This document shows, in pieces, positions 1 through 64,000 of a stretch of 64,000 bases of DNA; within the stretch, counting starts at the first letter, position 1, and every line of letters starts with the position of its first letter. A program made the position numbers and the translations under genes. The stretch comes from an uncultured delta proteobacterium. Its GTDB lineage: Bacteria; Desulfobacterota; Binatia; UBA9968. The notes below the pieces were generated by a model, which saw nothing but the letters and a program-made list of their open reading frames with translations, searched no databases and was not told the DNA's origin. Where the stretch lies: NCBI GenBank assembly GCA_963816145.1, contig CAWFJP010000012.1, positions 32,001 to 96,000 of the forward strand, in the 5' to 3' direction.

Positions 1-1
1 T

Positions 2-1048
2 CGGCTGGCCCAAGAAGGCTTGTTATTGGAACGCTGCTACGCCACCGGAGAGCGAACGATCCAGGGACTGGAAGCGGCGGTTTGCTCGTTCCCGCCGCTG
101 CCTGGCGAAGGTGTGGTCAAGCGGCCGCAGGCGCGGCAAAACTTTGCCACGTTGGCAAGCGTGCTCAGACAGCGCGGCTATGCGACGAGCTTTATTTACG
201 GCGGCCAGGGGATTTTCGATCACATGCTCGGCTTCTTTCTCGGGAACGGCTTTGACCGCTTTATCGAAGAGAAAGATTTCCCGTCGCCATACTACAAGAC
301 CCCCTGGGGTGTATCCGATGAAGATTTGTTCGAACGGGCCGATGACGAGTTCCGCCGCTACCATGAGGCCGGCCAACCCTTTTTTGCCACCCTGTTGACG
401 GTATCGTTGCACTCGCCCTGGCAGTTCCCCGCGGGCAAGATCGACCCGCTGGCCGCTGACACCAAGGCGCCGCCGGGCTTTGAGCTCAATGAGCTCAATA
501 ACTTTCTTTACGCGGATTGCTGCATCGGCAAATTCATTCGCCTGGCGCGCCAGGCCCGCTATTTCGACAATACGCTATTTGTATTTGTCGGCGATCATGG
601 TGTGCACCTGCGCGGCAACGAACTTATTCCGATCGACGAATACATCGTTCCGGCGCTGTTTCTCGCGCCGAAACATGTGGATGCCGGTCGTATTTCCATT
701 GTAGCCAGCCAGATGGATTTGCCGCCGACTATCATGGGAATCGTCGGTGGTGAATACCGTAGCGCATTTTTCGGCCGCGACATTCGCAAACCGCAAGCGG
801 AAGATCCGTTCGCCATAGTTATCTATAAGAAGAAGCGCTACGGCATCGTCACGGATCGGGAATTGATTGTGCTGCGCGAATCGGGCGACAGGCTTGCGTA
901 CGAGCGCGCCGCCCACGGCAAACCCTGGACGCAGATTGCAATGCGTGCGACCCAAGCGGCACGAACTCAGAACGGCTTGGCGATACTGCGCAGCGCCGAG
1001 GATTTGCTCGTCAGCGGCCGCTATCACGCCGATCCCCACAATCGGTAA
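2..1048 (+). CDS. LTA synthase / alkaline-phosphatase-superfamily sulfatase domain protein (5' truncated by window edge)
   Basis: Frame open from position 2. RTIQGLEA catalytic-Thr region, TVSLHSPW and FVGDHG metal motifs, SQMDLPPTI motif. Confidence 0.8.
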   Translation, partial: RLAQEGLLLERCYATGERTIQGLEAAVCSFPPLPGEGVVKRPQARQNFATLASVLRQRGYATSFIYGGQGIFDHMLGFFLGNGFDRFIEEKDFPSPYYKTPWGVSDEDLFERADDEFRRYHEAGQPFFATLLTVSLHSPWQFPAGKIDPLAADTKAPPGFELNELNNFLYADCCIGKFIRLARQARYFDNTLFVFVGDHGVHLRGNELIPIDEYIVPALFLAPKHVDAGRISIVASQMDLPPTIMGIVGGEYRSAFFGRDIRKPQAEDPFAIVIYKKKRYGIVTDRELIVLRESGDRLAYERAAHGKPWTQIAMRATQAARTQNGLAILRSAEDLLVSGRYHADPHNR

Positions 1049-1084
1049 ACGCTGAGCAGTTCTGTTACTCCGTATGGCCTCGTC

Positions 1085-3781
1085 CTAACGGCTCTTTTGC
1101 ATCTCGTTGAGCAGGCCCTCGACTTTTTTCAGCTCTTCGCCGTAGCCGGCCCAGTTGCCTTGCTTGAGGAGTTCCTGGGAACGCTGGAAATGGTCTAATG
1201 CCTGGCGTGCCAAGGTTTGATCGGCTTTGACCGGTGTCGGAGCCGCCGTACTGGCAGGTTGTGGCGTCTCAGCCGCCGGCTTGGTGCCGAAAATTCGCTG
1301 CAGCGCTGTATCGAGAGTCTCTTCCATGGCGATGCGGTTACCGAAGGCCACCACCACCCGCTTCAATTCCGGCAAGGATCCTTGCTCCGCAGCCAAATAG
1401 ATCGGTTGCACGTAAAGCAAGGATTTTTCGATGGGGATGGCAAGCAGACTGCCGCGGAGGACTTGAGAACCGCGCTGGCTCCACAGGGTCAGTTGTTGGG
1501 AGATGGTGGTATCTTGATCGATCCGGGCATCGATCTGTTTGGGGCCATAGACAAGTTTTGCCTTGGGAAATTCCAGCGCGGTGAGCTTGCCGTAATTCTT
1601 GCCGTCGCTGCGCGCCGCTAGCCAGGAGCGCATGTTGTCCCGTTTATTGGGCGTGAACGGCAGCAGTAAAATAAATTCTTCTTTCTCCTCCCCCGGCAGG
1701 CGCATGATCGTGTGGTAGGCCTCCATTTCGCTCTCGCGGCCCTCCACGTTTCGCCGCGGGATACTCAGGAGATCCTCCTTGTTAAAAAACACTTGCGGGT
1801 CCTGCATATGGTAAGTGGCGTAGACATGGGCTTGGATGGTGAAGAGATCCTGGGGATAGCGCACATGGGCACGCAGATCTTCGGGCATGGTGTCGAGGGG
1901 CTTAAATACTCGCGGAAAAATCTTCGCGAATGACTGAATGATCGGATCCGTTGGGTCGCTCAGGTAAATTTCCACCGTGCCGTTGTAGGCGTCGACCACG
2001 GCCTTGACCGAATTACGTACATAATTCGTTCCTTGCCGGCTCAGCGGTTCGGAATAGGGGAAACGGTCCGAGTTGGTGTAGCCGTCGACGATCCAAAATA
2101 GCCTGCCGCCCTGGGCAATGACGATATAAGCGTCGCGATCAAAGGTGATAAATGGGGCGATTTTTTTGACCCGCTCCTGGATCTGTTGATGGTAGAGAAT
2201 TCGGCTTTCGCTGATCAGATCCTGTGACAGCAGGATGCGCATGGACGCATGGTGCGCGGCGAAGACCAACTTGCGCCACAAGCTGCCGATCGGCACACCA
2301 CTTGTCCCTTTGTAGGTGGTGTAAACATTTTGATCGCCGGCGGGATAGTCCAATTCCTGCGACTTGGTTCGCACCAGAACATAATCAGTGGCGAGCTCGC
2401 CAAAATAAATCTCGGGACGGGTAATCTTGAGTGAGGTAGTCGCCAGCGGTGGAATATCCTTGATGAAAAACTCGGGTTGGCCGCTAGAAGTCACCTGATT
2501 AACCGGTCCAAAGACCACGCCGTGGCCATGCGTGAAAGTCAGATGCTCATTGATCCAGTTTTGACTTTGCAGATGCCGATGCGACAGCTCGCGGGCGGAC
2601 AACATCACCTGGCGATAAGTGCCGTCGATAACATAGCGATCATTGTCGACGTCGACGAATTTGTAATAAGGCCGGATCTCCTGTAACTGGGCGTAGGTGG
2701 TCAGCAGCGGCCGATGGTCCCATAGGCGGATATTATTTATAGTCGATTCATTTCGCTTCAAGTCTGCCGCGGTTAACTGCTCATCAGCCGGAAACTCCTT
2801 GGTTTCAATCCTATCCAGGCCGAAGGCGAGGCGGGTGAATTTGATCCTGCGCTCGATGAAGGGCCGTTCCGCCTCGATTTCATTGGGTGTCACGCGGAAG
2901 CGCTGCAAAAGCGTCGGATAGGCATTGAGACCCAATAAGTGCACCGCCGCCAAGACTCCGACGCCGAGGAAGACAAATTTATATCCAGTGCGGGCTATCT
3001 GCGCGAAGCAGAGTGCCGACGCGATCAGAGCCAAAAACGTCAGCACGCGCAGCGCCGGTAGTGTGCCATAGATATCGGCAAAGCTCGCGCCGAAAGAAAC
3101 GCCACGCGGCGAATGCAACAGATCGAAAGCGTCGAGGTAGTAGCCGCCGGCCTTGATCAATAGGAACACACCCAACAGGATCAGCAGATGACTACGCGCG
3201 CGCTCACCCAGAAAAAGTCCGCGCGCGGTGTACTCAATACCGCGATAAACCAGGTAGACGGCGGCGCTAGCCACGGCAGTCAGACCGATGGCGAAAATCG
3301 CCCAATGATAAACGATCTGCAGCCAGGGCAAGATAAACACATAAAAACTGACATCGCGGCCGAACTGGGGATCTGTCATGTTGAACGAAACCCGATTGAT
3401 AAATAGAGACAGTTGTTCCCAGCTCGCCGCGCCTTGGGGTGCTGCCATCAGCCCAATCAGGAGCGCACCCGGAAGGAGCAGCCGCTTGAGGATGGGATCG
3501 ATGAGTTCTGGCGGCGGCAGCTCAATAATGTTTTCCGTGCTCGAGTAGCGAAATCCACCTGATGAAGACGAAGCGATCTTCAAATTGACATAAATCATTA
3601 GGGCCAACAGCGTACCGGCGGCAGTGCCGAGTGCGAACTTGTACGATAAGATCGTTGCAAAGAGCTGGCCGTAGCCAACGTCTTGGAACCACAGCCAGTC
3701 GACGTAGAGACCGATCGCTTGGCGAAAAAACATTACGACAAGAAACAAAATCAATATAGTCACGCCGCCAAATTTGCCCAT
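1085..3781 (-). CDS. UPF0182 family integral membrane protein
   Basis: 898 aa. N-terminal TM segments with DWLWF, then NIRLWD, DVDNDRY, HLTFTHG, NYVRNSVK, RYPQDLF and LLYVQPIY, typical of UPF0182. GGAGG RBS upstream. Confidence 0.92.
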   Translation of the reverse strand: MGKFGGVTILILFLVVMFFRQAIGLYVDWLWFQDVGYGQLFATILSYKFALGTAAGTLLALMIYVNLKIASSSSGGFRYSSTENIIELPPPELIDPILKRLLLPGALLIGLMAAPQGAASWEQLSLFINRVSFNMTDPQFGRDVSFYVFILPWLQIVYHWAIFAIGLTAVASAAVYLVYRGIEYTARGLFLGERARSHLLILLGVFLLIKAGGYYLDAFDLLHSPRGVSFGASFADIYGTLPALRVLTFLALIASALCFAQIARTGYKFVFLGVGVLAAVHLLGLNAYPTLLQRFRVTPNEIEAERPFIERRIKFTRLAFGLDRIETKEFPADEQLTAADLKRNESTINNIRLWDHRPLLTTYAQLQEIRPYYKFVDVDNDRYVIDGTYRQVMLSARELSHRHLQSQNWINEHLTFTHGHGVVFGPVNQVTSSGQPEFFIKDIPPLATTSLKITRPEIYFGELATDYVLVRTKSQELDYPAGDQNVYTTYKGTSGVPIGSLWRKLVFAAHHASMRILLSQDLISESRILYHQQIQERVKKIAPFITFDRDAYIVIAQGGRLFWIVDGYTNSDRFPYSEPLSRQGTNYVRNSVKAVVDAYNGTVEIYLSDPTDPIIQSFAKIFPRVFKPLDTMPEDLRAHVRYPQDLFTIQAHVYATYHMQDPQVFFNKEDLLSIPRRNVEGRESEMEAYHTIMRLPGEEKEEFILLLPFTPNKRDNMRSWLAARSDGKNYGKLTALEFPKAKLVYGPKQIDARIDQDTTISQQLTLWSQRGSQVLRGSLLAIPIEKSLLYVQPIYLAAEQGSLPELKRVVVAFGNRIAMEETLDTALQRIFGTKPAAETPQPASTAAPTPVKADQTLARQALDHFQRSQELLKQGNWAGYGEELKKVEGLLNEMQKSR

Positions 3782-3895
3782 TGGGCCTCCATCGAATTTG
3801 AGAGAACTAGGAGAAGTGCCGGGATCGTATAGAAATTACCAGGATGAGGCAATGTGATTTCTGAGATATCTCCATAACCAGAAAACCACTCGGAC

Positions 3896-3933
3896 AAAAA
3901 AAAGTGGCGCTTGGTACGGCCAAGCGCCACTTT
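3896..3933 (-). terminator. Intrinsic terminator of the ABC permease gene
   Basis: Perfect 14-bp stem AAAGTGGCGCTTGG/CCAAGCGCCACTTT with 5-nt loop, then a T-run on the minus strand. Confidence 0.85.
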
Positions 3934-3961
3934 GATTCAAACCGAATTGATGACGGATCGC

Positions 3962-4798
3962 TTATTCAGCGCCGACTTTGGGACGCCACTTGTCGAAGCG
4001 ATGTTCATAGCGGTCGATGACCTCAGTCAAGGCCATACCGCTGATGGCGAAAATCAAGACGCCCACGAACACCTTATCGGTTTGGAAGGTCGCGCCAGCT
4101 ACGGTAATCATGAAGCCGATCCCAGCGGTCGCGGCGTAGAGCTCGCCGACCATGACGCCGATTAGCGCCCGGCCTACAGCCAGACGTAGGCCGGTAAGAA
4201 TAAATGGGACCGTTGACGGCAACACGACGGATTTAAAGATCTGCCACTCCGATGCACCAAAGCTTCTGGCAGCGGTGAGCAAGTTGGCCGGAGTTGTCTT
4301 GACGCCGTCACGGGTGTTGATCAGCAGAGGAAATACTGCGCCTAAGAATATGATGCCAACCTTCGAGAGGATCCCGATGCCCAGCCAGATAATGACCAAG
4401 GGCAAGAGAGCGACACGCGGGGTGGCATTCATGGCGTTGACGAATGGGTCGCAAACGTAGGCGAAGCGCTTGTACCAGCCGATGGCGATACCGAAAGGTA
4501 TGGCGAATACGATCGAGAGAGTATATCCCCAGAAAAATTCGATGCCGCTGATGTAGAGGTCGTTATAGATTTCCCCTGTACTGAACATTTGCCAAGCGGC
4601 TTTGCCAATCAGCGATGGCGCGCTCATGAACATCGGGTTAATGAGCCCCGCCCAGTTGCCGATGGTCTCCCAAGTCAACAGAAAGAGAATCACCGCGGTG
4701 CCGCCGAGAATCTTTTTCTCCTGATTGAGATAAAATTTGTACGCCGCTGATGCTTCCGCGATGCGGATATCTAATAATTGTTCCTCTGCTTGAGCCAT
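3962..4798 (-). CDS. ABC transporter permease, nitrate/sulfonate/taurine (SsuC/TauC-like)
   Basis: About 6 TM helices, EAA-loop equivalent AARSFGAS, then LPSTVPFILTGLR and VGELY. GGAG RBS. Confidence 0.9.
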   Translation of the reverse strand: MAQAEEQLLDIRIAEASAAYKFYLNQEKKILGGTAVILFLLTWETIGNWAGLINPMFMSAPSLIGKAAWQMFSTGEIYNDLYISGIEFFWGYTLSIVFAIPFGIAIGWYKRFAYVCDPFVNAMNATPRVALLPLVIIWLGIGILSKVGIIFLGAVFPLLINTRDGVKTTPANLLTAARSFGASEWQIFKSVVLPSTVPFILTGLRLAVGRALIGVMVGELYAATAGIGFMITVAGATFQTDKVFVGVLIFAISGMALTEVIDRYEHRFDKWRPKVGAE

Positions 4799-4963
4799 AA
4801 AGGTCTCCTCCGTTGGGTTTCCGTTAAATATCGGTTACAGACGCCTAGCCTGCGAACCAGTACCAAAAGGGTCGGAGGTTGTCAACTGAATTATGTGCCT
4901 CAATTCAAATAAATTCCGGCGGGACAATCACTGATCAGTCGGAGACATCGTCTTGGTCTCACC

Positions 4964-4992
4964 TTGACAATCATTAACCTATTAAATACTTT
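4964..4992 (+). promoter_or_regulatory. Sigma70-type promoter for the radical SAM cluster
   Basis: TTGACA (4964-4969), 17-bp spacer, TACTTT (4987-4992) in an AT-rich divergent intergenic region. AGGAGA RBS at 5018-5023. Confidence 0.6.
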
Positions 4993-5027
4993 GATTGAAA
5001 CTAATTCCGCCAGTACCAGGAGATAGC

Positions 5028-6509
5028 ATGAAACTCCTCTTTATTACCCCACCTATGGGCAATTGGGCGCCATGGGGCGACCGCCATTTGGCCGTCAACC
5101 CGCTGCATGCTCAAGTGGCAGCGTTCATCCGCGATAAAAACGCCGCGGAGGTCTCGGTCCTCGATTGTCGCGCTCTTGGTTTGGACGACGACCAGATGAT
5201 CGATGAAGTGAAACGGCAGCGCCCTGAAGCTGTCTTCTTTGGCGCCATGATTGCCGCCGCCGGGGGAGCCGCAACGCTCAATCGCTTCCACGCGGCAATG
5301 CAAAAAATCAAGGCAGTCGCGCCCCAAACGGTTACCATCGGCGGCGGGTTGATGTACACCGCCGTGCCCCAGAAGATCATGACCGACAATCCCCAACTCG
5401 ACTTCGCGATTGTCGGCGTGTTCGCCGACAATGAGTATGGGGTGCGGGAGTTGCTGGAGGAACTCAAAAAACCGGCGCCCGATTTCAGCGGCATCAAAGG
5501 ACTGGCTTATCGAAAGAACGGCGAGGTCGTGCTGACGCCGCCGCGGCCGGTAATTGCCAATCTCGACGAGCTCCCCATGCCGGCCTACGACCTGTTTCCG
5601 ATGGAAAAGTATTATGGTTACTCGGTGATCCCCAATTACAACGAGGCGGTGACTTCGAGGGGCTGCGAGGGCGCTTGCCATTTTTGCTACGAGTGGTGGC
5701 TGGTCGACCAGCGCAGCCCCCGCGACTTCAGCTCGCACCGCACTAAAGGCGGCAAGAAAGTCGCTGAAGAAATGGAGCTGCTCAATAAGACTTATGGCGT
5801 CAAAGCGCTTACTTTTATGGACGACGACTTCAACTCCGACCGGCAGAAGATGGTCGACTTGGTCGAAGCGTTGGAAGAGAAAAAGCTCGATATCAGCTGG
5901 TTCATGCTGAGCCGGGCGCAAAATCTGATTCGCGACATGGATCTTGTGCCACGGTTACGGAAAGTTGGTTTATATCAAGTCTTGATCGGCATCGATGGCG
6001 GCACGGATGAGGAGATCGCCGAAGCGCGCAAGGGGTCGATGAAGGTCGGCGTCAAGGAATTGAAGGAATTGATTCAGTTCCTGCGCAAAAACGACATTTC
6101 CACCATTTCGACTTATCTCAATGGATTTTGGGAAGACGACGAAGCCAAGGTCCGCCAGCGCGCCAAGGCCGTCGACGAGATCGATCCCGATATCGTCATG
6201 ATCCAGGTGCTCAATCCGATCCCCGGCTCGCCGATCTACAAATCGGCGGTGAAGAACAACATTATCGAGGTCGACAATTTGAGCCTCTATGACTTGGAAC
6301 ATAGCGTGATGCCGACCAAGCACTTGACGCGCCAACAGCTGGGCGAGTTGACCGGCTGGGCGTTCCAGTCATTTTACAGCAAGCCGGGCCGGATCGAACG
6401 AATTTTGAATGGCTACACCTCGCCCTACGTGCGGATGAAATTCGAGTCGTTCAAGAGCAATGCGGCGAAGTATGAAAAGGGCGCTGCCGAAGGCACGGTG
6501 GCGATCTAA
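5028..6509 (+). CDS. Cobalamin-binding radical SAM enzyme
   Basis: N-terminal B12-binding-type Rossmann domain (MKLLFITPP...LDCRA...GGG), LDELPMPAYDL linker, SRGCEGACHFC CxxxCxxC motif, FMDDDF, PIPGSPIY. ATG 5028 follows AGGAGA. Confidence 0.9.
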   Translation: MKLLFITPPMGNWAPWGDRHLAVNPLHAQVAAFIRDKNAAEVSVLDCRALGLDDDQMIDEVKRQRPEAVFFGAMIAAAGGAATLNRFHAAMQKIKAVAPQTVTIGGGLMYTAVPQKIMTDNPQLDFAIVGVFADNEYGVRELLEELKKPAPDFSGIKGLAYRKNGEVVLTPPRPVIANLDELPMPAYDLFPMEKYYGYSVIPNYNEAVTSRGCEGACHFCYEWWLVDQRSPRDFSSHRTKGGKKVAEEMELLNKTYGVKALTFMDDDFNSDRQKMVDLVEALEEKKLDISWFMLSRAQNLIRDMDLVPRLRKVGLYQVLIGIDGGTDEEIAEARKGSMKVGVKELKELIQFLRKNDISTISTYLNGFWEDDEAKVRQRAKAVDEIDPDIVMIQVLNPIPGSPIYKSAVKNNIIEVDNLSLYDLEHSVMPTKHLTRQQLGELTGWAFQSFYSKPGRIERILNGYTSPYVRMKFESFKSNAAKYEKGAAEGTVAI

Positions 6510-6523
6510 AATTTAGTTGCACT

Positions 6524-7297
6524 ATGGCACAAATGACACAACTGCCGACACTTCAAGGTAAAGTCGCGCTGGTTACAGGCGCCAGCCGCGGCATTGGCGC
6601 GGCGGCTGCGATTCGCTTAGCTCAAGGGGGAGCGGCGGTTGTCGTCAATTACCACCGGAATCAGGAGGCGGCGCAAAAAGTCCTCGATCAGGTCGAAACC
6701 GCGGGCGGCCGCGGCATCATCTTTCAAGCCGATGTCACGCAGCGCGGGCAAATCGATTCGATGGTCAAGACCGCCAAGAATAAGCTTGGCGACATCAATG
6801 TGCTGGTCAACAACGCCTATTTCCCGTTTCAAGTGAGCCCGCTCCACGAGATCGCCTGGGAGAAATTTCACGAAGCGATCGACAATGAGTTGTCGGCATT
6901 CTATCACTGTGTGCAGGCTTGCTTGCCAGGCATGAAAGCCATGAATGCCGGCCGTGTCATCGTTGTCAGCACCCGTTTGGCCCAGCAGCCGCTGCCGCGC
7001 ATGGGCGCTTACGCGGCGGCCAAATCGGCGCTGGAATCGATGGCCAATACCATGGCCATCGAGCTCGGTCCGCTGGGCGTTGCCGTCAATGTCGTCACTC
7101 CCGCGTTCACGCTGACCGATGCCTCGTTGATCATGCCGGAAGCGTACCGCGAACGGGTGAAAGAAACCCGCCCATTAAAGAAACATCTTTATCCCGCAGA
7201 TGTCGCCGGCGCGATCGCCTTTCTTGCCGGCGATGAAGCAAGCATGTTGACGGGCAGCCATATTCTCATTACTGGTGGCAGTCATCTGCAACTCTAA
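6524..7297 (+). CDS. Short-chain dehydrogenase/reductase (FabG-like)
   Basis: TGASRGIG, LVNNA and YAAAK catalytic motif. Confidence 0.92.
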   Translation: MAQMTQLPTLQGKVALVTGASRGIGAAAAIRLAQGGAAVVVNYHRNQEAAQKVLDQVETAGGRGIIFQADVTQRGQIDSMVKTAKNKLGDINVLVNNAYFPFQVSPLHEIAWEKFHEAIDNELSAFYHCVQACLPGMKAMNAGRVIVVSTRLAQQPLPRMGAYAAAKSALESMANTMAIELGPLGVAVNVVTPAFTLTDASLIMPEAYRERVKETRPLKKHLYPADVAGAIAFLAGDEASMLTGSHILITGGSHLQL

Positions 7298-7298
7298 A

Positions 7299-7423
7299 TA
7301 ATTGAGAATGGATAATTGAGAATTGATAATGGCTGAATCACACAACCTCGCAGCCGCAGGACAACATTTTCCTAGTCTGTCCGAATCCTAAATTGTCCAT
7401 TTTCCATTCTCCATTATCAATTA
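7299..7423. repeat. Inverted pair of 7-nt periodic tracts (AATTGAG/AATGGAT...)
   Basis: AATTGAGAATGGATAATTGAGAATTGATAAT faces its complement ATTGTCCATTTTCCATTCTCCATTATCAATT. Single-arm relatives at about 26520-26552 and 57026-57064. Confidence 0.75.
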
Positions 7424-7429
7424 TTCCTC

Positions 7430-8914
7430 ATGCTTTCCCTCGACGAAATTATTGCCAAGCTGACTGATATCGTCGGTCCGCGGCGGGTCTCGACCAATCC
7501 CATCGACAAGATCAACTATCAACACACTCTGGCTTATGGCGCCTACCGCGCTTTGCCCGACGTGATCGTGCGCGTCGAGTCCGATGCCCAGGGCAACCAC
7601 AAGGTTGCCGACATTCTGAAATTCGCCAACGAACATAAGATTCCCATCGTCGCCAAAGGCGGCGTCGGCATGGGTATCAGTTCACCGCTCAAGGGCGGCG
7701 TCCTGCTCGACATGCTCGGCATGGACAAGATTCTCGAAGTGAATCCGGCCATGCAGTATGTGATCGCCGAAGGCGGCGCCAGCGTCTACGCCATCCATCA
7801 CGCCCTGCGCCAACAGGGGTTGATGCTGCCCAACTTTGGCACCTACGGTCCGGCGGTCGTCATCGGTGCGATGATCAACAAGGGCGGTATTGGCTATGGC
7901 ATGAGCCGGTACGGGTGGATCGCTGATATGGTGCTGGGTTTGGAAGTCATTCTCGCCAACGGCGAAACCATTCGCCTTGGTGCGCTGGCTAATCAGGGCA
8001 CTACATTCGGACCGTTTCAGAAGTGGATTCACCTGCCGGATTTGCTCGGCTTGTTCACTCTCGCTGCCGGATCCATGGGCATCATCAGCAAAGTTTGTCT
8101 GCGCGCGATTCAATGCCGGCGCGAATGGCTGCACGATTACTGCTACGTATTTCGCCGCGATCAGCTGCAACAGGTGCAGGATTCCCTGATAGAATTAGTC
8201 CGCGGCGAAGTCGTCTACGACATCCATTTCACCGACCGCTGGCAGTACCACTGGCCGATGGAAGAGGGGCTGTACGATAAAAACAAGATTCCCGACGACG
8301 GCTGGTTTTTTCTCAAAACCGTTCTAATGGCGCGCGACCAAGAGGAGTTGGGGTTCAAAGAAAAACGCATGCGGCGCATTTATGAAAGCACCGGCGCCGT
8401 GGACGTGCCTGAGATCGCCGACAAGGCGATGGGAGCCAAGGCGCAGGAGCTGGGCCTGCATGGTTGGCCAGACTGGCATATCATGGGACCCGACGCTTGG
8501 TGTGGCACGGTGGTGCGCCACACCGGCATGTTCGCGGTGACTTCAAAGATGTATCCGTTGCGCTTTCTCAAAGAGATGTACGATCTCGACGAAGCGGCCA
8601 AGCGCGAGTGCGGCATTTGGGACGCCGAACATTCGCCGCAGCATGATAGTTACGTTACCCGCGACTTCGCGATTAAAGAAGAGTACTTTACTTTTTACAA
8701 TCCCTACGACGATGAAGATGTCGGCCGGCTGCGCAAATGGATGGGCATGGTGGCGCAGTTCAGCAACGAACGGGGCGTGGTCTGGACGGCGCCGACTCTA
8801 AGCACCAAGGGGCCGGTGCCCTACAACCGGTTGGGCAGCCTCTACGATGTCGTCAAAGAGATCAAGCAGTTGGTCGATCCGAATAATATTCTGAATCCCG
8901 GCGCGCTGTATTAA
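7430..8914 (+). CDS. FAD-binding oxidoreductase, VAO/PCMH (GlcD-like) family
   Basis: PDVIVR, PIVAKGG, GGVLLDM, GLEVILANG, GSMGII and C-terminal DPNNILNPG. Confidence 0.88.
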   Translation: MLSLDEIIAKLTDIVGPRRVSTNPIDKINYQHTLAYGAYRALPDVIVRVESDAQGNHKVADILKFANEHKIPIVAKGGVGMGISSPLKGGVLLDMLGMDKILEVNPAMQYVIAEGGASVYAIHHALRQQGLMLPNFGTYGPAVVIGAMINKGGIGYGMSRYGWIADMVLGLEVILANGETIRLGALANQGTTFGPFQKWIHLPDLLGLFTLAAGSMGIISKVCLRAIQCRREWLHDYCYVFRRDQLQQVQDSLIELVRGEVVYDIHFTDRWQYHWPMEEGLYDKNKIPDDGWFFLKTVLMARDQEELGFKEKRMRRIYESTGAVDVPEIADKAMGAKAQELGLHGWPDWHIMGPDAWCGTVVRHTGMFAVTSKMYPLRFLKEMYDLDEAAKRECGIWDAEHSPQHDSYVTRDFAIKEEYFTFYNPYDDEDVGRLRKWMGMVAQFSNERGVVWTAPTLSTKGPVPYNRLGSLYDVVKEIKQLVDPNNILNPGALY

Positions 8915-8998
8915 ATTCGTTCAAGGTCAGGGGTTCAAAGTCGGCGATTGAGTGCGCATGAGAGTTTTGTTGATTAAGCTGAAGTAAGGAGAAGCATT

Positions 8999-9793
8999 AT
9001 GGGACTGGGCAGACAGGATTTTTCCGGCAAGAAACTTTCCCCGCAGGACGCCGACGCGGTGATCGCGGATTTGAAAAAATATTTGCTCGACCTTGCCGAC
9101 AAATGGCTGATCAAAGGGCGCTTTCACGCTGACATGGGTAATGGCGCGCTGCCCATGGAAGCGATCAAAATTTTCTGGCAAAACTGGTACGGCTTCGTCG
9201 CCGAGATCAATAATTTTCATGGTGTCGCTTATCAGCGTCAGCAGCCGTTTTTTAAACGTCATCCGGAACTGCTCAAACATTTCGCCGCCCATGTGGCCGA
9301 CGAGATGATCCATCCCAAGCCCCCAGGCCATATTCAAATCGTTCTCGAACAGGGGCGCAACTTTGGTCTCAACGACGCCGAAATGGTCGAGTACGAGATG
9401 CTCGCCGAGTGTCGTGCTTTCTTAGAATACTATCGCGGCGTGCTCTACGAGGGCACCATCGTCGAGTGGTGGGCGTCGTTCTGCGTCGAAGAGGCAGTGG
9501 GCCACTGGGCGCGCTTCTTTGGCGGCGCGCTGCGCAAGGTATACAATTTTCCTGAAGATAAGATCGTTTACTTTCGCGTGCACGCCAAAGCTGATCTGGA
9601 AGAGCACGACGGCATTATGGCCCATGCCGATCTCGATTGGCTAGTCCTAAAGAACCTGCTCATCGAAGGTAAGGCCGAGACGCGGCCAGGATTCAATCTC
9701 GAATACTGCATGCGCATGGGCACGGCGTATTTCGCCTGGTTCTTTGAAGGTGTGTACCAGCAGATTAAAAAGGAAGGCCTCTACAAAGAATAA
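8999..9793 (+). CDS. Heme-oxygenase-like (PqqC/TenA/CADD fold) dimetal redox enzyme
   Basis: Helical 264 aa protein with DEMIHPKPPGH, VEEA and YFRVHAKADLEEH, matching the E..H/E/HxxxD..H ligand pattern of CADD-like diiron enzymes. AAGGAG RBS. Confidence 0.7.
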   Translation: MGLGRQDFSGKKLSPQDADAVIADLKKYLLDLADKWLIKGRFHADMGNGALPMEAIKIFWQNWYGFVAEINNFHGVAYQRQQPFFKRHPELLKHFAAHVADEMIHPKPPGHIQIVLEQGRNFGLNDAEMVEYEMLAECRAFLEYYRGVLYEGTIVEWWASFCVEEAVGHWARFFGGALRKVYNFPEDKIVYFRVHAKADLEEHDGIMAHADLDWLVLKNLLIEGKAETRPGFNLEYCMRMGTAYFAWFFEGVYQQIKKEGLYKE

Positions 9794-9795
9794 AT

Positions 9796-10823
9796 ATGGC
9801 GGAGCCTACGAAAGAGGACATTTCACCCCGTCCGCTGATGCGCATACTCGGCGATTTCGCCAACAGTCAAATTCTGGACGCGGCGCTGGAATACGATTTT
9901 TTCACGCTGATCAGCAAAGGTTTTAATAGCGCCGAAGCGGTGGCGCGCGAGGCCGGCACCGATGCGCGGGCCACGCGCATCGTGCTCGACAGCTTACCGG
10001 CATTGTCCTTGATCGAAAAACGCGACGGCAAGTATTTCCTTACGCCATCGGCGCAGGCCTTTCTGGTCAAGGGCAAGCCTTCCTATTGCGGCGATTTCCG
10101 CCATGTCGCCTTAGCGCTGTGGGACGGCATGGCTCATCTCAAAGAATCGCTCAAGACCGGCAAACCGCTGAGTCGTATGGATACCCATGCCGAGCTGCAG
10201 GTGTGGGAAAAACTCGTGCTCGGCATCATCGTGATTGCCGAGCCGGCGGCCAAGGCGCTGTGCGATATTCTAAAAATCGGCAGCGAGCGCAAAGGGCTGC
10301 GCGTGCTCGACATCGCCGGCGGTTCGAGCATCTTCGGCATGACCATCGTGACGCGCGACCCAACGGCGCAGGTCACCCAGCTCGACTGGCCCAACGTCAA
10401 CGCGGTGGCGAGGAAGGCCAACAAGGAGCGCGGCCTTGAAGGCAAGATTCGCTTCATCGACGGCGAGCATCACACGGCCGACATCGAATCGAATCACTAT
10501 GATTTGGTTCTCGCCAGTAATTTCTGCCGCTTCGAATCGCCCAAACGCAATCAAGAACTGTTCGCCAAAGCGTTTTCCGCTTTGAAGCCGGGCGGTATCT
10601 TCGTTGTTAATGATTTCGTGCCCAACGAAGAACGCACCGAGCCGACCTTCGCGTTGCGCTTTTCCGTTTACACGCTGACGCACACGCCGGAGGGCGAGTG
10701 CTGGACCTTATCGCAATATTCCGATTGGTTGAAAGAAAGCGGGTTTCGCTTCGATCACGATCTCACGGCGATATTCCCAAGACGCTTCCGGGGACCACGC
10801 TGATTCTGGCGACGAAAAGTTAA
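9796..10823 (+). CDS. SAM-dependent methyltransferase (Methyltransf_2 with dimerisation domain); C-terminus probably frameshifted
   Basis: Winged-helix dimerisation N-terminus, VLDIAGGS, QLDWPNV, LKPGG. Called ORF ends at 10803. Removing two single bases near 10745-10763 gives a family-like end GFASITIHGDIPKTLPGTTLILATKS* at 10823. Confidence 0.85.
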
Positions 10824-11017
10824 AAGAACTTAGCCGCACCCTTCGACTGCTCTCAGGGGCGATCCGAATGCAGAGTAGACAAATTCTCGTAGGATCGGTT
10901 GAGTTCCGAGGAATCCGAACGCTGGCGCTTTCGCACTGGAGCGCGGCAGCGCGCAGATTAACTGCGCCCCGACAAAGTCGGTTGCCATTGCCGGGATGAA
11001 ACCGCGGCTGGCAGTTT

Positions 11018-11926
11018 CTAGAAGAATTTCTTGCCGCCGCTTTCCCAGCGGGTGAGACCTTTGCCTTGTTCTTTGCGGGCGGCGATGATGCGGCGCCATT
11101 TTTCTTCGTCGTCGAGCAGTTCTTCCTTCTGATTCGGCGCGTGGGCGGTGATTTGTAAACGATTATTGTCGGGATCGAAAAGATAGATGCTGCGTTCGCC
11201 TTCGGGTCTTAGCCCATCATCAGCGCGCTTGTCGCCCTGACTCTTGCCGCCGTAGCGTTCGACCAGCGCGACCATGGAATCGAAATCTTCCTGCGGTACA
11301 TTCATCGCCATATGACAGCCGCGGCCGTGTTTCTTGCTGCGCTCGGATAGTTCCGCGACTTCTACGAGACCGATCATCTGACCGTTGCGCGTTGGGATCA
11401 ACATCTCATCGCCAAACGCGATTGGCACAGCCGTGCCGAGCACTTCGGAGTAAAAGGTTAGCGCCTTTTTCATGTTGCAAGTTTCGAATACCGTGTGGCT
11501 GATACATTCGTCGAGAGGCTCGACGCTGCGCACGCAGAATTCAAGATGATTGCCGTCGGGATCGTCGAAATAGATCGAGCGGCTAATCGCCGCTTCGGGC
11601 GAATGTCGGACTGGGCCTTTGAACAGGTGTTTCGCCAAAAGTAGATTCTGTTCAACCTGGTCGAACTGCTCGCTGGTGACGCTGATTCCGATGCGCGGGC
11701 CGGCGCTGGCAGACGGCCCAGCGTTGATGCCCGGCAGGTGTAGGCCGATTATGTTTCCCCCGGCGAGCACATAGGTTTGGCGCGGAGCGCCGTCGGGGTT
11801 AAGCCGGGTGGTTTTGAACTTCAGTCCCAAGGTATTGATATAAAAATTTTGATTGACCTCCAAATCGCGCACCGGGATCGCGATGTGATCGATGGTTTCG
11901 ACGCCGTAACGAATTTCTGCGACCAT
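11018..11926 (-). CDS. Two-domain VOC (glyoxalase/bleomycin resistance) protein
   Basis: IDHIAIPVRDL...YFDDPDGNHLE and ISHTVF...YLFDPDNNRLQ. GGAGG RBS. Confidence 0.85.
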   Translation of the reverse strand: MVAEIRYGVETIDHIAIPVRDLEVNQNFYINTLGLKFKTTRLNPDGAPRQTYVLAGGNIIGLHLPGINAGPSASAGPRIGISVTSEQFDQVEQNLLLAKHLFKGPVRHSPEAAISRSIYFDDPDGNHLEFCVRSVEPLDECISHTVFETCNMKKALTFYSEVLGTAVPIAFGDEMLIPTRNGQMIGLVEVAELSERSKKHGRGCHMAMNVPQEDFDSMVALVERYGGKSQGDKRADDGLRPEGERSIYLFDPDNNRLQITAHAPNQKEELLDDEEKWRRIIAARKEQGKGLTRWESGGKKFF

Positions 11927-12036
11927 TCAACTTACCTCCGACACTGCAGCCCAATTTTTCCGAGAAAACTAACTCTATTAACTCCACAGCGTCAACCCTG
12001 GGGGCAAATTTTTTCTTGCCGCTGGGCGCAAACCGT

Positions 12037-13282
12037 TTAGCCAATTTCCGGAAACGTAAACTGCCTTTTGCCCAGCCGCCGCGCGCCGTTTTTCTCAATC
12101 ACCACGGTGTCACCGCAGCGGATCGAGTCGGGGGCATCGCCGGGCATGGCGCCGGGCTTGAGCACGAAGACATTACCTTCGAGCAGTGGCAAATCTAAGT
12201 GTTGAGTATAGGTCGCGCTGGTGTACATATCGCCGGCGACTTCGCCGGTAATCTGTGGCCGGTCTTCGCCGATACCGCGGCCGTGAAGCAACATGCCTTT
12301 GGGAATGAAACCGGCTTCGCGGACGAGCTTCTGGTAAAACTCGACTACGGCGCGATAGGAGACGCCGGGTTGCATGAACTGCACCAGTTCGTTAAACACG
12401 TTGACGCTGGCCTCGAAGGCGCGCTGTCAGATCGATGGGAATCTTACCCAAGCATGCGGCTTGCACGGTCTGAGAAATATAGCCGCCGTACTTCGCTTCC
12501 AATTCCGTGTTGATCATGTCGCCGGCTTGCAGCGGCCGATGGGGCGCGATGCGGCAGGCCCAAGGCACTCCGGCACCGGCGCCCCAGTGGGTCATCGATG
12601 GATAATCGCCGCCATTGGCAATGATCGTCTGCCAGATCGTCGCGACCATGTCGTTTTCCATGACGCCGGGGCGCGCTTTGGCGAGGATCGCGGCAACCAC
12701 TTTGTCGAGGATCTCCGCGGCGCGTTCCATCCAGGCGATTTCTTCGGCGCCTTTGATCGAGCGGGCGTCCTGTAATAGTTCGGTGGCGTTTTCAAAGTTG
12801 GCGTCGGGAAACGCGCGGCGCACGCTGTCGAGCATACCGCTGACCACGGTGCCTTCGGGTGCGCGTAAGAGGCCGCTCAGGCCGCTGACGCCGATTCGCC
12901 CGCGGTCCAACTTCAACTCTTTCATGCGCGCGATCATCGGTGGGCTCCATTCGCGCCGCGACGGGCGAATGTCAGTGGTCCAATCCTGAGCGACGCGCCA
13001 CCACTCGATTTCATTGCTGCCACGGACAAAGGCGGTGGGTTCGACCGCTATGGGAAAAACGACGGCAACTTCGGTTTGATGGCCGCCAATGTGGGTGAGG
13101 TAACGAATGTCGGCTTGGAACTGATCCCAATGGCTCTGGTTGGGAAATCCGATGATGGCGTCGAGCTGCTCGCGCTCCATTAGCTCGCGTACCCGTGACC
13201 AGCGCCGCTCTCGTTCCATGACGCTGAATTTACCTAGGCCAAAGCCTCTTTCACCGCTGTTTATCATGCTTCCGGCGCTCAC
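12037..13282 (-). CDS. M24 (Xaa-Pro peptidase/creatinase) family protein, split by a frameshift near 12427
   Basis: ORFs 12392-13282 and 12037-12399 join into creatinase-N plus pita-bread domains (RSIKGAEEI, HGRGIG, DTVVI) if one base is removed. Confidence 0.8.
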
Positions 13283-13451
13283 TTTCTTTCGATAATTCGT
13301 TATCTATAGGGCACCGACAGCCATGGATCAATGGTTTGCCTAGCTTTGACCGAATCTAGGTGCTAGAGTCCGGCCGTGCCGATGAAACGCCAAGCTGCCG
13401 ATTGCGCCGTGCAAGTCCGCCGCATCTAAGTCCCGCTCACGGGATATCCTT

Positions 13452-14858
13452 ATGCAATACCTGGCCATCTGCGAGGACGATCTGTTGTTTCAGTTCATGC
13501 GCAATGTCGCCACCGAGCAGGGCGACGTGCGCTACCTCGTGCCTAATGCAAATATCGCCCAGCGTATCAAACGGCAACGGGGTAAGGTTTGGCATGGCGA
13601 TCTGGTAAATGAAGAGACCTACAAGAAAATCAAACTGCACCATGTCGATCAGGCGGTGGTTTTTGTCCGTGACGGTGACGAACAGGATCGGGTGTGCCGC
13701 TTGTTGCGTGCCCTCGACAAAAATATCCCGATCGTTTCCTTGACATCGGAAAAAAACGGCAAAAAAACTACGAAAGAACCCGACGATCCGTTGTTGCGCC
13801 ACTTGCAGCTCGCCGATATTTTCGCCGAGTTTTGCGCAACTCAACTGCTCGACACTCTCAATATCAAGAAAGTCGAGCGCATCCGCTCGTTGTTCGACGA
13901 AGGCAAGAAGATTCACATCCTATTGCAGCATGATCCCGATCCCGACGCCATCGGCAGCGCTTTGGCGCTGCGCGAGTTGCTCGGGCGCAACCGTACGACC
14001 ACGCCGATCGTGACGTTCGGCTCCATCACCCGCCCGGAGAATTTGGCGATGATCGAGCTGTTGGAAATTCACATCGATCAGATCACCCCCGATGACTTAC
14101 ACAAAGACGGCGCACGCCTAGCCATGGTCGACGTCCAGCCGCCTTACTTTGAGCAGACCCTCGGACGGGTCGACCTGGTCGTCGACCACCATCCGAAGCG
14201 GAGCAACTTCAAGGCGCGCTTCGCCGATTTGCGCACCGCCTACGGCTCGACGGCGACGATCTTCACAGAATATCTACGTGCCGCCGGCATGGAGCCGTCG
14301 CAGCGCTTAGCCACCGCGCTGCTCTACGGCATCAAGACCGATACGTTGTTTCTCGAACGGGGCAGCAATTTGGCCGACTTGAGTGCGTTCAACTATCTTT
14401 ATCCGATCGCCAATAAGGCGATGATTGCCCGCATCGAACGACCGGCGCTGCCGCGTGAAGATCTCGAAGCGATGGGGCGGGCACTGAGCCACCTGCAAAT
14501 CGATAGCGGTGTCGCGGTGATCCACTTGGGCGAAGTCAACCGCGAAGACGTGATTCCGCAGATGGCGGAGTTTTGCTTGCAAATCGAAGGCGTTGACTGG
14601 AGCGTAGTATCCGGTTTAGTAAACAATCGCGTTGTCATCTCGGTGCGCAATGTTGGCTACGTCAAGAGCGCCGGCGAGATCATGAAAAAACTCTACGACG
14701 ATATCGGCAGCGCCGGCGGCCACCGTGCCATGGCCAAAGCCGTGGTTCCCCTCGACCGTTTCAAAGAGCGCTTCGGCGAAGTCAGCGAGAAAGTCATTCG
14801 CGAAGCGATGCTGCCGCTGATCGTCGATAAAGATCAGATCGAGCTGGAGTTGCGATAA
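13452..14858 (+). CDS. DHH/DHHA1 phosphoesterase with N-terminal TrkA-N/RCK-like domain
   Basis: HDPDPDAIGSA, VDVQ, VVDHH, GIKTDT and GGHRAMA motifs. The first 130 or so residues resemble a degenerate RCK domain (VWHGD...LKKIKL..VDQAVV). Confidence 0.85.
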   Translation: MQYLAICEDDLLFQFMRNVATEQGDVRYLVPNANIAQRIKRQRGKVWHGDLVNEETYKKIKLHHVDQAVVFVRDGDEQDRVCRLLRALDKNIPIVSLTSEKNGKKTTKEPDDPLLRHLQLADIFAEFCATQLLDTLNIKKVERIRSLFDEGKKIHILLQHDPDPDAIGSALALRELLGRNRTTTPIVTFGSITRPENLAMIELLEIHIDQITPDDLHKDGARLAMVDVQPPYFEQTLGRVDLVVDHHPKRSNFKARFADLRTAYGSTATIFTEYLRAAGMEPSQRLATALLYGIKTDTLFLERGSNLADLSAFNYLYPIANKAMIARIERPALPREDLEAMGRALSHLQIDSGVAVIHLGEVNREDVIPQMAEFCLQIEGVDWSVVSGLVNNRVVISVRNVGYVKSAGEIMKKLYDDIGSAGGHRAMAKAVVPLDRFKERFGEVSEKVIREAMLPLIVDKDQIELELR

Positions 14859-14867
14859 ACGGATTCG

Positions 14868-14941
14868 TTGGAGTGATGGAGTGGTGGAGTAATGGGTTAT
14901 CCGCAGCCCACCACTCCAATGCTCCAGCACTCCATTACTCC
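14868..14941. repeat. Inverted 8-nt periodic repeat (GGAGTRRT)n
   Basis: GGAGTGAT GGAGTGGT GGAGTAAT GGG ... CCCACCACTCCAATGCTCCAGCACTCCATTACTCC. Relative at about 51087-51159. Confidence 0.75.
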
Positions 14942-14964
14942 GCTGCCATTCGTACCGCCGCCAA

Positions 14965-14994
14965 TTGACAAGCCAACCCGCGCCGCGATAGGTT
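14965..14994 (+). promoter_or_regulatory. Putative sigma70 promoter of the cupin-VOC-TcuA operon
   Basis: TTGACA, 18-bp spacer, TAGGTT. AGGAGG RBS before 15029. Confidence 0.5.
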
Positions 14995-15028
14995 CGGTCG
15001 CACCGGCAACCCGGTTCAGGAGGGCGTT

Positions 15029-15382
15029 ATGGAATGCATTAATCTGGGTCAGAAGATCGACGAGGCGCGCGCGCAGAAGATTAAAAACAGCCATTTCTTC
15101 GGCACGGACAATTTTCGCACCTGGATGCTTTACTTCGAGCCCGGCGACGATACACCGATGCATTTTCATCAGAACCCGGAAACTTTCCTGGTGGTCCGGG
15201 GCGAGTGTTCGATCAAGGATCTCAAAGGCGGCGAGCGGGTGGTCAAAAAGGACGACATCGTGTTTTTCGCGGCCAAGGAGTACTACCAGCTAATCAACAA
15301 GGGGACCGAACCCCTGGTGTTGTTCGGCAATCGCTCCGAACCGTTCGGTATTGGCATCACCCGAGCCGAAGCAACAAAATAG
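15029..15382 (+). CDS. Cupin domain protein
   Basis: PGDDTPMHFHQNPETFLVVRG cupin motif 1; 117 aa. Confidence 0.85.
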   Translation: MECINLGQKIDEARAQKIKNSHFFGTDNFRTWMLYFEPGDDTPMHFHQNPETFLVVRGECSIKDLKGGERVVKKDDIVFFAAKEYYQLINKGTEPLVLFGNRSEPFGIGITRAEATK

Positions 15383-15418
15383 ATTTCGACAATTTCAAAC
15401 TTTTCCTAGGAGGAATAT

Positions 15419-15811
15419 ATGCCCAAACTTCGTCATCTGGCGATTAAAACGGAAGATACCGGCAAGCTTGCAACTTTCTACATGGACGTTTTCGAGATGC
15501 AGGTTTTGCACAAAGACAAACAAGAAGGCGGCGCGGTTTATTTGACCGACGGCTATTTCAATCTCGCGATCCTGCCGAACAACGAGCAACAGTCGCCCAA
15601 CGGGCTGTACCATTTCGGTTTCGAAGTGGAGAACGGCGAGAAGATCGTCGAACGGCTAAAAAAGTTCAATCCCAACAAAATGCCGAAACAGCGCCCCAAT
15701 GGCCGGCCCTATGCCGAGACGCGCACTTCGGATATCGACGGCAACTATTTCGATATTTCCGAGCATGGCTTTCAAGTCGTCCAACCGGTGGGCGGCAAGG
15801 AAGAGAATTAA
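15419..15811 (+). CDS. VOC family protein (tandem copy 1)
   Basis: LRHLAI, GLYHFGFEVE, DIDGNYFDISE. AGGAGG RBS. Confidence 0.88.
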   Translation: MPKLRHLAIKTEDTGKLATFYMDVFEMQVLHKDKQEGGAVYLTDGYFNLAILPNNEQQSPNGLYHFGFEVENGEKIVERLKKFNPNKMPKQRPNGRPYAETRTSDIDGNYFDISEHGFQVVQPVGGKEEN

Positions 15812-15846
15812 CAGTCTCCCAGAATTTTCAAGGCAAGGAGGACAAT

Positions 15847-16239
15847 ATGCCTAAGATCAAACATTTGGCTATTCGCACGGAAGATACCGGCAAGCTCGCG
15901 ACCTTTTACATGGACGTCTTCGAGATGCAGATGTTACACAAGGAAAAAAACGAAGGCGGCGCGATTTTCCTCACCGACGGGTATTTCAATCTAGCGATCC
16001 TGCCCAATCATGAACAGAACGCGCCCAACGGTCTGTACCATTTCGGCTTCGAAGTGGAGAGCGGCGAGAAGATCGTCGACCGAATGAAAAAGGTCAACCC
16101 CAACAAATTGCCGAAAGGCCGTCCCAACGGCCGTCCCTACGCCGAGACCCGCGGCTCCGATCCCGATGGCAATTATTTCGACATCTCCGAGCATGGCTTT
16201 CAAAATGTCGTGCCGCTGGGCGAGAAAAAGAGTGACTAG
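15847..16239 (+). CDS. VOC family protein (tandem copy 2)
   Basis: Same length (130 aa) and highly similar to 15419-15811. AGGAGG RBS. Confidence 0.88.
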   Translation: MPKIKHLAIRTEDTGKLATFYMDVFEMQMLHKEKNEGGAIFLTDGYFNLAILPNHEQNAPNGLYHFGFEVESGEKIVDRMKKVNPNKLPKGRPNGRPYAETRGSDPDGNYFDISEHGFQNVVPLGEKKSD

Positions 16240-16336
16240 TTAGCCGAAACGATAGCCGCTTCTCGTATCCTTAGATTGGGCCGGCGAGGGCGATACGGTC
16301 GCCGACCCAAGAGCGGAACAAACGGGGGTCAGCGCG

Positions 16337-17374
16337 ATGACGAGAATCACTTTGCCTCATGGCCGCCGAAGGTTGTATGGCGCGTGTGGTATGTTCGTTA
16401 TCCTCTCGCTGGTCCTTTGCCTGCCGAGTCCTTCGACCGGTCAGACTAAATCATATCTGTCCTCCAGCGTGACCAGCGAAAGCATGACTCATGTCTGGGT
16501 GGCGCGCGAACGCGGCTTGTTCAAAAAATATGGCGTCGACATGCAGTTCATACTCATGCCGCGCAATCCCTTGGCCATCGCGGCTTTGCTTGCGGGTGAA
16601 ATTGACGCGGCGATCATCGGTCCCGGCCATCTCGTCAACGCTGGTCTGAGCGGCGCGGAGCTCGCCGGCATCGCCAACTTCAATCAGAAACTAGATTTTC
16701 GCCTTAACACGCGCCCCGACATCAAGAAGCCGGAGGACCTTCGTGGTAAACGGATCGCGGTTAGCGGTCCAGGATCAACGTCGCATCTGGTGTCGATGTT
16801 GGCGCTTCAAGGACTCAATCTCGACCCCGTTCAAGCGAAAATTTCTTTTCTGACGATACCGGGGACTGAAATGAACCGGCGCTTGGCCCTTGAGAGCGGC
16901 AGTGTCGATGCCACCACGCTAAGAGGCGCGATGGGCGAGGTCTACGCCAACAAAGGTTATACCTTGCTTTATAACTTGAAGTCCGCCGGCGTGACCCTGC
17001 CGCAGAACATGATGGTGACGACGCGGCGCGCGGCGGCGACAAAGCCGCAGGTGATCGAAGGCCATTTGAAAGCCACCATCGAGGCGATCGCGATGATTAA
17101 CGATCCGGCGAATAAGGAACTCGTGAACCGGCTCTTGGCAACTAACCTGCGTTTGAGCAATCCGGCCGATATCGAGGAATCCTATCAAGCCGTGGTCACC
17201 AACTATGAGCGCGCGCCGCACACCAGCGTGGAGGGAATGAAGCGGCTGCAAAAACTCTTAATCCAGCTCAACCCCAAGATCGCCGACGTGCGCGTCGAGA
17301 CGCTTCTCGACAACTCGTTCATGAACAAGCTCGAAAGTTCCGGGTTCATTCAGGGCTTGTATAAAAAGAATTGA
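16337..17374 (+). CDS. ABC transporter substrate-binding protein, NMT1/SsuA-like
   Basis: Signal peptide, GLFKKYGVD, ALLAGEID, DLRGKRIAVSGPGS, ALESGSVDA. Confidence 0.88.
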   Translation: MTRITLPHGRRRLYGACGMFVILSLVLCLPSPSTGQTKSYLSSSVTSESMTHVWVARERGLFKKYGVDMQFILMPRNPLAIAALLAGEIDAAIIGPGHLVNAGLSGAELAGIANFNQKLDFRLNTRPDIKKPEDLRGKRIAVSGPGSTSHLVSMLALQGLNLDPVQAKISFLTIPGTEMNRRLALESGSVDATTLRGAMGEVYANKGYTLLYNLKSAGVTLPQNMMVTTRRAAATKPQVIEGHLKATIEAIAMINDPANKELVNRLLATNLRLSNPADIEESYQAVVTNYERAPHTSVEGMKRLQKLLIQLNPKIADVRVETLLDNSFMNKLESSGFIQGLYKKN

Positions 17375-17423
17375 TAATTCACTCGCTATAATAATTGTCA
17401 TTGAAGATGGAGAATTTTGCACC

Positions 17424-18891
17424 GTGAGAACGGAAAACATTCCCGTGGTGGTTGTTGGCGGCGGCAGTGCCGCCTTTGAAGCGGCGGTGGCGGCCAAGCA
17501 AGCCGGCGCGCCGAAAGTCGTGATGTTGGAGAAAGCGCCGGAGCCGGAGTTTGGCGGCAACGCGCGCTATTCGCACACCGGCTTTCGCTGGGTGTTTTCC
17601 GGCGCCGACGAGATCCGCCAATTTTTGCCGGATGTCGACGACGCGATGTTTGCGAAACTTAACTTGCCGGCCTATTCCGCGGAACTCTTTTACGGCGATT
17701 TGCAGCGGGTCACGCGCGGCCGCATCAGCAAGGAACTTTCTGAAGTGCTTGTGTCGCAGTCCAACTCGGCCATGCATTGGTTGCGCGACTTGGGCATCAA
17801 GTGGGAGATCGATAGCCACGTGGTGATCGACGGCCGCTATTATTTCGAGCCGGGATTGGTCATTCATCCCACCGGCGGCGTCGGCGGTGGCCTGGGACAG
17901 CTCATGCAATGGCGCGAGATCGCCACCAAGTTGGGCGTCGAGCTGCGCTACGAGTCGCGGGTGACGGCACTGCTCGGCAACGACCGGCGGATCAATGGTG
18001 TGCGTGTTTCCGATCCCAACGAGGAATATGAGATTCAAACTCATTCGTTGATCCTCTGCGCCGGCGGCTTTCAGGCGAGCGCCGAGATGCGGGCGCGCTA
18101 TCTCGGCCCTAACGCCGACTTGATGCGCGTGCGCGGCAGCAAGCATGACACCGGCGAAGTATTGATGATGGCCGTCGCCATGGGAGCAAAAACCGCGGGC
18201 CACTGGCAGGGCGCGCACGCGACACCGATCGATTCGACCTATCCCGAGGTCGAGATCGGCAGCAAAGCCAATCGCTACGGCTACCCCTACAGCATCACCG
18301 TGAATACTTTGGGCCAGCGTTTCTTCGACGAGGGCGAAGCGCGCCATTCATACACCTATGCTAAGACGGGCTGGGCCGTATTGGGGCAGCCGGGCGCTTT
18401 GGCTTATCAGATTTACGATCAGACGACGATTCCGCTGCTCGGCAACCGTTACGAATTTTCTACGCCCATCGAAGCCGACTCGATCGAAGAGCTGGCCGGC
18501 AAGATCGGCATCGACCCGACGATCCTCAATCACACGGTGCGCGAATTCAACGCTGCGGCACGCAAGGATATCGCTTTCGATCCGAAAATCCTCGACGGCA
18601 AATGCACCGAAGGCATCACGCCGAAAAAATCCAATTGGGCGAGTCCGATCGACAAGGCCGCCCTATTGGGCTTATTCGATCACCGGCGGCGTGACCTTCA
18701 CTTTCGGCGGCTTGCAGATCAACACACAAGCGCAGGTGTTGAACACATCGAACAATCCGATCCGCGGCCTGTTTGCCTCCGGTGATATCGTCGGGCTATT
18801 TTTCCACAATTATCCGTCGTGCACAGGGCAGACGCGCAATGTCGTGTTCTCGCGCCTGGCGGGACGAAACGCGGCGGCGCAGGGGCTGTAG
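17424..18891 (+). CDS. tcuA: FAD-dependent tricarballylate dehydrogenase-like flavoprotein (copy 1), frameshift near 18657
   Basis: VVVGGGSAA, GGNARYS, CAGGFQAS, RFFDEG. Removing one G in GACAAGGCCG restores GGVTFTFGGL...AAAQGL*, collinear with copy 2. Confidence 0.75.
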
Positions 18892-18960
18892 GCGAGTCAC
18901 CGTGGTCGGCGAATTACAGATTGCCAATTCCAGATTGCAAAATTTATGGATCGTTGACTT

Positions 18961-18992
18961 GATGGGTATCGCTTCGCTCCACCCATCCTACG
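18961..18992 (-). repeat. GTAG-type REP palindrome
   Basis: Minus strand reads CGTAGGATGGGTGGAGCGAAGCGATACCCATC. Degenerate relatives near 10889-10975, 55632-55655 and 57004-57027. Confidence 0.6.
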
Positions 18993-19040
18993 CAGGTAAA
19001 TTCACATTAAACAGTTGGTCCGTCCGGATGGAGGAATATC

Positions 19041-20510
19041 GTGAGGACTGAAAACATTCCGGTGGTTGTTGTCGGCGGCGGCAGCGCCGCCTTTGAAGCG
19101 GCGGTGGCGGCCAAGCAAGCCGGCACGCCGAAAGTCGTGATGTTGGAGAAAGCGCCGGAGCCGGAGTTCGGCGGCAATGCGCGCTATTCCCACACCGGTT
19201 TTCGCTGGGTGTTTTCCGGTCCCGAGGAGATTCGCAAGTTCCTGCCGGAGATGAACGACGAAATGTTTGCCAAGCTGCATATTCCAGCCTACAGCGCGGA
19301 GCAGTTTCACTCCGACCTGCAGCGGGTGACGCGGGGACGGATCAGCAAAGAACTTGCCGAGATCTTGGTGACGCAATCCACCGCGGCGATTCATTGGATG
19401 CGCGAAGTCGGCATCAAATGGGACATCGACAGTTATGTGATCATCGACGGGAAATATTACTTCGAACCGGGGATGGTGATCCATCCGCGCGGCGGCGTTA
19501 ACGGCGGTCTGGATCAGCTCATGCAGTGGCGCGATATCGCCACCAAGATGGGCATCGAACTGCGCTACGAGTCACGGGTCGCGGCGCTGCTCGGCAACGA
19601 CCGGCGCATCGACGGCGTCCGCGTCTCCGATCCCAACGAAGAGTATGAAATTCGCGCCAACTCGGTTATTCTCTGCGCCGGCGGATTTCAAGCGAGCGCC
19701 GAGAAGCGCGCCCGTTATCTCGGCCCCAACGCCGACCTGATGAAGGTGCGCGGCAGCAAGCACGACACCGGCGAAGTTCTCATGATGGCCATCGATATGG
19801 GGGCCAAAACCGCAGGCCATTGGCAAGGCGCCCACGCAACGCCCATCGACGCGACCTTTCCCGATGTCGAAATCAGCAACAAGGCCAATCGCTACGGCTA
19901 TACTTATGGCATCACCGTCAATTCTCTCGGACAACGCTTTTTCGACGAGGGCGAAGCGCGCCATTCTTACACCTACGCCAAGACCGGCTGGGCGGTGCTG
20001 GGGCAACCGGGTGCTATCGCCTATCAAATCTACGATCAGAAGGCGTTGGGGCTGTTGAACAAACGGTATTACGAATTTTCCCATCCCATCGAAGCGGACA
20101 CGGTTGAAGAGTTGGCGCGGAAGATCAGCATCGAGCCGATGATCCTCAAACGGACCATCGACGAATTCAACGGCGCGATCCGCAAAGACATTCCGTTCGA
20201 TGCGACCAAACTCGACGGCCGCTGCACCGAAGGCATCACGCCGAAGAAATCCCACTGGGCCGATACCCTCGACCGGCCGCCCTACTTCGCCTACGCGGTT
20301 ACCGGCGGTGTCACGTTTACCTTCGGTGGCCTGCAGATCAATACACAAGCGCAGGTGTTGAACACATCGAATAATCCGATCCGCGGCCTATTCGCCTCCG
20401 GCGATATCGTCGGTTTGTTCTTCCATAACTATCCATCCTGTACCGGTCAGACGCGCAACGTGGTGTTCTCCCGGTTGGCCGGTAGAAACGCCGCGGCGCA
20501 AGGACTGTGA
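19041..20510 (+). CDS. tcuA: FAD-dependent tricarballylate dehydrogenase-like flavoprotein (copy 2)
   Basis: Intact 489 aa FAD_binding_2 protein with GGNARYS, RFFDEG, TYAKTG, TFTFGGL and GLFFHNYP. GGAGG RBS. Confidence 0.8.
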   Translation: MRTENIPVVVVGGGSAAFEAAVAAKQAGTPKVVMLEKAPEPEFGGNARYSHTGFRWVFSGPEEIRKFLPEMNDEMFAKLHIPAYSAEQFHSDLQRVTRGRISKELAEILVTQSTAAIHWMREVGIKWDIDSYVIIDGKYYFEPGMVIHPRGGVNGGLDQLMQWRDIATKMGIELRYESRVAALLGNDRRIDGVRVSDPNEEYEIRANSVILCAGGFQASAEKRARYLGPNADLMKVRGSKHDTGEVLMMAIDMGAKTAGHWQGAHATPIDATFPDVEISNKANRYGYTYGITVNSLGQRFFDEGEARHSYTYAKTGWAVLGQPGAIAYQIYDQKALGLLNKRYYEFSHPIEADTVEELARKISIEPMILKRTIDEFNGAIRKDIPFDATKLDGRCTEGITPKKSHWADTLDRPPYFAYAVTGGVTFTFGGLQINTQAQVLNTSNNPIRGLFASGDIVGLFFHNYPSCTGQTRNVVFSRLAGRNAAAQGL

Positions 20511-20567
20511 AATAAGGCCGCGGACGACGCATTGCAGGTTGCAAATTACACATTCCAGATTGCACTG

Positions 20568-21641
20568 ATGAAGCGTGTTTCGGCTGTACCGGTTCGGCGC
20601 ATGAGTTATATTTTCGCGGTGGCAACTTTGGGGCTAGCGTTGCTCGTCCGAGTGCCGCTTGCGTTGGCGCAGACCGAGAAGAATTGGTTCGATGGCAAGG
20701 TGATCCAATTGTTGGTGGCAAGCGGCGCCGGCGCGACTACCGACATCGGCGCTCGTCTGGTGGGCCGCTTCCTCGGTAAATATATACCAGGGAATCCCGG
20801 GGTCCTTGTGCGTAATATGCCGGGCGCCGGCGGGCTAGTGGCAGCGAATTATCTTTACAGTGTCGCCAAGCCGGACGGGTTGACCCTCGCGGCGATCAGC
20901 CGGGCCAACTACATGGAGCAGATCGTCGGCCGTCCCGAGGCCAAAGCAGACTTCCGCAAATTCAATTGGATCGGCAGCTTCAATAAATCGCCGATGATGG
21001 CGGCTTGCCGTTCGGACACTGAATACAAAAGCATCGCCGCCATCCGCGCTGCGAAAACTCCGCCCCGCTTCGGCCAATCGGGCACCGGCAGTATCAGCTA
21101 CATCTTCGCCAACTTGATGGAACGGATGCTCGATATCAGGTTGAAAAACGTCACCGGATTTCAGGGTGGCCGCGACACCGATCTCGGGTTGGAGCGCGGC
21201 GAGATCGATTGCCGTGCGACTTCGGACGTCACGGTGATTCGCGCGCCATGGAATCGTTGGGTCAAAGATAACTATGTCACCTTTATCGTCCAACAAGGTC
21301 CTGAGAAGAGCGCGCTCTTACCGCCAGCGCCTACGGTGGCGGAACTCGCGCGCCCTGAGGCGAAGTCCTATCTAAATTTAATGAATGTTATGCTCGCCTA
21401 CACCGAGTTCGACCGCCCCTTTGCTGCACCACCGGGAGTGTCCAAGGAGCGCGTGCAGATTCTGCGCGAGAGCTTCGAGCGGATGTTGAAGGACGGCGAA
21501 TTCACCGCCGAGGCCAAAAAGCTGCTCGACTGGGACGGCACGACCTTTCTCAGCGGCGACCAGCTGCAAAAAAGAATGATCGACACGGTCACCCAACCCG
21601 CAGACGTTGTCAAGCGGGTGAAAGAGATCATGGCGGAGTAA
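20568..21641 (+). CDS. Tripartite tricarboxylate transporter substrate-binding protein (TctC/Bug)
   Basis: GATTDIGAR, NMPGAGG, AKPDGLT, LERGEID, APPGV. Start codon uncertain (20532, 20568 or 20601). Confidence 0.88.
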   Translation: MKRVSAVPVRRMSYIFAVATLGLALLVRVPLALAQTEKNWFDGKVIQLLVASGAGATTDIGARLVGRFLGKYIPGNPGVLVRNMPGAGGLVAANYLYSVAKPDGLTLAAISRANYMEQIVGRPEAKADFRKFNWIGSFNKSPMMAACRSDTEYKSIAAIRAAKTPPRFGQSGTGSISYIFANLMERMLDIRLKNVTGFQGGRDTDLGLERGEIDCRATSDVTVIRAPWNRWVKDNYVTFIVQQGPEKSALLPPAPTVAELARPEAKSYLNLMNVMLAYTEFDRPFAAPPGVSKERVQILRESFERMLKDGEFTAEAKKLLDWDGTTFLSGDQLQKRMIDTVTQPADVVKRVKEIMAE

Positions 21642-21681
21642 TTAAGTCGAGTTCCGCGGTCGATCGTGCCTGAGTCAAATT

Positions 21682-23043
21682 TTACAGCTCAATCACGCCA
21701 ATCCCTGAACGATTCACAACCTTCGTCCCATAACGTTTCGATAGCCGTATGACTCGTTCAATCACCCGATCGGCTACATCGCCTTCGGCGAGCACGGGCC
21801 TGCCGCGTTGCGGCCGCGGTCTGCCGAAACCTTGATCGATGGGATGGATGCGGATTTCTTTGAGCTTGTTATTGCTGAACTCGCAGACGGCGAACATGTT
21901 TTCCCAGTAGGCGGGATCGCTGGGGTGGCCTTTTTTCCCGCCGTTAGTGCGCGCGTCGAGGAAATCGGAAGGAGTGGCTTTAAGGTCGAGATCGAAACGC
22001 TCGTAGGCGTCGGCGGGAAAGAAGCCGACGGTTTCGTTTTGAAAGACGAAATTACCGACGCTGTAAAATATCGGTTTGCCTTTGTAGATTTCCACGCCCA
22101 TCGGAAAGTGCGAGCCATGGCCGACGAAAATGTCGGCGCCTTCGTCGATGGCCTGGTGCGCGAACTTGGTGACGAAGTCGGCGGTCTCTTCCAATTCCGC
22201 GCGGGTGGCGGCGGTGAGTAGACTGGCGCCGCCGAATTCATGACAATGGGCGCTGACAACGAGCCAGTCGGCTTGGCGGCGCGCTTCGCGTATCCAGCGC
22301 AGGTTGTCTTGCAGGTCGCGCTGGTTGGCTTCGGTGGCGATGGCGAAACCTTCGCCGGGAACGTAGCGATTGCCGAGCAGGGTCAATTCGGCGGCTTTCC
22401 CGTCGCCAATTTCTTTGTCGCTGTAGAAATGTTTGCGGGCGCGCTCATTGCTCTTTTCAAAGCCGAGACCCTGGCTGATCCGTTTCAGTTGTTCAAAAGC
22501 GGCGGCGTCGACGCTGTACGTGGTGTTGAATCCCAAAGGATTGATGCCAGGTCGGCCGCGCAGGTCGGGACGCTGCTCTCCGGCTTGGTTCCAGGGTCTG
22601 AAAGTGGCGGTGGCGGCGACCAGCGCGACGCGGCCGTTGGGTGTGTCGAGATAACCGGGGGCGCGCGCTTCGGCGAGATTCTTCCCTGTGCCGGCGTGCG
22701 CCATGCCCGCAGAGTCGAGATGTTTGAGATTGGCGAGCACGCCGTCCTCTCCGTAGTCGAAGGCGTGGTTGTTAGCGCAGGAGACCAGATTGATGCCGAG
22801 CCATTGCAAGTCTTCGAGCAGTTTCGGATCGGTGGTCATGAAGGTTCCCTGGGTGATGCCCGGCGTGCCTTCGTCCCAGTTATGGACCGTGCCTTCGAGA
22901 TTGGCGAAGCCTGCATCGGCGTGGTGCAGAATCTCTCGCAGTTTCAGAAATCCCGCTTCTTTGAACGGCGTCAATTTGCGTGTGAGCATGGTATCGCCGG
23001 CCAGCGCGATGGTGAAGTTACCCTTCTCGGACTCATAAGTCAT
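21682..23043 (-). CDS. CapA/PGA_cap family metallophosphatase-fold protein
   Basis: LAGDTM, NLEG, ANNHAFDYG, VGHGSH, FYSVGNF. Confidence 0.88.
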   Translation of the reverse strand: MTYESEKGNFTIALAGDTMLTRKLTPFKEAGFLKLREILHHADAGFANLEGTVHNWDEGTPGITQGTFMTTDPKLLEDLQWLGINLVSCANNHAFDYGEDGVLANLKHLDSAGMAHAGTGKNLAEARAPGYLDTPNGRVALVAATATFRPWNQAGEQRPDLRGRPGINPLGFNTTYSVDAAAFEQLKRISQGLGFEKSNERARKHFYSDKEIGDGKAAELTLLGNRYVPGEGFAIATEANQRDLQDNLRWIREARRQADWLVVSAHCHEFGGASLLTAATRAELEETADFVTKFAHQAIDEGADIFVGHGSHFPMGVEIYKGKPIFYSVGNFVFQNETVGFFPADAYERFDLDLKATPSDFLDARTNGGKKGHPSDPAYWENMFAVCEFSNNKLKEIRIHPIDQGFGRPRPQRGRPVLAEGDVADRVIERVIRLSKRYGTKVVNRSGIGVIEL

Positions 23044-23114
23044 GTTGGTTTCCTTGGTCGATATGCCTGTTTGATATTAATCGGACTTCCTAGCCAAAAT
23101 TCACCGCGAAAATC

Positions 23115-24125
23115 TTACTTAAGCCCCATTACCTTTCGGTAGGTTTGAAAATACTCGTTGTAGCGCGGCGCCAAGGACATGGGCAGCGGGAGGATTTTGG
23201 TTTTTGGCGGCGCTTCTTTGAGAATCGGCGAAGCGACATCGATGCGCGGCGCGTAGTAGCCGGCGGCGGCGGTCAATTCCTGGCCTTCGCGTGACAGGAG
23301 AAAATCATTGAACAGCCGGGCGGCGTAGGGATGGGGCGCGTCCTTGACGACCGCCGTGCCGAAGGTTAAACCGATCACCGGTTCAGGCGCGATCCACTCG
23401 ATCGGCGCGCCCTCCTTTTTCAAACGGTCGACGCCGTTGGCAAAAGCCACGACCACGGCGGCACGTTCACCGGCGGCGAGCAGCGTCTGTATCGACGAAT
23501 GGCCGGTGCGGAACTGAATGTCCTGCGCGGCGAGCATTTTCAGCAGCTCCAAGGTTTTCGCCTCGCCATAGTACTGCATCATGCCCGCCATCCACTTGCT
23601 CTCGTTGTCGTCCATGAGCAACTGGCTTTTCCACTTCGCGCCAGTCAGATCCCAGAAGCTTTTCGGCGCATCGGCGGCGGCGACCATCTTTTTGTTATAG
23701 GCGATCACATTGAGCGTCGCCGATGCCATCACCCACAGTCCTTTCTCGTCGCGGTAATCTCCCGGAAACGCGGCGCGCTCGGGGGAAACATAGCTGTCGA
23801 AGAGCCCCTTCTGTAAGACGCCGTAGAAATCGAATGCCGACTGATGCACGACGTCGGCGCGGACCTTGCGTGACTGGGCCTCGGCGATCAGCCGGGTCGC
23901 CATGCGCTCTGAGCCGATGCGCGTGGCCTCGACCTTAATGTAGGGATGCCTGCGTTCGAAGGCCGCGGTGAGTCGCTGGGCCGACGGCACCTCCATCGAA
24001 GCGTAGAAGACTACCTGGCCTTCCTTCTTCGCTCCATCGATCAATCCCTGCGCCGACGCCACCGAGTTCACGATCAGCATCCAGGTGAGGCAGAACCACA
24101 ATCTTGCCAAACATCCCTGCGCCAT
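23115..24125 (-). CDS. ABC transporter substrate-binding protein (Fe/thiamine AfuA-like)
   Basis: AKKEGQVVFY, PKSFWDL..AKWK, GAPIEW, APHPYAARLF.DFLLSREGQ. Confidence 0.88.
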   Translation of the reverse strand: MAQGCLARLWFCLTWMLIVNSVASAQGLIDGAKKEGQVVFYASMEVPSAQRLTAAFERRHPYIKVEATRIGSERMATRLIAEAQSRKVRADVVHQSAFDFYGVLQKGLFDSYVSPERAAFPGDYRDEKGLWVMASATLNVIAYNKKMVAAADAPKSFWDLTGAKWKSQLLMDDNESKWMAGMMQYYGEAKTLELLKMLAAQDIQFRTGHSSIQTLLAAGERAAVVVAFANGVDRLKKEGAPIEWIAPEPVIGLTFGTAVVKDAPHPYAARLFNDFLLSREGQELTAAAGYYAPRIDVASPILKEAPPKTKILPLPMSLAPRYNEYFQTYRKVMGLK

Positions 24126-24259
24126 TGAGAACCTCCCAATCGGTCCGCGATTCGGCTGTGATGATTAACACCGAACCTCGGCCAGCGTCAACGCGCAATG
24201 CATTAATTCAAAACCACAATAGGCGTTGCTTTAGGAAACAGCCAGAAGTCGACTTTACC

Positions 24260-24290
24260 TTGACAACCCTAGGTTTTTCCAATACAAAAT
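24260..24290 (+). promoter_or_regulatory. Putative sigma70 promoter of the nuo operon
   Basis: TTGACA at 24260-24265 and TACAAAAT at 24283-24290. Confidence 0.55.
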
Positions 24291-24325
24291 TCGCTAGATC
24301 GAAAGATCATAGCGCGCCCAATAAT

Positions 24326-24362
24326 CCATACCTTTTCGATCCGGGGAGGTATGGTTTTTTTT
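24326..24362 (+). terminator. Intrinsic terminator-like hairpin in the nuoA leader (candidate attenuator)
   Basis: CCATACCTTTTCG-ATC-CGGGGAGGTATGG forms a 13-bp stem with 3 G:U pairs, followed by T8. Confidence 0.7.
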
Positions 24363-24377
24363 AATGGTTTTCACGAC

Positions 24378-24734
24378 ATGAACGATCCCTTTTTGCCATT
24401 GCTAGTGATTTTCGCGGTTGCGAGCGTGATCGTCCTCGCGCTGCTGGCGATGGCATCGTTCCTGGGTCCCAAGTCGATCAATGCGGCCAAGAGCGAGCCC
24501 TTCGAATCGGGTAATCCGCCCAAAGGTGACGCGCGCATTCGTTTCTCGGTGCGTTTCTACCTGGTCGCCATGTTGTTTCTGATCTTCGACCTGGAAGTCG
24601 TGTTTCTTTACCCGTGGGCGATTTATTTCCGCCAATTGGGCGTTTTCGGCCTGGTCCAGATGGGCATTTTCCTGGCGATTCTGACGATCGGCTACGCTTA
24701 CGTTTGGAAAAAAGGCGCCCTTGAATGGGATTGA
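24378..24734 (+). CDS. nuoA: NADH-quinone oxidoreductase subunit A
   Basis: KSEPFESG, RFYLVAMLFLIFDLE, WKKGALEWD. Confidence 0.96.
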   Translation: MNDPFLPLLVIFAVASVIVLALLAMASFLGPKSINAAKSEPFESGNPPKGDARIRFSVRFYLVAMLFLIFDLEVVFLYPWAIYFRQLGVFGLVQMGIFLAILTIGYAYVWKKGALEWD

Positions 24735-24740
24735 GTGTAC

Positions 24741-25304
24741 ATGGTTGAAGCGAGCCCCCAACTCCAACATATCCAGGATAAGCTTGGCGCCAGAGTGTTG
24801 AATGTCAGTGAACCCCAAGGGGATGATGTCATCGCTCTGGATCGCGCCGGTTTGCGCGAAAGTTTTCGCTTGCTCAAGCAAGACGGCGAACTCAGTTTTA
24901 ATTTCCTTTCCGACATTACCGCAGTCGATTATTGGCAAAAGCAGGAGCCGCGTTTTGAGGTCGTCTATCAACTGGTCTCTCTCAAACACCGCCGGCGCTT
25001 GCGTGTGCGCGTGGGGGTGCCGGAAGCTGATGCGGTGGTCGACTCACTGACGCCGCTCTGGCGCGGCGCCAACTTTCTCGAGCGGGAAGTCTGGGATCTT
25101 TACGGCATCCGTTTCAGCGATCATCCGGACTTGCGGCGTATCTTGCTCTATGACGAATTCACTGGCCACCCGCTGCGCAAGGACTATCCGGTCAATCTGT
25201 GCCAGCCGCGGGTGCCGGAACGGCATGTCGACGGCACGTTCGTCGACGAGCGGTCGCATAACAAACTGCTGCGTTTACAGAAAAGTTTGGCAAAGAAGAA
25301 CTAG
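24741..25304 (+). CDS. nuoC: NADH-quinone oxidoreductase subunit C
   Basis: DITAVDY, EREVWDLYGIRF..HPDLRRIL, GHPLRKDYP. Confidence 0.96.
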   Translation: MVEASPQLQHIQDKLGARVLNVSEPQGDDVIALDRAGLRESFRLLKQDGELSFNFLSDITAVDYWQKQEPRFEVVYQLVSLKHRRRLRVRVGVPEADAVVDSLTPLWRGANFLEREVWDLYGIRFSDHPDLRRILLYDEFTGHPLRKDYPVNLCQPRVPERHVDGTFVDERSHNKLLRLQKSLAKKN

Positions 25305-25325
25305 CCGCCGCGCCCGAACAACTCG

Positions 25326-26516
25326 ATGAAAGCCGATAATCCAGAGCTGCCGCATGAAATCATGGAGTTGCAGATGGGACCGTCCCATCCGGCGACTCAT
25401 GGCACCATCAAGTTCAATCTCAAGCTCGAAGGCGAAAAGGTGCTCGACTGCGACGTCGAGTTGGGCTTTCTCCATCGCGGATTCGATAAAAGCTGCGAAC
25501 AGTCGACCTGGACCCAAGTCATTCCCTACACCGACCGGCTTAATTATGCTTCCTCGTTGATCAATAACGTCGGCTACGCGCTCGCCGTGGAGAAACTGAT
25601 CGGCGCGCCTACGCCGCCGCGCTGCCAGTATATCCGGGTGATCGTCAGCGAGCTGGCGCGCATCTTTGATCATCTAACCTGCTGCGGCATGGCTGCTTCG
25701 GAGCTGGGCGCGATCACGGTGGGATTTTACATGATCGAAGCGCGCGAGCTGATAACCCGGATCGTCGAGAATCTCACGGGCGCGCGCCTGACCGTAACCT
25801 ACGTGCGCATCGGCGGCGTCAAGCATGACTTGCCGCAGGATTTCGCCGAGCGCGTGACCTCGACTTTCACGACCATTCGTAAATTGCTCGACGATTGCGA
25901 TAGCTTGTTGTCGCGCAACCGGATTTTCCTCGACCGCATGTCCAACATTGGCGTGATTTCCCAGGAGTCGGCGCTCGATCACAGCCTCACCGGGCCGATC
26001 CTGCGCGCCACCGGAGTCAACTACGACGTGCGCAAGGCATTCCCCTATTTGGTTTACGATCAGATGGAGTTTGAAGTGCCGGTGGGCAGTCACGGTGATA
26101 ACTATGACCGCTTCCTGTGCCGGCTTGGTGAGATCCAGCAGAGTATGAAGATCGTCGAACAGGCGCTGCGCCAGTTGCCGATCGGTCCGGTATGGATCGA
26201 TGATCCAAGATTTGTCTTGCCGGAAAAGGAAAAAGTTTACGGCAGCATCGAAGGCTTGATGCACCATTTCAAGATCATCATGGAAGGCATTCATGTGCCG
26301 GCGGGCGAGACTTACAGCGCGGTGGAAGGCGGCAACGGCGAATTGGGTTTTTACGTTGTCAGCGATGGCGGCGGCAAACCTTACCGTTTGCGCGTGCGCC
26401 CGCCCTGTTTCATCGCCATGGGCGCGTTTGCCGAGATGATCAAAGGCTACATGGTCGCGGATATCGTGCCGACCTTCGGCATGATTAACATGATCGGCGG
26501 GGAGTGCGATCGCTGA
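25326..26516 (+). CDS. nuoD: NADH-quinone oxidoreductase subunit D
   Basis: MGPSHPATHG, GFLHRG, YTDRLNY, GELG, C-terminal GECDR. Confidence 0.97.
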   Translation: MKADNPELPHEIMELQMGPSHPATHGTIKFNLKLEGEKVLDCDVELGFLHRGFDKSCEQSTWTQVIPYTDRLNYASSLINNVGYALAVEKLIGAPTPPRCQYIRVIVSELARIFDHLTCCGMAASELGAITVGFYMIEARELITRIVENLTGARLTVTYVRIGGVKHDLPQDFAERVTSTFTTIRKLLDDCDSLLSRNRIFLDRMSNIGVISQESALDHSLTGPILRATGVNYDVRKAFPYLVYDQMEFEVPVGSHGDNYDRFLCRLGEIQQSMKIVEQALRQLPIGPVWIDDPRFVLPEKEKVYGSIEGLMHHFKIIMEGIHVPAGETYSAVEGGNGELGFYVVSDGGGKPYRLRVRPPCFIAMGAFAEMIKGYMVADIVPTFGMINMIGGECDR

Positions 26517-26601
26517 GAGTAATTGAGAACGGAAAATGGAGAATGGAAAATTAGGGATAACCTAATGTCGGGGGCGATCATCTAGCCTCGATTCGATAAT
26601 C

Positions 26602-27075
26602 ATGGCTCTAGAGTTTTCACCAGAGACGCTGAAGGAGTTCGAGGCGGCGGTGGCGCGCTATCCGAAGAAGGAAGCGGCGATGCTGCCGGTGCTTTATTTG
26701 GCTCAGCGTGAGTTCGGCCATCTCGGGCCGGAGGCGATCGAGTATGTTGCCAAGCTGATGGACCAGGCGCCGTCGCGCGTGCAGGGCGTGGTGAGTTTTT
26801 ACACCATGTACAACATGAAGCCGATCGGGCGCCACCATATTCAAGTTTGCCGCACTTTACCCTGCGCTTTGCGCGGCGCCGAAGAGGTGACGGAGTTTCT
26901 CAAGAAAAAGCTCGGCATCGATTGCGGCCAAACAACGCCGGACGGCCGGTTCACCCTTTCCGAAGTGGAATGTTTGGCCTCCTGCGGCACGGCGCCGATG
27001 ATGCAGGTCAACGACGAGTATTATGAAAATCTGACGGAGGAGAAGATCAACGCGCTCCTCGACGTATTGAAGTAA
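26602..27075 (+). CDS. nuoE: NADH-quinone oxidoreductase subunit E
   Basis: VCRTLPC and ECLASCGTAP 2Fe-2S ligands. Confidence 0.96.
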   Translation: MALEFSPETLKEFEAAVARYPKKEAAMLPVLYLAQREFGHLGPEAIEYVAKLMDQAPSRVQGVVSFYTMYNMKPIGRHHIQVCRTLPCALRGAEEVTEFLKKKLGIDCGQTTPDGRFTLSEVECLASCGTAPMMQVNDEYYENLTEEKINALLDVLK

Positions 27076-27085
27076 TAAACAGTCC

Positions 27086-27163
27086 GTCATGCCCGCGAAA
27101 GCGGGCATCCAGGCGAGACGTTGCATAAAACGAAACCTGGATTCCCGCTTTCGCGGGAATGAC
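27086..27163. repeat. GTCAT...ATGAC double-hairpin REP-like element
   Basis: GTCATGCCCGCGAAAGCGGGCATCCA ... TGGATTCCCGCTTTCGCGGGAATGAC between nuoE and nuoF. Confidence 0.85.
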
Positions 27164-27201
27164 GATAAGGCGAAAATCGACTTAGTTGACGGATTTTTAG
27201 A

Positions 27202-28470
27202 GTGGAAAAGGTTTTACTCCGCAATATCGGTATTCCGGATTCGCATACGCTGGCGACCTACAAGTCGCGCGGCGGTTACGATTCCTGGCGAAAAGTTGTC
27301 CAGAGCATGAAGCCGGAGCAGCTGATCGAAGAAGTCAAGGCTTCAGGCCTGCGCGGCCGCGGCGGCGCAGGCTTCCCGACTGGGATGAAGTGGAGCTTTG
27401 TGCCCAAGGACAATCCCAAGCCTAAATATGTGGTCTGCAATGCTGATGAGAGCGAGCCGGGAACCTTTAAAGACCGTTTGCTGATCGAGCAGGACCCGCA
27501 CGCAGTCGTCGAAGGATCTCTAATCTCGGCCTTCGCGATCGGGTCGCACATGGCGTTTATTTACATTCGCGGTGAGATGGTATTTGGCGCCAAGCGCTTG
27601 GAACAGGCGGTTACCGAAGTATACCAAGCCGGCTTAATCGGCAAGAATATTTTCGGCTCGGGCTATAATCTCGATTTGATCGTCCATCGTGGCGCCGGAG
27701 CGTATATTTGCGGCGAGGAGACCGGCTTGCTGTCGTCCCTCGAAGGCGGCCGTGGATGGCCCAAGGTCAAGCCGCCGTTTCCGGCCACCCACGGGCTATT
27801 CGGTTGTCCGACAGTGGTAAACAATGTAGAGACGCTGGCGACGCTGCCGTGGATCATCGAACGGGGCGCAGCGGCCTACGCGGCGATGGGCACCGAAAAA
27901 AGCAAAGGGACCAAGCTCTTCAGCGTCAGCGGCCACATTAGCCGGCCCGGCGTGTACGAACTCGAAATGGGTTATCCCCTCAAAAAATTTCTCGAGGAAG
28001 ATTGCGGCGGCGTGCCTAACGGGAAAAAACTCAAAGGAGTCATTCCCGGCGGCGGTTCGATGCCCGTGCTGCTTCCCGACGAAATTGACAAAGTGAACCT
28101 CGACTACGAATCCGTCCAGGCGGCGGGCAGCCTGCTCGGTTCGGGGGGCGTCATCGTCATGGACGAAACGACCTGCATGGTGAGGGCCGCGTTGAACCTT
28201 TCGCGATTTTTCGCGCACGAGTCCTGCGGCCAATGCAGCCCATGCCGCGAAGGCTGCCACTGGATGGAGAAGCTTCTGCACCGGATCGAATACGGCCAGG
28301 GCGAACCAGGTGACTTAGACTTGATTCTCAACGTCGCCGGAAACATTGCGGGCAACACGATCTGCCCCTTTGGTGATGCCGCCGCCTGGCCGCCGGGCGC
28401 ATTCATCCGCAAGTTTCGCGGCGAATTCGAAGCGCATATCGCGGCGGGGAAATGCACGGTGCGAAATTAG
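27202..28470 (+). CDS. nuoF: NADH-quinone oxidoreductase subunit F
   Basis: SGLRGRGGAGFPTGMKW, NADESEPGTFKD, GAGAYICGEET, ESCGQCSPCREG. Confidence 0.97.
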   Translation: MEKVLLRNIGIPDSHTLATYKSRGGYDSWRKVVQSMKPEQLIEEVKASGLRGRGGAGFPTGMKWSFVPKDNPKPKYVVCNADESEPGTFKDRLLIEQDPHAVVEGSLISAFAIGSHMAFIYIRGEMVFGAKRLEQAVTEVYQAGLIGKNIFGSGYNLDLIVHRGAGAYICGEETGLLSSLEGGRGWPKVKPPFPATHGLFGCPTVVNNVETLATLPWIIERGAAAYAAMGTEKSKGTKLFSVSGHISRPGVYELEMGYPLKKFLEEDCGGVPNGKKLKGVIPGGGSMPVLLPDEIDKVNLDYESVQAAGSLLGSGGVIVMDETTCMVRAALNLSRFFAHESCGQCSPCREGCHWMEKLLHRIEYGQGEPGDLDLILNVAGNIAGNTICPFGDAAAWPPGAFIRKFRGEFEAHIAAGKCTVRN

Positions 28471-28550
28471 TTTACAGCGGTCAGTTATCAGGTCGCAATC
28501 CGGACATTGACCTGATAGCTGATCACTGATGGCTCGCACAAATTAAAATT

Positions 28551-30140
28551 ATGGACCCAGTAAAGATCGTCATCAACGGTCAGGAAGTCGTCACCTCCAA
28601 GGGCAAGACCGTGATCCAAGCGGCTGCCGAGGCCGGTGTGGCGATCCCGCACTATTGCTATCATCCGAAGCTGTCGATCGCCGGTAACTGCCGCATGTGC
28701 ATGGTCGAGATCGAAAAGATGCCCAAGCTGCAGATCGCCTGTAACACCCAGGTGGCCGAGGGCATGTCGGTGTTGACCCAGAGTCCCAAAGTTGTCGCGG
28801 TGCGCAAGGCAGTCTTAGAGTTTCTCCTGATCAACCACCCGGTGGATTGCCCAATCTGCGACCAGGCCGGCGAGTGTCAGTTGCAAAACTACTACATGGA
28901 ACATGACAGGGAGGCGAGCCGTCTCGAGGTCGGCAAGATCCACGACCGCAAGAAAACCATCTTCGGTCCTAACGTGGTTTTCGACGGCGAGCGCTGTATC
29001 AAGTGCACCCGCTGCGTGCGTTTTTGCCAGGAGATCACCAAGACCAACGAACTGGCGGTGATCAACCGCGGCGATCACTCGACGATTTCGCTATTCGACG
29101 ACGCCGTGCTCGACAATCCACTATCCGCCAACGTCGTCGACATTTGCCCGGTAGGCGCGCTCACCGACCGGGATTTTCGCTTTAAAGTGCGGGTCTGGTA
29201 TTTAGACAAAACCCCGTCCATCTGTCCCGGCTGCAGCACCGGCTGCAACATCAGCGTCGAAGCGTATCAAAACAAGATCGCGCGCTTCAAACCCCGGCAA
29301 AATGAAGCGGTCAACAGTCACTGGATCTGCGACGAAGGGCGTTACTGTTTTCATGAATTGGCCGGCGGCGAACGGCTGACCACACCGATGATCCGCCAAG
29401 AAGGCGGCCTAGTGCCGGCGACTTGGGAAACGGCATTGCAGGCTGTGGTCAACGGATTACGCGGCGCGCAGCCGCTGGCGGGGATTCTCTCCGGACGTAA
29501 TACCAATGAAGAGGCCTATTTGTTCGCCAAGCTGCTGCGCAAGCTCACCAGTTATTGTTCGATGGAAGTTTTCTATCAGGAACGGCCGCTCACCGATGTG
29601 CAAAAGATTCTAATGAACCCGGACCGTTCGCCGAATTTCCGCGGCGCCCGCGACATGGGGGTAAGCTCCAGCGGCGGCTTCGCGGGATTGCTGCAGGAGT
29701 TAGCCGGTAATCATTTTTCCAGCGCTTTCATTGTCGGCGAGGATTTACTCGGAGCTAACGGCAGCGGCGAGAAGATTCGCAGCGCCTTGCAGAAGCTCAG
29801 TTTCCTGGTCGTGCAAGATACCATGTTGAGCGAGACTGCCAAGTTGGCTCATGTGGTCTTGCCGGCGGCACACTTTGGCGAGAAAGAGGGCACCTACACC
29901 AATCGCCAGGGCCGTGTGCAAAGGCTCAATGCCGCGGTGATCTGTCCCGACGGCGCGCGCCAGGACAGCGAGATTTTCTTGCGCCTGTTAGAAGGCGCGG
30001 GGCAACAGCTCGATTATTCCACGGCTGCCGAGATATTTACCGCGTTGACCAAAGAAGTGATCGCCTATAACGGACTCAATTACGACTCGATCGGCGATCA
30101 AGGATGCGAGTTGGGAAGTGGCGGTGGCGCAGCGTCATGA
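28551..30140 (+). CDS. nuoG: NADH-quinone oxidoreductase subunit G (short, 529 aa)
   Basis: HYCYHP..SIAGNCRMC, HPVDCPICDQAGEC, CIKCTRC, CPVGAL, CPGCSTGC...WICDEGR. Confidence 0.93.
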   Translation: MDPVKIVINGQEVVTSKGKTVIQAAAEAGVAIPHYCYHPKLSIAGNCRMCMVEIEKMPKLQIACNTQVAEGMSVLTQSPKVVAVRKAVLEFLLINHPVDCPICDQAGECQLQNYYMEHDREASRLEVGKIHDRKKTIFGPNVVFDGERCIKCTRCVRFCQEITKTNELAVINRGDHSTISLFDDAVLDNPLSANVVDICPVGALTDRDFRFKVRVWYLDKTPSICPGCSTGCNISVEAYQNKIARFKPRQNEAVNSHWICDEGRYCFHELAGGERLTTPMIRQEGGLVPATWETALQAVVNGLRGAQPLAGILSGRNTNEEAYLFAKLLRKLTSYCSMEVFYQERPLTDVQKILMNPDRSPNFRGARDMGVSSSGGFAGLLQELAGNHFSSAFIVGEDLLGANGSGEKIRSALQKLSFLVVQDTMLSETAKLAHVVLPAAHFGEKEGTYTNRQGRVQRLNAAVICPDGARQDSEIFLRLLEGAGQQLDYSTAAEIFTALTKEVIAYNGLNYDSIGDQGCELGSGGGAAS

Positions 30141-31267
30141 TCGTCGACCTCGCGATTATCACCCTTAAAGCGGTGCTTGTCGTCGCTATGGTGCTCAACC
30201 TCGCCGGCATTCTGGGCTGGGTTGAGCGCAAAGGCAGCGCGCTCATCCAAGACCGCATCGGCGCCAACCGGGCATCGATCTTGGGCTTCGCCGGTCTGGG
30301 TCTGATCAATACTATGATCGCCGATCCGCTCAAGTTTCTGACCAAAGAAGATTTCATTCCGCCCAAGGGCGACCGCTTCCTGCACACCTTGGCCCCTTGC
30401 ATGGCACTGTTTCCGGCGCTGGTGACCTTCGCCGTCATTCCTTTCGGCGATGTGCTTAACCTCGGCGAGCGCTCGATCAATTTACAGGTCGCCAATCTCA
30501 ACATCGGCATCCTCTACGTGTTCGCCATGGGTTCTTTGGGCGTTTACGGCATCGTCATTGGCGCCTGGGCGTCGAACAATAAGTTTTCCATGCTCGGCGG
30601 CGTGCGCGGCTCGGCGCAGATGATCTCCTATGAGGTCGCCATGGGGCTGTCGGTGATCGGCATCTTGATGGTTTATGGCACGTTGGAGCTGCAAGATATC
30701 GCCCGTGGCCAAGCCACCTTGCTGCGCGACCTCATGCCCACGTGGCTCAGTTTTTTGACTCCGCTCATCGGTTGGTTGCCGGCGTGGGGGATTTTTCTCC
30801 AACCGCTGGCGTTCCTATTATTTTTCACCGCCGCGGTGGCGGAGACCAAACGCATACCGTTCGATTTGCCCGAAGGCGAGTCGGAGCTGGTGGCCGGTTA
30901 TCATACCGAATATTCCGGCGGCAAGTTCTTGATGTTCTTTGCCGGTGAGTTTGCCGAGGTCGTCACCGTTGCCGGTTTGGTGACGAGTTTATTTTTTGGC
31001 GGCTGGCAGGTGCCCTATCTTTTGCGTGACGGTTTCCATTTCCCTTGGGGCGGTATCCTGCTGTTGCCGCATGTCTTAATCGTCCTGCTGCAAGTGACGG
31101 CATTCACGGTCAAGGTGGTGTTTTTCTGCTGGCTGCAGATCCTCTTGCGCTGGAGTGTGCCGCGCTTTCGTTACGACCAGGTCATGCGCTTGGGTTGGAA
31201 AATGCTCTTACCGCTGGCGCTGCTAAACGTCGTCGCCACGGCGATTTGGATCGTCGCAGCGCAATAG
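30137..31267 (+). CDS. nuoH: NADH-quinone oxidoreductase subunit H
   Basis: ERK...QDRIG, AQMISYE, PFDLPEGESELVAGYHTEYS, PRFRYDQ. ATGA overlap with nuoG. Confidence 0.96.
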   Translation: MIVDLAIITLKAVLVVAMVLNLAGILGWVERKGSALIQDRIGANRASILGFAGLGLINTMIADPLKFLTKEDFIPPKGDRFLHTLAPCMALFPALVTFAVIPFGDVLNLGERSINLQVANLNIGILYVFAMGSLGVYGIVIGAWASNNKFSMLGGVRGSAQMISYEVAMGLSVIGILMVYGTLELQDIARGQATLLRDLMPTWLSFLTPLIGWLPAWGIFLQPLAFLLFFTAAVAETKRIPFDLPEGESELVAGYHTEYSGGKFLMFFAGEFAEVVTVAGLVTSLFFGGWQVPYLLRDGFHFPWGGILLLPHVLIVLLQVTAFTVKVVFFCWLQILLRWSVPRFRYDQVMRLGWKMLLPLALLNVVATAIWIVAAQ

Positions 31268-31278
31268 ACTTTGAGTTT

Positions 31279-31773
31279 ATGGATACCGCGAGTCTACTTT
31301 TTTACCTGCTGGCCACCTTGCTGGTGATCGCGTCGCTGATGGTGGTGTTTCTACGCAACGTCGTGCACTGCGCCATGGCGCTGGTTTCGGCGCTGCTCTT
31401 GATCGCGGTGTTGTTCGTTACCTTGCATGCGCCCATGGTCGGGGTGCTGCAGGTGATGGTCTACGCCGGCGCCATCATGGTTTTGTTTCTTTTCGTCATC
31501 ATGTTGCTCAACCCGGCGGCATTGGAGCAGCAGCCCGGTCTCTGGTGGGGCTTCGGCACGCTCCTGGCCTTGATGCTTGCCGGTGTCTTGGTTCCGTTGG
31601 TGGCGACCAACGATCTTCCCGCCGACCCGGTGGCGGCGACGGAATTATTCGGCAGTCCCGAAATGCTCGCCAAAAGCTTATTTAACGATTACGTGCTGCC
31701 CTTCGAAATCGCATCTGTCTTATTATTGGTTGCGATCATCGGCGCGGTGGTTTTGGCCAAGCGAGAAAATTAA
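31279..31773 (+). CDS. nuoJ: NADH-quinone oxidoreductase subunit J
   Basis: [20 protein letters not shown] and [16 protein letters not shown]. Confidence 0.95.
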
Positions 31774-31778
31774 CTGCC

Positions 31779-32081
31779 ATGATTGGGCTGCACCATTATC
31801 TGATTCTAAGCGCGGTGATCTTCGCCATCGGCGTCATCGGCGTGTTGATCCGGCGCAATCTGATCGTCATCCTCATGTCCATAGAATTGATGCTCAACGC
31901 GGTCAACCTGACTTTTATCGCGTTTTCGCGCTATCTCGGCTCGACCGACGGCCAGGTGGTGGTGTTCTTCGTCATGGCGGTGGCCGCGGCGGAGGCTGTC
32001 ATCGGGCTGGCCATCATCATTTCGGTCTATCGCCATCGCCAATCCTTGGATCCCCAGGAGATGCAGCTGCTCAAATGGTAG
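31779..32081 (+). CDS. nuoK: NADH-quinone oxidoreductase subunit K
   Basis: [11 protein letters not shown] and [10 protein letters not shown]. Confidence 0.96.
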
Positions 32082-33997
32082 AGACGACCCAAAATCTGGT
32101 GAATACCGATCTTTTGCGCTGGATTCCCTTGATTCCGCTGCTCGGCAGTGTGGTCAATCTGTTCTTTGGCCGGGCATTGGGTAAACAAGGCGCCGGGTTG
32201 TTGGCCTGCGCGGCGGTCGGGACATCGTTCGCATTGGTTGTTTTTGTCTTCTCGCAGTTGCCATCGACTGGGATCTTTCGCGATTTGCTTTACACCTGGA
32301 TTCACTCAGGGTCTTTTCAGGCCAATCTTTCCTTTCAAGTCGATGCGTTAACCACGGTGATGCTCTTGGTGGTCACCGGCATCGGCTTTTTGATCCATAT
32401 TTATTCCTTGGGCTACATGGGCGATGACGACGACATGGTGCGCTTTTTTATTTATCTCAACCTGTTCATCTTTTTCATGCTGCTCTTGGTCATGGGTGAC
32501 AATCTGCTGTTGCTCTTTGTCGGTTGGGAAGGTGTCGGCCTTTGTTCCTATCTCTTGATCGGTTTCTGGTACCACGATCACAACAACACCATCGCCGGCA
32601 ATAAGGCGTTTATCGTCAACCGCATCGGCGATCTGGGATTCATCATCGGGATTTTCGTGTTGGTGGCTGAGTTAGGCCGCCAAGGCATCTGGACGCTCGA
32701 TTTCGTCGAGCTGCAGAAGCATGTGAAAATGTTGCAGCCGGGCACCATTACGTTAATCACCTTTCTGCTTTTCATCGGCGCCACGGGAAAATCGGCACAG
32801 ATACCGCTGTTTGTCTGGCTGCCCGACGCTATGGCCGGACCGACGCCGGTGAGCGCGCTGATCCACGCCGCCACCATGGTGACCGCCGGCGTCTACATGA
32901 CGGCACGGCTGCATTTTCTCTTCGCCTTGGCGCCGGCGACCTTGGCACTTATCGCTGTGATCGGCACGGCGACGGCATTTTTCGCCGCGACCATTGCGCT
33001 GACGCAGAACGATATCAAGAAAGTCTTGGCCTACTCGACGGTGAGCCAACTGGGGTACATGTTTCTCGCCGTCGGCATGGGTGGCTTCGGTGCGGCGATC
33101 TTTCACGTCTTCACCCATGCGTTCTTCAAAGCTTGCTTGTTCCTGGGTTCCGGTAGCGTTATCCACGCTCTCGGCGGCGAGCAGGATATGCGCAAGATGG
33201 GCGGGCTCAAAGCTTACATGCCGAAAACTTACTGGACCTACGTCGTTGCAACTTTGGCGATCGCCGGCGTGCCCTTCACCGCCGGTTTCTTCTCCAAGGA
33301 TTTGATTCTCTGGCAGACCTTCAGCCATGGCGCGACCCTGTTATGGGCCGTTGGCCTTGTCACCGCCGGAATGACCGCCTTTTACATGTTTCGCCAGCTA
33401 TTCATGGTCTTTCATGGCGAGTGCCGCGCCGACGCCCATGCCAAGGCGCATATTCATGAATCGCCGGCAATCATGACCTTGCCGCTGATTATCCTGGCCG
33501 TCGGTTCGGTCTTCACCGGTTGGCTGGGCGCGCCGGAATATCTCTGGGGCAGCCGCTGGGATCATTGGCTGGAGCCGATCTTCGGTGCCCAGGCCCATCA
33601 TGGTGCGGTAAGTAGCGAGCTGTTGGTGACCTTTGTCACTTTGGCCGTGGTCGCCGTGGGAATTTATTTGGCATACCTCATGTTCGGCAAAGCCGGAGCG
33701 TTGGCCGGACAAAGAATTGGCAGCGGCGTTCTCTACGAGCTCTCGCTCAACAAGTATTACGTCGATGATATTTACGATTTTATTTTCGTCCGGCCGTTCA
33801 CGGCGGCGGCCAAGTTCTTTGCCGGCATCGTTGATCCTTGGGTGATCGATGGCGCGGTCAATGGCGTCGCCGCCACGGCGCGCGGTTTCAGCACGATCTG
33901 GCGCGGCCTGCAGACCGGTAACGTACAGCACTATGCAGCGATGTTTTTAGTCGGTGTCCTGGCCCTGCTCGCGTACTATCTCGGACAACTGTCATGA
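32075..33997 (+). CDS. nuoL: NADH-quinone oxidoreductase subunit L
   Basis: [56 protein letters not shown] 32075 overlaps the end of nuoK. Confidence 0.96.
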
Positions 33998-35547
33998 TGT
34001 CAGCGCAAGGCTTCGGAGATTTGACTCTGCTACTCGCCATCCCGGTGCTCGGCGCGGCGGCGCTTTTGTTTCTGCCGCGGCGCCAGTCGGCCGGGCTGTT
34101 CGCCGTTGCACTGATCGCCAGCGCGATAGCCTTCCTCTGGTCGCTCAAGATTTTCGAACGCTTCGACGGCGGCAACGGCGAGATGCAGCTGATCGAGCGG
34201 GTGGCGTGGATGCCGGCCATCGGCATTCAATATCTTGTCGGTATCGACGGCATCAGCATTTTTCTGGTTTTGCTTACCACCTTTCTCATGCCGCTGGCGC
34301 TGTTGGCCTCCTGGTCGGTGCGTGACAAGGTCAAAGAGTATTTGATCTTCATGCTACTCTTGGAAACCGGCATGCTCGGCGCCTTCCTGGCGCTCGATCT
34401 GGTGCTGTTCTATGTGTTTTGGGAAGTCATGCTGGTGCCGATGTATTTTTTGATCGGCGTGTGGGGCGGTACGCGGCGCATCTACGCGGCGGTGAAATTC
34501 GTTCTCTTCACCATGGCCGGCAGCTTGCTCATGTTGGTGGCGATCATTTATCTCGCCACGCGCCATGCTCAGGTGACGCAAGTGCTGACATTTAACGTGT
34601 TACACCTCTACGATCTGCACTTGCCGGTGGAGCAACAATTCTGGTTATTCCTCGCCTTCGCTTTGTCGTTCGCCATCAAGGTGCCGCTGTTTCCATTCCA
34701 CACCTGGCTGCCTGACGCCCATGTGGAAGCGCCAACCGCCGGATCGGTAATCCTCGCCGGCGTGCTGTTGAAGCTAGGTACCTACGGCTTTCTGCGTTTC
34801 GCCATGCCGCTGTTTCCCGACGCCGCCATCGCCTTGATGCCTTACCTCGTTGCCCTATCGGTTATCGGCATCGTCTACGGCGCGTTGGTGGCGATGATGC
34901 AGACCGATATCAAAAAGCTGGTCGCCTATTCTTCCGTCAGCCATCTAGGGTTCGTCATGCTTGGGCTCTGCGCGCTCAATATGCAGGGAGTGCAGGGCAG
35001 CATCTATCAAATGCTCAATCATGGCCTTTCTACCGGCGCACTGTTTCTCATGGTCGGCATGATCTATGACCGGCGCCACACCCGACTGATCGCCGAATTC
35101 GGCGGATTGTGGAAGCAGATGCCGGTGTTTTCGGTCTTGTTGCTGGTGGTGACGTTGTCCTCCATCGGGCTGCCGGGGCTCAACGGCTTCGTCGGTGAAT
35201 TTCTAATTCTACTCGGCTCCTTTAGCGTGACGCCGCGCTGGACCGCGGTGGCGGCGACCGGCGTGATTCTCGGCGCGATCTACATGCTCTGGATGTTTCG
35301 CCGGGTGATCTTCGGGCCGCTCAACAACCCGGAGAATCAAAAGCTGCAAGATCTGAACGGCCGGGAATTGTTAATCTTAGCGCCGATGATTTTCTTGATC
35401 GTTTACATGGGCGTCCATCCCCAGCCGTTCTTGAGCCGCATGCAACCGGCGGTGGCATTAAATTTGAAGCGAATCTTTACTTTGCCAGTATCACCCATGG
35501 CCGCCCAACCTGATGTCAGCGGGGAGCAGCAGAACGATGGACGTTAA
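33994..35547 (+). CDS. nuoM: NADH-quinone oxidoreductase subunit M
   Basis: FWEVMLVPMY, KVPLFPFHTWLPDAHVEAPT, AYSSVSHLG. Confidence 0.96.
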   Translation: MMSAQGFGDLTLLLAIPVLGAAALLFLPRRQSAGLFAVALIASAIAFLWSLKIFERFDGGNGEMQLIERVAWMPAIGIQYLVGIDGISIFLVLLTTFLMPLALLASWSVRDKVKEYLIFMLLLETGMLGAFLALDLVLFYVFWEVMLVPMYFLIGVWGGTRRIYAAVKFVLFTMAGSLLMLVAIIYLATRHAQVTQVLTFNVLHLYDLHLPVEQQFWLFLAFALSFAIKVPLFPFHTWLPDAHVEAPTAGSVILAGVLLKLGTYGFLRFAMPLFPDAAIALMPYLVALSVIGIVYGALVAMMQTDIKKLVAYSSVSHLGFVMLGLCALNMQGVQGSIYQMLNHGLSTGALFLMVGMIYDRRHTRLIAEFGGLWKQMPVFSVLLLVVTLSSIGLPGLNGFVGEFLILLGSFSVTPRWTAVAATGVILGAIYMLWMFRRVIFGPLNNPENQKLQDLNGRELLILAPMIFLIVYMGVHPQPFLSRMQPAVALNLKRIFTLPVSPMAAQPDVSGEQQNDGR

Positions 35548-36982
35548 CCTCGTACCCCTGCTGCCGGCGGTGCAAGTGCTGGTTACTGCACTGGTGGTCA
35601 CCGTGCGTGACCTGTTTATCAAGGCCAACGAATCGCGCGGCGTCCTAGCTTTCTATAGTCTTGTTGGTCTCGGCTTGGCCGCCGCCGAGGTGGTGTTGTT
35701 GCTCGGCGGCAAGCAAGAGAGCGCATTCAACGACAGCTTCATGCTCGATCGCTTCGCGTTGTTTTTCGCGGTGATTTTTATCTTTGCAGCGGCGCTGACG
35801 ATTCTCACATCGATCGACTATGTGCGGCAGGCCGGCATCCACGAGGGTGAATTCTACGCGCTCATTCTGTTCGCGACCTCGGGCATGATTGTCATGGCGG
35901 CGGCCAACGATTTGATGGTTTTCTTCCTCGGCCTGGAAACCATGTCGATCGCGGTCTACGTGCTCACCGGCATGTGGCGTTCCAACGGCCGATCTAGCGA
36001 AGCGGCGATGAAATACTTTTTAATGGGCGCCTATGCCACCGGCTTCTTGCTCTATGGGATCGCGTTGATCTACGGCGCCACCGGCTCGACCAATCTAACC
36101 CAAATATCCGCTTATATGCTTGACCAACCCGCTGAATGGCCGATTTATCTGATCGGCGGCGGTTTTTTGCTGTTGATCGGTTTCGCTTTCAAAGTCGGCG
36201 CAGTGCCGTTTCATTTCTGGGTGCCCGATGTTTACGACGGCGCGCCGACGCCGGTGACCGGTTTCATGTCGGTGGCGGTCAAGGCCGCCGCCTTCGCCGC
36301 CTGGGCGCGCATCCTGCTATACCGGCTCTCGCCGTTGGACGGCGATTGGGTATTTCCACTGTGGATCATCGCTATCGGCACGATGACGTTAGGCAATCTG
36401 TTGGCGATCACCCAACAGAGTATCAAGCGTATGCTGGCGTACTCGAGCATCGCCCATGCGGGATATCTACTGATACCCATCGTCGTCGGCGTGGAATGGG
36501 GCGGTTTGCCGCTGCTGTTCTATCTACTCACCTATTCTTTCATGACCCTGGGCGCTTTCGCCGTGCTTGCCAGCATGGCGGAGGGCAACGAGCCTCGCGA
36601 TGGATACAGTGACTTTGCCGGATTGGGTTTCAAGCGGCCGTTCTTGGCGCTCGCCATGTCGCTCTTTATGCTATCACTGGCCGGATTCCCACCGCTGGCT
36701 GGTTTCACCGGCAAGTTCTACGTCTTTCGTTCGGCAGTTTTATCCGGCCAATTAAACCTCGCCATAATCGGTGTGCTCAACAGCCTGCTGTCGGTGATCT
36801 TCTACTTGCGGGTTATCGTCGCGATGTATATGGAAGAGGGCGGCGCCCAAGGAAAATCGTTTCGCCAAGCGCCGTTCGTTTATATCGCCGTCGCCATCGC
36901 TCTGATCGGCACGATCTATTTGGGTATTCTGCCCGCCGACGCACTCAACTGGAGCCGCCAGGCTTTTGGCTCGTTGGAATAA
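35537..36982 (+). CDS. nuoN: NADH-quinone oxidoreductase subunit N
   Basis: EAAMKYF, FKVGAVPFHFWVPDVY, KRMLAYSSIAHAGY, SLAGFPP..GF.GK. Confidence 0.96.
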   Translation: MDVNLVPLLPAVQVLVTALVVTVRDLFIKANESRGVLAFYSLVGLGLAAAEVVLLLGGKQESAFNDSFMLDRFALFFAVIFIFAAALTILTSIDYVRQAGIHEGEFYALILFATSGMIVMAAANDLMVFFLGLETMSIAVYVLTGMWRSNGRSSEAAMKYFLMGAYATGFLLYGIALIYGATGSTNLTQISAYMLDQPAEWPIYLIGGGFLLLIGFAFKVGAVPFHFWVPDVYDGAPTPVTGFMSVAVKAAAFAAWARILLYRLSPLDGDWVFPLWIIAIGTMTLGNLLAITQQSIKRMLAYSSIAHAGYLLIPIVVGVEWGGLPLLFYLLTYSFMTLGAFAVLASMAEGNEPRDGYSDFAGLGFKRPFLALAMSLFMLSLAGFPPLAGFTGKFYVFRSAVLSGQLNLAIIGVLNSLLSVIFYLRVIVAMYMEEGGAQGKSFRQAPFVYIAVAIALIGTIYLGILPADALNWSRQAFGSLE

Positions 36983-36988
36983 ATTCAT

Positions 36989-37069
36989 TCACCACGAAGG
37001 ACACGAAGCGCACGAAGTTCGGAGGAATCAGTATCCGGGACCTTCGCGTTCTTCGTGCCTTCGTGGTGA
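36989..37069. repeat. TCACCACGAAG...CTTCGTGGTGA 9-nt periodic inverted repeat
   Basis: (CACGAAGNN)x3 arm and its complementary arm, directly after the nuoN stop. Confidence 0.85.
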
Positions 37070-37096
37070 TATCGTTCTCTGCGCTGCAAAACACAA

Positions 37097-37945
37097 TCAG
37101 TTTGTTTTGACGAAGAAGCCGATCGCTACCGGCACTTCGGAAGTGCCGGGCACCGATTCTTCCAATCTGCCTGATTTGAAATAGAGCTGGGCGGAACCGC
37201 CACCGTCGAGATTCAACAACTCTGGGGTGTCGAGATGCCATTTGGCGTTGGCAAAGAGTTCTTGCAGCTCGACAAAGCTCAAGCCGCCAAGCACCGCATC
37301 GGTGACCGCAATGAGGATGCGCCCCTCTTTATCCATTCCAAGCACGGTCCGGCGGGCGTAACGGCCGAGGCCGCGCATGGTCTCAACCAGCGCACCACGG
37401 CTTAACAACAACGGGCCGGACTGAAGGGCTTCGCTCGATTGCGCCGGAGAAAAATCGTCTCTGTGCATGACCATCGGATTGCCATCGACGATGGCAAAAA
37501 CTCCCGTGTAGAGCGCGTGCGTCGACACAGTGCGATTGATCTCTTTGTCTCTAGTTTTCAGATACGCTAGCGGCCGGCCGCGCTCGTCGAAATAGTTGGC
37601 GTTGATCGCCGCGATGGCACCGCTCTTTTCAACGAAGCTCTTCGCCGTGGCGCCTTTCACTTGAAAATCGCTGCTCGAAAGCACCCGTGCGCCGATGATT
37701 TTAGAATCAAAGCGCAGAAGCTTTAAGTCCAGCGTGTAGTTTGGTTCGGAGCGCAGGAAGGCGATTTTGCGCTGCTCGACGCCTTTGTGAATCGATCGCC
37801 AACTACCAATGTCGGTTGCCGTCAGGGTGCCGCTGATCTTGAATCGCCCGGAAGATTGTCCATGCAGCGGCGTAATCTGGAGAATTAACAGCAAAACGGC
37901 CAACGCCAATGTGAACGAGCAACTCTTCATTCTATCCAAAAGCAT
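37097..37945 (-). CDS. Phosphodiester glycosidase (NAGPA/DUF2233) family exported protein
   Basis: AAINANYF, QSGPLL, ARRTVLG, LNLDGGGS; N-terminal signal peptide. Start codon uncertain. Confidence 0.85.
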   Translation of the reverse strand: MLLDRMKSCSFTLALAVLLLILQITPLHGQSSGRFKISGTLTATDIGSWRSIHKGVEQRKIAFLRSEPNYTLDLKLLRFDSKIIGARVLSSSDFQVKGATAKSFVEKSGAIAAINANYFDERGRPLAYLKTRDKEINRTVSTHALYTGVFAIVDGNPMVMHRDDFSPAQSSEALQSGPLLLSRGALVETMRGLGRYARRTVLGMDKEGRILIAVTDAVLGGLSFVELQELFANAKWHLDTPELLNLDGGGSAQLYFKSGRLEESVPGTSEVPVAIGFFVKTN

Positions 37946-38042
37946 AACAAACCGACGGCAAAAGAACAGCCAGCGCGCAGTTTGCAACTCTTCTCACCTT
38001 CCTGCTAACTGGTTAGACAGCAAATCAATCTTGGAGGCAATC

Positions 38043-38258
38043 ATGGGCAAGACTTTTCGAATGATGGTTTTTTTCGGCTTGGTCGCGGCACTGCCGGCTT
38101 GCGGCGACAAGAAGGATCAAGCGGCAAACGAAGAGGCGGCTAAACAGGCGATCCAACAAGGCGCACAAAAAGAACAGAAGATGATGGAAGGCATGGTCAA
38201 GGGCGTCGAGACTGTCGAAAAGAAGATGACCGAGGAGAAGCAAGAGACGAAGAAGTAG
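38043..38258 (+). CDS. Small lipoprotein (71 aa)
   Basis: GGAGG RBS, signal peptide ending in the lipobox LPAC, Lys/Glu-rich helical mature region. Confidence 0.75.
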   Translation: MGKTFRMMVFFGLVAALPACGDKKDQAANEEAAKQAIQQGAQKEQKMMEGMVKGVETVEKKMTEEKQETKK

Positions 38259-38401
38259 CCCGTTTCGTTGATGTTCCGTTCCGAGCTGCAAAGCGGCATC
38301 ATCTACGCGCTGCTCACCGGTGTGCTCGTCTTGATCCAGAGCTAGGGTTGTTAGGCACTTCAGGTATTAGTCTGGATTCCAAACGCGACGCAATTGATTG
38401 T

Positions 38402-38473
38402 TCACCACGAAGAACACGAAGGCATCGGACACAAAATGTTCCGAACTTCGTGCGCTTCGTGTCTTCGTGGTGA
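38402..38473. repeat. TCACCACGAAG...CTTCGTGGTGA repeat, copy 2
   Basis: Same family as 36989-37069, opposite orientation. Confidence 0.85.
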
Positions 38474-38506
38474 TAATGATTTTCATTGTTTCTCGCTAAG
38501 GACCGT

Positions 38507-38824
38507 TTAACGATTAGGGGTGATTTCAAAAACTACGCGCTCCAGCTGCGGCGGCGAGTCGCGCAAGGTCAAGACCTGCTTGCGCACCGCTTCATCGGCC
38601 ACCTGGTTTGCGGTGCAGGAGATTATCTCGCCTTTGGCGGCGATGCTTACGGTATTGTTAGCGATCATGTTTTGACACCAGTGTTTGCCCTGGACTCTAC
38701 TCGATGTTGCGTAAAATTTTCCCTGCAAAAAGAGAAAGCGCAGCTCGACGGTGCGCGGCAGGCCGCTCTTGCGGCCGGTGGTCGTTAGGTTGGCGACAAC
38801 GGTGGCCCCGTCCTTGAGGTTCAT
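38507..38824 (-). CDS. Deazaflavin-dependent nitroreductase (DDN)-like split beta-barrel protein
   Basis: LTTTGRKSGLPRTVEL and WCQNMIAN, resembling the WxxNL motif. Start codon uncertain. Confidence 0.75.
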   Translation of the reverse strand: MNLKDGATVVANLTTTGRKSGLPRTVELRFLFLQGKFYATSSRVQGKHWCQNMIANNTVSIAAKGEIISCTANQVADEAVRKQVLTLRDSPPQLERVVFEITPNR

Positions 38825-38954
38825 GGGCGGGAATATATGGTCAACTAACTCACGACTCAAGTATTTGCTAACTTGACTCCCTCGCGGATCGAAAGATAAG
38901 CTTGGCGGCGTCTACGCGACTTAAACTATTATCGACAACCCAAGCGGAGGCAAA

Positions 38955-39779
38955 ATGGCGGCTAAGAAATCAACTGGAATCACCGCGACCATGATCAAAT
39001 TCGGCGGCGGCATCAGCGCGGCGCGCGCGCTGCCCAAGGCCAAAGGCAAGCGGCCGGCGGTGATCATCCTCCATGAGCGTTACGGCATCGATCAACATAC
39101 CAAAGATCTGACCGCCAAATTGGCGCAAGCGGGTTTTGTCGGATTGGCGCCGGACTTGTTTCATCGCTTCACCGGCGACCGTAAAGCGGTTTTGCGCGGT
39201 GAGCAAAGAGTCGATCTGTCCGACGACGGCGCCCTAGCCGATCTCAACGCCGCGGTGGATTACTTAAAAAGGTTGAAAGAAGTCGACCCGACGCGCATCG
39301 GGATCATCGGCGTTTGTCAGACCGGCCGGCAGCCGGTGCTGCTGGCGGCCAAGCGTAACGATATTGCCGGAGCCGTGGTGCTTTATGGCGCCATCGGCGG
39401 ACGGGAGTGGCAAGGCAACGATCTGCGGCCGACGCCCATCGAAGACTTGGTCGCCCAGGTGAACTGTCCGGTGCTGGGGATTTTCGGCGAGGCGGATCAT
39501 ATTATATCCGTCGATGATGTCGCCCGAATCCGCAACTGCTTCGAGAAATTCAGGAAGAGCTGCCATATCCGGATTTATCGCGACGCGCCCCACGGCTGGC
39601 TCAACGACACCATGCCGGGGCGCTACCGCAAGGAGGCCGCCAACGATGCTTGGAAGCTGATGATGGGGTTTCTCAAAAAGTGTTTCGCCGGCGGCTGGGA
39701 CGCCACTCGTATTTTCTGCACTTACGAGAGCGACTATGCGACGACTTACGACTTCAAGAAAAATGTGCGCATGGAATAG
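38955..39779 (+). CDS. Dienelactone hydrolase family protein
   Basis: LHERYG, APDLF, GVCQTG (Cys nucleophile), GEAD, PHGW. Upstream TTGACT-18-TAAGCT and a GGAGG RBS. Confidence 0.88.
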   Translation: MAAKKSTGITATMIKFGGGISAARALPKAKGKRPAVIILHERYGIDQHTKDLTAKLAQAGFVGLAPDLFHRFTGDRKAVLRGEQRVDLSDDGALADLNAAVDYLKRLKEVDPTRIGIIGVCQTGRQPVLLAAKRNDIAGAVVLYGAIGGREWQGNDLRPTPIEDLVAQVNCPVLGIFGEADHIISVDDVARIRNCFEKFRKSCHIRIYRDAPHGWLNDTMPGRYRKEAANDAWKLMMGFLKKCFAGGWDATRIFCTYESDYATTYDFKKNVRME

Positions 39780-39794
39780 CCAGAGGTTAGCGCC

Positions 39795-40760
39795 ATGAAT
39801 TTGCCACGAAGCAATCATACTAGACTTGCGGCGGTGCTGACTGGGTTCGCCTTGCGGTTAATCTTCGCCGGCGATGCAGTGATCGCGGCGGAGCGCGTGT
39901 CGATAGCCACACCGAGCCGCGGCTTATTTGAGTTTCCCGTGGTCGTAGCGATGCGCAAAGGATTTTACAAAGCTGAAGGCATTGACGTCGACAAGGTGCA
40001 GATGCAGCCCACATTGGGCGTTCAGGCCCTGGTCGCCGGCGATGTCGATTATTTGCTGGCTTGGGGCTCGGCCTTGCGTGCGGCGGTCACCGGCGTACCG
40101 GTCAAGAACGTCGTCGGCATCGCCAGTCGGCCGCTGCATGTGTTGATCGCACGCCCCGGCATCCAATCGCCCCAGGATCTCAGGAACAAAGTTATCGGCG
40201 TCGACTCGGTGGCCGGCACCGTCGATTATCTATCCCGCGTGGCGGTGCGCCATTTCGGCATGGAGCCGGACAAGGACGTTAAGATTATCGTCACCGGCGA
40301 GAGCCCGACGCGCTTGGCCGCGCTGCGCAGCGGCGCCATCGACGCCACACCCATCGATGTCGCATTTGCCGTGAAAGCCGAAGACGAAGGATTCCGGCGC
40401 ATGATTTATCTGGGCGATCTGATCGAATTGCCGTTGTCGGGAATGGCAGTCACCGATCACAAACTGCAAACCCAACGCGATCAAGTGCGCCGCATGGTGC
40501 GAGCGACGGTGCGCGGCACGCGCTACTTCAAACAAAACCGTAGCGAGACAGTGCAGATGCTCGCTGACTATCTGCGCATCACGCCGGCACAGGCCGCTAA
40601 AGCCTATGACACCTCACTCAATTCCTTCACCGACGACGGCATGATCTCGGACAAGGGGGTTTTGCTCGATGTCCAACTCACCAAAGAGCGGTTGAAGATG
40701 ACCAAGGATATTCCGCTCAGTCAGTTGGTGGATTGGAGTTTGGTGCGGGAGATCAAATGA
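39795..40760 (+). CDS. ABC transporter substrate-binding protein, NMT1/SsuA-like
   Basis: KGFYKAEGID, ALVAGDVD, DLRNKVIGV, ALRSGAIDA. Confidence 0.88.
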   Translation: MNLPRSNHTRLAAVLTGFALRLIFAGDAVIAAERVSIATPSRGLFEFPVVVAMRKGFYKAEGIDVDKVQMQPTLGVQALVAGDVDYLLAWGSALRAAVTGVPVKNVVGIASRPLHVLIARPGIQSPQDLRNKVIGVDSVAGTVDYLSRVAVRHFGMEPDKDVKIIVTGESPTRLAALRSGAIDATPIDVAFAVKAEDEGFRRMIYLGDLIELPLSGMAVTDHKLQTQRDQVRRMVRATVRGTRYFKQNRSETVQMLADYLRITPAQAAKAYDTSLNSFTDDGMISDKGVLLDVQLTKERLKMTKDIPLSQLVDWSLVREIK

Positions 40761-40977
40761 TCGAGCACTCGGGGGCGGAAGCGGCAGCGGCAGCCCCTTG
40801 GACTTTCCTATTTCCGACTCTTTCACTTCACAACAGAAGAGTTAGACTTTAACGGGTTAAACGCCATCGCGACCAACCGGTAGCGTTGCATCAGAGTCCT
40901 CTGAAGAAATATAACCGATGCAAGAATCAGGACAATTGTCTTCGAATGTTATCAAACCCAAGAAGGAGCATGACAAA

Positions 40978-41637
40978 ATGAAAAGAAAAATATTTTTGAT
41001 TGGCGCGGTGGTATTTGCAGCGTGTCTGGTCGCCGGCGGTGCTCATGCCAACTATCAGGACGATGTCGACCAGGCTGTGGCAATTATTGAAAGCTTTCAG
41101 AAAATCCCTGAGCAGGGCATTCCAACCGCGGTCCTGCGCAATGCCCGAGGTCTGGCGATCATGACCGTTACCAAGGCGGGATTTATCGTTAGCGGCAGAG
41201 GCGGTAAAGGTATTGTCATCGCCCGAACCGATACGGGCTGGAGCGGTCCTTCGGCGATCGGCACGGGAGGGATGGGCTTTGGCTTTCAAGCCGGAGCTCA
41301 GGTCTCTGAAATTGTGATTATTCTCAACACCCCTGCGGCGGTGGAAGCATTTACAAAAGACGGCGACGTTACCCTTGGGGGCAATTTGAGCATAACGGCA
41401 GGCCCCATCGGGCGCGATGCCGAAGCTAGAGTGGGATTGCAATCGGTCATGTTCTCATACAGCCGCAGCCAGGGAGTTTTCGGCGGCCTTTCGATCGAAG
41501 GCACGGTGGTGGCCACGCGCAAAGACGACAATGCGGCCTATTACGGCAAGCCCGTAGAGGCGAAAGACATTCTTGCGGGCAAGGTGCCAGCGCCGGCAGG
41601 TGCTAGCAAATTGCGGCAAATTCTCTCGAAATGGTAA
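40978..41637 (+). CDS. Lipid-binding SYLF (Ysc84) domain protein
   Basis: Signal peptide, KAGFIVSGRGG.G, GWSGPS, GFQAGAQ, SYSRSQG.FGGLSIEG, NAAYYG. AAGGAG RBS. Confidence 0.9.
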   Translation: MKRKIFLIGAVVFAACLVAGGAHANYQDDVDQAVAIIESFQKIPEQGIPTAVLRNARGLAIMTVTKAGFIVSGRGGKGIVIARTDTGWSGPSAIGTGGMGFGFQAGAQVSEIVIILNTPAAVEAFTKDGDVTLGGNLSITAGPIGRDAEARVGLQSVMFSYSRSQGVFGGLSIEGTVVATRKDDNAAYYGKPVEAKDILAGKVPAPAGASKLRQILSKW

Positions 41638-41862
41638 GCCGTCGATGGGCCGCGGGGCAAACTCTAGGTTCTGGACTTGCCGGACGGCGCGCGTCGTCCG
41701 CGCAAATGCATCGATTTCGGCTAGTGCTGGTCGAATAAGTCGCGCTTAAGCTGAATTATAGCGGGCTATACCCACTGATTTAGCCTGACGTGACGCGATA
41801 GATGCACGACCGATCTAGACCGACGTCAACGTCGCAATAGACACCCATGCCGCCGAGTTTGC

Positions 41863-42030
41863 GATACCTCACTCAATTCTTGCACCGACGACGGCTTGAT
41901 CTCGGACGACGGTGTCAATCTCGACGTTCGATTAATCAAGAAGCGGCTCGAGATGACCAAGGAAATTCCCCTGAGCCAGTTGGTGGATTGGAATTTGGTA
42001 AGAAACCAAGAGAGATTGTTATTCGCCTAG
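41863..42030 (+). pseudogene. Degenerate duplicate of the 3' end of the SBP gene 39795-40760
   Basis: Translates DTSLNSCTDDGLISDDGVNLDVRLIKKRLEMTKEIPLSQLVDWNLVR, against DTSLNSFTDDGMISDKGVLLDVQLTKERLKMTKDIPLSQLVDWSLVR at 40608-40760. No in-frame start upstream. Confidence 0.85.
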
Positions 42031-42078
42031 CAAGAAGTTCGACAAAACTCTTTTCAACGTACGGTCGGTGGAGGCTCC

Positions 42079-42465
42079 ATGTTAACCGGTTCATGTCTAT
42101 GTGGCGGTGTGAAATACGAAATTGACGGTGAACTGGGTCCCGTAACCAATTGTCATTGTAGCTTGTGCCGCAAGATGTCGGGGTCGGCGTTCGCCAGCGG
42201 GGCGGCGATTCCTGCGGCTTCGTTTCGGTTCACCGCCGGACAAGACTTGCTCAAGGAATGGCAGTCGTCGCCCGGCAACCACCGGGTGTTTTGCGGCCGC
42301 TGTGGCACGCCATTAATCAAACGCAAAGATAAAGATACGAGCACACTGCGGTTTCGCCCCGGCAGTTTGGATAGCGATCCGGGCGTGAAAATTTCCAAGC
42401 ATCTTCACGTTAGCTCGAAGGCGCCGTGGGTCGAGATCAAGGATGGCTTGCCGCAGTCGGGGTAA
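42079..42465 (+). CDS. GFA/CENP-V family Zn-binding protein
   Basis: GSCLCG, CHCSLCRK, FCGRCGT. GGAGG RBS. Confidence 0.92.
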   Translation: MLTGSCLCGGVKYEIDGELGPVTNCHCSLCRKMSGSAFASGAAIPAASFRFTAGQDLLKEWQSSPGNHRVFCGRCGTPLIKRKDKDTSTLRFRPGSLDSDPGVKISKHLHVSSKAPWVEIKDGLPQSG

Positions 42466-42537
42466 CGGGTAGTTGTCAGCAGTCAGTGATCAGCTATCAA
42501 CCGGGAAAAGATACCTCATCAATTTGCAACGATTCGC

Positions 42538-43119
42538 TTGAAACTTTCTCGCTCATTCTACGAACAGCCAACTATTGATGTTGCCAGGCAACTGCTGGGT
42601 AAGTTTCTCATTCACCGCCATGCCGATGCCACTTTGGTCGGACGGATTGTCGAGACTGAGGCGTACCTCGGTCCGCACGATCTGGCATGTCACGCGGCCA
42701 AAGGAAGAACCAAGCGGACCGAGGTGATGTTTGGCGCCGCGGGTCATGCGTATGTCTACTTCATCTACGGATTTTACAACATGCTCAATTTGGTTACGGA
42801 AGCGAAAGATTACCCCGCCGCGGTTCTGATCCGAGCGGTGGAGCCGGTGTGCGGGATTGAGGTCATGAAGCGACATCGAAAGAGCGGCCTGTTGCCCAAT
42901 CTCGCCAGCGGCCCGGGCAAACTTTGCCAAGCGTTTGCCATCGACCGTGCGCTCAATGGCCAGGATATCTGCGGCAAGATTCTTTACCTGGAAGACCGCG
43001 GTGAACCGACACCGAAGTTCGACGCGACACCGCGCATCGGCGTCGATTACGCCGGCAAGTGGAAAGATAAGCCGTTACGTTTCGCGGTTCGCGATAACAA
43101 GTTTGTCTCGAAGCCTTGA
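42538..43119 (+). CDS. mpg: DNA-3-methyladenine glycosylase (MPG/AAG)
   Basis: GRIVETEAY, YVYFIYG, AVLIRAVEP, SGPGKLC, PRIGV. Confidence 0.93.
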   Translation: MKLSRSFYEQPTIDVARQLLGKFLIHRHADATLVGRIVETEAYLGPHDLACHAAKGRTKRTEVMFGAAGHAYVYFIYGFYNMLNLVTEAKDYPAAVLIRAVEPVCGIEVMKRHRKSGLLPNLASGPGKLCQAFAIDRALNGQDICGKILYLEDRGEPTPKFDATPRIGVDYAGKWKDKPLRFAVRDNKFVSKP

Positions 43120-43141
43120 TAGTTTGTTGCCAACGATTTTT

Positions 43142-43615
43142 ATGGAGAAGTACCTCGTCAGAATCGACAATAGTCCTGAGCGCCTGGTCGAGGCCGGGCC
43201 GCTGGTCCAGGGCAGTTGGAGCCGGCAGCATGATGATCTCGGTCGAGAGATCCGCGGCGAGTTTCTCATCGACACCGGAGCCTACGGCGCGATGATCGAT
43301 CTTGCAGTTGCTGAGATGTTGCAACTCTCGCCGCTGGGCACGCGGGCGGTGCATGGCATTCACGGCTACGGCACCCTGCAACTTTACTTGGGCCGCGTGT
43401 TCTTACCTGCCGTGGACTCAGATGGTAGGTCAACGATGTATACGTCCGTGCTGGAATGTGTCGGTGTGCCATCCTTGCGCGAGAAAAGTTTCGAGCACCG
43501 CGCCGATGTGATCGGCATTCTCGGCCGGGTGTTCTTGCGCAATGCCAGTGTCACGGTCGATAATCTATCGGGAAAACTGGAATTGGTAATCGTTGGCGAC
43601 GGGAATCGCGACTAA
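43142..43615 (+). CDS. Single-domain retropepsin-like (clan AA) aspartyl protease
   Basis: FLIDTGA catalytic motif and C-terminal ILGRVFL. Likely start is ATG 43142. Confidence 0.7.
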   Translation: MEKYLVRIDNSPERLVEAGPLVQGSWSRQHDDLGREIRGEFLIDTGAYGAMIDLAVAEMLQLSPLGTRAVHGIHGYGTLQLYLGRVFLPAVDSDGRSTMYTSVLECVGVPSLREKSFEHRADVIGILGRVFLRNASVTVDNLSGKLELVIVGDGNRD

Positions 43616-43621
43616 ACAATC

Positions 43622-44239
43622 ATGAACTCGAAAACCATCTACGTCGACCTTGACGATGTCTTGTGCGAAACGGCGCGCCATTTTCTCGTCGTCGTCGAGC
43701 GCGAATTCAACAAGCGGATCGCCTACGAAGAACTGACCGATTTCGACATCGGTTCGTCCTGCGGCCTCGAGCCGGCGCAGACCGACGAGTTGTACCGCAT
43801 CGTCCATCGGCCGGACGAGCTCATGCAGATGGCACCCATCGACGGCGCGATCTCGACGCTTCAGCAATGGGCGAACGCCGGCTATGAGATCGCCATCGTC
43901 ACCGGCAGGCCGCCCGATTCTTACGAGCCGTCTTTAGCATGGCTGACGCGTCACCGTGTGCCGTACGCATCTTTTAGCATGGTCGATAAGTATTCGCGTT
44001 TTGCCACTGACAATACCGTGGCAATTCGCCTCGGTGAGTTAGCGCAGCGGGAATACTGCTGGGCGGTCGAAGATTCCTTGCCGATGGCGGAGTTTCTCGC
44101 GACTCGGATGAAGCTACCCGTGGCTTTAATAGATTGCCCATGGAATCGCGCCAGCGATGGTCACGCTAACGTCGGACGCTACGCCGATTGGCCGACGCTG
44201 GCGCGGCAGATGCCGAGACTTAAGACACAAGGCGATTGA
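43622..44239 (+). CDS. HAD-superfamily 5'(3')-deoxyribonucleotidase-like protein
   Basis: IYVDLDDVL, IVTGRP, K, VEDS, PWN. Confidence 0.8.
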   Translation: MNSKTIYVDLDDVLCETARHFLVVVEREFNKRIAYEELTDFDIGSSCGLEPAQTDELYRIVHRPDELMQMAPIDGAISTLQQWANAGYEIAIVTGRPPDSYEPSLAWLTRHRVPYASFSMVDKYSRFATDNTVAIRLGELAQREYCWAVEDSLPMAEFLATRMKLPVALIDCPWNRASDGHANVGRYADWPTLARQMPRLKTQGD

Positions 44240-44244
44240 CCGCA

Positions 44245-44435
44245 AAGTGTTCATGTCTTTACGGTCGTCTGCAGAGTATGAAAATTCACGCCACCCCTCC
44301 ATGGGTTTGTTCATTGACCCGTCATGCCGGCGGAGGCCGGCATCCAGGGGAGGGGATGGATACCGGCTTTCGCCGGTATGACGGAACCCTCGTGGCAATT
44401 CGTTGCGCAGATCACACCCGCACATATATTTTCGA
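44245..44435 (+). repeat. About 190-bp MITE-like composite element with a GTCAT...ATGAC core (44321-44382)
   Basis: Collinear with the reverse complement of about 55684-55875, including AAGTGTTCATG..TTACGGTCGTCTGCA.AGTATGAAA outside the palindromic core. Confidence 0.8.
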
Positions 44436-44524
44436 AAGAGAACGCATAAGGGCGCAAGGAAGAATAAGCCATGTGGTACTTATCCGAGACGATTATGTGC
44501 CGGAGTAATTAGGGAGCGGTTCCA

Positions 44525-45091
44525 ATGCACAGCGATACGACTTATTCACTGGCAAGGTTTGTCGCCGATCTGCGGTCGATCACCGCGGCCACGGCGTATG
44601 AAACAGATGTCCTCCGCAAGGTTGCGCCGTTGGCCGAGCGCTTGGCCGCTAGTCCTGGCTTGAGGCGGGAACCGGCGATTCATTCAAACGTTGAAAAAGG
44701 CTTCAGCTTCAATCTGCTCCATGAAGAGCCGGATCACTCGCTCGCGGTCGTGATATTGAGCTGGTTGCCGAGCGGCGCGACGCTGCCGCACAATCATGGC
44801 ACCTGGGGGATTGTCGTCGGACTCGAAGGCGCCGAGAAGAACATCTTTTGGCGGCGTCTCGACGACGGCAGCCGCGCCGGCTATGCGGAACTCGAAAGGG
44901 TCGGTGAAATGGACTGCGTTCTTGGCCAGGCGGTGGTCTTGCCGAGTCCGACGATTCACAGCGTGGAGAACACGACGGCACAACCGAGCCTATCGCTACA
45001 CGTGTATGGCAAGAATGTTTACTACACCGGACGGTCGCAGTTCGATGTCGTCAACAAGCGCGAGCTTCCATGGGGCAAAAGTGCTTCGTGA
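44525..45091 (+). CDS. Cysteine-dioxygenase-like cupin
   Basis: WLPSGATLPHNHGTW, IHSVEN, SLHVYG. Confidence 0.82.
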   Translation: MHSDTTYSLARFVADLRSITAATAYETDVLRKVAPLAERLAASPGLRREPAIHSNVEKGFSFNLLHEEPDHSLAVVILSWLPSGATLPHNHGTWGIVVGLEGAEKNIFWRRLDDGSRAGYAELERVGEMDCVLGQAVVLPSPTIHSVENTTAQPSLSLHVYGKNVYYTGRSQFDVVNKRELPWGKSAS

Positions 45092-45110
45092 ATGATGGAG
45101 GTAGTCAAAC

Positions 45111-46118
45111 ATGATGACCGTACTGACCGTGGCTATGATGTTTTTCCTAAGTCTGAGCGCGCCCAGCCTCGCTGCCGACGCCGATGGGCAACAGCGGTTG
45201 CTCATCGAATCGGCGCGCAAAGAAGCTAAAATGATTTTTTACACATCGGTGGAGACCGAGTTTGCCCGCTCGCTGACCAGCGCGTTCGAGTCCAAATACC
45301 CCTTTATCAAGACCGACATTTTTCGCTCGACCCATGACAAAATCCTTAGCCGCATGAACATCGAGCGGCAGACCAGCACTTACGTCGCCGATGTGGTCAG
45401 CGTCGGTGAATTCGAGACCTATCACATGCAAAAAAAAGGCTTTCTTCAGCCCTACAAGTCACCCAATGCCGCGGTCTATCCCGAGGGGTTCAAAGACCCC
45501 AACGGTTACTGGACCGATCTCTACGACAACCTGATCGTCACGGCCTACAACACGAATCGAGTCAAACGCGACGAGTTGCCGAAACGCTGGGAGGACTTGC
45601 TCCATCCGCGCTGGAAGGGACGCATGGTGCTCGACCAGAACGAAGATCGCTGGTTTGCCAACATGATCCATTTCATGGGTGAGAAGAGAGGCATAGAGTT
45701 CATGCAGGCATTAGCGAAGCAAGAGGTCGCCATCCGCAGCGGCCGATCACTGATTACTCAATTGTTGAGCGCGGGTGAATTCGACTTGCAGATCGTTGCT
45801 TACTGGTACCGGCCTTACCTGATGAAAAAACAGGGCGCGCCAGTGGATTGGCTGGGATTGGAGCCGGCGATCGTCGCGCTGCATCCGATCAGCATCGTTG
45901 AGAGAGCGCCGCATTCCAGCGCCGCGCGTTTGTTCATTGATTTCGCTCTATCGGATGAAGGCCAGAGGGTTTTTCTCAAGCGCGGCCGCGAACCGGCCAT
46001 GCCTGGGCTTAGACCGGAAGGTTATCCGAGTCAGCTAAAAATGTTTCCCAGCCGGGTCCAGCTGGCCGAAAAACTCGACGACTACAGCCGGCAGTATCGC
46101 GCTCTGTTCGTGCGCTGA
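45111..46118 (+). CDS. ABC transporter substrate-binding protein (AfuA-like)
   Basis: ARKEAKMIFYTS, PKRWEDLLHPRWKG, GAPVDW, APHSSAARLFIDF. GGAGG RBS. Confidence 0.88.
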   Translation: MMTVLTVAMMFFLSLSAPSLAADADGQQRLLIESARKEAKMIFYTSVETEFARSLTSAFESKYPFIKTDIFRSTHDKILSRMNIERQTSTYVADVVSVGEFETYHMQKKGFLQPYKSPNAAVYPEGFKDPNGYWTDLYDNLIVTAYNTNRVKRDELPKRWEDLLHPRWKGRMVLDQNEDRWFANMIHFMGEKRGIEFMQALAKQEVAIRSGRSLITQLLSAGEFDLQIVAYWYRPYLMKKQGAPVDWLGLEPAIVALHPISIVERAPHSSAARLFIDFALSDEGQRVFLKRGREPAMPGLRPEGYPSQLKMFPSRVQLAEKLDDYSRQYRALFVR

Positions 46119-46182
46119 AAGCAGGTTAAAGTCGCTTTCGGGGGTGGTTGAAATCCCTCGCCTTCACGCGAAGAGAGGATTT

Positions 46183-46266
46183 GTCATGCCGGCGAAGGCC
46201 GGCATCCATCTTCGGTTTCGTTGGCAGGCCAAAGAAAACCTGGATTCCGGCCTACGCCGGAATGAC
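46183..46266. repeat. GTCAT...ATGAC double-hairpin REP-like element
   Basis: GTCATGCCGGCGAAGGCCGGCATCCA ... TGGATTCCGGCCTACGCCGGAATGAC. Shares a downstream TCGACTT..AGT.GACG tail with the 27086 copy. Confidence 0.85.
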
Positions 46267-46339
46267 CAAACGAAGAGTCGACTTCTAGTCGACGAATTGA
46301 GAACTCCTCGGCTTGGAGCCGAGGGTCGTTTAGTGCGAT

Positions 46340-46786
46340 TCAACTCAGCGGCGCGCCGCTCTTCGAGTGGCGCTCGGTCAATTCCAAGAGATAACCATCG
46401 GGATCCTGGATGAAGGCGACGTGATCCTGACTGCCGGGACGATTGGGCTGCGGTCCGAGGGTGAATTTCACGCCTTCGGCTTTGAGTTTTTCGCTCAACT
46501 TGTAGAGATCGGAAACATACAGGGCAATGTGACCGTACCATTTGGGCATCGCCGGCACATGGCCGGGGCCGCCGGTTTCGATCAGTTCCAACCCTGGATA
46601 TTCGTCCTCTGTGCCGTAACCCAGGTAGCCAACCCGCTCGTTCTTGTCGGGGGAGGGGCGCAGGCGTTGCACGTCCATGCCCAGCAAGCGCGTGTAAAAA
46701 TCAATGCTGCGATCGAGATTGCTGACCAGCATCATCGTATGACGAATGCGAAAGGTGATGTCGCCGACGGTTTTTTCTCCTGCCAT
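46340..46786 (-). CDS. Lactoylglutathione lyase-like VOC protein
   Basis: HTMMLVSNLDRSIDFYTRLLGM, LELIE, YGHIAL, AFIQDPDGYLLEL. Confidence 0.85.
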   Translation of the reverse strand: MAGEKTVGDITFRIRHTMMLVSNLDRSIDFYTRLLGMDVQRLRPSPDKNERVGYLGYGTEDEYPGLELIETGGPGHVPAMPKWYGHIALYVSDLYKLSEKLKAEGVKFTLGPQPNRPGSQDHVAFIQDPDGYLLELTERHSKSGAPLS

Positions 46787-46931
46787 AGGTTTCTCCCGGA
46801 GCTTGGTAAATCTAAGTCCGCGCATCCATGCGCTTTGGCGGCGACAGTAGCCCAGGAGCGCGCGCGGAATCAAGCGCGGCCGAGCAGCCGCGTCGCTGGT
46901 AGGAAGGGAATCTTTTCGCGCCCCGGAAAAT

Positions 46932-47078
46932 TTAGTGATGCGCTCGGCGCTGACGCCCGGCCCAAAAAATTAATCCACCGAGAATCGCCATGGTGGGCAG
47001 CCAATTTCTCAGCGCCCACTCGGTGATCGGCCTGAGCTCGAAATAAATACGTCCAGCGAATTCCCCGATAATGTCCAT
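46932..47078 (-). CDS. Small (48 aa) single-pass membrane protein not in the ORF track
   Basis: MDIIGEFAGRIYFELRPITEWALRNWLPTMAILGGLIFWAGRQRRAHH*. GGAGGTGG RBS just upstream and TTGCAC-18-TATGCT at 47159-47130. Confidence 0.7.
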   Translation of the reverse strand: MDIIGEFAGRIYFELRPITEWALRNWLPTMAILGGLIFWAGRQRRAHH

Positions 47079-47382
47079 TAGACCACCTCCGGGTAAAGCA
47101 ATTCGTGTACGTGCTTAGGCAGTGGCGGAAGCATAGGCCCGAACGGCATGGTTGTGCAAGAGTGAACGCGCCACGGCGAGCCCGTGGGAATTACCCGTTA
47201 GCCATAGGGCTTGCCAAAACCTGCCATGGGCTGAAGTTCATGACAGAAAAACTCTGCGGATTTGCAGCAGCCGGGGCAGTTGGCTGAGGAATGGCTAAAT
47301 AATCCCCCGTAGCGATTGTCATGGTAGTACAGAGGCCTCTGACCTGACGGCGGCTTCGGCGAATTGGTAGGTTCTGGTCTGC

Positions 47383-48238
47383 TTACGACAGTGCTTTCGT
47401 GAAAGCCCGCCGCAGGAATACGCCGATCAAGTGGCGCTTGTAGTCGGCACCGCCTTCGATGTCGTCGACCGGATCGGCGGCCTGAGCTAACGCTTCGGCG
47501 GCGTTGCCGAGTTGCTTTTCCACTTGCGCCCGCGCGCCGGTGAGTAACCCATTCGCCTTGTCGGACTGAGTCGGCGCTACACTGACGCTGCCGACCACGG
47601 CGGAAGCTTTTTTAATGTTGTCGCCGTCAAGATCGAGGAGTAGCGCCAATCCCAAAGTGGGCCGTTCCTTGAGTTGGAATTTTAGATACGCGGCACGCTG
47701 GGTCTTGGTTAACACCGGTATCTCGACACCGATCAGCAGTTCGTCGCTCGCCAGAGAGGTCTCATAGGCGCCAGTGATCAGTTTATCCATCGCCACGGTT
47801 CGCGCACCGGCTTTGCCCTGGACATGGACCTTGGCGCCAAGGGCGGTCAGCAGCGTCGGCCGGATCGGAGTGGGGCTCGGCAAAGCAGAGATTGCCGCCG
47901 AGCGTGCCGCAGGCGCGCACGCGAATGTTGGCCACCTTGGTTTCCATCTCGGCCAACACCGGTAAGCTTTGCTTGACCAGCGCCGAGCGCTCGATGGCGC
48001 GGTGGGTGGCGCTGCCGCCGATCATCAGGGCACCGTTTTTCAACTCGATTTTGTTCAAGTCGGGGATGGTTTTGACGTCAACCAAGTGCTCGTAGCGCAG
48101 GAGATCATGCTTCATGGCCAGCAGCAGCTCGGTGCCGCCGGCATAGAGCCGTCCCTTCTCGCCGTACTGAGCGAGCATCTGGGAGGCTTCGCCAACGCTT
48201 TTGGGTTGATGAATCGAAAATTTTCTTAAGGGCATCAT
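47383..48238 (-). CDS. Xanthine dehydrogenase family FAD-binding (CoxM-like) subunit, frameshift near 47858
   Basis: AGGTELL and IRVRACGTLGGNL..AEPHSDP, continuing as TLLTALGA...DDIEGGADYKRHL after removing one base. Confidence 0.85.
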
Positions 48239-48316
48239 AAAACTGAAAAAGGCGGAAGGCGGAAGGCAAAAGGCGGAATGGTACTCCGGCCGATTTTATC
48301 CTTCATACTTCATCCC

Positions 48317-50596
48317 TCATCCTTTCTTTTCTTGCAGCGCGCGCCAGACTCTTTCAGGCGTGAGCGGTGCTTGGCGGATGCGCACACCGACGGCGCGGTC
48401 GACGGCGTTGGCGATATTGGCTGCCATGGAATTCAACGACGCTTCGCCGCCGCCTTTGGCGCCGTAGGGGCCGACACCATCTCGATTCTGCACCAGATGG
48501 AGTTCGACTTGCTTCGGCAAGTCGGAGAAGCGCGGCAAACGATAGTCGAGGATCGAGCCGTTCATCAACTGCGAGCCATCGTAAACCAACTCTTCGAACA
48601 GGCCGATGCCCATGCCCATAGTCGCGGCGCCGATGTCTTGGCCTTCGGCCAGGGCGGGATTGATCGCCAGGCCGACATCGCCGACGGTGGCGAGTTTTTC
48701 CATGGTGATCTTGCCGGTGTCTTCGTCGACGGAGATTTCCACGCCGGTGGCGGCGGCTTCCCAGAAGACCGGCAGGGCGGCGAACTTGCCGGATTTTCGA
48801 ATGTAAGACCGGCCGATCACTTCGCCATCGGGAAGGGCGTAAAATTTACTGATCACTTGCGACCAGTCGAGCTGCACTTCGCCGCAGCGAACGCCGCCGC
48901 GGACGGTTTCGATCTGTTCCTTTTTCACTTTGAGCACATCGGCGGCCATCACGACCATTTGCTGTATCGCCTCTTGGCAAGCTTCCTGTACCGCGCTGCC
49001 CATCAGCGTCGTCGTCCGGCTCGCGCCGGTGGAGCGGTCGTAAGGCGTGATCGCGGTGTCGGATGACACCACGTTTACTTTGTCATACGTGATGCCCAGC
49101 TCTTCGGCAGCGATTTGCGGCAGGACGGTATGACTCCCCTGACCCAACTCGGTGCTGCCGGTCATGATGGTTGCCGAGCCGTCGGCGTGGACGCGCACGG
49201 CGGTGGAGGTCAGCGGATAGGCACCGGCGTCGCTGCCGGAAATGGCGACGGTGCGGCCATGGCCTTTCGCCAGCGGCGTGCCCCAGCCGATCGCTTTTGC
49301 CACGGTGTCCAAGTCTTGTTTAAGCGTGCCATCGAAGGGGCGCATGCCGGGAAAAAATTCTTCACCGGGTTTGGCTGCGTTCTGCAAACGAAACTCGTAG
49401 GGATCTTTTCCGATCTTCGCCGCCAGCTCGTCGATCTGCGATTCACCCGGCAGCGTCACCTGGGCGCAGCCGAAGCCGCGATAGGAACTCGCCGGCACGG
49501 TGTTGGTGTAGAGCGACATATTCTCGATAAGCACGTTGGGTATGGCATAGGGGCCGACGCAGCGGTTGGTCGACTTTTCGACCACCAGCGGACTGTTTTC
49601 CGCGTAGGCGCCGGTGTTCATCATTATTTTCGCCTGGCGCGCGATGATCTTACCGTTCTTATCGACCGCGGTGCGCATCCAGGTGTAGGCGTCGTCGCTG
49701 CGCGTGGTCAGCATCGCTTCTTCGACTGTGAGCTGGAGTTTCACCGGCCGCTTGGCTTTCCACGAGCAAGCCGCCACCAGCGGCTCGACTTTTGTGTAAG
49801 ATTTGCTGCCGTAACCGCCGCCGACGAACGGGACGATCAGGCGGACTTTGCTCACCGGCAGATTGAAGATCGACTTCAAATCATGGCGCACCATGAACGG
49901 ATGCTGCGCCGAGGAGTAAACGTTAACGCCCTGGTCGCTAACGTCGGCGATGGCGACATAGGGTTCCATCGCGTAGGCGTAGGTCATGGGGAAGTAATAG
50001 TCGCCCTCGACCACCGTGGCCGCTTCTTTGAACGCTTTCTCGACATCACCCCACTGAATCTTGTGAGTCTGGCAGATGTTGCTGCCTTTGCCGGCGGTGA
50101 CATCGCCTTCGAAACCGCGCAGCGCACCGGCTTCGAATTTTCGCTCGTGCAGGAGCGGCGCGTCTTTGGCGAGCGCCTCCTGCGGTGTGAAGATGCCTTT
50201 GAGCTCCTCGTACTTGACGTCGATGAGTTCCAGGGCTTCGAAGGCGGTTCGTTCGTCGACAGCGACAACGGCGGCAACCGGTTCGCCGGCGTAGCGCACT
50301 TTGTCGATGGCCAACAGCGGATGGTCCTTGACGGCGTGGCCGAAGTAAGGATTCAAGCCGTCGAGATCGAAGCCGGTGACGACGCAATAGACGCCGGGAT
50401 GGGCTTCGGCTTTCGACTTATCGATGGCAATGATTTTCGCGTGGGCGAGCGGGCTGCGCAGCACTTTGGCGTAAGCCATGCCGATGAGCCGAAGATCGGC
50501 GACATACTGCGCTTTGCCGGTTACTTTGACCCGGCCATCGCGCCGCGGGATCGAATGATTGACGATTTGAAAATCGGTTTGCTTTTCCGCGCTCAC
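48317..50596 (-). CDS. Xanthine dehydrogenase family molybdopterin-binding large subunit
   Basis: KVTGKAQY, SAQHP, VGGGYGSK, YRGFG, ELGQG, AKGGGE (catalytic Glu). Confidence 0.92.
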   Translation of the reverse strand: MSAEKQTDFQIVNHSIPRRDGRVKVTGKAQYVADLRLIGMAYAKVLRSPLAHAKIIAIDKSKAEAHPGVYCVVTGFDLDGLNPYFGHAVKDHPLLAIDKVRYAGEPVAAVVAVDERTAFEALELIDVKYEELKGIFTPQEALAKDAPLLHERKFEAGALRGFEGDVTAGKGSNICQTHKIQWGDVEKAFKEAATVVEGDYYFPMTYAYAMEPYVAIADVSDQGVNVYSSAQHPFMVRHDLKSIFNLPVSKVRLIVPFVGGGYGSKSYTKVEPLVAACSWKAKRPVKLQLTVEEAMLTTRSDDAYTWMRTAVDKNGKIIARQAKIMMNTGAYAENSPLVVEKSTNRCVGPYAIPNVLIENMSLYTNTVPASSYRGFGCAQVTLPGESQIDELAAKIGKDPYEFRLQNAAKPGEEFFPGMRPFDGTLKQDLDTVAKAIGWGTPLAKGHGRTVAISGSDAGAYPLTSTAVRVHADGSATIMTGSTELGQGSHTVLPQIAAEELGITYDKVNVVSSDTAITPYDRSTGASRTTTLMGSAVQEACQEAIQQMVVMAADVLKVKKEQIETVRGGVRCGEVQLDWSQVISKFYALPDGEVIGRSYIRKSGKFAALPVFWEAAATGVEISVDEDTGKITMEKLATVGDVGLAINPALAEGQDIGAATMGMGIGLFEELVYDGSQLMNGSILDYRLPRFSDLPKQVELHLVQNRDGVGPYGAKGGGEASLNSMAANIANAVDRAVGVRIRQAPLTPERVWRALQEKKG

Positions 50597-51072
50597 TTTG
50601 TGCTCTCCTTGGACATCATGCCGGCGGCGCGTTGAATAGCGGCGACGATCGGCACATAGCCGGTACAGCGGCAGATGTTGCCGTCCATGTGATGGATGAT
50701 TTCCTCGCGACTGGGGTTGGGATTCTCATCCAACAATGCCTTGGCCGCCATGATCATTCCCGGCGTGCAGTAGCCGCACTGAAACGCGAACTCGTCGATG
50801 AAAGCCTGCTGGATCGGATGGAGCGTGCCATCGGCTTTTTCCAAGCCTTCGACGGTCAGGAGGTTTTTGCCGCGCGCCTCGTAGGCGAGGTAGGTGCAGG
50901 CGCTCACCGGCAGGTTGTCGACCAGCACGGTGCAGGCGCCGCAGACTTGGACTTCGCAAGACACTTTGGTGCCATTCAAGTTGAGCTGGTTACGCAGCAC
51001 TTCAGCTAGCGTGTCCGCCGGCTCGCACTCCACCGACCAGGGTTTGCCGTTTAAGTTGAATTGCAGATTCAT
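50593..51072 (-). CDS. Xanthine dehydrogenase family 2Fe-2S small subunit
   Basis: CEVQVCGACTV...SAC, QCGYCTPG, GNICRCTGY. Confidence 0.93.
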   Translation of the reverse strand: MNLQFNLNGKPWSVECEPADTLAEVLRNQLNLNGTKVSCEVQVCGACTVLVDNLPVSACTYLAYEARGKNLLTVEGLEKADGTLHPIQQAFIDEFAFQCGYCTPGMIMAAKALLDENPNPSREEIIHHMDGNICRCTGYVPIVAAIQRAAGMMSKESTK

Positions 51073-51162
51073 AGAAAACTACATTAGAGCAATGAAGCGA
51101 TGGAGTACTGGGTTTTTCCGAACCCAATACACCAGTGTTCCATTACTCCCGCGCTCCAATCT

Positions 51163-52185
51163 TTAGTTATATCTCGGCAGAATATTCTCCGCCCACAGTT
51201 CCATCTGCTGGGTCAAGCTATCGATGGTCGGATAGATGATCTTCAACTCGAAATGTTGCACGCCGTTTTCAATAAACTCATCGACGCGGCGGCGCACGTC
51301 GTCGACTGAGCCAAAAATATGGCGGTCGAGGGCGAACTGCATGCTGTCAATGTCGCGCTCGTAGCTTTCGCTGCTGGTTTTTAGCGTCGGCATCGCCAAG
51401 TTCAAGCCTTCTTCACGGGTTTTGGCGATGGTGGCTAACTTTTCGACGGCAATGGTGATCTTCTTCGGATCGCGGCCATTCTCTTGAGCCGTCTTGTTGA
51501 GAATATCGCAACCGACTTTCATTTCGTTCGGCGACAGCCAGCCGGGAATCCAGCCTTCGCCGTATTTACCGGCGCGTTTAGCAGCGAGTTTCATCCACCC
51601 GCCGACCCACACTGGCGGATGGGGTTTTTGAAATGGTTTGGGGAAAACTTCAGCGTTCTTAAACTCGATGAAATCGCCCTTGTAAGACGCCAGCGGCTGC
51701 GTCCAGATCGCTTTCATCGCTTGGATATATTCATCCGTGCGATCGCCGCGGCGGTCGTAGGGCACGCCAAAGACACCGAACTCGTCTGATTCACGCGTGG
51801 CTTTGGAACCCAAGCCGACGCCGATTAGCAAGCGGCCATTGGCAAGGATATCGAGGGTCGAATACTGTTTGGCGGCGTAGATCGGATTACGGCAAGGCAT
51901 GACCAAGCAGGCGACGCCGAGGACGATTTTTTTAGTTTCCGCGGCGAGGTACGACAAAATCGTCGTCGCTTCGAAGAAATTGGCATCCTGGGTATCGCTC
52001 AGCGCTTCGGCGGCGCCGGACGAAATATGGTGCCGGTGCATTTCCGAACTCCACACCACATGGTCATGCACCCAGACCGCGTCGAACCCCATGTCCTCGG
52101 CCGCCTTGGTCGCTTTAACGATGTTCTCGATACTCGACAGCGGTCCCGAATTTGGCACACGCACGCCAAAGGAAATTTTATTCAT
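51163..52185 (-). CDS. LLM-class flavin/F420-dependent oxidoreductase
   Basis: AEDMGFDAVWVHDH, LDILANGRL..GVG, PKPFQKPHPPVWVGG. AGGAG RBS. Confidence 0.88.
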   Translation of the reverse strand: MNKISFGVRVPNSGPLSSIENIVKATKAAEDMGFDAVWVHDHVVWSSEMHRHHISSGAAEALSDTQDANFFEATTILSYLAAETKKIVLGVACLVMPCRNPIYAAKQYSTLDILANGRLLIGVGLGSKATRESDEFGVFGVPYDRRGDRTDEYIQAMKAIWTQPLASYKGDFIEFKNAEVFPKPFQKPHPPVWVGGWMKLAAKRAGKYGEGWIPGWLSPNEMKVGCDILNKTAQENGRDPKKITIAVEKLATIAKTREEGLNLAMPTLKTSSESYERDIDSMQFALDRHIFGSVDDVRRRVDEFIENGVQHFELKIIYPTIDSLTQQMELWAENILPRYN

Positions 52186-52194
52186 ATTCAACTC

Positions 52195-53115
52195 CTACTT
52201 TGTCTCGGTGATTTCGACTTTGTGGTACTTCAGGTGGCGGTTGTACCAGTCGACCACATTGGTGGCGACATCGTCGAAATAGTCATTGTAAATGCCGTAG
52301 TGGGTGGTCTTCTTATAAAGCACCAGCTTCTTGGGCTCGCCCGCTGCTTCATAAAGATCGAAGGACTGTTTCTCGGGCGTTACGGCGTCGCCTTCGACCG
52401 TGATGAAAAGCACGCCGCGCGGCGAAATTTTGTGGACCACGTCGATGGGGCTGTATTCCAGGATTGCCTCGGCACAGGCTAGCGGCATAGCGTCGGGGAT
52501 TTTATCGGCAACGTCTTTTTTGATCGTGGTGGTCTGGCGCTCAGGGGTCTGCACCATGATGCCGCCTTCGCGGGCGCTGACGATGGCGCCCTTGCCGGTG
52601 GCGGCGCGTTGCTTGCGATCGGCGTCGATGGTTTTCAAGTAATCGACCCACTCGTACTCGCGGCGCATGGAATGGAGCCACTCGCGGCCGCTGCTGACGC
52701 CCAAATAGCTGACGCAGCATTTGACGCGCGCATCGATGGCGGCGACGTAGACGGCGTTGCCGCCGCCGGTGCCGCCGGAGCCGTAGGTGGCGAGCCGGTC
52801 GGGATCGATGTCCGGGCGGGTTTCCATGAAACTGAGCGCGCTGCGGATATCTTCCGCTTGCCATTTGGGCATGACCCAGCCGCGTTCGCTGCCCTCGCTA
52901 TCGCCCCAGCCGCGGTAATCGAAGCACAAACAGGCGTAACCGGCGGCGCAGAGCTTGTCGAACATCATGATGTAGTGCTTGGCATCTTTGAGGCCAAGAA
53001 AGCCCGGACCCTGAACGATGCCGGGGTAGGGCTTGCCCTGATTCGAGTCAGGCATATAGAGCACGCCGGCGAGCTTGATACCTTCGGAGTAAAAATTAAC
53101 CTTTTCAGTTCTCAT
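52195..53115 (-). CDS. Alpha/beta-hydrolase fold protein with atypical nucleophile elbow
   Basis: FDYRGWGDSEG, YGSGGTGGG elbow, EGDAVTP (Asp), TTHYG (His). Confidence 0.82.
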   Translation of the reverse strand: MRTEKVNFYSEGIKLAGVLYMPDSNQGKPYPGIVQGPGFLGLKDAKHYIMMFDKLCAAGYACLCFDYRGWGDSEGSERGWVMPKWQAEDIRSALSFMETRPDIDPDRLATYGSGGTGGGNAVYVAAIDARVKCCVSYLGVSSGREWLHSMRREYEWVDYLKTIDADRKQRAATGKGAIVSAREGGIMVQTPERQTTTIKKDVADKIPDAMPLACAEAILEYSPIDVVHKISPRGVLFITVEGDAVTPEKQSFDLYEAAGEPKKLVLYKKTTHYGIYNDYFDDVATNVVDWYNRHLKYHKVEITETK

Positions 53116-53137
53116 AAAGTCTCCGTTCAATCACTGC

Positions 53138-53229
53138 GTTCCGTTCCAACCGTTCCAACCGTTCCAACCGTATCGGAGGTTCCGATTCCGACGGTTTGAA
53201 TGACTTGAACTGTTTGAACAGTTGGAACA
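53138..53229. repeat. Inverted 9-nt periodic repeat (CGTTCCAAC)n
   Basis: CGTTCCAAC x3 ... GTTTGAATG ACTTGAACT GTTTGAACA GTTGGAAC. Relative at about 60316-60398. Confidence 0.78.
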
Positions 53230-53236
53230 ACGAGCG

Positions 53237-54232
53237 CTATGCGCGAACAGCGGGCAGCACTTCTTGGCCCAGGTAGTCGATCTGCTGGTACCAGTCGGCG
53301 TAACGGAAGCGCAGGTCGAACACGATGTGATTCAAGCCGGCTTCTTCGTAGCGCTTGGTATCGCGGGCGATGTCCGCCGGGGTGCCGGCCATCAGCAACC
53401 CTTCGATATCTTCGACTGTCGAGAAGGTGCCGGACTTCGGTTTTACCCAGGTCTTTTTGCTTGGCGCGTTGCCTTCGTTGATCAAGCCCTTGGTGTTGAC
53501 CTTGCTCAGCGCGACATCGCGGTTCTTGTCGATGCTGGTGATCGGAATCGCACCGGTGGTGACCATCGGCCGACTGTTGGCTTTGCACTGCTCTTCGAAA
53601 TACTTGACCATCTTATTGAACGTCGCCGTAGGAATGCGTCCCGGCATCCAACCGTCGCAATATTCCGCTGCCCGGCGGCAAGACGCCGGCGTGCCGCCGC
53701 CGTACCAGATTGGGATCGGTTTTTTCGGCGTCGGTTTGAGCTCGACGTCTTTGAAATCGTAATAATCGTCGGTGTAGCTGATCTTTTCGCCGGCCCAGAA
53801 GCGGCGGCAGAGCTGGGCATTGATCTTCGCCATGTTGGCGCGGTCTTGGAGAGTTACTTTTTTGTAACCGGCGGCTTCGAATTCATGGGGGAAAGTGCCC
53901 AGTCCCAAGCCCATAATGATGTTCTCGCACATGGTGCTCAGGCCGGCCATGGACTGCGCCAGGTGAATCGGATGGCGATGGGAGATAACGGTGCCGGTGC
54001 CGAGAGTGAGTTTTTTGCAGACCGAGGATATCGCCGCAAGAACCAGCAAGCCCTCGATATGGGTATTGTCTTCGCCTTCCATGCCATGGGGTTCGAAAAC
54101 CAAGTGATCTCTGACCCAAACCGAGTCAAATCCGTAGGCCTCGGCCTTTTTCGACCCCTCGATGCACAGTTCGGTGGAACCATATTCGCAAAAATGCGGC
54201 AGCAATAAACCAAATTTCAGCTTTGTCGCCAT
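53237..54232 (-). CDS. LLM-class flavin/F420-dependent oxidoreductase
   Basis: AEAYGFDSVWVRDH, PIPIWYGG, RRAAEYCDGWMP. AAGGAG RBS. Confidence 0.88.
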   Translation of the reverse strand: MATKLKFGLLLPHFCEYGSTELCIEGSKKAEAYGFDSVWVRDHLVFEPHGMEGEDNTHIEGLLVLAAISSVCKKLTLGTGTVISHRHPIHLAQSMAGLSTMCENIIMGLGLGTFPHEFEAAGYKKVTLQDRANMAKINAQLCRRFWAGEKISYTDDYYDFKDVELKPTPKKPIPIWYGGGTPASCRRAAEYCDGWMPGRIPTATFNKMVKYFEEQCKANSRPMVTTGAIPITSIDKNRDVALSKVNTKGLINEGNAPSKKTWVKPKSGTFSTVEDIEGLLMAGTPADIARDTKRYEEAGLNHIVFDLRFRYADWYQQIDYLGQEVLPAVRA

Positions 54233-54398
54233 TCGTCCATCTCCTTGTGATTAATAATGATTTAGTTTTGAAGCAAAATTCTTATCACATTTTTCTTGGC
54301 AAAGTCCATGAGTGTAGCTGCAATGGAGCCCGCTTCGATTTGACGGGGGATTGCCTCAACGCCGCCGATTCCAGCGGCTTCGACAACCCGAGTGAGAC

Positions 54399-55395
54399 TT
54401 AACCTTTGGCCAATGCCTTGATGAAACCGCTTTGCTCGATCTCGCGAATCAGATCGGTGCGGATGAAGCTGTCGTAGTCGGTGGTGCGCGCCTTGGGGTC
54501 TTTGATCTGGTCGAGGACGGTTTTGACTTCTTCCCCCGACGGTGTCGGCACCAGACGGAAATAGCGCTGGGTAAACAGCTCGTAGGTTTCGTCGAGTACG
54601 GCTGGCTCGTCCATCTTGGTATATTTTTTCAGCACACGGATGGTGAAGTCTTTGTTGCGCATCAAGCTATGGGTCGACTCGATGATCGCTTTGAGGAAAT
54701 TGATGACGATGGGGCGATGGGTTTTGATGTACGCTTCGGTGGCCATGTAGGAGAGGCCGGGATATTGAATCCCGAGATTGCCCAAATCCATCAATTCTTT
54801 GAAGCCCAAGTGCTTGGCTTTGGTCAGCGCCGGCGAGGACAAGCGCGCCACCATGGATGGCGCCGCTCTGCATGGCGGCCAAGATTTCCGGCAGGCCGCC
54901 CAATTGCAGGATGGTGACATCTTTTTCCGGCTCTAGATTAATCTTCTGCAAATATTTGCGCACGCCGAAATCGCTGAGCGCGCCGAAGCGGGTGACGCCG
55001 AGCTTTTTACCTTTCAACTCCAGCGGCGAGCGCAGGTCGGGATGGACCATCAAGCTTTGCGGCGTAGTATTGAGCAGCGTGGCGAACATGACGGTATCGG
55101 CGCCGCCAACCTTCGCCAAGATACTACCGGTGCCGGCGCCTTGTGTGATTTGAGTTTCGTTGGCGATGGTCGTCGACATGGCGCGCGGCCCGCCGCCGAT
55201 GTAGATCAATCCGACATCGAGGCCATGTTTATTGAAGATGCCAGCGTCCACGGCGACCCAGGTCGACAACGACGCCGCGCCGATGGAGGAATAGCTAACG
55301 CGAATGCGCGTGAGATCTTTGCTCTGGGCAGAGCCGAGGATAGTGTTAGACAGGAGGTAAAGCGCGACCGCGAAGAAACCTAAGGTTTGGCTCAT
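54399..55395 (-). CDS. ABC transporter substrate-binding protein, NMT1/SsuA-like, frameshift near 54843
   Basis: GIFNKHGLDV, LKGKKLGVTRFG and AMQSGAIHGG, continuing as LSSP...EQSGFIKAL after removing one base. Confidence 0.85.
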
Positions 55396-55469
55396 GGCAA
55401 TTCCTCCACTGGGTTTCGTATATCACCCATGCCTGCCACCAAGCAAAGCCCATTTCATTACAGGATTTG

Positions 55470-55884
55470 GCACATCTCACGCGAAGGCCAAGAACGCCAA
55501 ATCCGTAATTCTTGTCATTTCGACCAAAGGGAGAAATCTGTCGCTGGATCCGTCCGTTGCGTTCGCGATGACGGGCGTCGGTCTGCCACCTTTGCGCCTT
55601 CGTGCCTGCGCGAGAGACGATCCGTTTCCGAACGGTGCGCGCAGCACACCCAACGGAATCCCTCGTGTGTTTCGTGCCTCCATGGAAATTACATATGGCG
55701 GATATTCTGCGAAACGAAGAAATCTTCTTGGTCCGTCATACCGGCGAAAGCCGGTATCCATCCCCACCCTCCCCTGGATGCCGGCCTCCGCCGGCATGAC
55801 GACGCGATAAAAGGGCCCGTGGAGGGGGCGGCGGAATTTCATACTGTGCAGACGACCGTAAGCTCATGAACACTTCGTGGTGAG
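55470..55884. repeat. Nested repeat cluster (CGCGAAG-type arms, GTCATTTCGA...GATGAC hairpin, GTAG-like REP, 190-bp element, CTTCGTGGTGA arm)
   Basis: At least four repeat families seen elsewhere in the window lie adjacent or interleaved. Core GTCAT...ATGAC at 55735-55800. Confidence 0.75.
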
Positions 55885-55900
55885 AACTCAGTTCCCAGCA

Positions 55901-55930
55901 TTGACACAACTTGACTGTGGGAAGTAAGTT
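55901..55930 (+). promoter_or_regulatory. Putative sigma70 promoter of the bicupin gene
   Basis: TTGACA, 18-bp spacer, TAAGTT. GGAGG RBS before 55955. Confidence 0.55.
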
Positions 55931-55954
55931 CGCCCAGAATCATGGAGGTAGTTT

Positions 55955-57007
55955 ATGGCCGGGCCGCAGAAAGAGTTTGAAGTCCATCCCTATGTCCAGT
56001 TCATGACGGACAAATACAGTCCATACAAAAATTGGATCAAATCCGAGGGGGTGCCGATCATCACCGGTGAATTCGTCCAGGACGTGCGCACCGAACCGCT
56101 GGGCTATTGGCAGCGCAAGGATTGCAAAGGCGCGATCTGCACGTTCTCCGATCAGATGGTGGCGGACGGTTATATTTGCGAGATCGATCCGGGAAAAAAT
56201 TCTAAACCGCAGCGCCAGCTCTACGAGGAGATCATCACCGTCGCCGCCGGGCGCGGCGCGACCTCGGTGTGGTATGACGGCACGGCCAAGCGCACCTTTG
56301 AATGGGAGCGCGGCAGCACCTTCGCGATACCGTTAAATTCTTGGCACCAGCATTTCAACGCCAGCGGCACCGAGCCCTGCCGTTACTTCGCCCTGACCAG
56401 CCAGCCGGTGGCGTTCGAGCTCTACCGCGACCCGGAGTTTATCTACAACACCATTTACCAGTTCAAAGACCGCTTCGATCCCGGCGATGCCGAGTTTTTT
56501 TCCAAAGAGGGGAAATACTTCACCGAATATTACGGCGGCATCTTGCATTCCAACTTCATCCCCGACATACGCAAAATTAATCTGGTCGCGCGCGAAAAGC
56601 GCGGCAAAGGCACGCGCAACATGTACATCCACATGTCAGGGGGCTCCATGCTCGCCCATGTATCGGAATTTCCCGTCGGCCGTTACAAGAAGGCGCACCG
56701 CCATGGCCCCGGCGCCCATGTGTTTCTGCTCGACTCCACCGGCTACACGCTGATGTGGCAGGAGGGCGAAAAGCCGCAGCGCTACGATTGGCATGAAGGC
56801 ACGGTGATCTCGCCGCCGGCGGGCTCCTGGCATCAACACTACAACACTGGCAATCAGCCCTGTAAGTTCGTCGCGCTGCATGCCAATACCGCGGTTCAGG
56901 GCGAAGAGCGCGGCGTCGAACAGATCGAGTTCGAGGAAGGCGACGAGTGGATGCGCCAAATGTTCGCCGACGAGTGCGCTAAGAATGGCGTCAAGGTGGA
57001 TATGTAG
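55955..57007 (+). CDS. Bicupin protein (gentisate-1,2-dioxygenase-like fold)
   Basis: Two cupin modules: QRQLYEE...PLNSWHQHFN and KAHRHGPGAH...PPAGSWHQHYN. Confidence 0.8.
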   Translation: MAGPQKEFEVHPYVQFMTDKYSPYKNWIKSEGVPIITGEFVQDVRTEPLGYWQRKDCKGAICTFSDQMVADGYICEIDPGKNSKPQRQLYEEIITVAAGRGATSVWYDGTAKRTFEWERGSTFAIPLNSWHQHFNASGTEPCRYFALTSQPVAFELYRDPEFIYNTIYQFKDRFDPGDAEFFSKEGKYFTEYYGGILHSNFIPDIRKINLVAREKRGKGTRNMYIHMSGGSMLAHVSEFPVGRYKKAHRHGPGAHVFLLDSTGYTLMWQEGEKPQRYDWHEGTVISPPAGSWHQHYNTGNQPCKFVALHANTAVQGEERGVEQIEFEEGDEWMRQMFADECAKNGVKVDM

Positions 57008-57233
57008 GGCGCACGGAGTGCGGCCAATGGATAATGGATAATGAATAATTGAGAATGGAAAATTACCGAAGATAGCCGCGCGCGAGGGAAGACAATTGTA
57101 TGATATCCAGCGAGAGACTGCAGGCCAACAGTCGACGACGGCAAAGGATTTCTTAAATACCAAAAACTGTGGCGGGAGATTTTTCAGATCCGGTAAATGG
57201 CGGCCGCTGGTTCAACGCCAATTTTCGGACCAG

Positions 57234-58229
57234 TTAATAGGGCAGCCGCGTGCCAATGCTCTTCTCTATGGCGCTGCGGTAAATGTGGTCGGCCATGGCG
57301 ATGTCTTGGTTTACCAAGCCGATGGCGCGGATGAAAATCCGTTCCTGCTCCGACTGACGGCCGGGTATCTTGCCGGCGAGCAACTCGGGGAGTTCGGCGT
57401 AGAGATCTTTTTCGCTCAAATAATTCTCTTTCAACATGCGCTGCATGTCTGATTTGTTCTTGCAGTGTGCCCAGCTGTCGACGACGAATTTGTCGGCGTT
57501 CTTGTAGACTGAGCTTTCAACTTCTTGGTGCTTGCCGATGGAATAGACGGTGACGCCTGGCCCGAGCCAGGACTCTTTGACGAACGGCGTTGATGTTGTC
57601 GTCGCCGAGATCACGACATCAGCGCCGCTGAGTGCCTCTTCGGTGGATTCCACCGGGATGATGTTCAATCCGTATTCCGCACCCACTTCCTTGGCGTAGT
57701 TCTGGCGCGACTCGGGCGTGCGCGAAGTGACGCGGATTTCTTTCAAGTTAAATGCCCGAGCCATTACCGGCACGGCGGCGCGGGCGGTGTCGCCGGCGCC
57801 GAGCATCGCCATTACGGTTGAACCTTTGCGCGCGAGCGCACGCATGGCGACCGCCGCGGCCGCGGCGGTGCGCACGGCGTGGCACCAGTCTTCGTCCATG
57901 AATGCGAGGATCTCGCCGCCTTCGAGATCGCTGAGGATGAGCACTCTTCTCGGTCCGCGCGGCGGGCGCGAGACATCACGGCTTCCACCGGCGGCTTTGA
58001 TCGAACGAATGCGAAAGCCGGCGACCGGCGTAGTCTTCAACGCGCAGCCGGTGACCCAGGACTGCCAGCCTTGCTCGGGTTTGATCGCGAAATCTTCCGG
58101 CGTCGACCAGATGACCCGCCCTTCGCTGTGATCGCGCAGCGCCTGCTCGGTGATCTCAATGGCCCGGCCGAGGTCGAGAACTTTTTTAACGTCGTTATTG
58201 GAAAGGTAGAGGATGCCGTTGGAGTCCAT
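57234..58229 (-). CDS. Ornithine cyclodeaminase/mu-crystallin family protein
   Basis: AVRTAAAAAVA, LGAGDTA, ADVVISAT, GLVNQDIAMA. Confidence 0.88.
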   Translation of the reverse strand: MDSNGILYLSNNDVKKVLDLGRAIEITEQALRDHSEGRVIWSTPEDFAIKPEQGWQSWVTGCALKTTPVAGFRIRSIKAAGGSRDVSRPPRGPRRVLILSDLEGGEILAFMDEDWCHAVRTAAAAAVAMRALARKGSTVMAMLGAGDTARAAVPVMARAFNLKEIRVTSRTPESRQNYAKEVGAEYGLNIIPVESTEEALSGADVVISATTTSTPFVKESWLGPGVTVYSIGKHQEVESSVYKNADKFVVDSWAHCKNKSDMQRMLKENYLSEKDLYAELPELLAGKIPGRQSEQERIFIRAIGLVNQDIAMADHIYRSAIEKSIGTRLPY

Positions 58230-58297
58230 GAGAGTCGTCCTAGATGATTCTCCCGCAAAGGCACAAAGGCGCGAAGTCGGAGAAATACTTTTTCTCG

Positions 58298-59434
58298 TTA
58301 GTTGATCACATCCAACCTGCGGCAGCCGATGGTTAAAAACTCTTGGCCCTTATCCGTTATCAGTACATCTTCCTCGAGATGGACCGCGCTCTTCCCCGAG
58401 CGCACTTTCGGTTCCAGGGCGAGCACCATGCCGGGACGGTAGGTCTCGGTCTCGACTTCATTCAATGACGGCGGCTCCGCGCGCGACATGCCGATGCCGT
58501 GGCCGATGCGCTTGGGGCTGTCGACTGCTTGGTAGCCGCGCTTGATCAATTCGCGGTTGGCCACGCGAGAGACCTCGGCGAGCGGCGTGCCGACTTTCAT
58601 CGATTCGAAGCAAAGCTGAATGACGTCGCAGGCGGTTTCGTGGTCCTTCCTATGTTCGGCGGTAGGCTCGCCGAAGATCGCCATTCTGGTGATGTCGCCG
58701 TAGTAGCCTTCGTAGCAGGCGCCGAAGTCGGCGATCATGCGGTCGCCTTTTTCATAACGCCGGTCGTCGTAGCGGGTCGACGAGTTCAACATGAGAAATC
58801 CCGGATGACGCGGATGGGCGCCTTCTTCGATCATCGAGATATAGAGACGGTCGGCGACTTCGCGGCGGGTCATGCCGGGCTTCAGCTGCGGCAGGCAGCG
58901 GTCGTAGGCTTTGACGGAAATCTCGCAAGCTTTGCGCAGGAAGTCTAGTTCCCGCGGGCTTTTGATGACGCGCATTTCGTTCAATGCCGCGCTGCCGTCT
59001 TTGATTTGCGCTTTGGGCAGCGCTTCGGTCAGTCCGGATAAATAATTCACCGGGATACCCAGGCGCTGATCGTCGCCTAACTCGAAGCCCAGTTTACTTT
59101 CGCCTAACTCCATTTCCTTGATGCTCGCTGCGATCATCTCCTGCGGAAACGGCACGTCGGTGTAAGACCTCACTTCGCCGACCCAGGGCAACGCCTTGGC
59201 CTTGGCTTTGTCGTTGCCGTAGACGAGCAAGAGCGGTTTGCCGGTCTTGGGGAGAATACAAATTTGCGGTCGTTGAATATGGTCCAGCTGGTAGCTGATC
59301 AGGCCGCTGAAGTACCAGTAGTTGTTCTTTTCGGAAACCACCAGGGCATCGAGGCCGTCGCGCTCCATGAGCGCTTGGGCGCGGGTATAGCGATCGAAAT
59401 ATTCCTGATCGACGAAGGGGGATTCGGTGGCCAT
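58298..59434 (-). CDS. M24 Xaa-Pro aminopeptidase family protein
   Basis: RVIKSPRE, DFGA..EGYYGDITR, GHGIG, LEP and LEEDV, so the D,D,H,E,E metal set is present. Confidence 0.88.
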   Translation of the reverse strand: MATESPFVDQEYFDRYTRAQALMERDGLDALVVSEKNNYWYFSGLISYQLDHIQRPQICILPKTGKPLLLVYGNDKAKAKALPWVGEVRSYTDVPFPQEMIAASIKEMELGESKLGFELGDDQRLGIPVNYLSGLTEALPKAQIKDGSAALNEMRVIKSPRELDFLRKACEISVKAYDRCLPQLKPGMTRREVADRLYISMIEEGAHPRHPGFLMLNSSTRYDDRRYEKGDRMIADFGACYEGYYGDITRMAIFGEPTAEHRKDHETACDVIQLCFESMKVGTPLAEVSRVANRELIKRGYQAVDSPKRIGHGIGMSRAEPPSLNEVETETYRPGMVLALEPKVRSGKSAVHLEEDVLITDKGQEFLTIGCRRLDVIN

Positions 59435-59486
59435 GAGAGTCTCCTACTGATGGTCGGTCCTGCCAGGTTTATGGTGGAGAGGATTT

Positions 59487-59567
59487 TACCACGAAGGACA
59501 CGAAGAGCACGAAGTTCGGAAAATATATTGGCTAATCCCTTCGTGTCCTTCGTGATCTTCGTGGTGA
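59487..59567. repeat. ACCACGAAG...CTTCGTGGTGA repeat, copy 3
   Basis: Same family as 36989-37069 and 38402-38473. Confidence 0.85.
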
Positions 59568-59574
59568 GTCTCTC

Positions 59575-60282
59575 TTAGCTCGCCAGCGCTTTGCGGCCTT
59601 CCATTCGTTTGATTTTGCCGACGTAGTCGAGGGCTTCGGATAGCTGAATGACGCTGGCGTACTTTGCGTTCATCTCGAACAAATTGACCAGGTGCGAGGT
59701 GCGTGAGCGGTCGAAGATGCATTCCTCCACGGGGAATACCGGGTAGCCGTAGGAGTAGCCGTCGAGCACGGTGCCGCGCACACAGCCGCAGGTGCTGGTG
59801 CCGGCGATGAGCAAAGTGTCGATGTTTTTGCGCACCAAATAGGTGATCAAATGGGTGCCGAAGAAGGCGCTGGCGCGGGCCTTGCGCACGATGAATTCGT
59901 CGTCGCGCGGTTTGATCATGTCGGGGAATTCGACGGCGAGTTTTTCGAAGTCGGTCTTGTCGACGCCGCGTTTGGTGGCGTTGCCGAAGGCTGCTTTGAA
60001 ATCGGGATCGGAGGTGGAGTAGATCACCGGAATCTTGGCGTCCCGGCAGGCGTGGAGCAATCCCTTGATTTTCGGCAGCGCGTCCCAGGCGACTTGGCCG
60101 CAGCTGGTGGGAAACTCATCGATCGCTTCCATGACCGGCATCGGCTTGGTGCCGGTGAAGCCGGTGATGACGTCGATGATAATCAGCGCCGGATTGACGC
60201 CGAACTTTTCTTTGCCTTTGTAGCCGGCCTTTTCATAAATCTTTCGCTCTTCTTCGGGGACAATCGCTTCCCAGTCGCGCAT
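59575..60282 (-). CDS. Isochorismatase-family cysteine amidohydrolase (N-carbamoylsarcosine amidase/maleamate amidohydrolase-like)
   Basis: ALIIIDV, KARASAFFGT, GTSTCGCVRGT (D-K-C triad). GGAGG RBS. Confidence 0.88.
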   Translation of the reverse strand: MRDWEAIVPEEERKIYEKAGYKGKEKFGVNPALIIIDVITGFTGTKPMPVMEAIDEFPTSCGQVAWDALPKIKGLLHACRDAKIPVIYSTSDPDFKAAFGNATKRGVDKTDFEKLAVEFPDMIKPRDDEFIVRKARASAFFGTHLITYLVRKNIDTLLIAGTSTCGCVRGTVLDGYSYGYPVFPVEECIFDRSRTSHLVNLFEMNAKYASVIQLSEALDYVGKIKRMEGRKALAS

Positions 60283-60407
60283 AACTTAACCTCCGATGTC
60301 ACACTAAAGTTAAAGGTTCCAGTCGTTCCAGCAGTTCCAATTGTATCGACTCATTTGAAACTGAGCGCAGCGGTGAAACGGTTGGAACTATTGGAACCTC
60401 GCATTAG

Positions 60408-61475
60408 TCATGGTGAAAACAGTTTGTCGCCGCGCTGGGTCATGAACAGTTCCAGCGGCAGTTCGGTGCCGATGCCTTTTTCTCTGGCTTTGTCGTACAT
60501 CTTTCTCGCGGTGACCGCGAACTGGATGCCCATGCCGGTGTTGTTTTTGAAAAAGGTGATCTCTTTGTCGCTTTGGCGGCCGCGGCAGTTGCCGTTCACT
60601 AAGTCGCCGAGCTCATGGAGGTCTTCGGCTTTGACCAAGCCACGCTCCAAGCGATCGTGAAATTCGGCCTGCTTGTCGAGAAAGATTTGCTGCTTGTAGC
60701 CGACGACGATGAGATTGGCTTTCATTACCGCTTCGTCGTCGAGCTCTTTTCTCGGCAAGAAGCCGTCGCCACCGACGATGCTGTTGAGATGCATGCCGGG
60801 TTCGACCCATTTACCGAGAATCACCGGATCGACGGTGTTGGTTGCCGCCGTGACGATGTCGCTGCCGCGAATCGCCTCCTCGGCGGAATTGGTCGGCAAG
60901 ACTTCGATGCCGGTCTCTGCGCTTACTTCCTTGGCGAACTTCTCGCGGTTCGCCTTGGTCGGGCTGTAGACTTTGACCCGGGTCAGCTGGCGCACGCAGG
61001 CATGGGCGGTGACTTGGGTTTTGGCTTGTTCGCCGGAGCCCAACAGCGCCATCACTTTGGCGTCTTTGCGAGCCAGTAAGTTGCTCGCCACCGCGCTGGT
61101 GGCGCCGACGCGCATGGCCGAGATGTAATGATCGTCCATGATCGCCAAGATATTGCAGGTGTCCATATCGAAGAGCATCACCAGGCCGATGAAATCGCCG
61201 GGATAAACGCGCCGTTTGCTGCCTTCGACTTGGATTTCTTTCGAAAAGCTCGAGTCGATGCGCAGCGCCATCGACTTCATGCCCGGCACCAGCCCCATGA
61301 TGTTGTTGAAATAGTACTGGCCGCCTTCCTCTTTCCAGGGCGTGCGCAGACGGGCGCGCGGCGCGAGCATGGCTTTGCCCTGACCCAACTCGCGAAAAGC
61401 CAGCTCGATGGCGTCGATCTCCTCAGACATCGGCAGCAAGTTTTCCATCTGATGGTTTTTGAGGACGAGTACCAT
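60408..61475 (-). CDS. Ornithine cyclodeaminase/mu-crystallin family protein
   Basis: AMRVGATSAVA, LGSGEQA, SDIVTAAT, GMGIQFA. AAGGAG RBS. Confidence 0.88.
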   Translation of the reverse strand: MVLVLKNHQMENLLPMSEEIDAIELAFRELGQGKAMLAPRARLRTPWKEEGGQYYFNNIMGLVPGMKSMALRIDSSFSKEIQVEGSKRRVYPGDFIGLVMLFDMDTCNILAIMDDHYISAMRVGATSAVASNLLARKDAKVMALLGSGEQAKTQVTAHACVRQLTRVKVYSPTKANREKFAKEVSAETGIEVLPTNSAEEAIRGSDIVTAATNTVDPVILGKWVEPGMHLNSIVGGDGFLPRKELDDEAVMKANLIVVGYKQQIFLDKQAEFHDRLERGLVKAEDLHELGDLVNGNCRGRQSDKEITFFKNNTGMGIQFAVTARKMYDKAREKGIGTELPLELFMTQRGDKLFSP

Positions 61476-61553
61476 GAAGTTCTCCTTAGATACTCTGCGT
61501 ACAACAGAGCTTGAAGTGGAGTCAAGACGGCGGAGAAAGTAAATCCAGTGTAG

Positions 61554-61589
61554 AAAAACGAAGGGCTGAGAAACTTTTCTCAGCCCTTC
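61554..61589 (-). terminator. Intrinsic terminator after the ferredoxin gene
   Basis: GAAGGGCTGAGAAA/TTTCTCAGCCCTTC stem followed by T5 on the minus strand. Confidence 0.8.
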
Positions 61590-61619
61590 ATGAAACGGCG
61601 CGAAGCAGGCGGTTAGTGA

Positions 61620-61892
61620 TTAGCCTTTCTTGGCTTTGTACCAGTCAGCGTCGATTTTGATAAAGTGTTTCCACTTATCTGGAACCGCCGCTTCCTCAAA
61701 GATCGCCTCCACGGGGCAGACCGGCTCGCAAGCCCCACAGTCGATGCACTCCTCGGGATCGATATAGAGCTTATTTTCTTTCTCGAATTCCTCAGCCTCA
61801 TTTTTTGTCGGATGAATGCAATCCACCGGACAGACATCCACACAGGCCGTGTCTTTGGTATCGATACAGGGTTCAGCAATAATGTAGGCCAT
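61620..61892 (-). CDS. fdxA: FdxA-type dicluster ferredoxin
   Basis: [17 protein letters not shown] and [21 protein letters not shown]. Confidence 0.9.
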
Positions 61893-62043
61893 CTATTCCT
61901 CCTAGATTCGAACTCCAACTTAGTTAACAAATCGACTCTCGCATGTCAATTTATCGGGATGTCCGACGCGTTAAGGTCGCCGCCTTGACCCCCTCGAGCG
62001 CTCGATGTTAGATGCAAGTTACTCCAGATTGGCGGGAAATATC

Positions 62044-63123
62044 ATGATCCGGCAATTTTTAGGTATATTTCTCTGTGCGGCGGCCATTGGCCTCGACGGC
62101 GGTTCCGAATCGTTGCCAGCGGCGACGGTCGACGAGCTTGCCAAGAGCATGCGCAGCCTCACTGGCGCTCAGCGCAAGTCGTTCTTAGAGGAGGGCGCGC
62201 GCAAGGAAGGCGAGGTGATCTGGTACACCTCGATGAGCTTGACCGACTTCCCCAAGATCGTCGGCGCTTTCGAGCGGAGCCATCCCTACGTCAAGATCAA
62301 AACCAATCGTTTATCGCAGTCTTCGGTTATGCCCAAGATCGAAACCGAAGCCCGCGCCGGCCACTATGCCGTCGATTTGGTCGCCTCGGCGCCGGTGGAG
62401 ATGTGGGAACTCAAGCAGCGCAATTTCTCCGCGCCCTATCTTTCGCCTGAGCTAAAAGCTTTCCCCACCGGTTCATTCGACCCGCAGGGTTTCTGGGCTT
62501 CGACCGAGGTGACGCCCATAGTTCTGGCATTTAACACTAAATTGGTTGCCCCTGATGACGCGCCCAAGAGTTATCAGGATCTGTTGCTGCCCAAGTGGCG
62601 CGGCAAGATGAATTTCGGCAGCGATGAGTACGCCTGGTATTCAGTCATGCTCGACGGCATGGGCAAAGCCAAGGGGATGGATTTCATGCGCGCCCTGGCG
62701 CGCCAGCAGCTGCATATCCCCGGCGGCAGCAGTATCATGCGCTTGCAATTGATGCTCGCCGGCGAGTCCGCGATGGTGATCGCGGCGCGCGGCCGGCGCG
62801 CCACCGAATACAAAGAAAAGGGCGCGCCGGTGGATTTTCGCTTGCTCGATCCCTATCCGGGCGAGCCCAACGGCTTGGCTTTGATGCGCCGGGCGGCACA
62901 TCCGCATGCTTCTATGCTGTTTATCGACTGGATGCTTTCGGAAGAAGGCCAGACGGTGCTCGCGCAGCAAGTGCCGCGGATTACCTTGCGCAAGGGCGTC
63001 AAGCAGATCCCGCGGCATCAGGAGCTTTACAAAAAAGAGTTCGTTTTTGTGAATCCCGCTTCTCTCGGCCCCAATTTGACCGAGCTGATCGCTTCCTATC
63101 AGCAGGTTTTCAACATCCGCTAA
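62044..63123 (+). CDS. ABC transporter substrate-binding protein (AfuA-like)
   Basis: GARKEGEVIWYTS, PKSYQDLLLPKWRG, GAPVDF, HPHASMLFIDWMLSEEGQ. Confidence 0.88.
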   Translation: MIRQFLGIFLCAAAIGLDGGSESLPAATVDELAKSMRSLTGAQRKSFLEEGARKEGEVIWYTSMSLTDFPKIVGAFERSHPYVKIKTNRLSQSSVMPKIETEARAGHYAVDLVASAPVEMWELKQRNFSAPYLSPELKAFPTGSFDPQGFWASTEVTPIVLAFNTKLVAPDDAPKSYQDLLLPKWRGKMNFGSDEYAWYSVMLDGMGKAKGMDFMRALARQQLHIPGGSSIMRLQLMLAGESAMVIAARGRRATEYKEKGAPVDFRLLDPYPGEPNGLALMRRAAHPHASMLFIDWMLSEEGQTVLAQQVPRITLRKGVKQIPRHQELYKKEFVFVNPASLGPNLTELIASYQQVFNIR

Positions 63124-63231
63124 ATGGCGGGTCATGGTTTAACTTGATTATGGCTTGGGTGCGAGGATCTCGTCATGTGACACATCTAGTTCAATGGTCT
63201 CGACGGTCGCGGTCAGATGGCTGCCGATTAT

Positions 63232-63375
63232 ATCCCCCTTTGGAAAAGGGGGATCAAGGGGGATTTGAATCCGGGGCGGGCAGGTTTTCTTCGGAGCAGT
63301 CGCGCTGTGTTCTGGGACGATGGAGCCGTGTGAGCAGACAAAATCTCCCCTGGCCCCTCTTTTCCAAAGAGGGGT
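63232..63375. repeat. CCCCCTTTGGAAAAGGGGG-type inverted palindrome pair
   Basis: ATCCCCCTTTGGAAAAGGGGGATCAAGGGGGATTT ... AAATCTCCCCTGGCCCCTCTTTTCCAAAGAGGGG. Confidence 0.75.
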
Positions 63376-63534
63376 GATTAAGGATTTAACAGTTTTGCGG
63401 TAGTCGACGAGAATCTATCGTGACTTCTGTACCCACCGTGTCCAAACAGGATGTATAGGTAACGGTTATGGGTGACGGGGAGAGATTTCTCGCTGCGCTC
63501 GAAATGACAGACTTCCACAGGTTATTGAGTACTA

Positions 63535-63984
63535 ATGGCTGTTGAAATCACCCGGTTGGGAGCCGGCACCAAGTATCCGACCGCGGCGTTGCGCCAGATC
63601 GCCGAGATTCTCCTCCGCGCCCTCAAACAAAGCCGTGCCGAACTCAGCATCGCCCTGGTCGGCGACCGGGAAATGCGTCCACTCAACGCCAAGTACCGAA
63701 AGAAAAGGCAAACCACCGATGTGCTGTCGTTCTTCGTCGAGGACCAGCCGAGGTCGGGCGCAAAATTGCTCGGCGACGTGGTGATCTCCGTGGAACAGGC
63801 GCGCCGCCAGGCGGCGGAGGGCGGCATGACCCTCAAGAGCGAGATGGTGACTTTACTGATTCACGGCATCCTGCACTTGCTCGGCTACGACCATGAAAAA
63901 TCGCCGCGCCAAGCGCAGATCATGTTCGCTTACGAGCGGAAACTTCACGCCTACCTTTGTGACCGCGGGTTATTGAAGGTATAG
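63535..63984 (+). CDS. ybeY: rRNA maturation RNase YbeY
   Basis: LNAKYR....TDVLSF, LGDVVIS, HGILHLLGYDH. Confidence 0.95.
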   Translation: MAVEITRLGAGTKYPTAALRQIAEILLRALKQSRAELSIALVGDREMRPLNAKYRKKRQTTDVLSFFVEDQPRSGAKLLGDVVISVEQARRQAAEGGMTLKSEMVTLLIHGILHLLGYDHEKSPRQAQIMFAYERKLHAYLCDRGLLKV

Positions 63985-64000
63985 TAACCGGAGGTCGGAA

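Follow-up and report, generated by a model that had tools for sequence, protein, structure and literature searches.

Gene content and boundaries of the cluster

The window, a 64,000-nucleotide stretch of a contig from a 7.8-Mb Binatia genome that is 99.5% complete, contains five co-oriented open reading frames between positions 5028 and 10803 (+). Pfam searches agreed with all five domain calls of the initial annotation. The first gene (5028..6509, 493 aa) encodes a B12-binding radical SAM enzyme with Radical_SAM and B12-binding domains, the second (6524..7297, 257 aa) a classical SDR (adh_short_C2, E 3e-51), the third (7430..8914, 494 aa) a flavoprotein with an FAD_binding_4 domain (E 1e-29), the fourth (8999..9793) an HO-like dimetal protein (HDO), and the fifth (9796..10803, 335 aa) a family-2 SAM-dependent methyltransferase (MT) with a Methyltransf_2 and an N-terminal Dimerisation domain. 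The reading frame of the radical SAM gene spans positions 4995-6509; the ATG at 5028, preceded by AGGAGA, is most likely its true start, because the relatives of the protein are 493 aa long (nearly all of the 120 matches listed, which are 82-94% identical).

The promoter-like sequence noticed earlier in front of these genes is conserved. It is located at 4964..4992 (+), 36 nt 5' of the ATG, and consists of TTGACA (4964-4969), a 17-nt spacer with ATTAAATA, and TACTTT (4987-4992). A consensus scanner did not report this site, of which the -10 sequence matches the consensus at 3 of 6 positions. The motif TTGACA-N17-TA(C/T)TTT with the conserved ATTAAATA spacer is nevertheless present in nearly all of 35 aligned upstream regions, as judged by eye and not counted. 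It is also found where no other cluster gene, or only the MT gene, adjoins the radical SAM gene, and is degenerate in one locus (L066), so that the promoter accompanies the radical SAM gene across rearranged contexts. Its exact sequence occurs once in the 7.8-Mb genome.

The cluster is bounded by a divergent and a convergent gene, as described before. The divergent gene (3962-4798, -) encodes a TauC/SsuC-type ABC permease (Pfam BPD_transp_1), whose NCBIfam matches to SaoP, TauC and SsuC are all under cut-off; of 79 related loci, 50 retain this gene. The convergent gene (11018-11926, -) encodes a 302-aa two-domain glyoxalase/VOC protein (Glyoxalase family) and is found in 16 of the 79; in L096 it is still close to an SDR-flavoprotein-HDO-MT block from which the radical SAM gene is separated. 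An 89-aa open reading frame at 10830-11099 (-) has no relative across the 79 loci and is probably not a gene. A survey of open reading frames and Pfam domains revealed no regulator and, in agreement with the initial annotation, no NRPS, PKS or precursor; the statement of that annotation that there is no transporter is true of the five genes themselves but not of the divergent neighbour, an ABC permease. No Rfam element was detected within positions 1-18000.

The spacing between the genes is uneven. The MT gene starts 2 nt after the HDO stop codon, and the median HDO-MT gap is also 2 nt; that between the radical SAM and SDR genes is 15 nt. Between the SDR and flavoprotein genes the median rises to 110 nt (n = 60), and a hairpin is often present. 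In the window this gap is occupied by an inverted repeat (7297..7425, +) with 34-nt arms that are 82% complementary and a 61-nt loop (MFE -36.2 kcal/mol, z -5.2; none of 200 shuffled sequences folded as well). Unusually good folding (z < -3) was obtained for only 22 of 57 homologous gaps.

Conservation and modularity

A lack of co-occurrence of the five genes in related genomes had been put forward as one refutation of the cluster, but the genes do co-occur. Of the 79 loci, 48 have the identical order, and contig ends interrupt another 23, which are consistent with it. In the window's family, uncultured soil bacteria of which 90 genomes were covered, 79 carry the radical SAM gene and 75 the flavoprotein gene; counted by hand, 72 genomes have both, 8 neither, 7 only the radical SAM gene and 3 only the flavoprotein gene. 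These counts concern a single family, are inflated by synteny through descent, and include many discordant genomes that are fragmentary MAGs. Beyond this family, one of the two genomes of a second family has the radical SAM gene, and none of 185 genomes in 18 other families of the class does; both genes are hardly known elsewhere. They are also better conserved than the neighbouring UPF0182 gene (86-87% versus 67% in L017), and each is single-copy in the genome.

The cluster appears to be modular: the SDR, flavoprotein and HDO genes stay linked, and the radical SAM and MT genes are separable. Thus, the earlier description of one five-gene unit stands as a conserved cluster and not as an indivisible one, as it breaks into modules in some genera. 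Genus g9 has a linked SDR-flavoprotein-HDO-MT block and, at a different place, the radical SAM gene behind one for an EamA transporter. In G281, HDO-SDR-flavoprotein-CCG are on one contig and radical SAM-MT-DHH on another. The radical SAM gene is alone or among other genes in L057, L064, L066 and L070, MT is the only cluster gene beside it in L052 and L074, and MT is missing from the L019 locus. Unlinked cluster genes still co-occur in the genomes G152, G241, G281, G283 and G284. No radical SAM, flavoprotein or CCG gene was found in G230 (96% complete), and G282, a 6-Mb genome, has a radical SAM-only locus (70% identity) and no flavoprotein gene that we could find.

The encoded proteins and a probable, unlinked iron-sulfur partner

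None of the cluster proteins attains a curated NCBIfam cut-off, every match being far below it, which agrees with the earlier remark that no characterised pathway is matched. The radical SAM protein contains a visible CxxxCxxC motif, and its top match is BchE. The SDR has visible TGxxxGIG and YxxxK motifs; among solved structures it comes closest to FabG and glucose 1-dehydrogenase (E 2e-37). The MT is closest to the uncharacterised structure 2r3s (E 1e-34), followed by DsyB (E 9e-23), MfnG, RedM and SibL.

The HDO scores 24.0 bits with TENA_THI-4 (cut-off 22) and 26.7 bits with Haem_oxygenas_2 (cut-off 28.9). The best fold match of its AF2 model (pLDDT 93) is CADD (TM 0.70 by query, 0.85 by target). 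Residues E102, H111, E165, H195, D199 and H203 are invariant across 26 sequences; the first five align to the E..H / E / H..D..H ligands of CADD, and H203 lies one residue past the alignment end. The HDO is therefore predicted to carry a complete, invariant 3His/3carboxylate dimetal site, following the rule given for HO-like dimetal enzymes in a review (PMC13108848). As a candidate CADD proper, the protein fails the membership test.

For the flavoprotein, the searches point in two directions. With a single sequence, its best solved relatives are p-cresol methylhydroxylase (PCMH; E 5e-19) and eugenol and vanillyl-alcohol oxidases; in a profile search D-lactate dehydrogenase is on top with 112 bits, against 90 for PCMH. 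Its structure model, of moderate quality only (pLDDT 78), matches D-lactate dehydrogenase (E 1e-25) about as well as eugenol oxidase (E 5e-24; TM 0.78). D-lactate dehydrogenases have a 'GEHG'-type stretch in the C-terminal domain, whereas 'APTLSTKG' is aligned there in the cluster protein; judged by the absence of this stretch, the flavoprotein is not a standard 2-hydroxy-acid dehydrogenase.

A CCG/4Fe-4S gene is located directly 3' of the flavoprotein gene in L108 and G227, two deep genera, and directly 3' of its homologue in 5 of 5 distant loci, namely L107 and all four loci of other families with homologues of 30-33% identity. In three of these four the CCG gene is followed by an SDR gene, and in L104 (UbiD-M24-SDR-flavoprotein) an SDR gene is again 5' of the flavoprotein gene. 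Of the 90 family genomes, 75 have a single copy of the CCG orthologue; in G226 and G230 both it and the flavoprotein are missing. Using the L108 proteins of genome G281 instead of those of the host, a model of the flavoprotein-CCG complex scored 0.89, against 0.00 for the best of three controls. Among solved complexes 116 of 157 attain the mark it passed, and among mismatched pairs 2 of 215 do; these counts apply only roughly here, because the model was made with alignments of our own. Runs had at least 72% of contacts in common, with a partner pLDDT of at least 84, and the modelled interface takes in flavoprotein residues 18-36, which are nearly invariant in the window's protein family. The pass may be due to likeness to solved FAD/Fe-S complexes.

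Together, the gene pairing and the model suggest a FAD/Fe-S dehydrogenase of two subunits, of which the flavoprotein is probably the FAD-carrying one; this is more likely than an O2-using oxidase. Of the earlier label "VAO flavoprotein", the FAD_binding_4 domain stands and an oxidase role is the less likely one. Since the flavoprotein is probably no oxidase, the HDO is left as the sole probable O2 user.

In the host genome the CCG gene is on another contig, where it is the first gene of a nucleoside-phosphorylase/MtnA-like isomerase/class II aldolase operon. The order CCG, PNP_UDP, IF-2B/MtnA-like, class II aldolase, acyl-CoA ligase is present in the host and in each of eight further genomes of the family that were examined (together seven genera). 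These proteins too are under cut-off (uridine phosphorylase, the best match of the phosphorylase, 132/280 bits; MtnA, 193/279; aldolase, 135/203). The host CCG frame has no canonical start before the first cysteine motif and continues into the phosphorylase domain; this copy may be mis-assembled or altered.

A proposed stepwise conversion and its alternatives

Our leading reading, which we hold tentatively, is that this is a near-core, family-specific Binatia operon that modifies one small soluble metabolite stepwise through three separable modules. Its anatomy, conservation, modularity, metal-ligand set and genomic and modelled flavoprotein-CCG pairing are as described above; from these we infer the chemistry of each step, the step order and the kind of substrate. 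The BchE-like radical SAM enzyme, whose gene has a strong, conserved promoter to itself, would functionalise an unactivated C-H bond, either by adding a methyl group or by an oxidation of the BchE type. An old dehydrogenase module, the SDR and the GlcD/VAO-type flavoprotein, would oxidise an alcohol or 2-hydroxy-acid function without O2, passing electrons from the flavoprotein to the CCG/4Fe-4S subunit encoded on the other contig. In the third module the HDO, presumably translationally coupled to the MT, would carry out an O2-dependent cleavage, decarboxylation or N-oxygenation, after which the MT would add a methyl cap. Because the genes are single-copy, highly conserved and near-universal in the family, and come without a regulator or scaffold-forming enzyme, we favour a housekeeping-type conversion (salvage or a cofactor-like product) over a classical secondary-metabolite cluster. 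Salvage and catabolism do not usually involve an MT and a B12 radical SAM enzyme. As the modules do separate, the latter enzyme may work in a different pathway.

An aromatic funnel pathway, acting on a scavenged 4-alkylphenol or lignin-derived phenolic acid, is an alternative that we consider unlikely. The flavoprotein would hydroxylate a benzylic carbon as PCMH does, the SDR would oxidise the alcohol formed, the HDO and the VOC dioxygenase-like neighbour would open or trim the molecule, and the ABC permease would import it. The single-sequence relatives and eugenol oxidase fold of the flavoprotein are consistent with this, as are the convergent two-domain VOC protein and homologue contexts rich in aromatic-acid enzymes: the UbiD gene of L104, a Mo-hydroxylase with the flavoprotein in L105, UbiD adjoining the radical SAM homologue in L066 and in L070 and at a distance of three genes in L084, a 45% homologue flanked by Amidohydro_2 and a TRAP transporter in L109, and, in the host genome, UbiD beside two of seven HO-like paralogues and within two genes of a third. 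However, such adjacency is weak evidence, because the genome has about 44 UbiD, 138 Amidohydro_2 and 346 NMT1-type binding-protein loci. PCMH partners with cytochrome c, whereas the CCG Fe-S partner here is typical of GlcD/GlcF-type hydroxy-acid dehydrogenases, and the profile search ranks D-lactate dehydrogenase first. The adjacent regulator usual for catabolic operons is lacking, and neither the MT nor the B12 radical SAM enzyme has an obvious catabolic role.

It is quite unlikely that the genes are neighbours by descent only, with the radical SAM enzyme (perhaps also the MT) independent of the SDR-flavoprotein-HDO trio. The promoter that the radical SAM gene has in every context, its separate loci, the L019 locus, the long SDR-flavoprotein gap and the origin of the whole evidence base in one family argue for independence. 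Against it stand the co-occurrence of unlinked genes, the joint loss in G230, the adjacency kept in rearranged orders and the tight radical SAM-SDR and HDO-MT gaps.

We regard as very unlikely an extension of SAM by-product salvage, in which the five genes process an aldehyde or acid derived from 5'-deoxyadenosine or methylthioadenosine, possibly as an aerobic route recovering sulfur or carbon. The operon that begins with the CCG gene resembles the DHAP shunt, outlined as MtnP phosphorylase, MtnA and Ald2 in PMC10986504. Two of the five cluster enzymes consume SAM, the flavoprotein fold matches D-2-hydroxy-acid dehydrogenases, and DsyB, the MT's second-best solved relative, is an S-methyltransferase of a methionine-derived 2-hydroxy acid. 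Yet the link is indirect, through one shared subunit, no shunt-like protein attains its cut-off, several unrelated O-, N- and C-methyltransferases are as close to the MT as DsyB, and the B12 radical SAM enzyme is left without a role.

Two options named in the initial annotation, whose interpretation is partly supported overall, are both extremely improbable. That a BchE cyclase and a BchU-like MT tailor a bacteriochlorophyll-type tetrapyrrole is what automatic annotation implies, and bchE, bchQ, bchR and bchU homologues are reported as ubiquitous in Binatota (Murphy et al. 2021, PMC8262859), but membership is refuted: BchE (E 4e-48) reaches 163.7 of 481 bits, and its model also "rings" for 12 of the 14 control genomes of non-phototrophs, BchU reaches 29.9 of 276 with three other methyltransferases of the genome fitting better, and searches of the 99.5%-complete genome gave nothing for BchH and no match above cut-off for BchL. 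Cobamide lower-ligand synthesis or remodelling fits the domain types of BzaC (Methyltransf_2, an O-methyltransferase) and BzaD/BzaE (B12 radical SAM), but the BzaD match (E 1e-21) fails at 77.6 bits against 450, the Bza route requires two radical SAM genes and the cluster has one, and the SDR, flavoprotein and HDO have no place in it. The genome has no BluB above cut-off; CobS reaches 29 of 110 bits, full-length in a 240-aa frame that could be a divergent CobS.

Newly recognised for this cluster are the modularity, the complete predicted dimetal site, the probable dehydrogenase role of the flavoprotein and the unlinked CCG operon of the host genome. The radical SAM enzyme is BchE-like yet fails BchE membership, and the GlcD/VAO-type flavoprotein is probably paired with an HdrD/GlcF-like subunit. 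In actinomycete clusters it is not unusual for a B12 radical SAM enzyme to occur together with an oxygenase, and we would not count this combination as a surprise here.

Organization and conservation of the five-gene cluster

The initial annotation described five co-oriented genes, and five ORFs are indeed present on the + strand of this region. They encode a B12-binding radical SAM protein (5028-6509; B12-binding and Radical_SAM domains) and a classical SDR (6524-7297), both assigned with Pfam/NCBIfam, followed by a flavoprotein (7430-8914; FAD_binding_4), a haem-oxygenase-like (HO-like) protein (8999-9793; TENA_THI-4, PF03070, 24.0 bits with a cut-off of 22, and Haem_oxygenas_2, 26.7 bits with a cut-off of 28.9) and a family-2 methyltransferase (9796-10803; Methyltransf_2 plus a dimerisation domain). 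The radical SAM ORF opens at a TTG at position 4995. Because relatives are 493 aa long and the sequence AGGAGA lies 4 nt 5' of the ATG at 5028, we placed the start of the gene at this ATG. Comparison of all five proteins with NCBIfam and Pfam showed that curated cut-offs are reached only for generic domains, and no curated family supplies a name for any of the five. The NCBIfam scores below cut-off were those for BchE (TIGR02026, 164.4 and 163.7 bits versus 481.35), HpnJ (122 versus 578) and BzaD (TIGR04385, 77.6 versus 450) on the radical SAM protein, GlcD (TIGR00387, 84.6 versus 567.9) on the flavoprotein, CADD (TIGR04305, 24.6 versus 200) on the HO-like protein and BchU (TIGR02716, 29.9 versus 276.1) on the methyltransferase.

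The cluster is flanked upstream by a divergent gene for a TauC/SsuC-type ABC permease (3962-4798) and downstream by a convergent gene for a two-domain VOC protein (11018-11926). Next to the latter lies an M24 hydrolase gene of the creatinase/prolidase type (12037-13282, - strand), also convergent, and beyond it a gene for a DHH/DHHA1 protein (13452-14858, + strand). The M24 gene is broken by a frame change near 12420-12428: compared with the intact 411-aa orthologue of locus L097, residues 2-282 are in frame -1 and residues 285-410 in frame -2, which reflects either a pseudogene or an assembly indel. For an 89-aa ORF at 10830-11099 no counterpart was found in the 79 loci compared. Further along the window, a run of complex I genes on the + strand (25326-36982; the 49-kDa, 24-kDa, 51-kDa and 75-kDa subunits, NuoH and three antiporter-like subunits) is ordinary and unconnected with the five-gene cluster.

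The promoter-like sequence noticed ahead of the cluster, with TTGACA at its start, is conserved. The motif cTTGACA-N17-TA(C/T)TTT, with ATTAAATA kept in the spacer, keeps a constant spacing to the ATG in almost all of 35 aligned upstream regions, as judged by eye without counting, with a degenerate version at locus L066. It is present even where the upstream gene differs or where the radical SAM gene stands alone, and the exact motif (0 mismatches) occurs once in the genome; we therefore assign the promoter to the radical SAM gene. A consensus promoter scanner gave no match at this position because the -10 sequence TACTTT is weak. The possibility of a regulon sharing the promoter was rejected: 18 matches with one or two substitutions look like generic promoters. 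Nor does a riboswitch account for the conserved leader, since an Rfam scan of positions 1-18000 at E <= 1 returned no family.

The median gap is 15 nt between the radical SAM and SDR genes (n=38), 110.5 nt between the SDR and flavoprotein genes (n=60), 73.5 nt between the flavoprotein and HO-like genes (n=36) and 2 nt between the HO-like and methyltransferase genes (n=30). In the window, the SDR-flavoprotein gap is filled by an AT-rich inverted repeat (7297-7425) with 34-nt arms at 7297-7330 and 7392-7425 and a 61-nt loop, which folds far better than shuffled sequences (z -5.2). Homologous gaps have a z below -3 in 22 of 57 cases, so that this property is frequent, not constant; the related gaps contain other sequences that likewise form inverted repeats. 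The repeat may act as a hairpin for processing or stabilisation or as an attenuator, or it may be a small repeat element. As it contains no conserved small ORF, the idea of a RiPP was dropped, and inspection of ORFs, domains and gaps agrees with the earlier statement that the cluster holds no NRPS, PKS or precursor peptide gene.

To survey the locus, one genome per species was scanned with the radical SAM protein, which yielded 79 loci, carried nearly all by MAGs named Candidatus Binatia or "delta proteobacterium". The five genes lie in the window's order at 48 of these loci and another 23, cut by contig ends, are consistent with it, which shows that the genes co-occur in related genomes; because they all come from one family, these conservation counts are non-independent. 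Only the methyltransferase gene is absent from one locus (L019, a contig of genome G232), where the DHH gene follows about 430 nt after the HO-like gene with no methyltransferase gene in between. Two loci (L052 and L074) contain the radical SAM and methyltransferase genes only, four (L057, L064, L066 and L070) contain a solitary radical SAM gene, and one (L084) encodes a 55% paralogue of the radical SAM enzyme. Among the 79 loci, the permease gene is a neighbour at 50, the DHH gene at 35, the M24 gene at 18 and the VOC gene at 16.

Of the 90 genomes in the family to which the window belongs, 79 contain the radical SAM gene (30 of the 31 of high quality) and 75 the flavoprotein gene (29 of 31). 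Counted by hand, 72 of the 90 genomes have both genes, 8 neither, 7 the radical SAM gene only and 3 the flavoprotein gene only, the discordant cases being mostly genes at contig ends. These tallies take in three or four unpublished genomes (G005, G240, G256, G243), on which alone no statement depends. Beyond this family, a search at E <= 1e-60 detected the radical SAM gene in one of the two genomes of a second family, and 185 genomes from 18 further families of the class gave no match. Flavoprotein relatives outside the family have only 30-33% identity and occur in 4 of 399 genomes (401 phylum genomes sampled). The radical SAM, flavoprotein and methyltransferase genes are each single-copy in the window's genome. 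In sequence, the cluster enzymes are more conserved than the neighbouring housekeeping-type UPF0182 protein; at locus L017, for example, the radical SAM protein and the flavoprotein are 86% and 87% identical to those of the window, compared with 67% for UPF0182.

In soil and groundwater metagenomes, clusters formed at 90% identity have up to 1,537 members for the flavoprotein and 1,604 for the HO-like protein, and a search of the ESM Atlas gave only unnamed clusters of B12 radical SAM and HO-like proteins. Records carrying the cluster under the names Udaeobacter, Verrucomicrobiia, Eisenbacteria, Acidiferrales or Limnocylindrales are among loci L022, L032, L037, L063, L064 and L082. The contig of L064 is a contig of genome G152, which is placed in the window's own family, so at least that label reflects binning or naming and not spread to other phyla; the same perhaps holds for the other odd labels.

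The predicted enzymes

In the radical SAM protein, PF02310 (32.6 bits, cut-off 32.1) is followed by PF04055 (42 bits, cut-off 29.5), and the CxxxCxxC motif reads CEGACHFC. This architecture identifies it as a predicted class B radical SAM enzyme that would bind cobalamin. Of the products suggested by the initial annotation, a tetrapyrrole fails. The gene scores highest against BchE in the genome, with about a third of the cut-off score, and the BchE model gives sub-cut-off matches also in 12 of 14 control genomes. For BchU, three other loci of the genome reach 62-72 bits. In this 99.47%-complete genome BchH (Mg-chelatase) has no match, and the best match to BchL (DPOR) has 30 bits versus a cut-off of 345. 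Together with the low BchE and BchU scores, this rules out chlorophyll synthesis. According to the accessible part of Murphy et al. (PMC8262859), an "incomplete chlorophyll pathway" was reported for Binatota, by authors themselves doubtful of phototrophy. The published Binatota "bchE" may be the radical SAM gene of the window; as the best "BchE" of its genome, in a non-tetrapyrrole operon, this gene bears on the chlorophyll puzzle as far as that part of the paper presents it. The option of a cobamide lower ligand (Bza) falls with the BzaD score. Phosphonate synthesis, raised by P-methylase and FosB-like matches, was rejected too, as no PEP mutase exceeds its cut-off (best score 142 bits versus 320). 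Many genomes of the family also encode another B12 radical SAM paralogue, with 53-59% identity, which the window's genome lacks.

An AlphaFold (AF2) model of the HO-like protein, built with an alignment of 26 orthologues, is all-helical with a pLDDT of 93.4. Foldseek ranked CADD first (E 4e-07, TM 0.70/0.85), followed by PqqC, TenA, UndA and BesC, and the protein is accordingly modelled with the seven-helix haem-oxygenase-like fold. A single-sequence search of solved structures gave chance annexin matches only. Residues E102, H111, E165, H195, D199 and H203 are invariant in all 26 sequences, and the family profile matches CADD with an E-value of 0.008. In the profile alignment, E102/H111 fall on the DE...H of CADD, E165 on its central Glu, and H195/D199 on the first His and the Asp of H...D..H, residues which we take to be metal ligands of CADD; the last CADD His is aligned with E202 at the end of the alignment, and H203 comes next. 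The ligand numbering of CADD was not found in the accessible part of PMC11965152. A set of three His and three carboxylate ligands defines most haem-oxygenase-like dimetal enzymes (HDOs), as stated in the available text of a review (PMC13108848). By its sequence the HO-like protein appears to carry this set in full and, with its modelled fold, is predicted to be such an enzyme.

As for which HDO it might be, the available text of PMC9522330 describes a sacrificial Tyr27 and a neighbouring Lys152 in CADD. Read from the profile alignment, these positions are His44 and Gly175 in the HO-like protein; because of these replacements, and with a CADD score of 24.6 bits versus 200, a self-sacrificing pABA synthase of the CADD kind was rejected. 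A TenA thiaminase II would have a catalytic Cys, for which the invariant Cys138 is a candidate; the TENA_THI-4 family also includes PqqC and CADD-like proteins. The complete predicted dimetal ligand set argues for an HDO. Within the accessible text of the review (PMC13108848), a function is known for only about a dozen HDOs, and the characterised ones act mostly on fatty-acid or amino-acid substrates. By analogy, this literature gives the only hint at the substrate class that the HO-like protein may use. The protein has seven paralogues of 28-42% identity in the genome, and relative genomes have up to 18 matches. Paralogues are located on contigs C3, C16, C14, C30 and C11 of the window's genome (loci L090-L095). 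A UbiD gene lies directly beside two of the seven and within two genes of a third, and other paralogues adjoin DHDPS-family, DAO, cupin or Mo-hydroxylase genes.

For the flavoprotein, p-cresol methylhydroxylase (PCMH) was the first match in a single-sequence search (E 5e-19) and D-lactate dehydrogenase in a profile search (112 bits), both alignments covering the FAD domain only. Its model (pLDDT 78) matches D-lactate dehydrogenase (E 1e-25, TM 0.75/0.81) and eugenol oxidase (E 5e-24, TM 0.78/0.74) about equally, so that the modelled fold is ambiguous. The C-terminal domain is very divergent: FAD-oxidase_C (PF02913) scores 18.9 bits over 21 residues, below the cut-off of 21.2, and the sequence APTLSTKG stands where D-lactate dehydrogenase has a "GEHG"-type stretch.

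The decisive observation is a genomic one. In genome G281, a gene for a subunit with a 4Fe-4S dicluster and two CCG domains (hereafter CCG gene) starts a few bases after the flavoprotein gene, and the coordinates in G227 indicate the same. The pair is also found with all four homologues of 30-33% identity from other families of the phylum (L110-L113), in three of which an SDR gene follows the CCG gene, and at locus L107. On this basis the flavoprotein is probably a dehydrogenase subunit. A complex model of the G281 pair scored 0.89 versus 0.00 for the best of three controls; of solved complexes, 116 of 157 reach this mark, as do 2 of 215 mismatched pairs, counts that hold only roughly because our own alignments were used. 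The model runs have at least 72% of contacts in common, with a partner pLDDT of at least 84, and the modelled interface involves flavoprotein residues 18-36, a near-invariant stretch. The model supports binding of the two proteins, to which likeness to solved FAD/Fe-S complexes could contribute. A CCG orthologue is single-copy in 75 of the 90 family genomes.

Locus L111 (contig C17 of genome G328) combines a 30% flavoprotein homologue and its CCG partner with two SDR genes; upstream are genes for a corrinoid protein (B12-binding plus B12-binding_2) and a URO-D-family methyltransferase, and downstream an old-yellow-enzyme gene. It is an independent second pairing of B12 chemistry with the dehydrogenase module.

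Modules, a second operon and alternative readings

In genus g9 (genomes G152 and G241), the SDR-flavoprotein-HO-like-methyltransferase block is whole; the radical SAM gene has another location, immediately after a gene for an EamA transporter. G281 has the order HO-like-SDR-flavoprotein followed by the CCG gene, with radical SAM-methyltransferase-DHH on a separate contig. From these arrangements, the SDR, flavoprotein and HO-like genes are the tightest unit; the methyltransferase gene can accompany either side, and the radical SAM gene can be separated from the rest. We tentatively favour, at a little less than an even chance, a near-core, family-specific pathway of three modules acting on one small soluble metabolite. 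One would be a B12 radical SAM step that can be detached, another an old module of SDR and FAD/Fe-S dehydrogenase, and the third a pair formed by the HDO and the methyltransferase.

A more specific version of the three-module pathway, in which it would serve as an aromatic funnel, draws on the surroundings of relatives. An EamA transporter gene adjoins the homologues at L057 and L064; TRAP DctPQM and Amidohydro_2 genes lie beside a 45% radical SAM homologue (L109); a binding protein, a permease and two UbiD genes are found at L070; and UbiD genes are near homologues at L066, L084, L104 and L108, the last being the flavoprotein-CCG locus of G281. L104, a metagenome contig with a 43% flavoprotein homologue, has the order UbiD-M24-SDR-flavoprotein. 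Such transporter and decarboxylase neighbours suggest small, carboxylated, possibly aromatic substrates. By tblastn, the 7.8 Mb genome of the window has about 346 loci for NMT1/THI5-type binding proteins, 138 for Amidohydro_2 and 44 for UbiD decarboxylases, families that are extraordinarily expanded. Of these associations, that with UbiD alone clearly exceeds expectation, and none involves the cluster of the window itself; we consider this version unlikely.

A function deduced from NMT1 adjacency was rejected because of the roughly 346 such loci in the genome. The window itself holds three NMT1 genes, with examples of the expanded families at 16337-17374, 39795-40760 and 54667-55395, as well as several cupin, luciferase-like monooxygenase, Mo-hydroxylase and OCD/mu-crystallin genes. 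The radical SAM paralogue at L084 is near UbiD, NMT1 binding-protein and luciferase-like monooxygenase genes.

The main sceptical rival is that the genes do not belong to one pathway. The detachable radical SAM gene would fit this, as would G282, in which no flavoprotein orthologue was found and a 70% radical SAM gene lies beside UbiD. All five genes are still present in the genomes with a split arrangement (G152, G241 and G281), and in G230 (96% complete) the radical SAM, flavoprotein and CCG genes are absent together. We regard a collection of unrelated steps as decidedly unlikely.

In the window's genome, the CCG orthologue (66% identical) is located on contig C17, in an operon at 307314-315357 (8314-15357 of locus L114). 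The CCG gene is followed by genes for a PNP_UDP phosphorylase, an IF-2B/MtnA-like isomerase, a class II aldolase, an acyl-CoA ligase and often a PPTase, in an order seen in this genome and in all eight other family genomes examined (seven genera in all); a divergent MBL-fold gene lies upstream. In the window's genome, the CCG frame has no canonical start 5' of the first cysteine motif and runs in-frame into the phosphorylase domain (668-aa open frame). In other genomes, the CCG protein has 403-446 aa, and the CCG and phosphorylase genes are separate in eight of them. A 102-aa ORF after the PPTase gene, considered as a carrier protein and belonging to no Pfam family, was rejected.

The five-gene and CCG operons share one subunit, and at that level the link between them is therefore real. 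That both form one undescribed aerobic pathway, specific to this family of soil Binatia, is a quite improbable extension; radical SAM enzyme, FAD/Fe-S dehydrogenase and dimetal oxygenase would then turn a small acid, 5'-deoxynucleoside-derived or scavenged, into a methylated product. The accessible text of PMC10986504 presents an MtnP variant of the DHAP shunt, for methylthioadenosine and 5'-deoxyadenosine, and the CCG operon has the same gene order. The isomerase scores 193 bits versus 279 for MtnA (TIGR00512), the aldolase 135 versus 203 for PRK08660, and the phosphorylase is best fitted by uridine phosphorylase (132.5 versus 280.3) and stays below cut-off for an MTA phosphorylase or nucleosidase; a version of the three-module pathway dedicated to SAM by-products is very improbable.

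Significance and comparison with known systems

What stands of the initial annotation is its general reading of an uncharacterised small-molecule pathway; its cobamide and tetrapyrrole options do not. Published literature on haem-oxygenase-like/cobalamin radical SAM gene clusters yielded no such five-gene cluster, and the matches for Binatota and radical SAM, in the text accessible, concern antibiotic gene clusters of Antarctic soil bacteria and not a cluster of this kind. The genes abound in soil and groundwater metagenomes and are near-universal in a family of abundant, uncultured soil Binatia, in a phylum without a cultured member. The pairing of flavoprotein and CCG protein, with its link to an operon of the SAM-by-product salvage type, is a directly testable handle, and the eight putative HDO paralogues in one genome would be a reservoir of new chemistry. 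If the two operons did form one pathway, it could lead to a new cofactor-like metabolite or to a new recovery of carbon or sulfur from SAM by-products.

With BchE, HpnJ and the PhpK-type P-methylases (class B), the radical SAM enzyme shares an N-terminal B12-binding domain and a radical SAM core with CxxxCxxC. BchE is its best-scoring curated family; it differs from BchE in reaching one third of the cut-off, in a genome without a chlorophyll pathway and in having wholly different genomic partners. Like BzaC-BzaD-BzaE, which form 5,6-dimethylbenzimidazole from 5-hydroxybenzimidazole, the cluster combines a family-2 methyltransferase with a B12 radical SAM enzyme. Unlike them, it has a single radical SAM gene, where the Bza set has two, and encodes three additional redox enzymes; BzaD is far below cut-off. 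The HO-like protein resembles CADD, UndA and BesC of the HDO superfamily in its modelled seven-helix fold and invariant 3His/3carboxylate pattern, with CADD as the closest structure. However, it is about 15% identical to CADD, lacks equivalents of Tyr27 and Lys152, and is one of an eight-member paralogue family.

The flavoprotein has the FAD_binding_4 fold of the GlcD/GlcF and D-lactate dehydrogenase types, with D-lactate dehydrogenase as top fold and profile match, and its CCG partner, with binding supported by the model, has the 4Fe-4S dicluster and two CCG domains of GlcF, GlpC, TfrB and LdhH. In contrast to GlcD and the D-lactate dehydrogenases, the flavoprotein is below cut-off, its C-terminal domain can hardly be recognised, and most genomes have the partner gene unlinked to it. 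PCMH and 4-ethylphenol methylenehydroxylase work with an SDR alcohol dehydrogenase in the anaerobic alkylphenol pathway, and the 4-phenol-oxidising VAO/PCMH subfamily has a Tyr-Tyr-Arg phenolate-binding triad and a covalent flavin link. The cluster likewise encodes a VAO-family flavoprotein and an SDR side by side, with PCMH as the best solved relative by single-sequence search. However, its putative partner is a CCG Fe-S protein and not a cytochrome c, and the PCMH pathway is not known to include an HDO, a methyltransferase or a radical SAM enzyme. Finally, the phosphorylase-isomerase-aldolase order of the CCG operon is that of the DHAP shunt (MtnP, MtnA and Ald2) as given in the accessible text of PMC10986504, whereas the CCG-operon proteins all score below the curated cut-offs.

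Follow-up and report, generated by a model that had tools for sequence, protein, structure and literature searches.

A conserved terminator-like hairpin between the promoter and nuoA in complex I operons of uncultured Candidatus Binatia

Leader terminators, attenuators and premature 3' ends within 5' UTRs are already known as a kind of element; what sets the present one apart is its location, in front of nuoA in uncultured Binatia. In the systems governed by BglG/LicT-RAT, TRAP, PyrR and HutP, antitermination or termination at a leader terminator depends on a protein. The Binatia nuoA leader resembles them in having a terminator without RNA-only sensing, at which a factor acting near the 5' arm would decide the outcome, but no known binding motif was recognised in it. 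Classical attenuators, whose hairpins exclude each other, include the leader-peptide attenuators of the trp type; riboregulators of this kind are described in PMC5314783. They are similar in that a leader terminator gates a whole operon, and a comparable three-element layout can be drawn for the genome studied here. They differ in that the Binatia nuoA leaders have no conserved antiterminator, and an ATG-started leader ORF reaching the terminator is present in 8 of 64 leaders, that of the genome studied here not being among them. Premature intrinsic termination in E. coli 5' UTRs was revealed by 3'-end mapping (PMC7815308). Units of this type have a promoter and a short leader with a hairpin and U-tract ahead of the first gene, as the Binatia locus does, and a short by-product RNA, as predicted for it; the difference is that their 3' ends were mapped, whereas the Binatia nuoA terminator is drawn from comparative evidence only and has no known regulator.

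The nuoA leader of E. coli K-12 itself (L188, NC_000913.3, 3074-3210, minus strand) folds at -35.9 kcal/mol (z -2.30), in two domains: an A-run and U8 close the early hairpin, while the second one ends in UUUU some 16 nt ahead of the ATG. A consensus terminator scan found 0 terminator-like sites in this leader. It is like the Binatia leader in being structured and in placing a hairpin and a U-run shortly before nuoA, but the two are unrelated in sequence and the E. coli hairpin is followed only by UUUU. The resemblance is taken as an analogy and not as support for the Binatia terminator.

No respiratory enzyme is larger or more costly than complex I. In the passages of the literature covered here, control of nuo genes in bacteria, E. 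coli included, is described as promoter regulation by DNA-binding proteins. The string "nuo" does not occur in the searched text of PMC7815308, the passages retrieved for "nuo operon" with riboswitch concern antisense RNAs instead, and no literature was found on Binatia with NADH dehydrogenase. No described nuoA attenuator was found in the literature covered, in line with an earlier note on this DNA that knew of no element of this kind for nuoA.

The window, meaning the whole stretch of 64,000 nucleotides analyzed, is G000:C12:32001-96000 of an uncultured Binatia genome (G000) assembled to 7.82 Mb in 31 contigs; the DNA runs containing it are labelled as soil and wetland metagenomes. The features considered below are as follows.

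23115-24125, minus strand: divergent gene for an extracellular solute-binding protein; its Shine-Dalgarno sequence is GGGAGG
24260-24265, plus strand: -35 hexamer TTGACA of the nuo promoter, read from the sequence and conserved in relatives
24283-24288, plus strand: -10-like hexamer TACAAA, 17 nt after TTGACA
24292-24314, plus strand: hairpin 1, CGCTA-GATC-GAAA-GATC-a-TAGCG, from the sequence and the fold
24326-24354, plus strand: putative terminator hairpin of 13 bp (3 G-U) with the loop AUC, from the fold, the terminator scan and covariation
24355-24362, plus strand: U-tract T8, where RNA 3' ends are expected, read from the sequence and found by the terminator scan
24378-24734, plus strand: nuoA, 118 aa, without a Shine-Dalgarno sequence, Pfam PF00507
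24735-36982, plus strand: nuoC, D, E, F, G, H, J, K, L, M and N, identified by Pfam

The nuo operon of the window (24378-36982) comprises 12 genes and lacks nuoB and nuoI. The 12 respiratory genes that the earlier note placed behind the leader were identified by Pfam as nuoA, nuoC-H and nuoJ-N. The nuoA start at 24378, also proposed there, is supported by 26 relatives that align from residue 1. No Shine-Dalgarno sequence precedes any of the 11 nuo gene starts examined, and the ten besides nuoA lack a U-tract as well. NuoB-family matches are found on other contigs only, namely C20, C31 (two), C18 and C30. The match on C30 (G000:C30:434103-434434; L186, L187) is in two pieces with one TGA inside, which may reflect a frameshift, gene decay or recoding of the stop. 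A conventional nuoA-B-C operon is located on contig C31, and its nuoA, the other one in this genome, has no leader of the kind described here.

The nearest gene upstream is divergent, as first noted: the solute-binding protein gene, on the minus strand, has GGGAGG 7 nt before its ATG and a promoter-like site of its own, TTGACG-17-TTAATC (window 24150-24200, minus strand). Because it is divergent, no upstream gene can use a terminator placed before nuoA.

The TTGACA placed ahead of nuoA at 24260 is present and belongs to a conserved promoter. The combination of TTGAC[A/T], a fixed 17-nt spacer and a TAnAAA-type hexamer was read from the aligned rows in 82 of 82 leaders from published genomes, a count made up of 78 seen in the aligned rows and 4 in rows that had anchored on a second TTGAC and were re-anchored. 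In the whole G000 genome the pattern CTTGAC[AT]-17-TA.AA[AT] has 6 sites, and 2 of the 5 others sit just 5' of tRNA-Leu and tRNA-Met genes. On account of these tRNA genes, TTGACA-17-TACAAA looks like the housekeeping promoter type of the lineage. A promoter scan by the E. coli rule left the nuo promoter uncalled, since that rule needs a final T, which TACAAA does not have. From the position of the hexamers, transcription would start near 24295-24297, so that the outer stem of hairpin 1 (CGCTA/TAGCG) probably lies partly 5' of the start. A second promoter, or a leaderless nuoA, between the T8 and the ATG was considered and rejected: just 15 nt are available (24363-24377), none of this sequence is conserved and the scan was empty.

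The 13-bp hairpin at 24326-24354 followed by T8, which had been recognised as having the form of an intrinsic terminator, was found at exactly these coordinates. Its distance to the nuoA ATG is 16 nt, and the promoter lies about 60 nt upstream of it. When the segment 24285-24385 was folded, both this hairpin and hairpin 1 appeared in the MFE and the centroid structures, at -28.0 kcal/mol (z -2.71), and 2 of 200 shuffles folded as stably; the core terminator hairpin by itself has about -17 kcal/mol. A terminator scan of a 701-nt stretch picked out the 13-pair stem and the T8, although with so loose a pattern 0.7 chance matches are expected in 701 nt, and the scan is weak evidence by itself. The rarity of such sites in the genome is more informative. 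Stems with 6 or more pairs and a T-run of T7 or longer directly behind them occur at 86 sites on both strands of the whole 7.82-Mb genome, which corresponds to about 6.5e-4 expected per 118-nt leader, and the stem in the nuoA leader is among the longest. In 33 of the hairpin-plus-T7 sites the stem has 9 pairs or more, and 21 of these 33 are located at most 200 nt past the end of an ORF, by a row count that uses ORFs of at least 120 aa from crude ORF calling. Therefore, G000 puts hairpin-plus-T signals at gene ends. An ordinary strong gene-end terminator, GTGGCGCTTGG...CCAAGCGCCAC followed by T8, is also present in the window itself, at about 3896-3930 on the minus strand.

Two other assignments of the region were examined. 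The Rfam scan proposed in the earlier note was run on positions 24000-24600 of the window, where only chance snoRNA-type matches with E above 1 were obtained, and on the leaders of 20 relatives, where the single match had E 0.79 and was on the wrong strand; no known family was thus matched. A repeat or mobile element was rejected as well, the 201-nt region being unique in the genome. Its best other match, a 15-nt complement that falls within a long ORF, has E 4.8 and is no better than chance.

Orthologues of nuoA (cut-off at least 65% identity) were searched for in 123 genomes of the order. The window's family has one in 81 of its 89 genomes, a sister family in 5 of 5 and a third family in 1 of 28 (at 50% identity). 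Overall, 88 of the 123 genomes have the orthologue; leaving out the unpublished genomes G005, G076, G079 and G093, the figure becomes 84 of 119. No claim made here depends on these four; one of them, G005, supplies a row of the first alignment, which has 21. The DNA upstream of nuoA, collected from 82 published genomes, yielded 80 distinct nuoA leaders, representing two uncultured Candidatus Binatia families. The 80-row MAFFT alignment of these leaders is unselected; a set of 58 rows was chosen for having the hairpin, so that its paired percentage is inflated by the selection. A terminator was called strong with a core of -9 kcal/mol or lower and 6 or more T among the 8 nt that follow the stem.

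By this definition, the terminator is strong in 58, weak in 8 and absent in 14 of the 80 leaders, and strong terminators are present in 22 of 26 genera. At least 6 T within 8 nt after the stem are likewise found in 58 of 80 leaders, and the T-run columns are at least 90% T (alignment A4). In the unselected 80-row alignment, 89.5-93.2% of cells are paired at the seven pairs of the lower stem and 73.9% in the upper stem, against 38-49% when the stem partners are slid by 1-3 columns. Covariation, which the earlier note suggested testing in nuoA leaders of relatives, is seen for this stem: 40 cells carry two-sided changes vs 11.6 +/- 3.0 in shuffles of the 58 hairpin rows, and 0 of 500 shuffles reach 40. 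Stems of quite unlike sequence are retained, such as CCGTACC/GGTACGG, CGCACCG/CGGTGCG, CCCAGCC/GGTTGGG and CCCCCTC/GAGGGGG. RNAalifold applied to the genus alignment predicted the terminator as the sole structure.

The same alignments indicate the strand. Cells with G-U outnumber those with A-C by 91 to 12 in the 58 rows and by 124 to 34 in all 80 rows, while the distance from heptamer to heptamer ranges from 5 to 15 nt among the leaders. The G-U excess and the variable spacing argue that the selected object is a hairpin in the sense RNA, and not an operator in DNA.

The exact pair CCATACC...GGTATGG is present in 38 of 80 leaders, and the 5' arm CCAUACC(U)CUC is widely retained. For comparison, two ordinary gene-end terminators of G000 were searched by BLAST and were alignable in 24 of 74 and 6 of 49 matched genomes, which at first pointed to ordinary terminators being alignable just inside the genus. 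For the first control gene, 12 of 20 genomes from other genera have a similar terminator, GAGGRAAGG...CCTTYCCTC followed by a T-run. Since an ordinary terminator is likewise kept, an extra sequence constraint on the nuoA stem was rejected; judged by these alignments, the retention of CCATACC...GGTATGG does not clearly go beyond that of ordinary G000 terminators. The 14 leaders that lost the terminator keep the promoter unchanged, so the hairpin appears dispensable in some lineages and would be an element that tunes expression rather than an essential one.

A covariance model of the hairpin with its T-run (R1) was used to survey the genomes. Most of the matching sequences built the model and match by construction, so the informative result is the absence of extra copies. 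In G000 the model has a single match (E 3e-8). Across the order there are 55 matches in 54 of 123 genomes, 3 of these 54 being unpublished; by family, matches occur in 51 of the 89 genomes of the window's own, in 2 of the sister family's 5 and in none of the 28 of the third, which is without the orthologue. Comparison of coordinates places 53 of the 55 matches directly 5' of the nuoA orthologue. Of the other two, the match on contig C42 of G031 is a generic gene-end terminator, and that on contig C4 of G105 lies 5' of a shortened second copy of nuoA, with nuoC and nuoD behind it. This second nuoA-like gene (G105:C4:52300-54200, L180, 270-560) codes for about 63-71 aa, with the N-terminal part missing. 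Its leader shares the terminator and has a hairpin 1 of 8 bp but lacks the conserved promoter, and a gene of the same direction ends immediately upstream. Either a genuine duplication or bin contamination may account for this copy. In the sister family f2 (L031-L035), an extra conserved hairpin and the motif CGTGTCATGAAT occupy the 30-37 nt between the U-tract and the ATG, both of which are missing in the window's family.

The element is best described as a promoter-proximal intrinsic terminator in the nuoA leader, that is, an attenuator without a built-in antiterminator, a reading to which we give somewhat better than an even chance of being correct. The attenuation originally proposed for this leader thus holds as far as a conserved terminator-like hairpin between promoter and nuoA is concerned, while the switch with competing structures, discussed below, is not conserved. 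From the known properties of a hairpin joined to a U-tract and from the placement of such signals in G000, we infer termination in vivo; read-through may in addition be regulated. Polymerase would start at the conserved housekeeping-type promoter, transcribe about 30 nt of poorly conserved leader and then meet the 13-bp hairpin and U8, where most transcripts would end by default at about 24358-24363, releasing a leader RNA of about 65 nt. Because the hairpin is located between the promoter and nuoA, transcription of all 12 nuo genes must cross it. Only polymerases that read through would reach nuoA, 16 nt further on, and the 11 other complex I genes, and the fraction of read-through would determine how strongly the operon is expressed.

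The absence of a conserved competing structure, aptamer or leader peptide suggests that this fraction is probably set outside the leader's own folding. It could depend on elongation kinetics or the NTP level, on Nus factors, or on a dedicated small RNA or RNA-binding factor; it could also just be fixed. Since no sensor or partner was identified, the word "regulated" is unsupported, and constitutive damping accounts for the data equally well.

A different function for the same hairpin, without a working terminator, would be that of a stabilising 5' UTR structure whose U-rich tract serves as a ribosome standby or S1 site for nuoA. The lack of a Shine-Dalgarno sequence at nuoA and the position of the U-tract, 16-23 nt before the ATG, are consistent with this, and so is a contig from an RNA library that crosses the hairpin into nuoA. 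The RNA evidence consists of assembled metatranscriptome contigs, taken from small shares, in which contig ends do not show RNA starts or ends and stretches without coverage are uninformative. The contig in question (X19 record 19, 151 nt, 3 mismatches) covers 24315-24465 and so runs across the hairpin and T8 into nuoA, 48 of its letters preceding and 103 following position 24362; it represents read-through molecules, which suit the terminator reading too, or carried-over DNA. Another contig (X15 record 1, 4 mismatches), which counts against the terminator reading, covers 24079-24343, with the start of the divergent gene, the nuo promoter and half the terminator. It could stem from carried-over DNA, antisense transcription, a start further upstream or a divergent gene with a long 5' UTR. 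A function in initiation is, however, at odds with the other 10 nuo starts, which have neither a Shine-Dalgarno sequence nor a U-tract, indicating that the U-tract is unneeded for it. Moreover, in the 80 leaders the U-run is never kept where the hairpin is lost, though several hairpins have weakened T-runs. A strong hairpin (about -17 kcal/mol) abutting U8 is obeyed by bacterial polymerases as an intrinsic termination signal, and G000 puts such signals at gene ends. We consider a standby site without termination unlikely.

Within the terminator reading, a more specific proposal is that a dedicated trans-acting antiterminator or small RNA reads the CCAUACC(U)CUC arm and thereby couples complex I synthesis to the redox or energy state of the cell. 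This proposal is speculative and, in our estimate, quite unlikely.

It is also conceivable that the terminated leader, of about 65 nt and made up of a 5' hairpin, a linker and the terminator with its U-tail, is itself a trans-acting small RNA, for instance of the Hfq type, and that nuo is expressed by leak-through. Small-RNA genes are built in this way, with a strong promoter and then a strong terminator ending in U8, and the unit is conserved. Against this, the leaders have no conserved single-stranded seed, the 5' segment and the linker differing among genera; the unit is never found away from nuoA, bar the one generic terminator match; and the sole 15-nt complement in the genome, inside a long ORF, is at chance level. 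Such a role therefore seems rather improbable.

The earlier note had gone further and read the G000 leader as a self-contained RNA switch, in which hairpin 1 is the anti-antiterminator, the pairing of GATCGAAA with TTTCGATC the antiterminator and the second hairpin the terminator, with a ligand or another signal flipping between them. The parts can indeed be drawn in G000. Hairpin 1 is present as described, with an inner GATC/GATC stem and GAAA loop at 24297-24308 (-4.1 kcal/mol, z -1.36), and GATCGAAA (24297-24304) is perfectly complementary to TTTCGATC (24334-24341), the alternative duplex having -9.7 kcal/mol and z -3.08 relative to a shuffled upstream segment. Among ten leaders with the same type of hairpin 1, the alternative pairing is complete (8/8) in G000, G019, G002, G004, G003 and G022, the five relatives keeping it with wobble-compatible changes; it is reduced in the other four, to 5/8 pairs in G021, 6/8 in G023, 4/8 in G009 and 3/8 in G084.

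Neither part is conserved more widely. Hairpin 1 is paired in 49% of cells of the 80-row alignment, and its GAAA loop is found in 2 of the 10 leaders with the same hairpin type. The alternative pairing is formed in 42.6% of cells of the 80 leaders, vs 40.3 +/- 1.5% in shuffles, 36 of 500 of which reach it, and vs 41.6% when it is slid by one column. The upstream segment was also compared with the 5' arm and loop of the terminator in 63 leaders, scoring duplex energy against 200 dinucleotide shuffles. The complementarity had a mean z of -0.26 and the folding gain a mean z of +0.01; G000, at -3.08, is an outlier among close relatives at -1.32 to +0.73. Even in G000 the folding gain of the upstream segment with the 5' arm is just -2.2 kcal/mol (z -0.34), because hairpin 1 competes. 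The complementarity in this genome stems from three copies of the palindrome GATC. The 5' segment, variable and about 30 nt long, showed no conserved fold or aptamer when the family leaders were compared, its MFE averaging -3.6 kcal/mol with a mean z of -0.18. Judged from the sequences, hairpin 1 and the alternative pairing are specific to G000 and its nearest relatives, and the three-part switch, with its pairing at shuffle level, its first hairpin unconserved and Rfam empty for window positions 24000-24600 and 20 relatives, is very unlikely.

The related alternatives were rejected on similar grounds: a riboswitch, in view of the absence of a conserved aptamer or antiterminator in 80 leaders and of any Rfam match, and a leader-peptide attenuator of the trp type, in view of the rarity of ORFs that reach the terminator and their absence in G000. 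The ATG at 24351, in the 3' arm, is in frame with nuoA in G000; in relatives the frame differs, and the triplet becomes ACG wherever the stem covaries to CCGTACC/GGTACGG. The 5' segments of many genera carry a semi-conserved motif, CCUG(A/G)(U/C)G(A/G), about 2-11 nt past the inferred start. Its distance from the -10 hexamer and its pairing partners vary, and the G000 subgroup has AGAUCGAAAGAUC at this place. A switch-like three-hairpin appearance in one genome can thus be an accident, and here only the terminator is under selection.

The last alternative, in which the inverted repeat CCATACC...GGTATGG is bound by a dimeric repressor downstream of the transcription start, would fit the exact heptamer pair of 38 leaders and yet is extremely unlikely, given the variable heptamer spacing, the exchange of stems for unrelated complementary sequences, the G-U excess over A-C and the T-run that always comes next on the sense strand.

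The nuoA leader offers a concrete 100-nt element open to in vitro or reporter work without culturing the organism. If a trans-acting factor does act on it and the hairpin before E. coli nuoA works in the same way, premature termination would be a recurrent and overlooked layer of complex I control. For the Binatia themselves, the retention of the terminator across two soil and wetland families implies that the expression of complex I is also set after transcription initiation.
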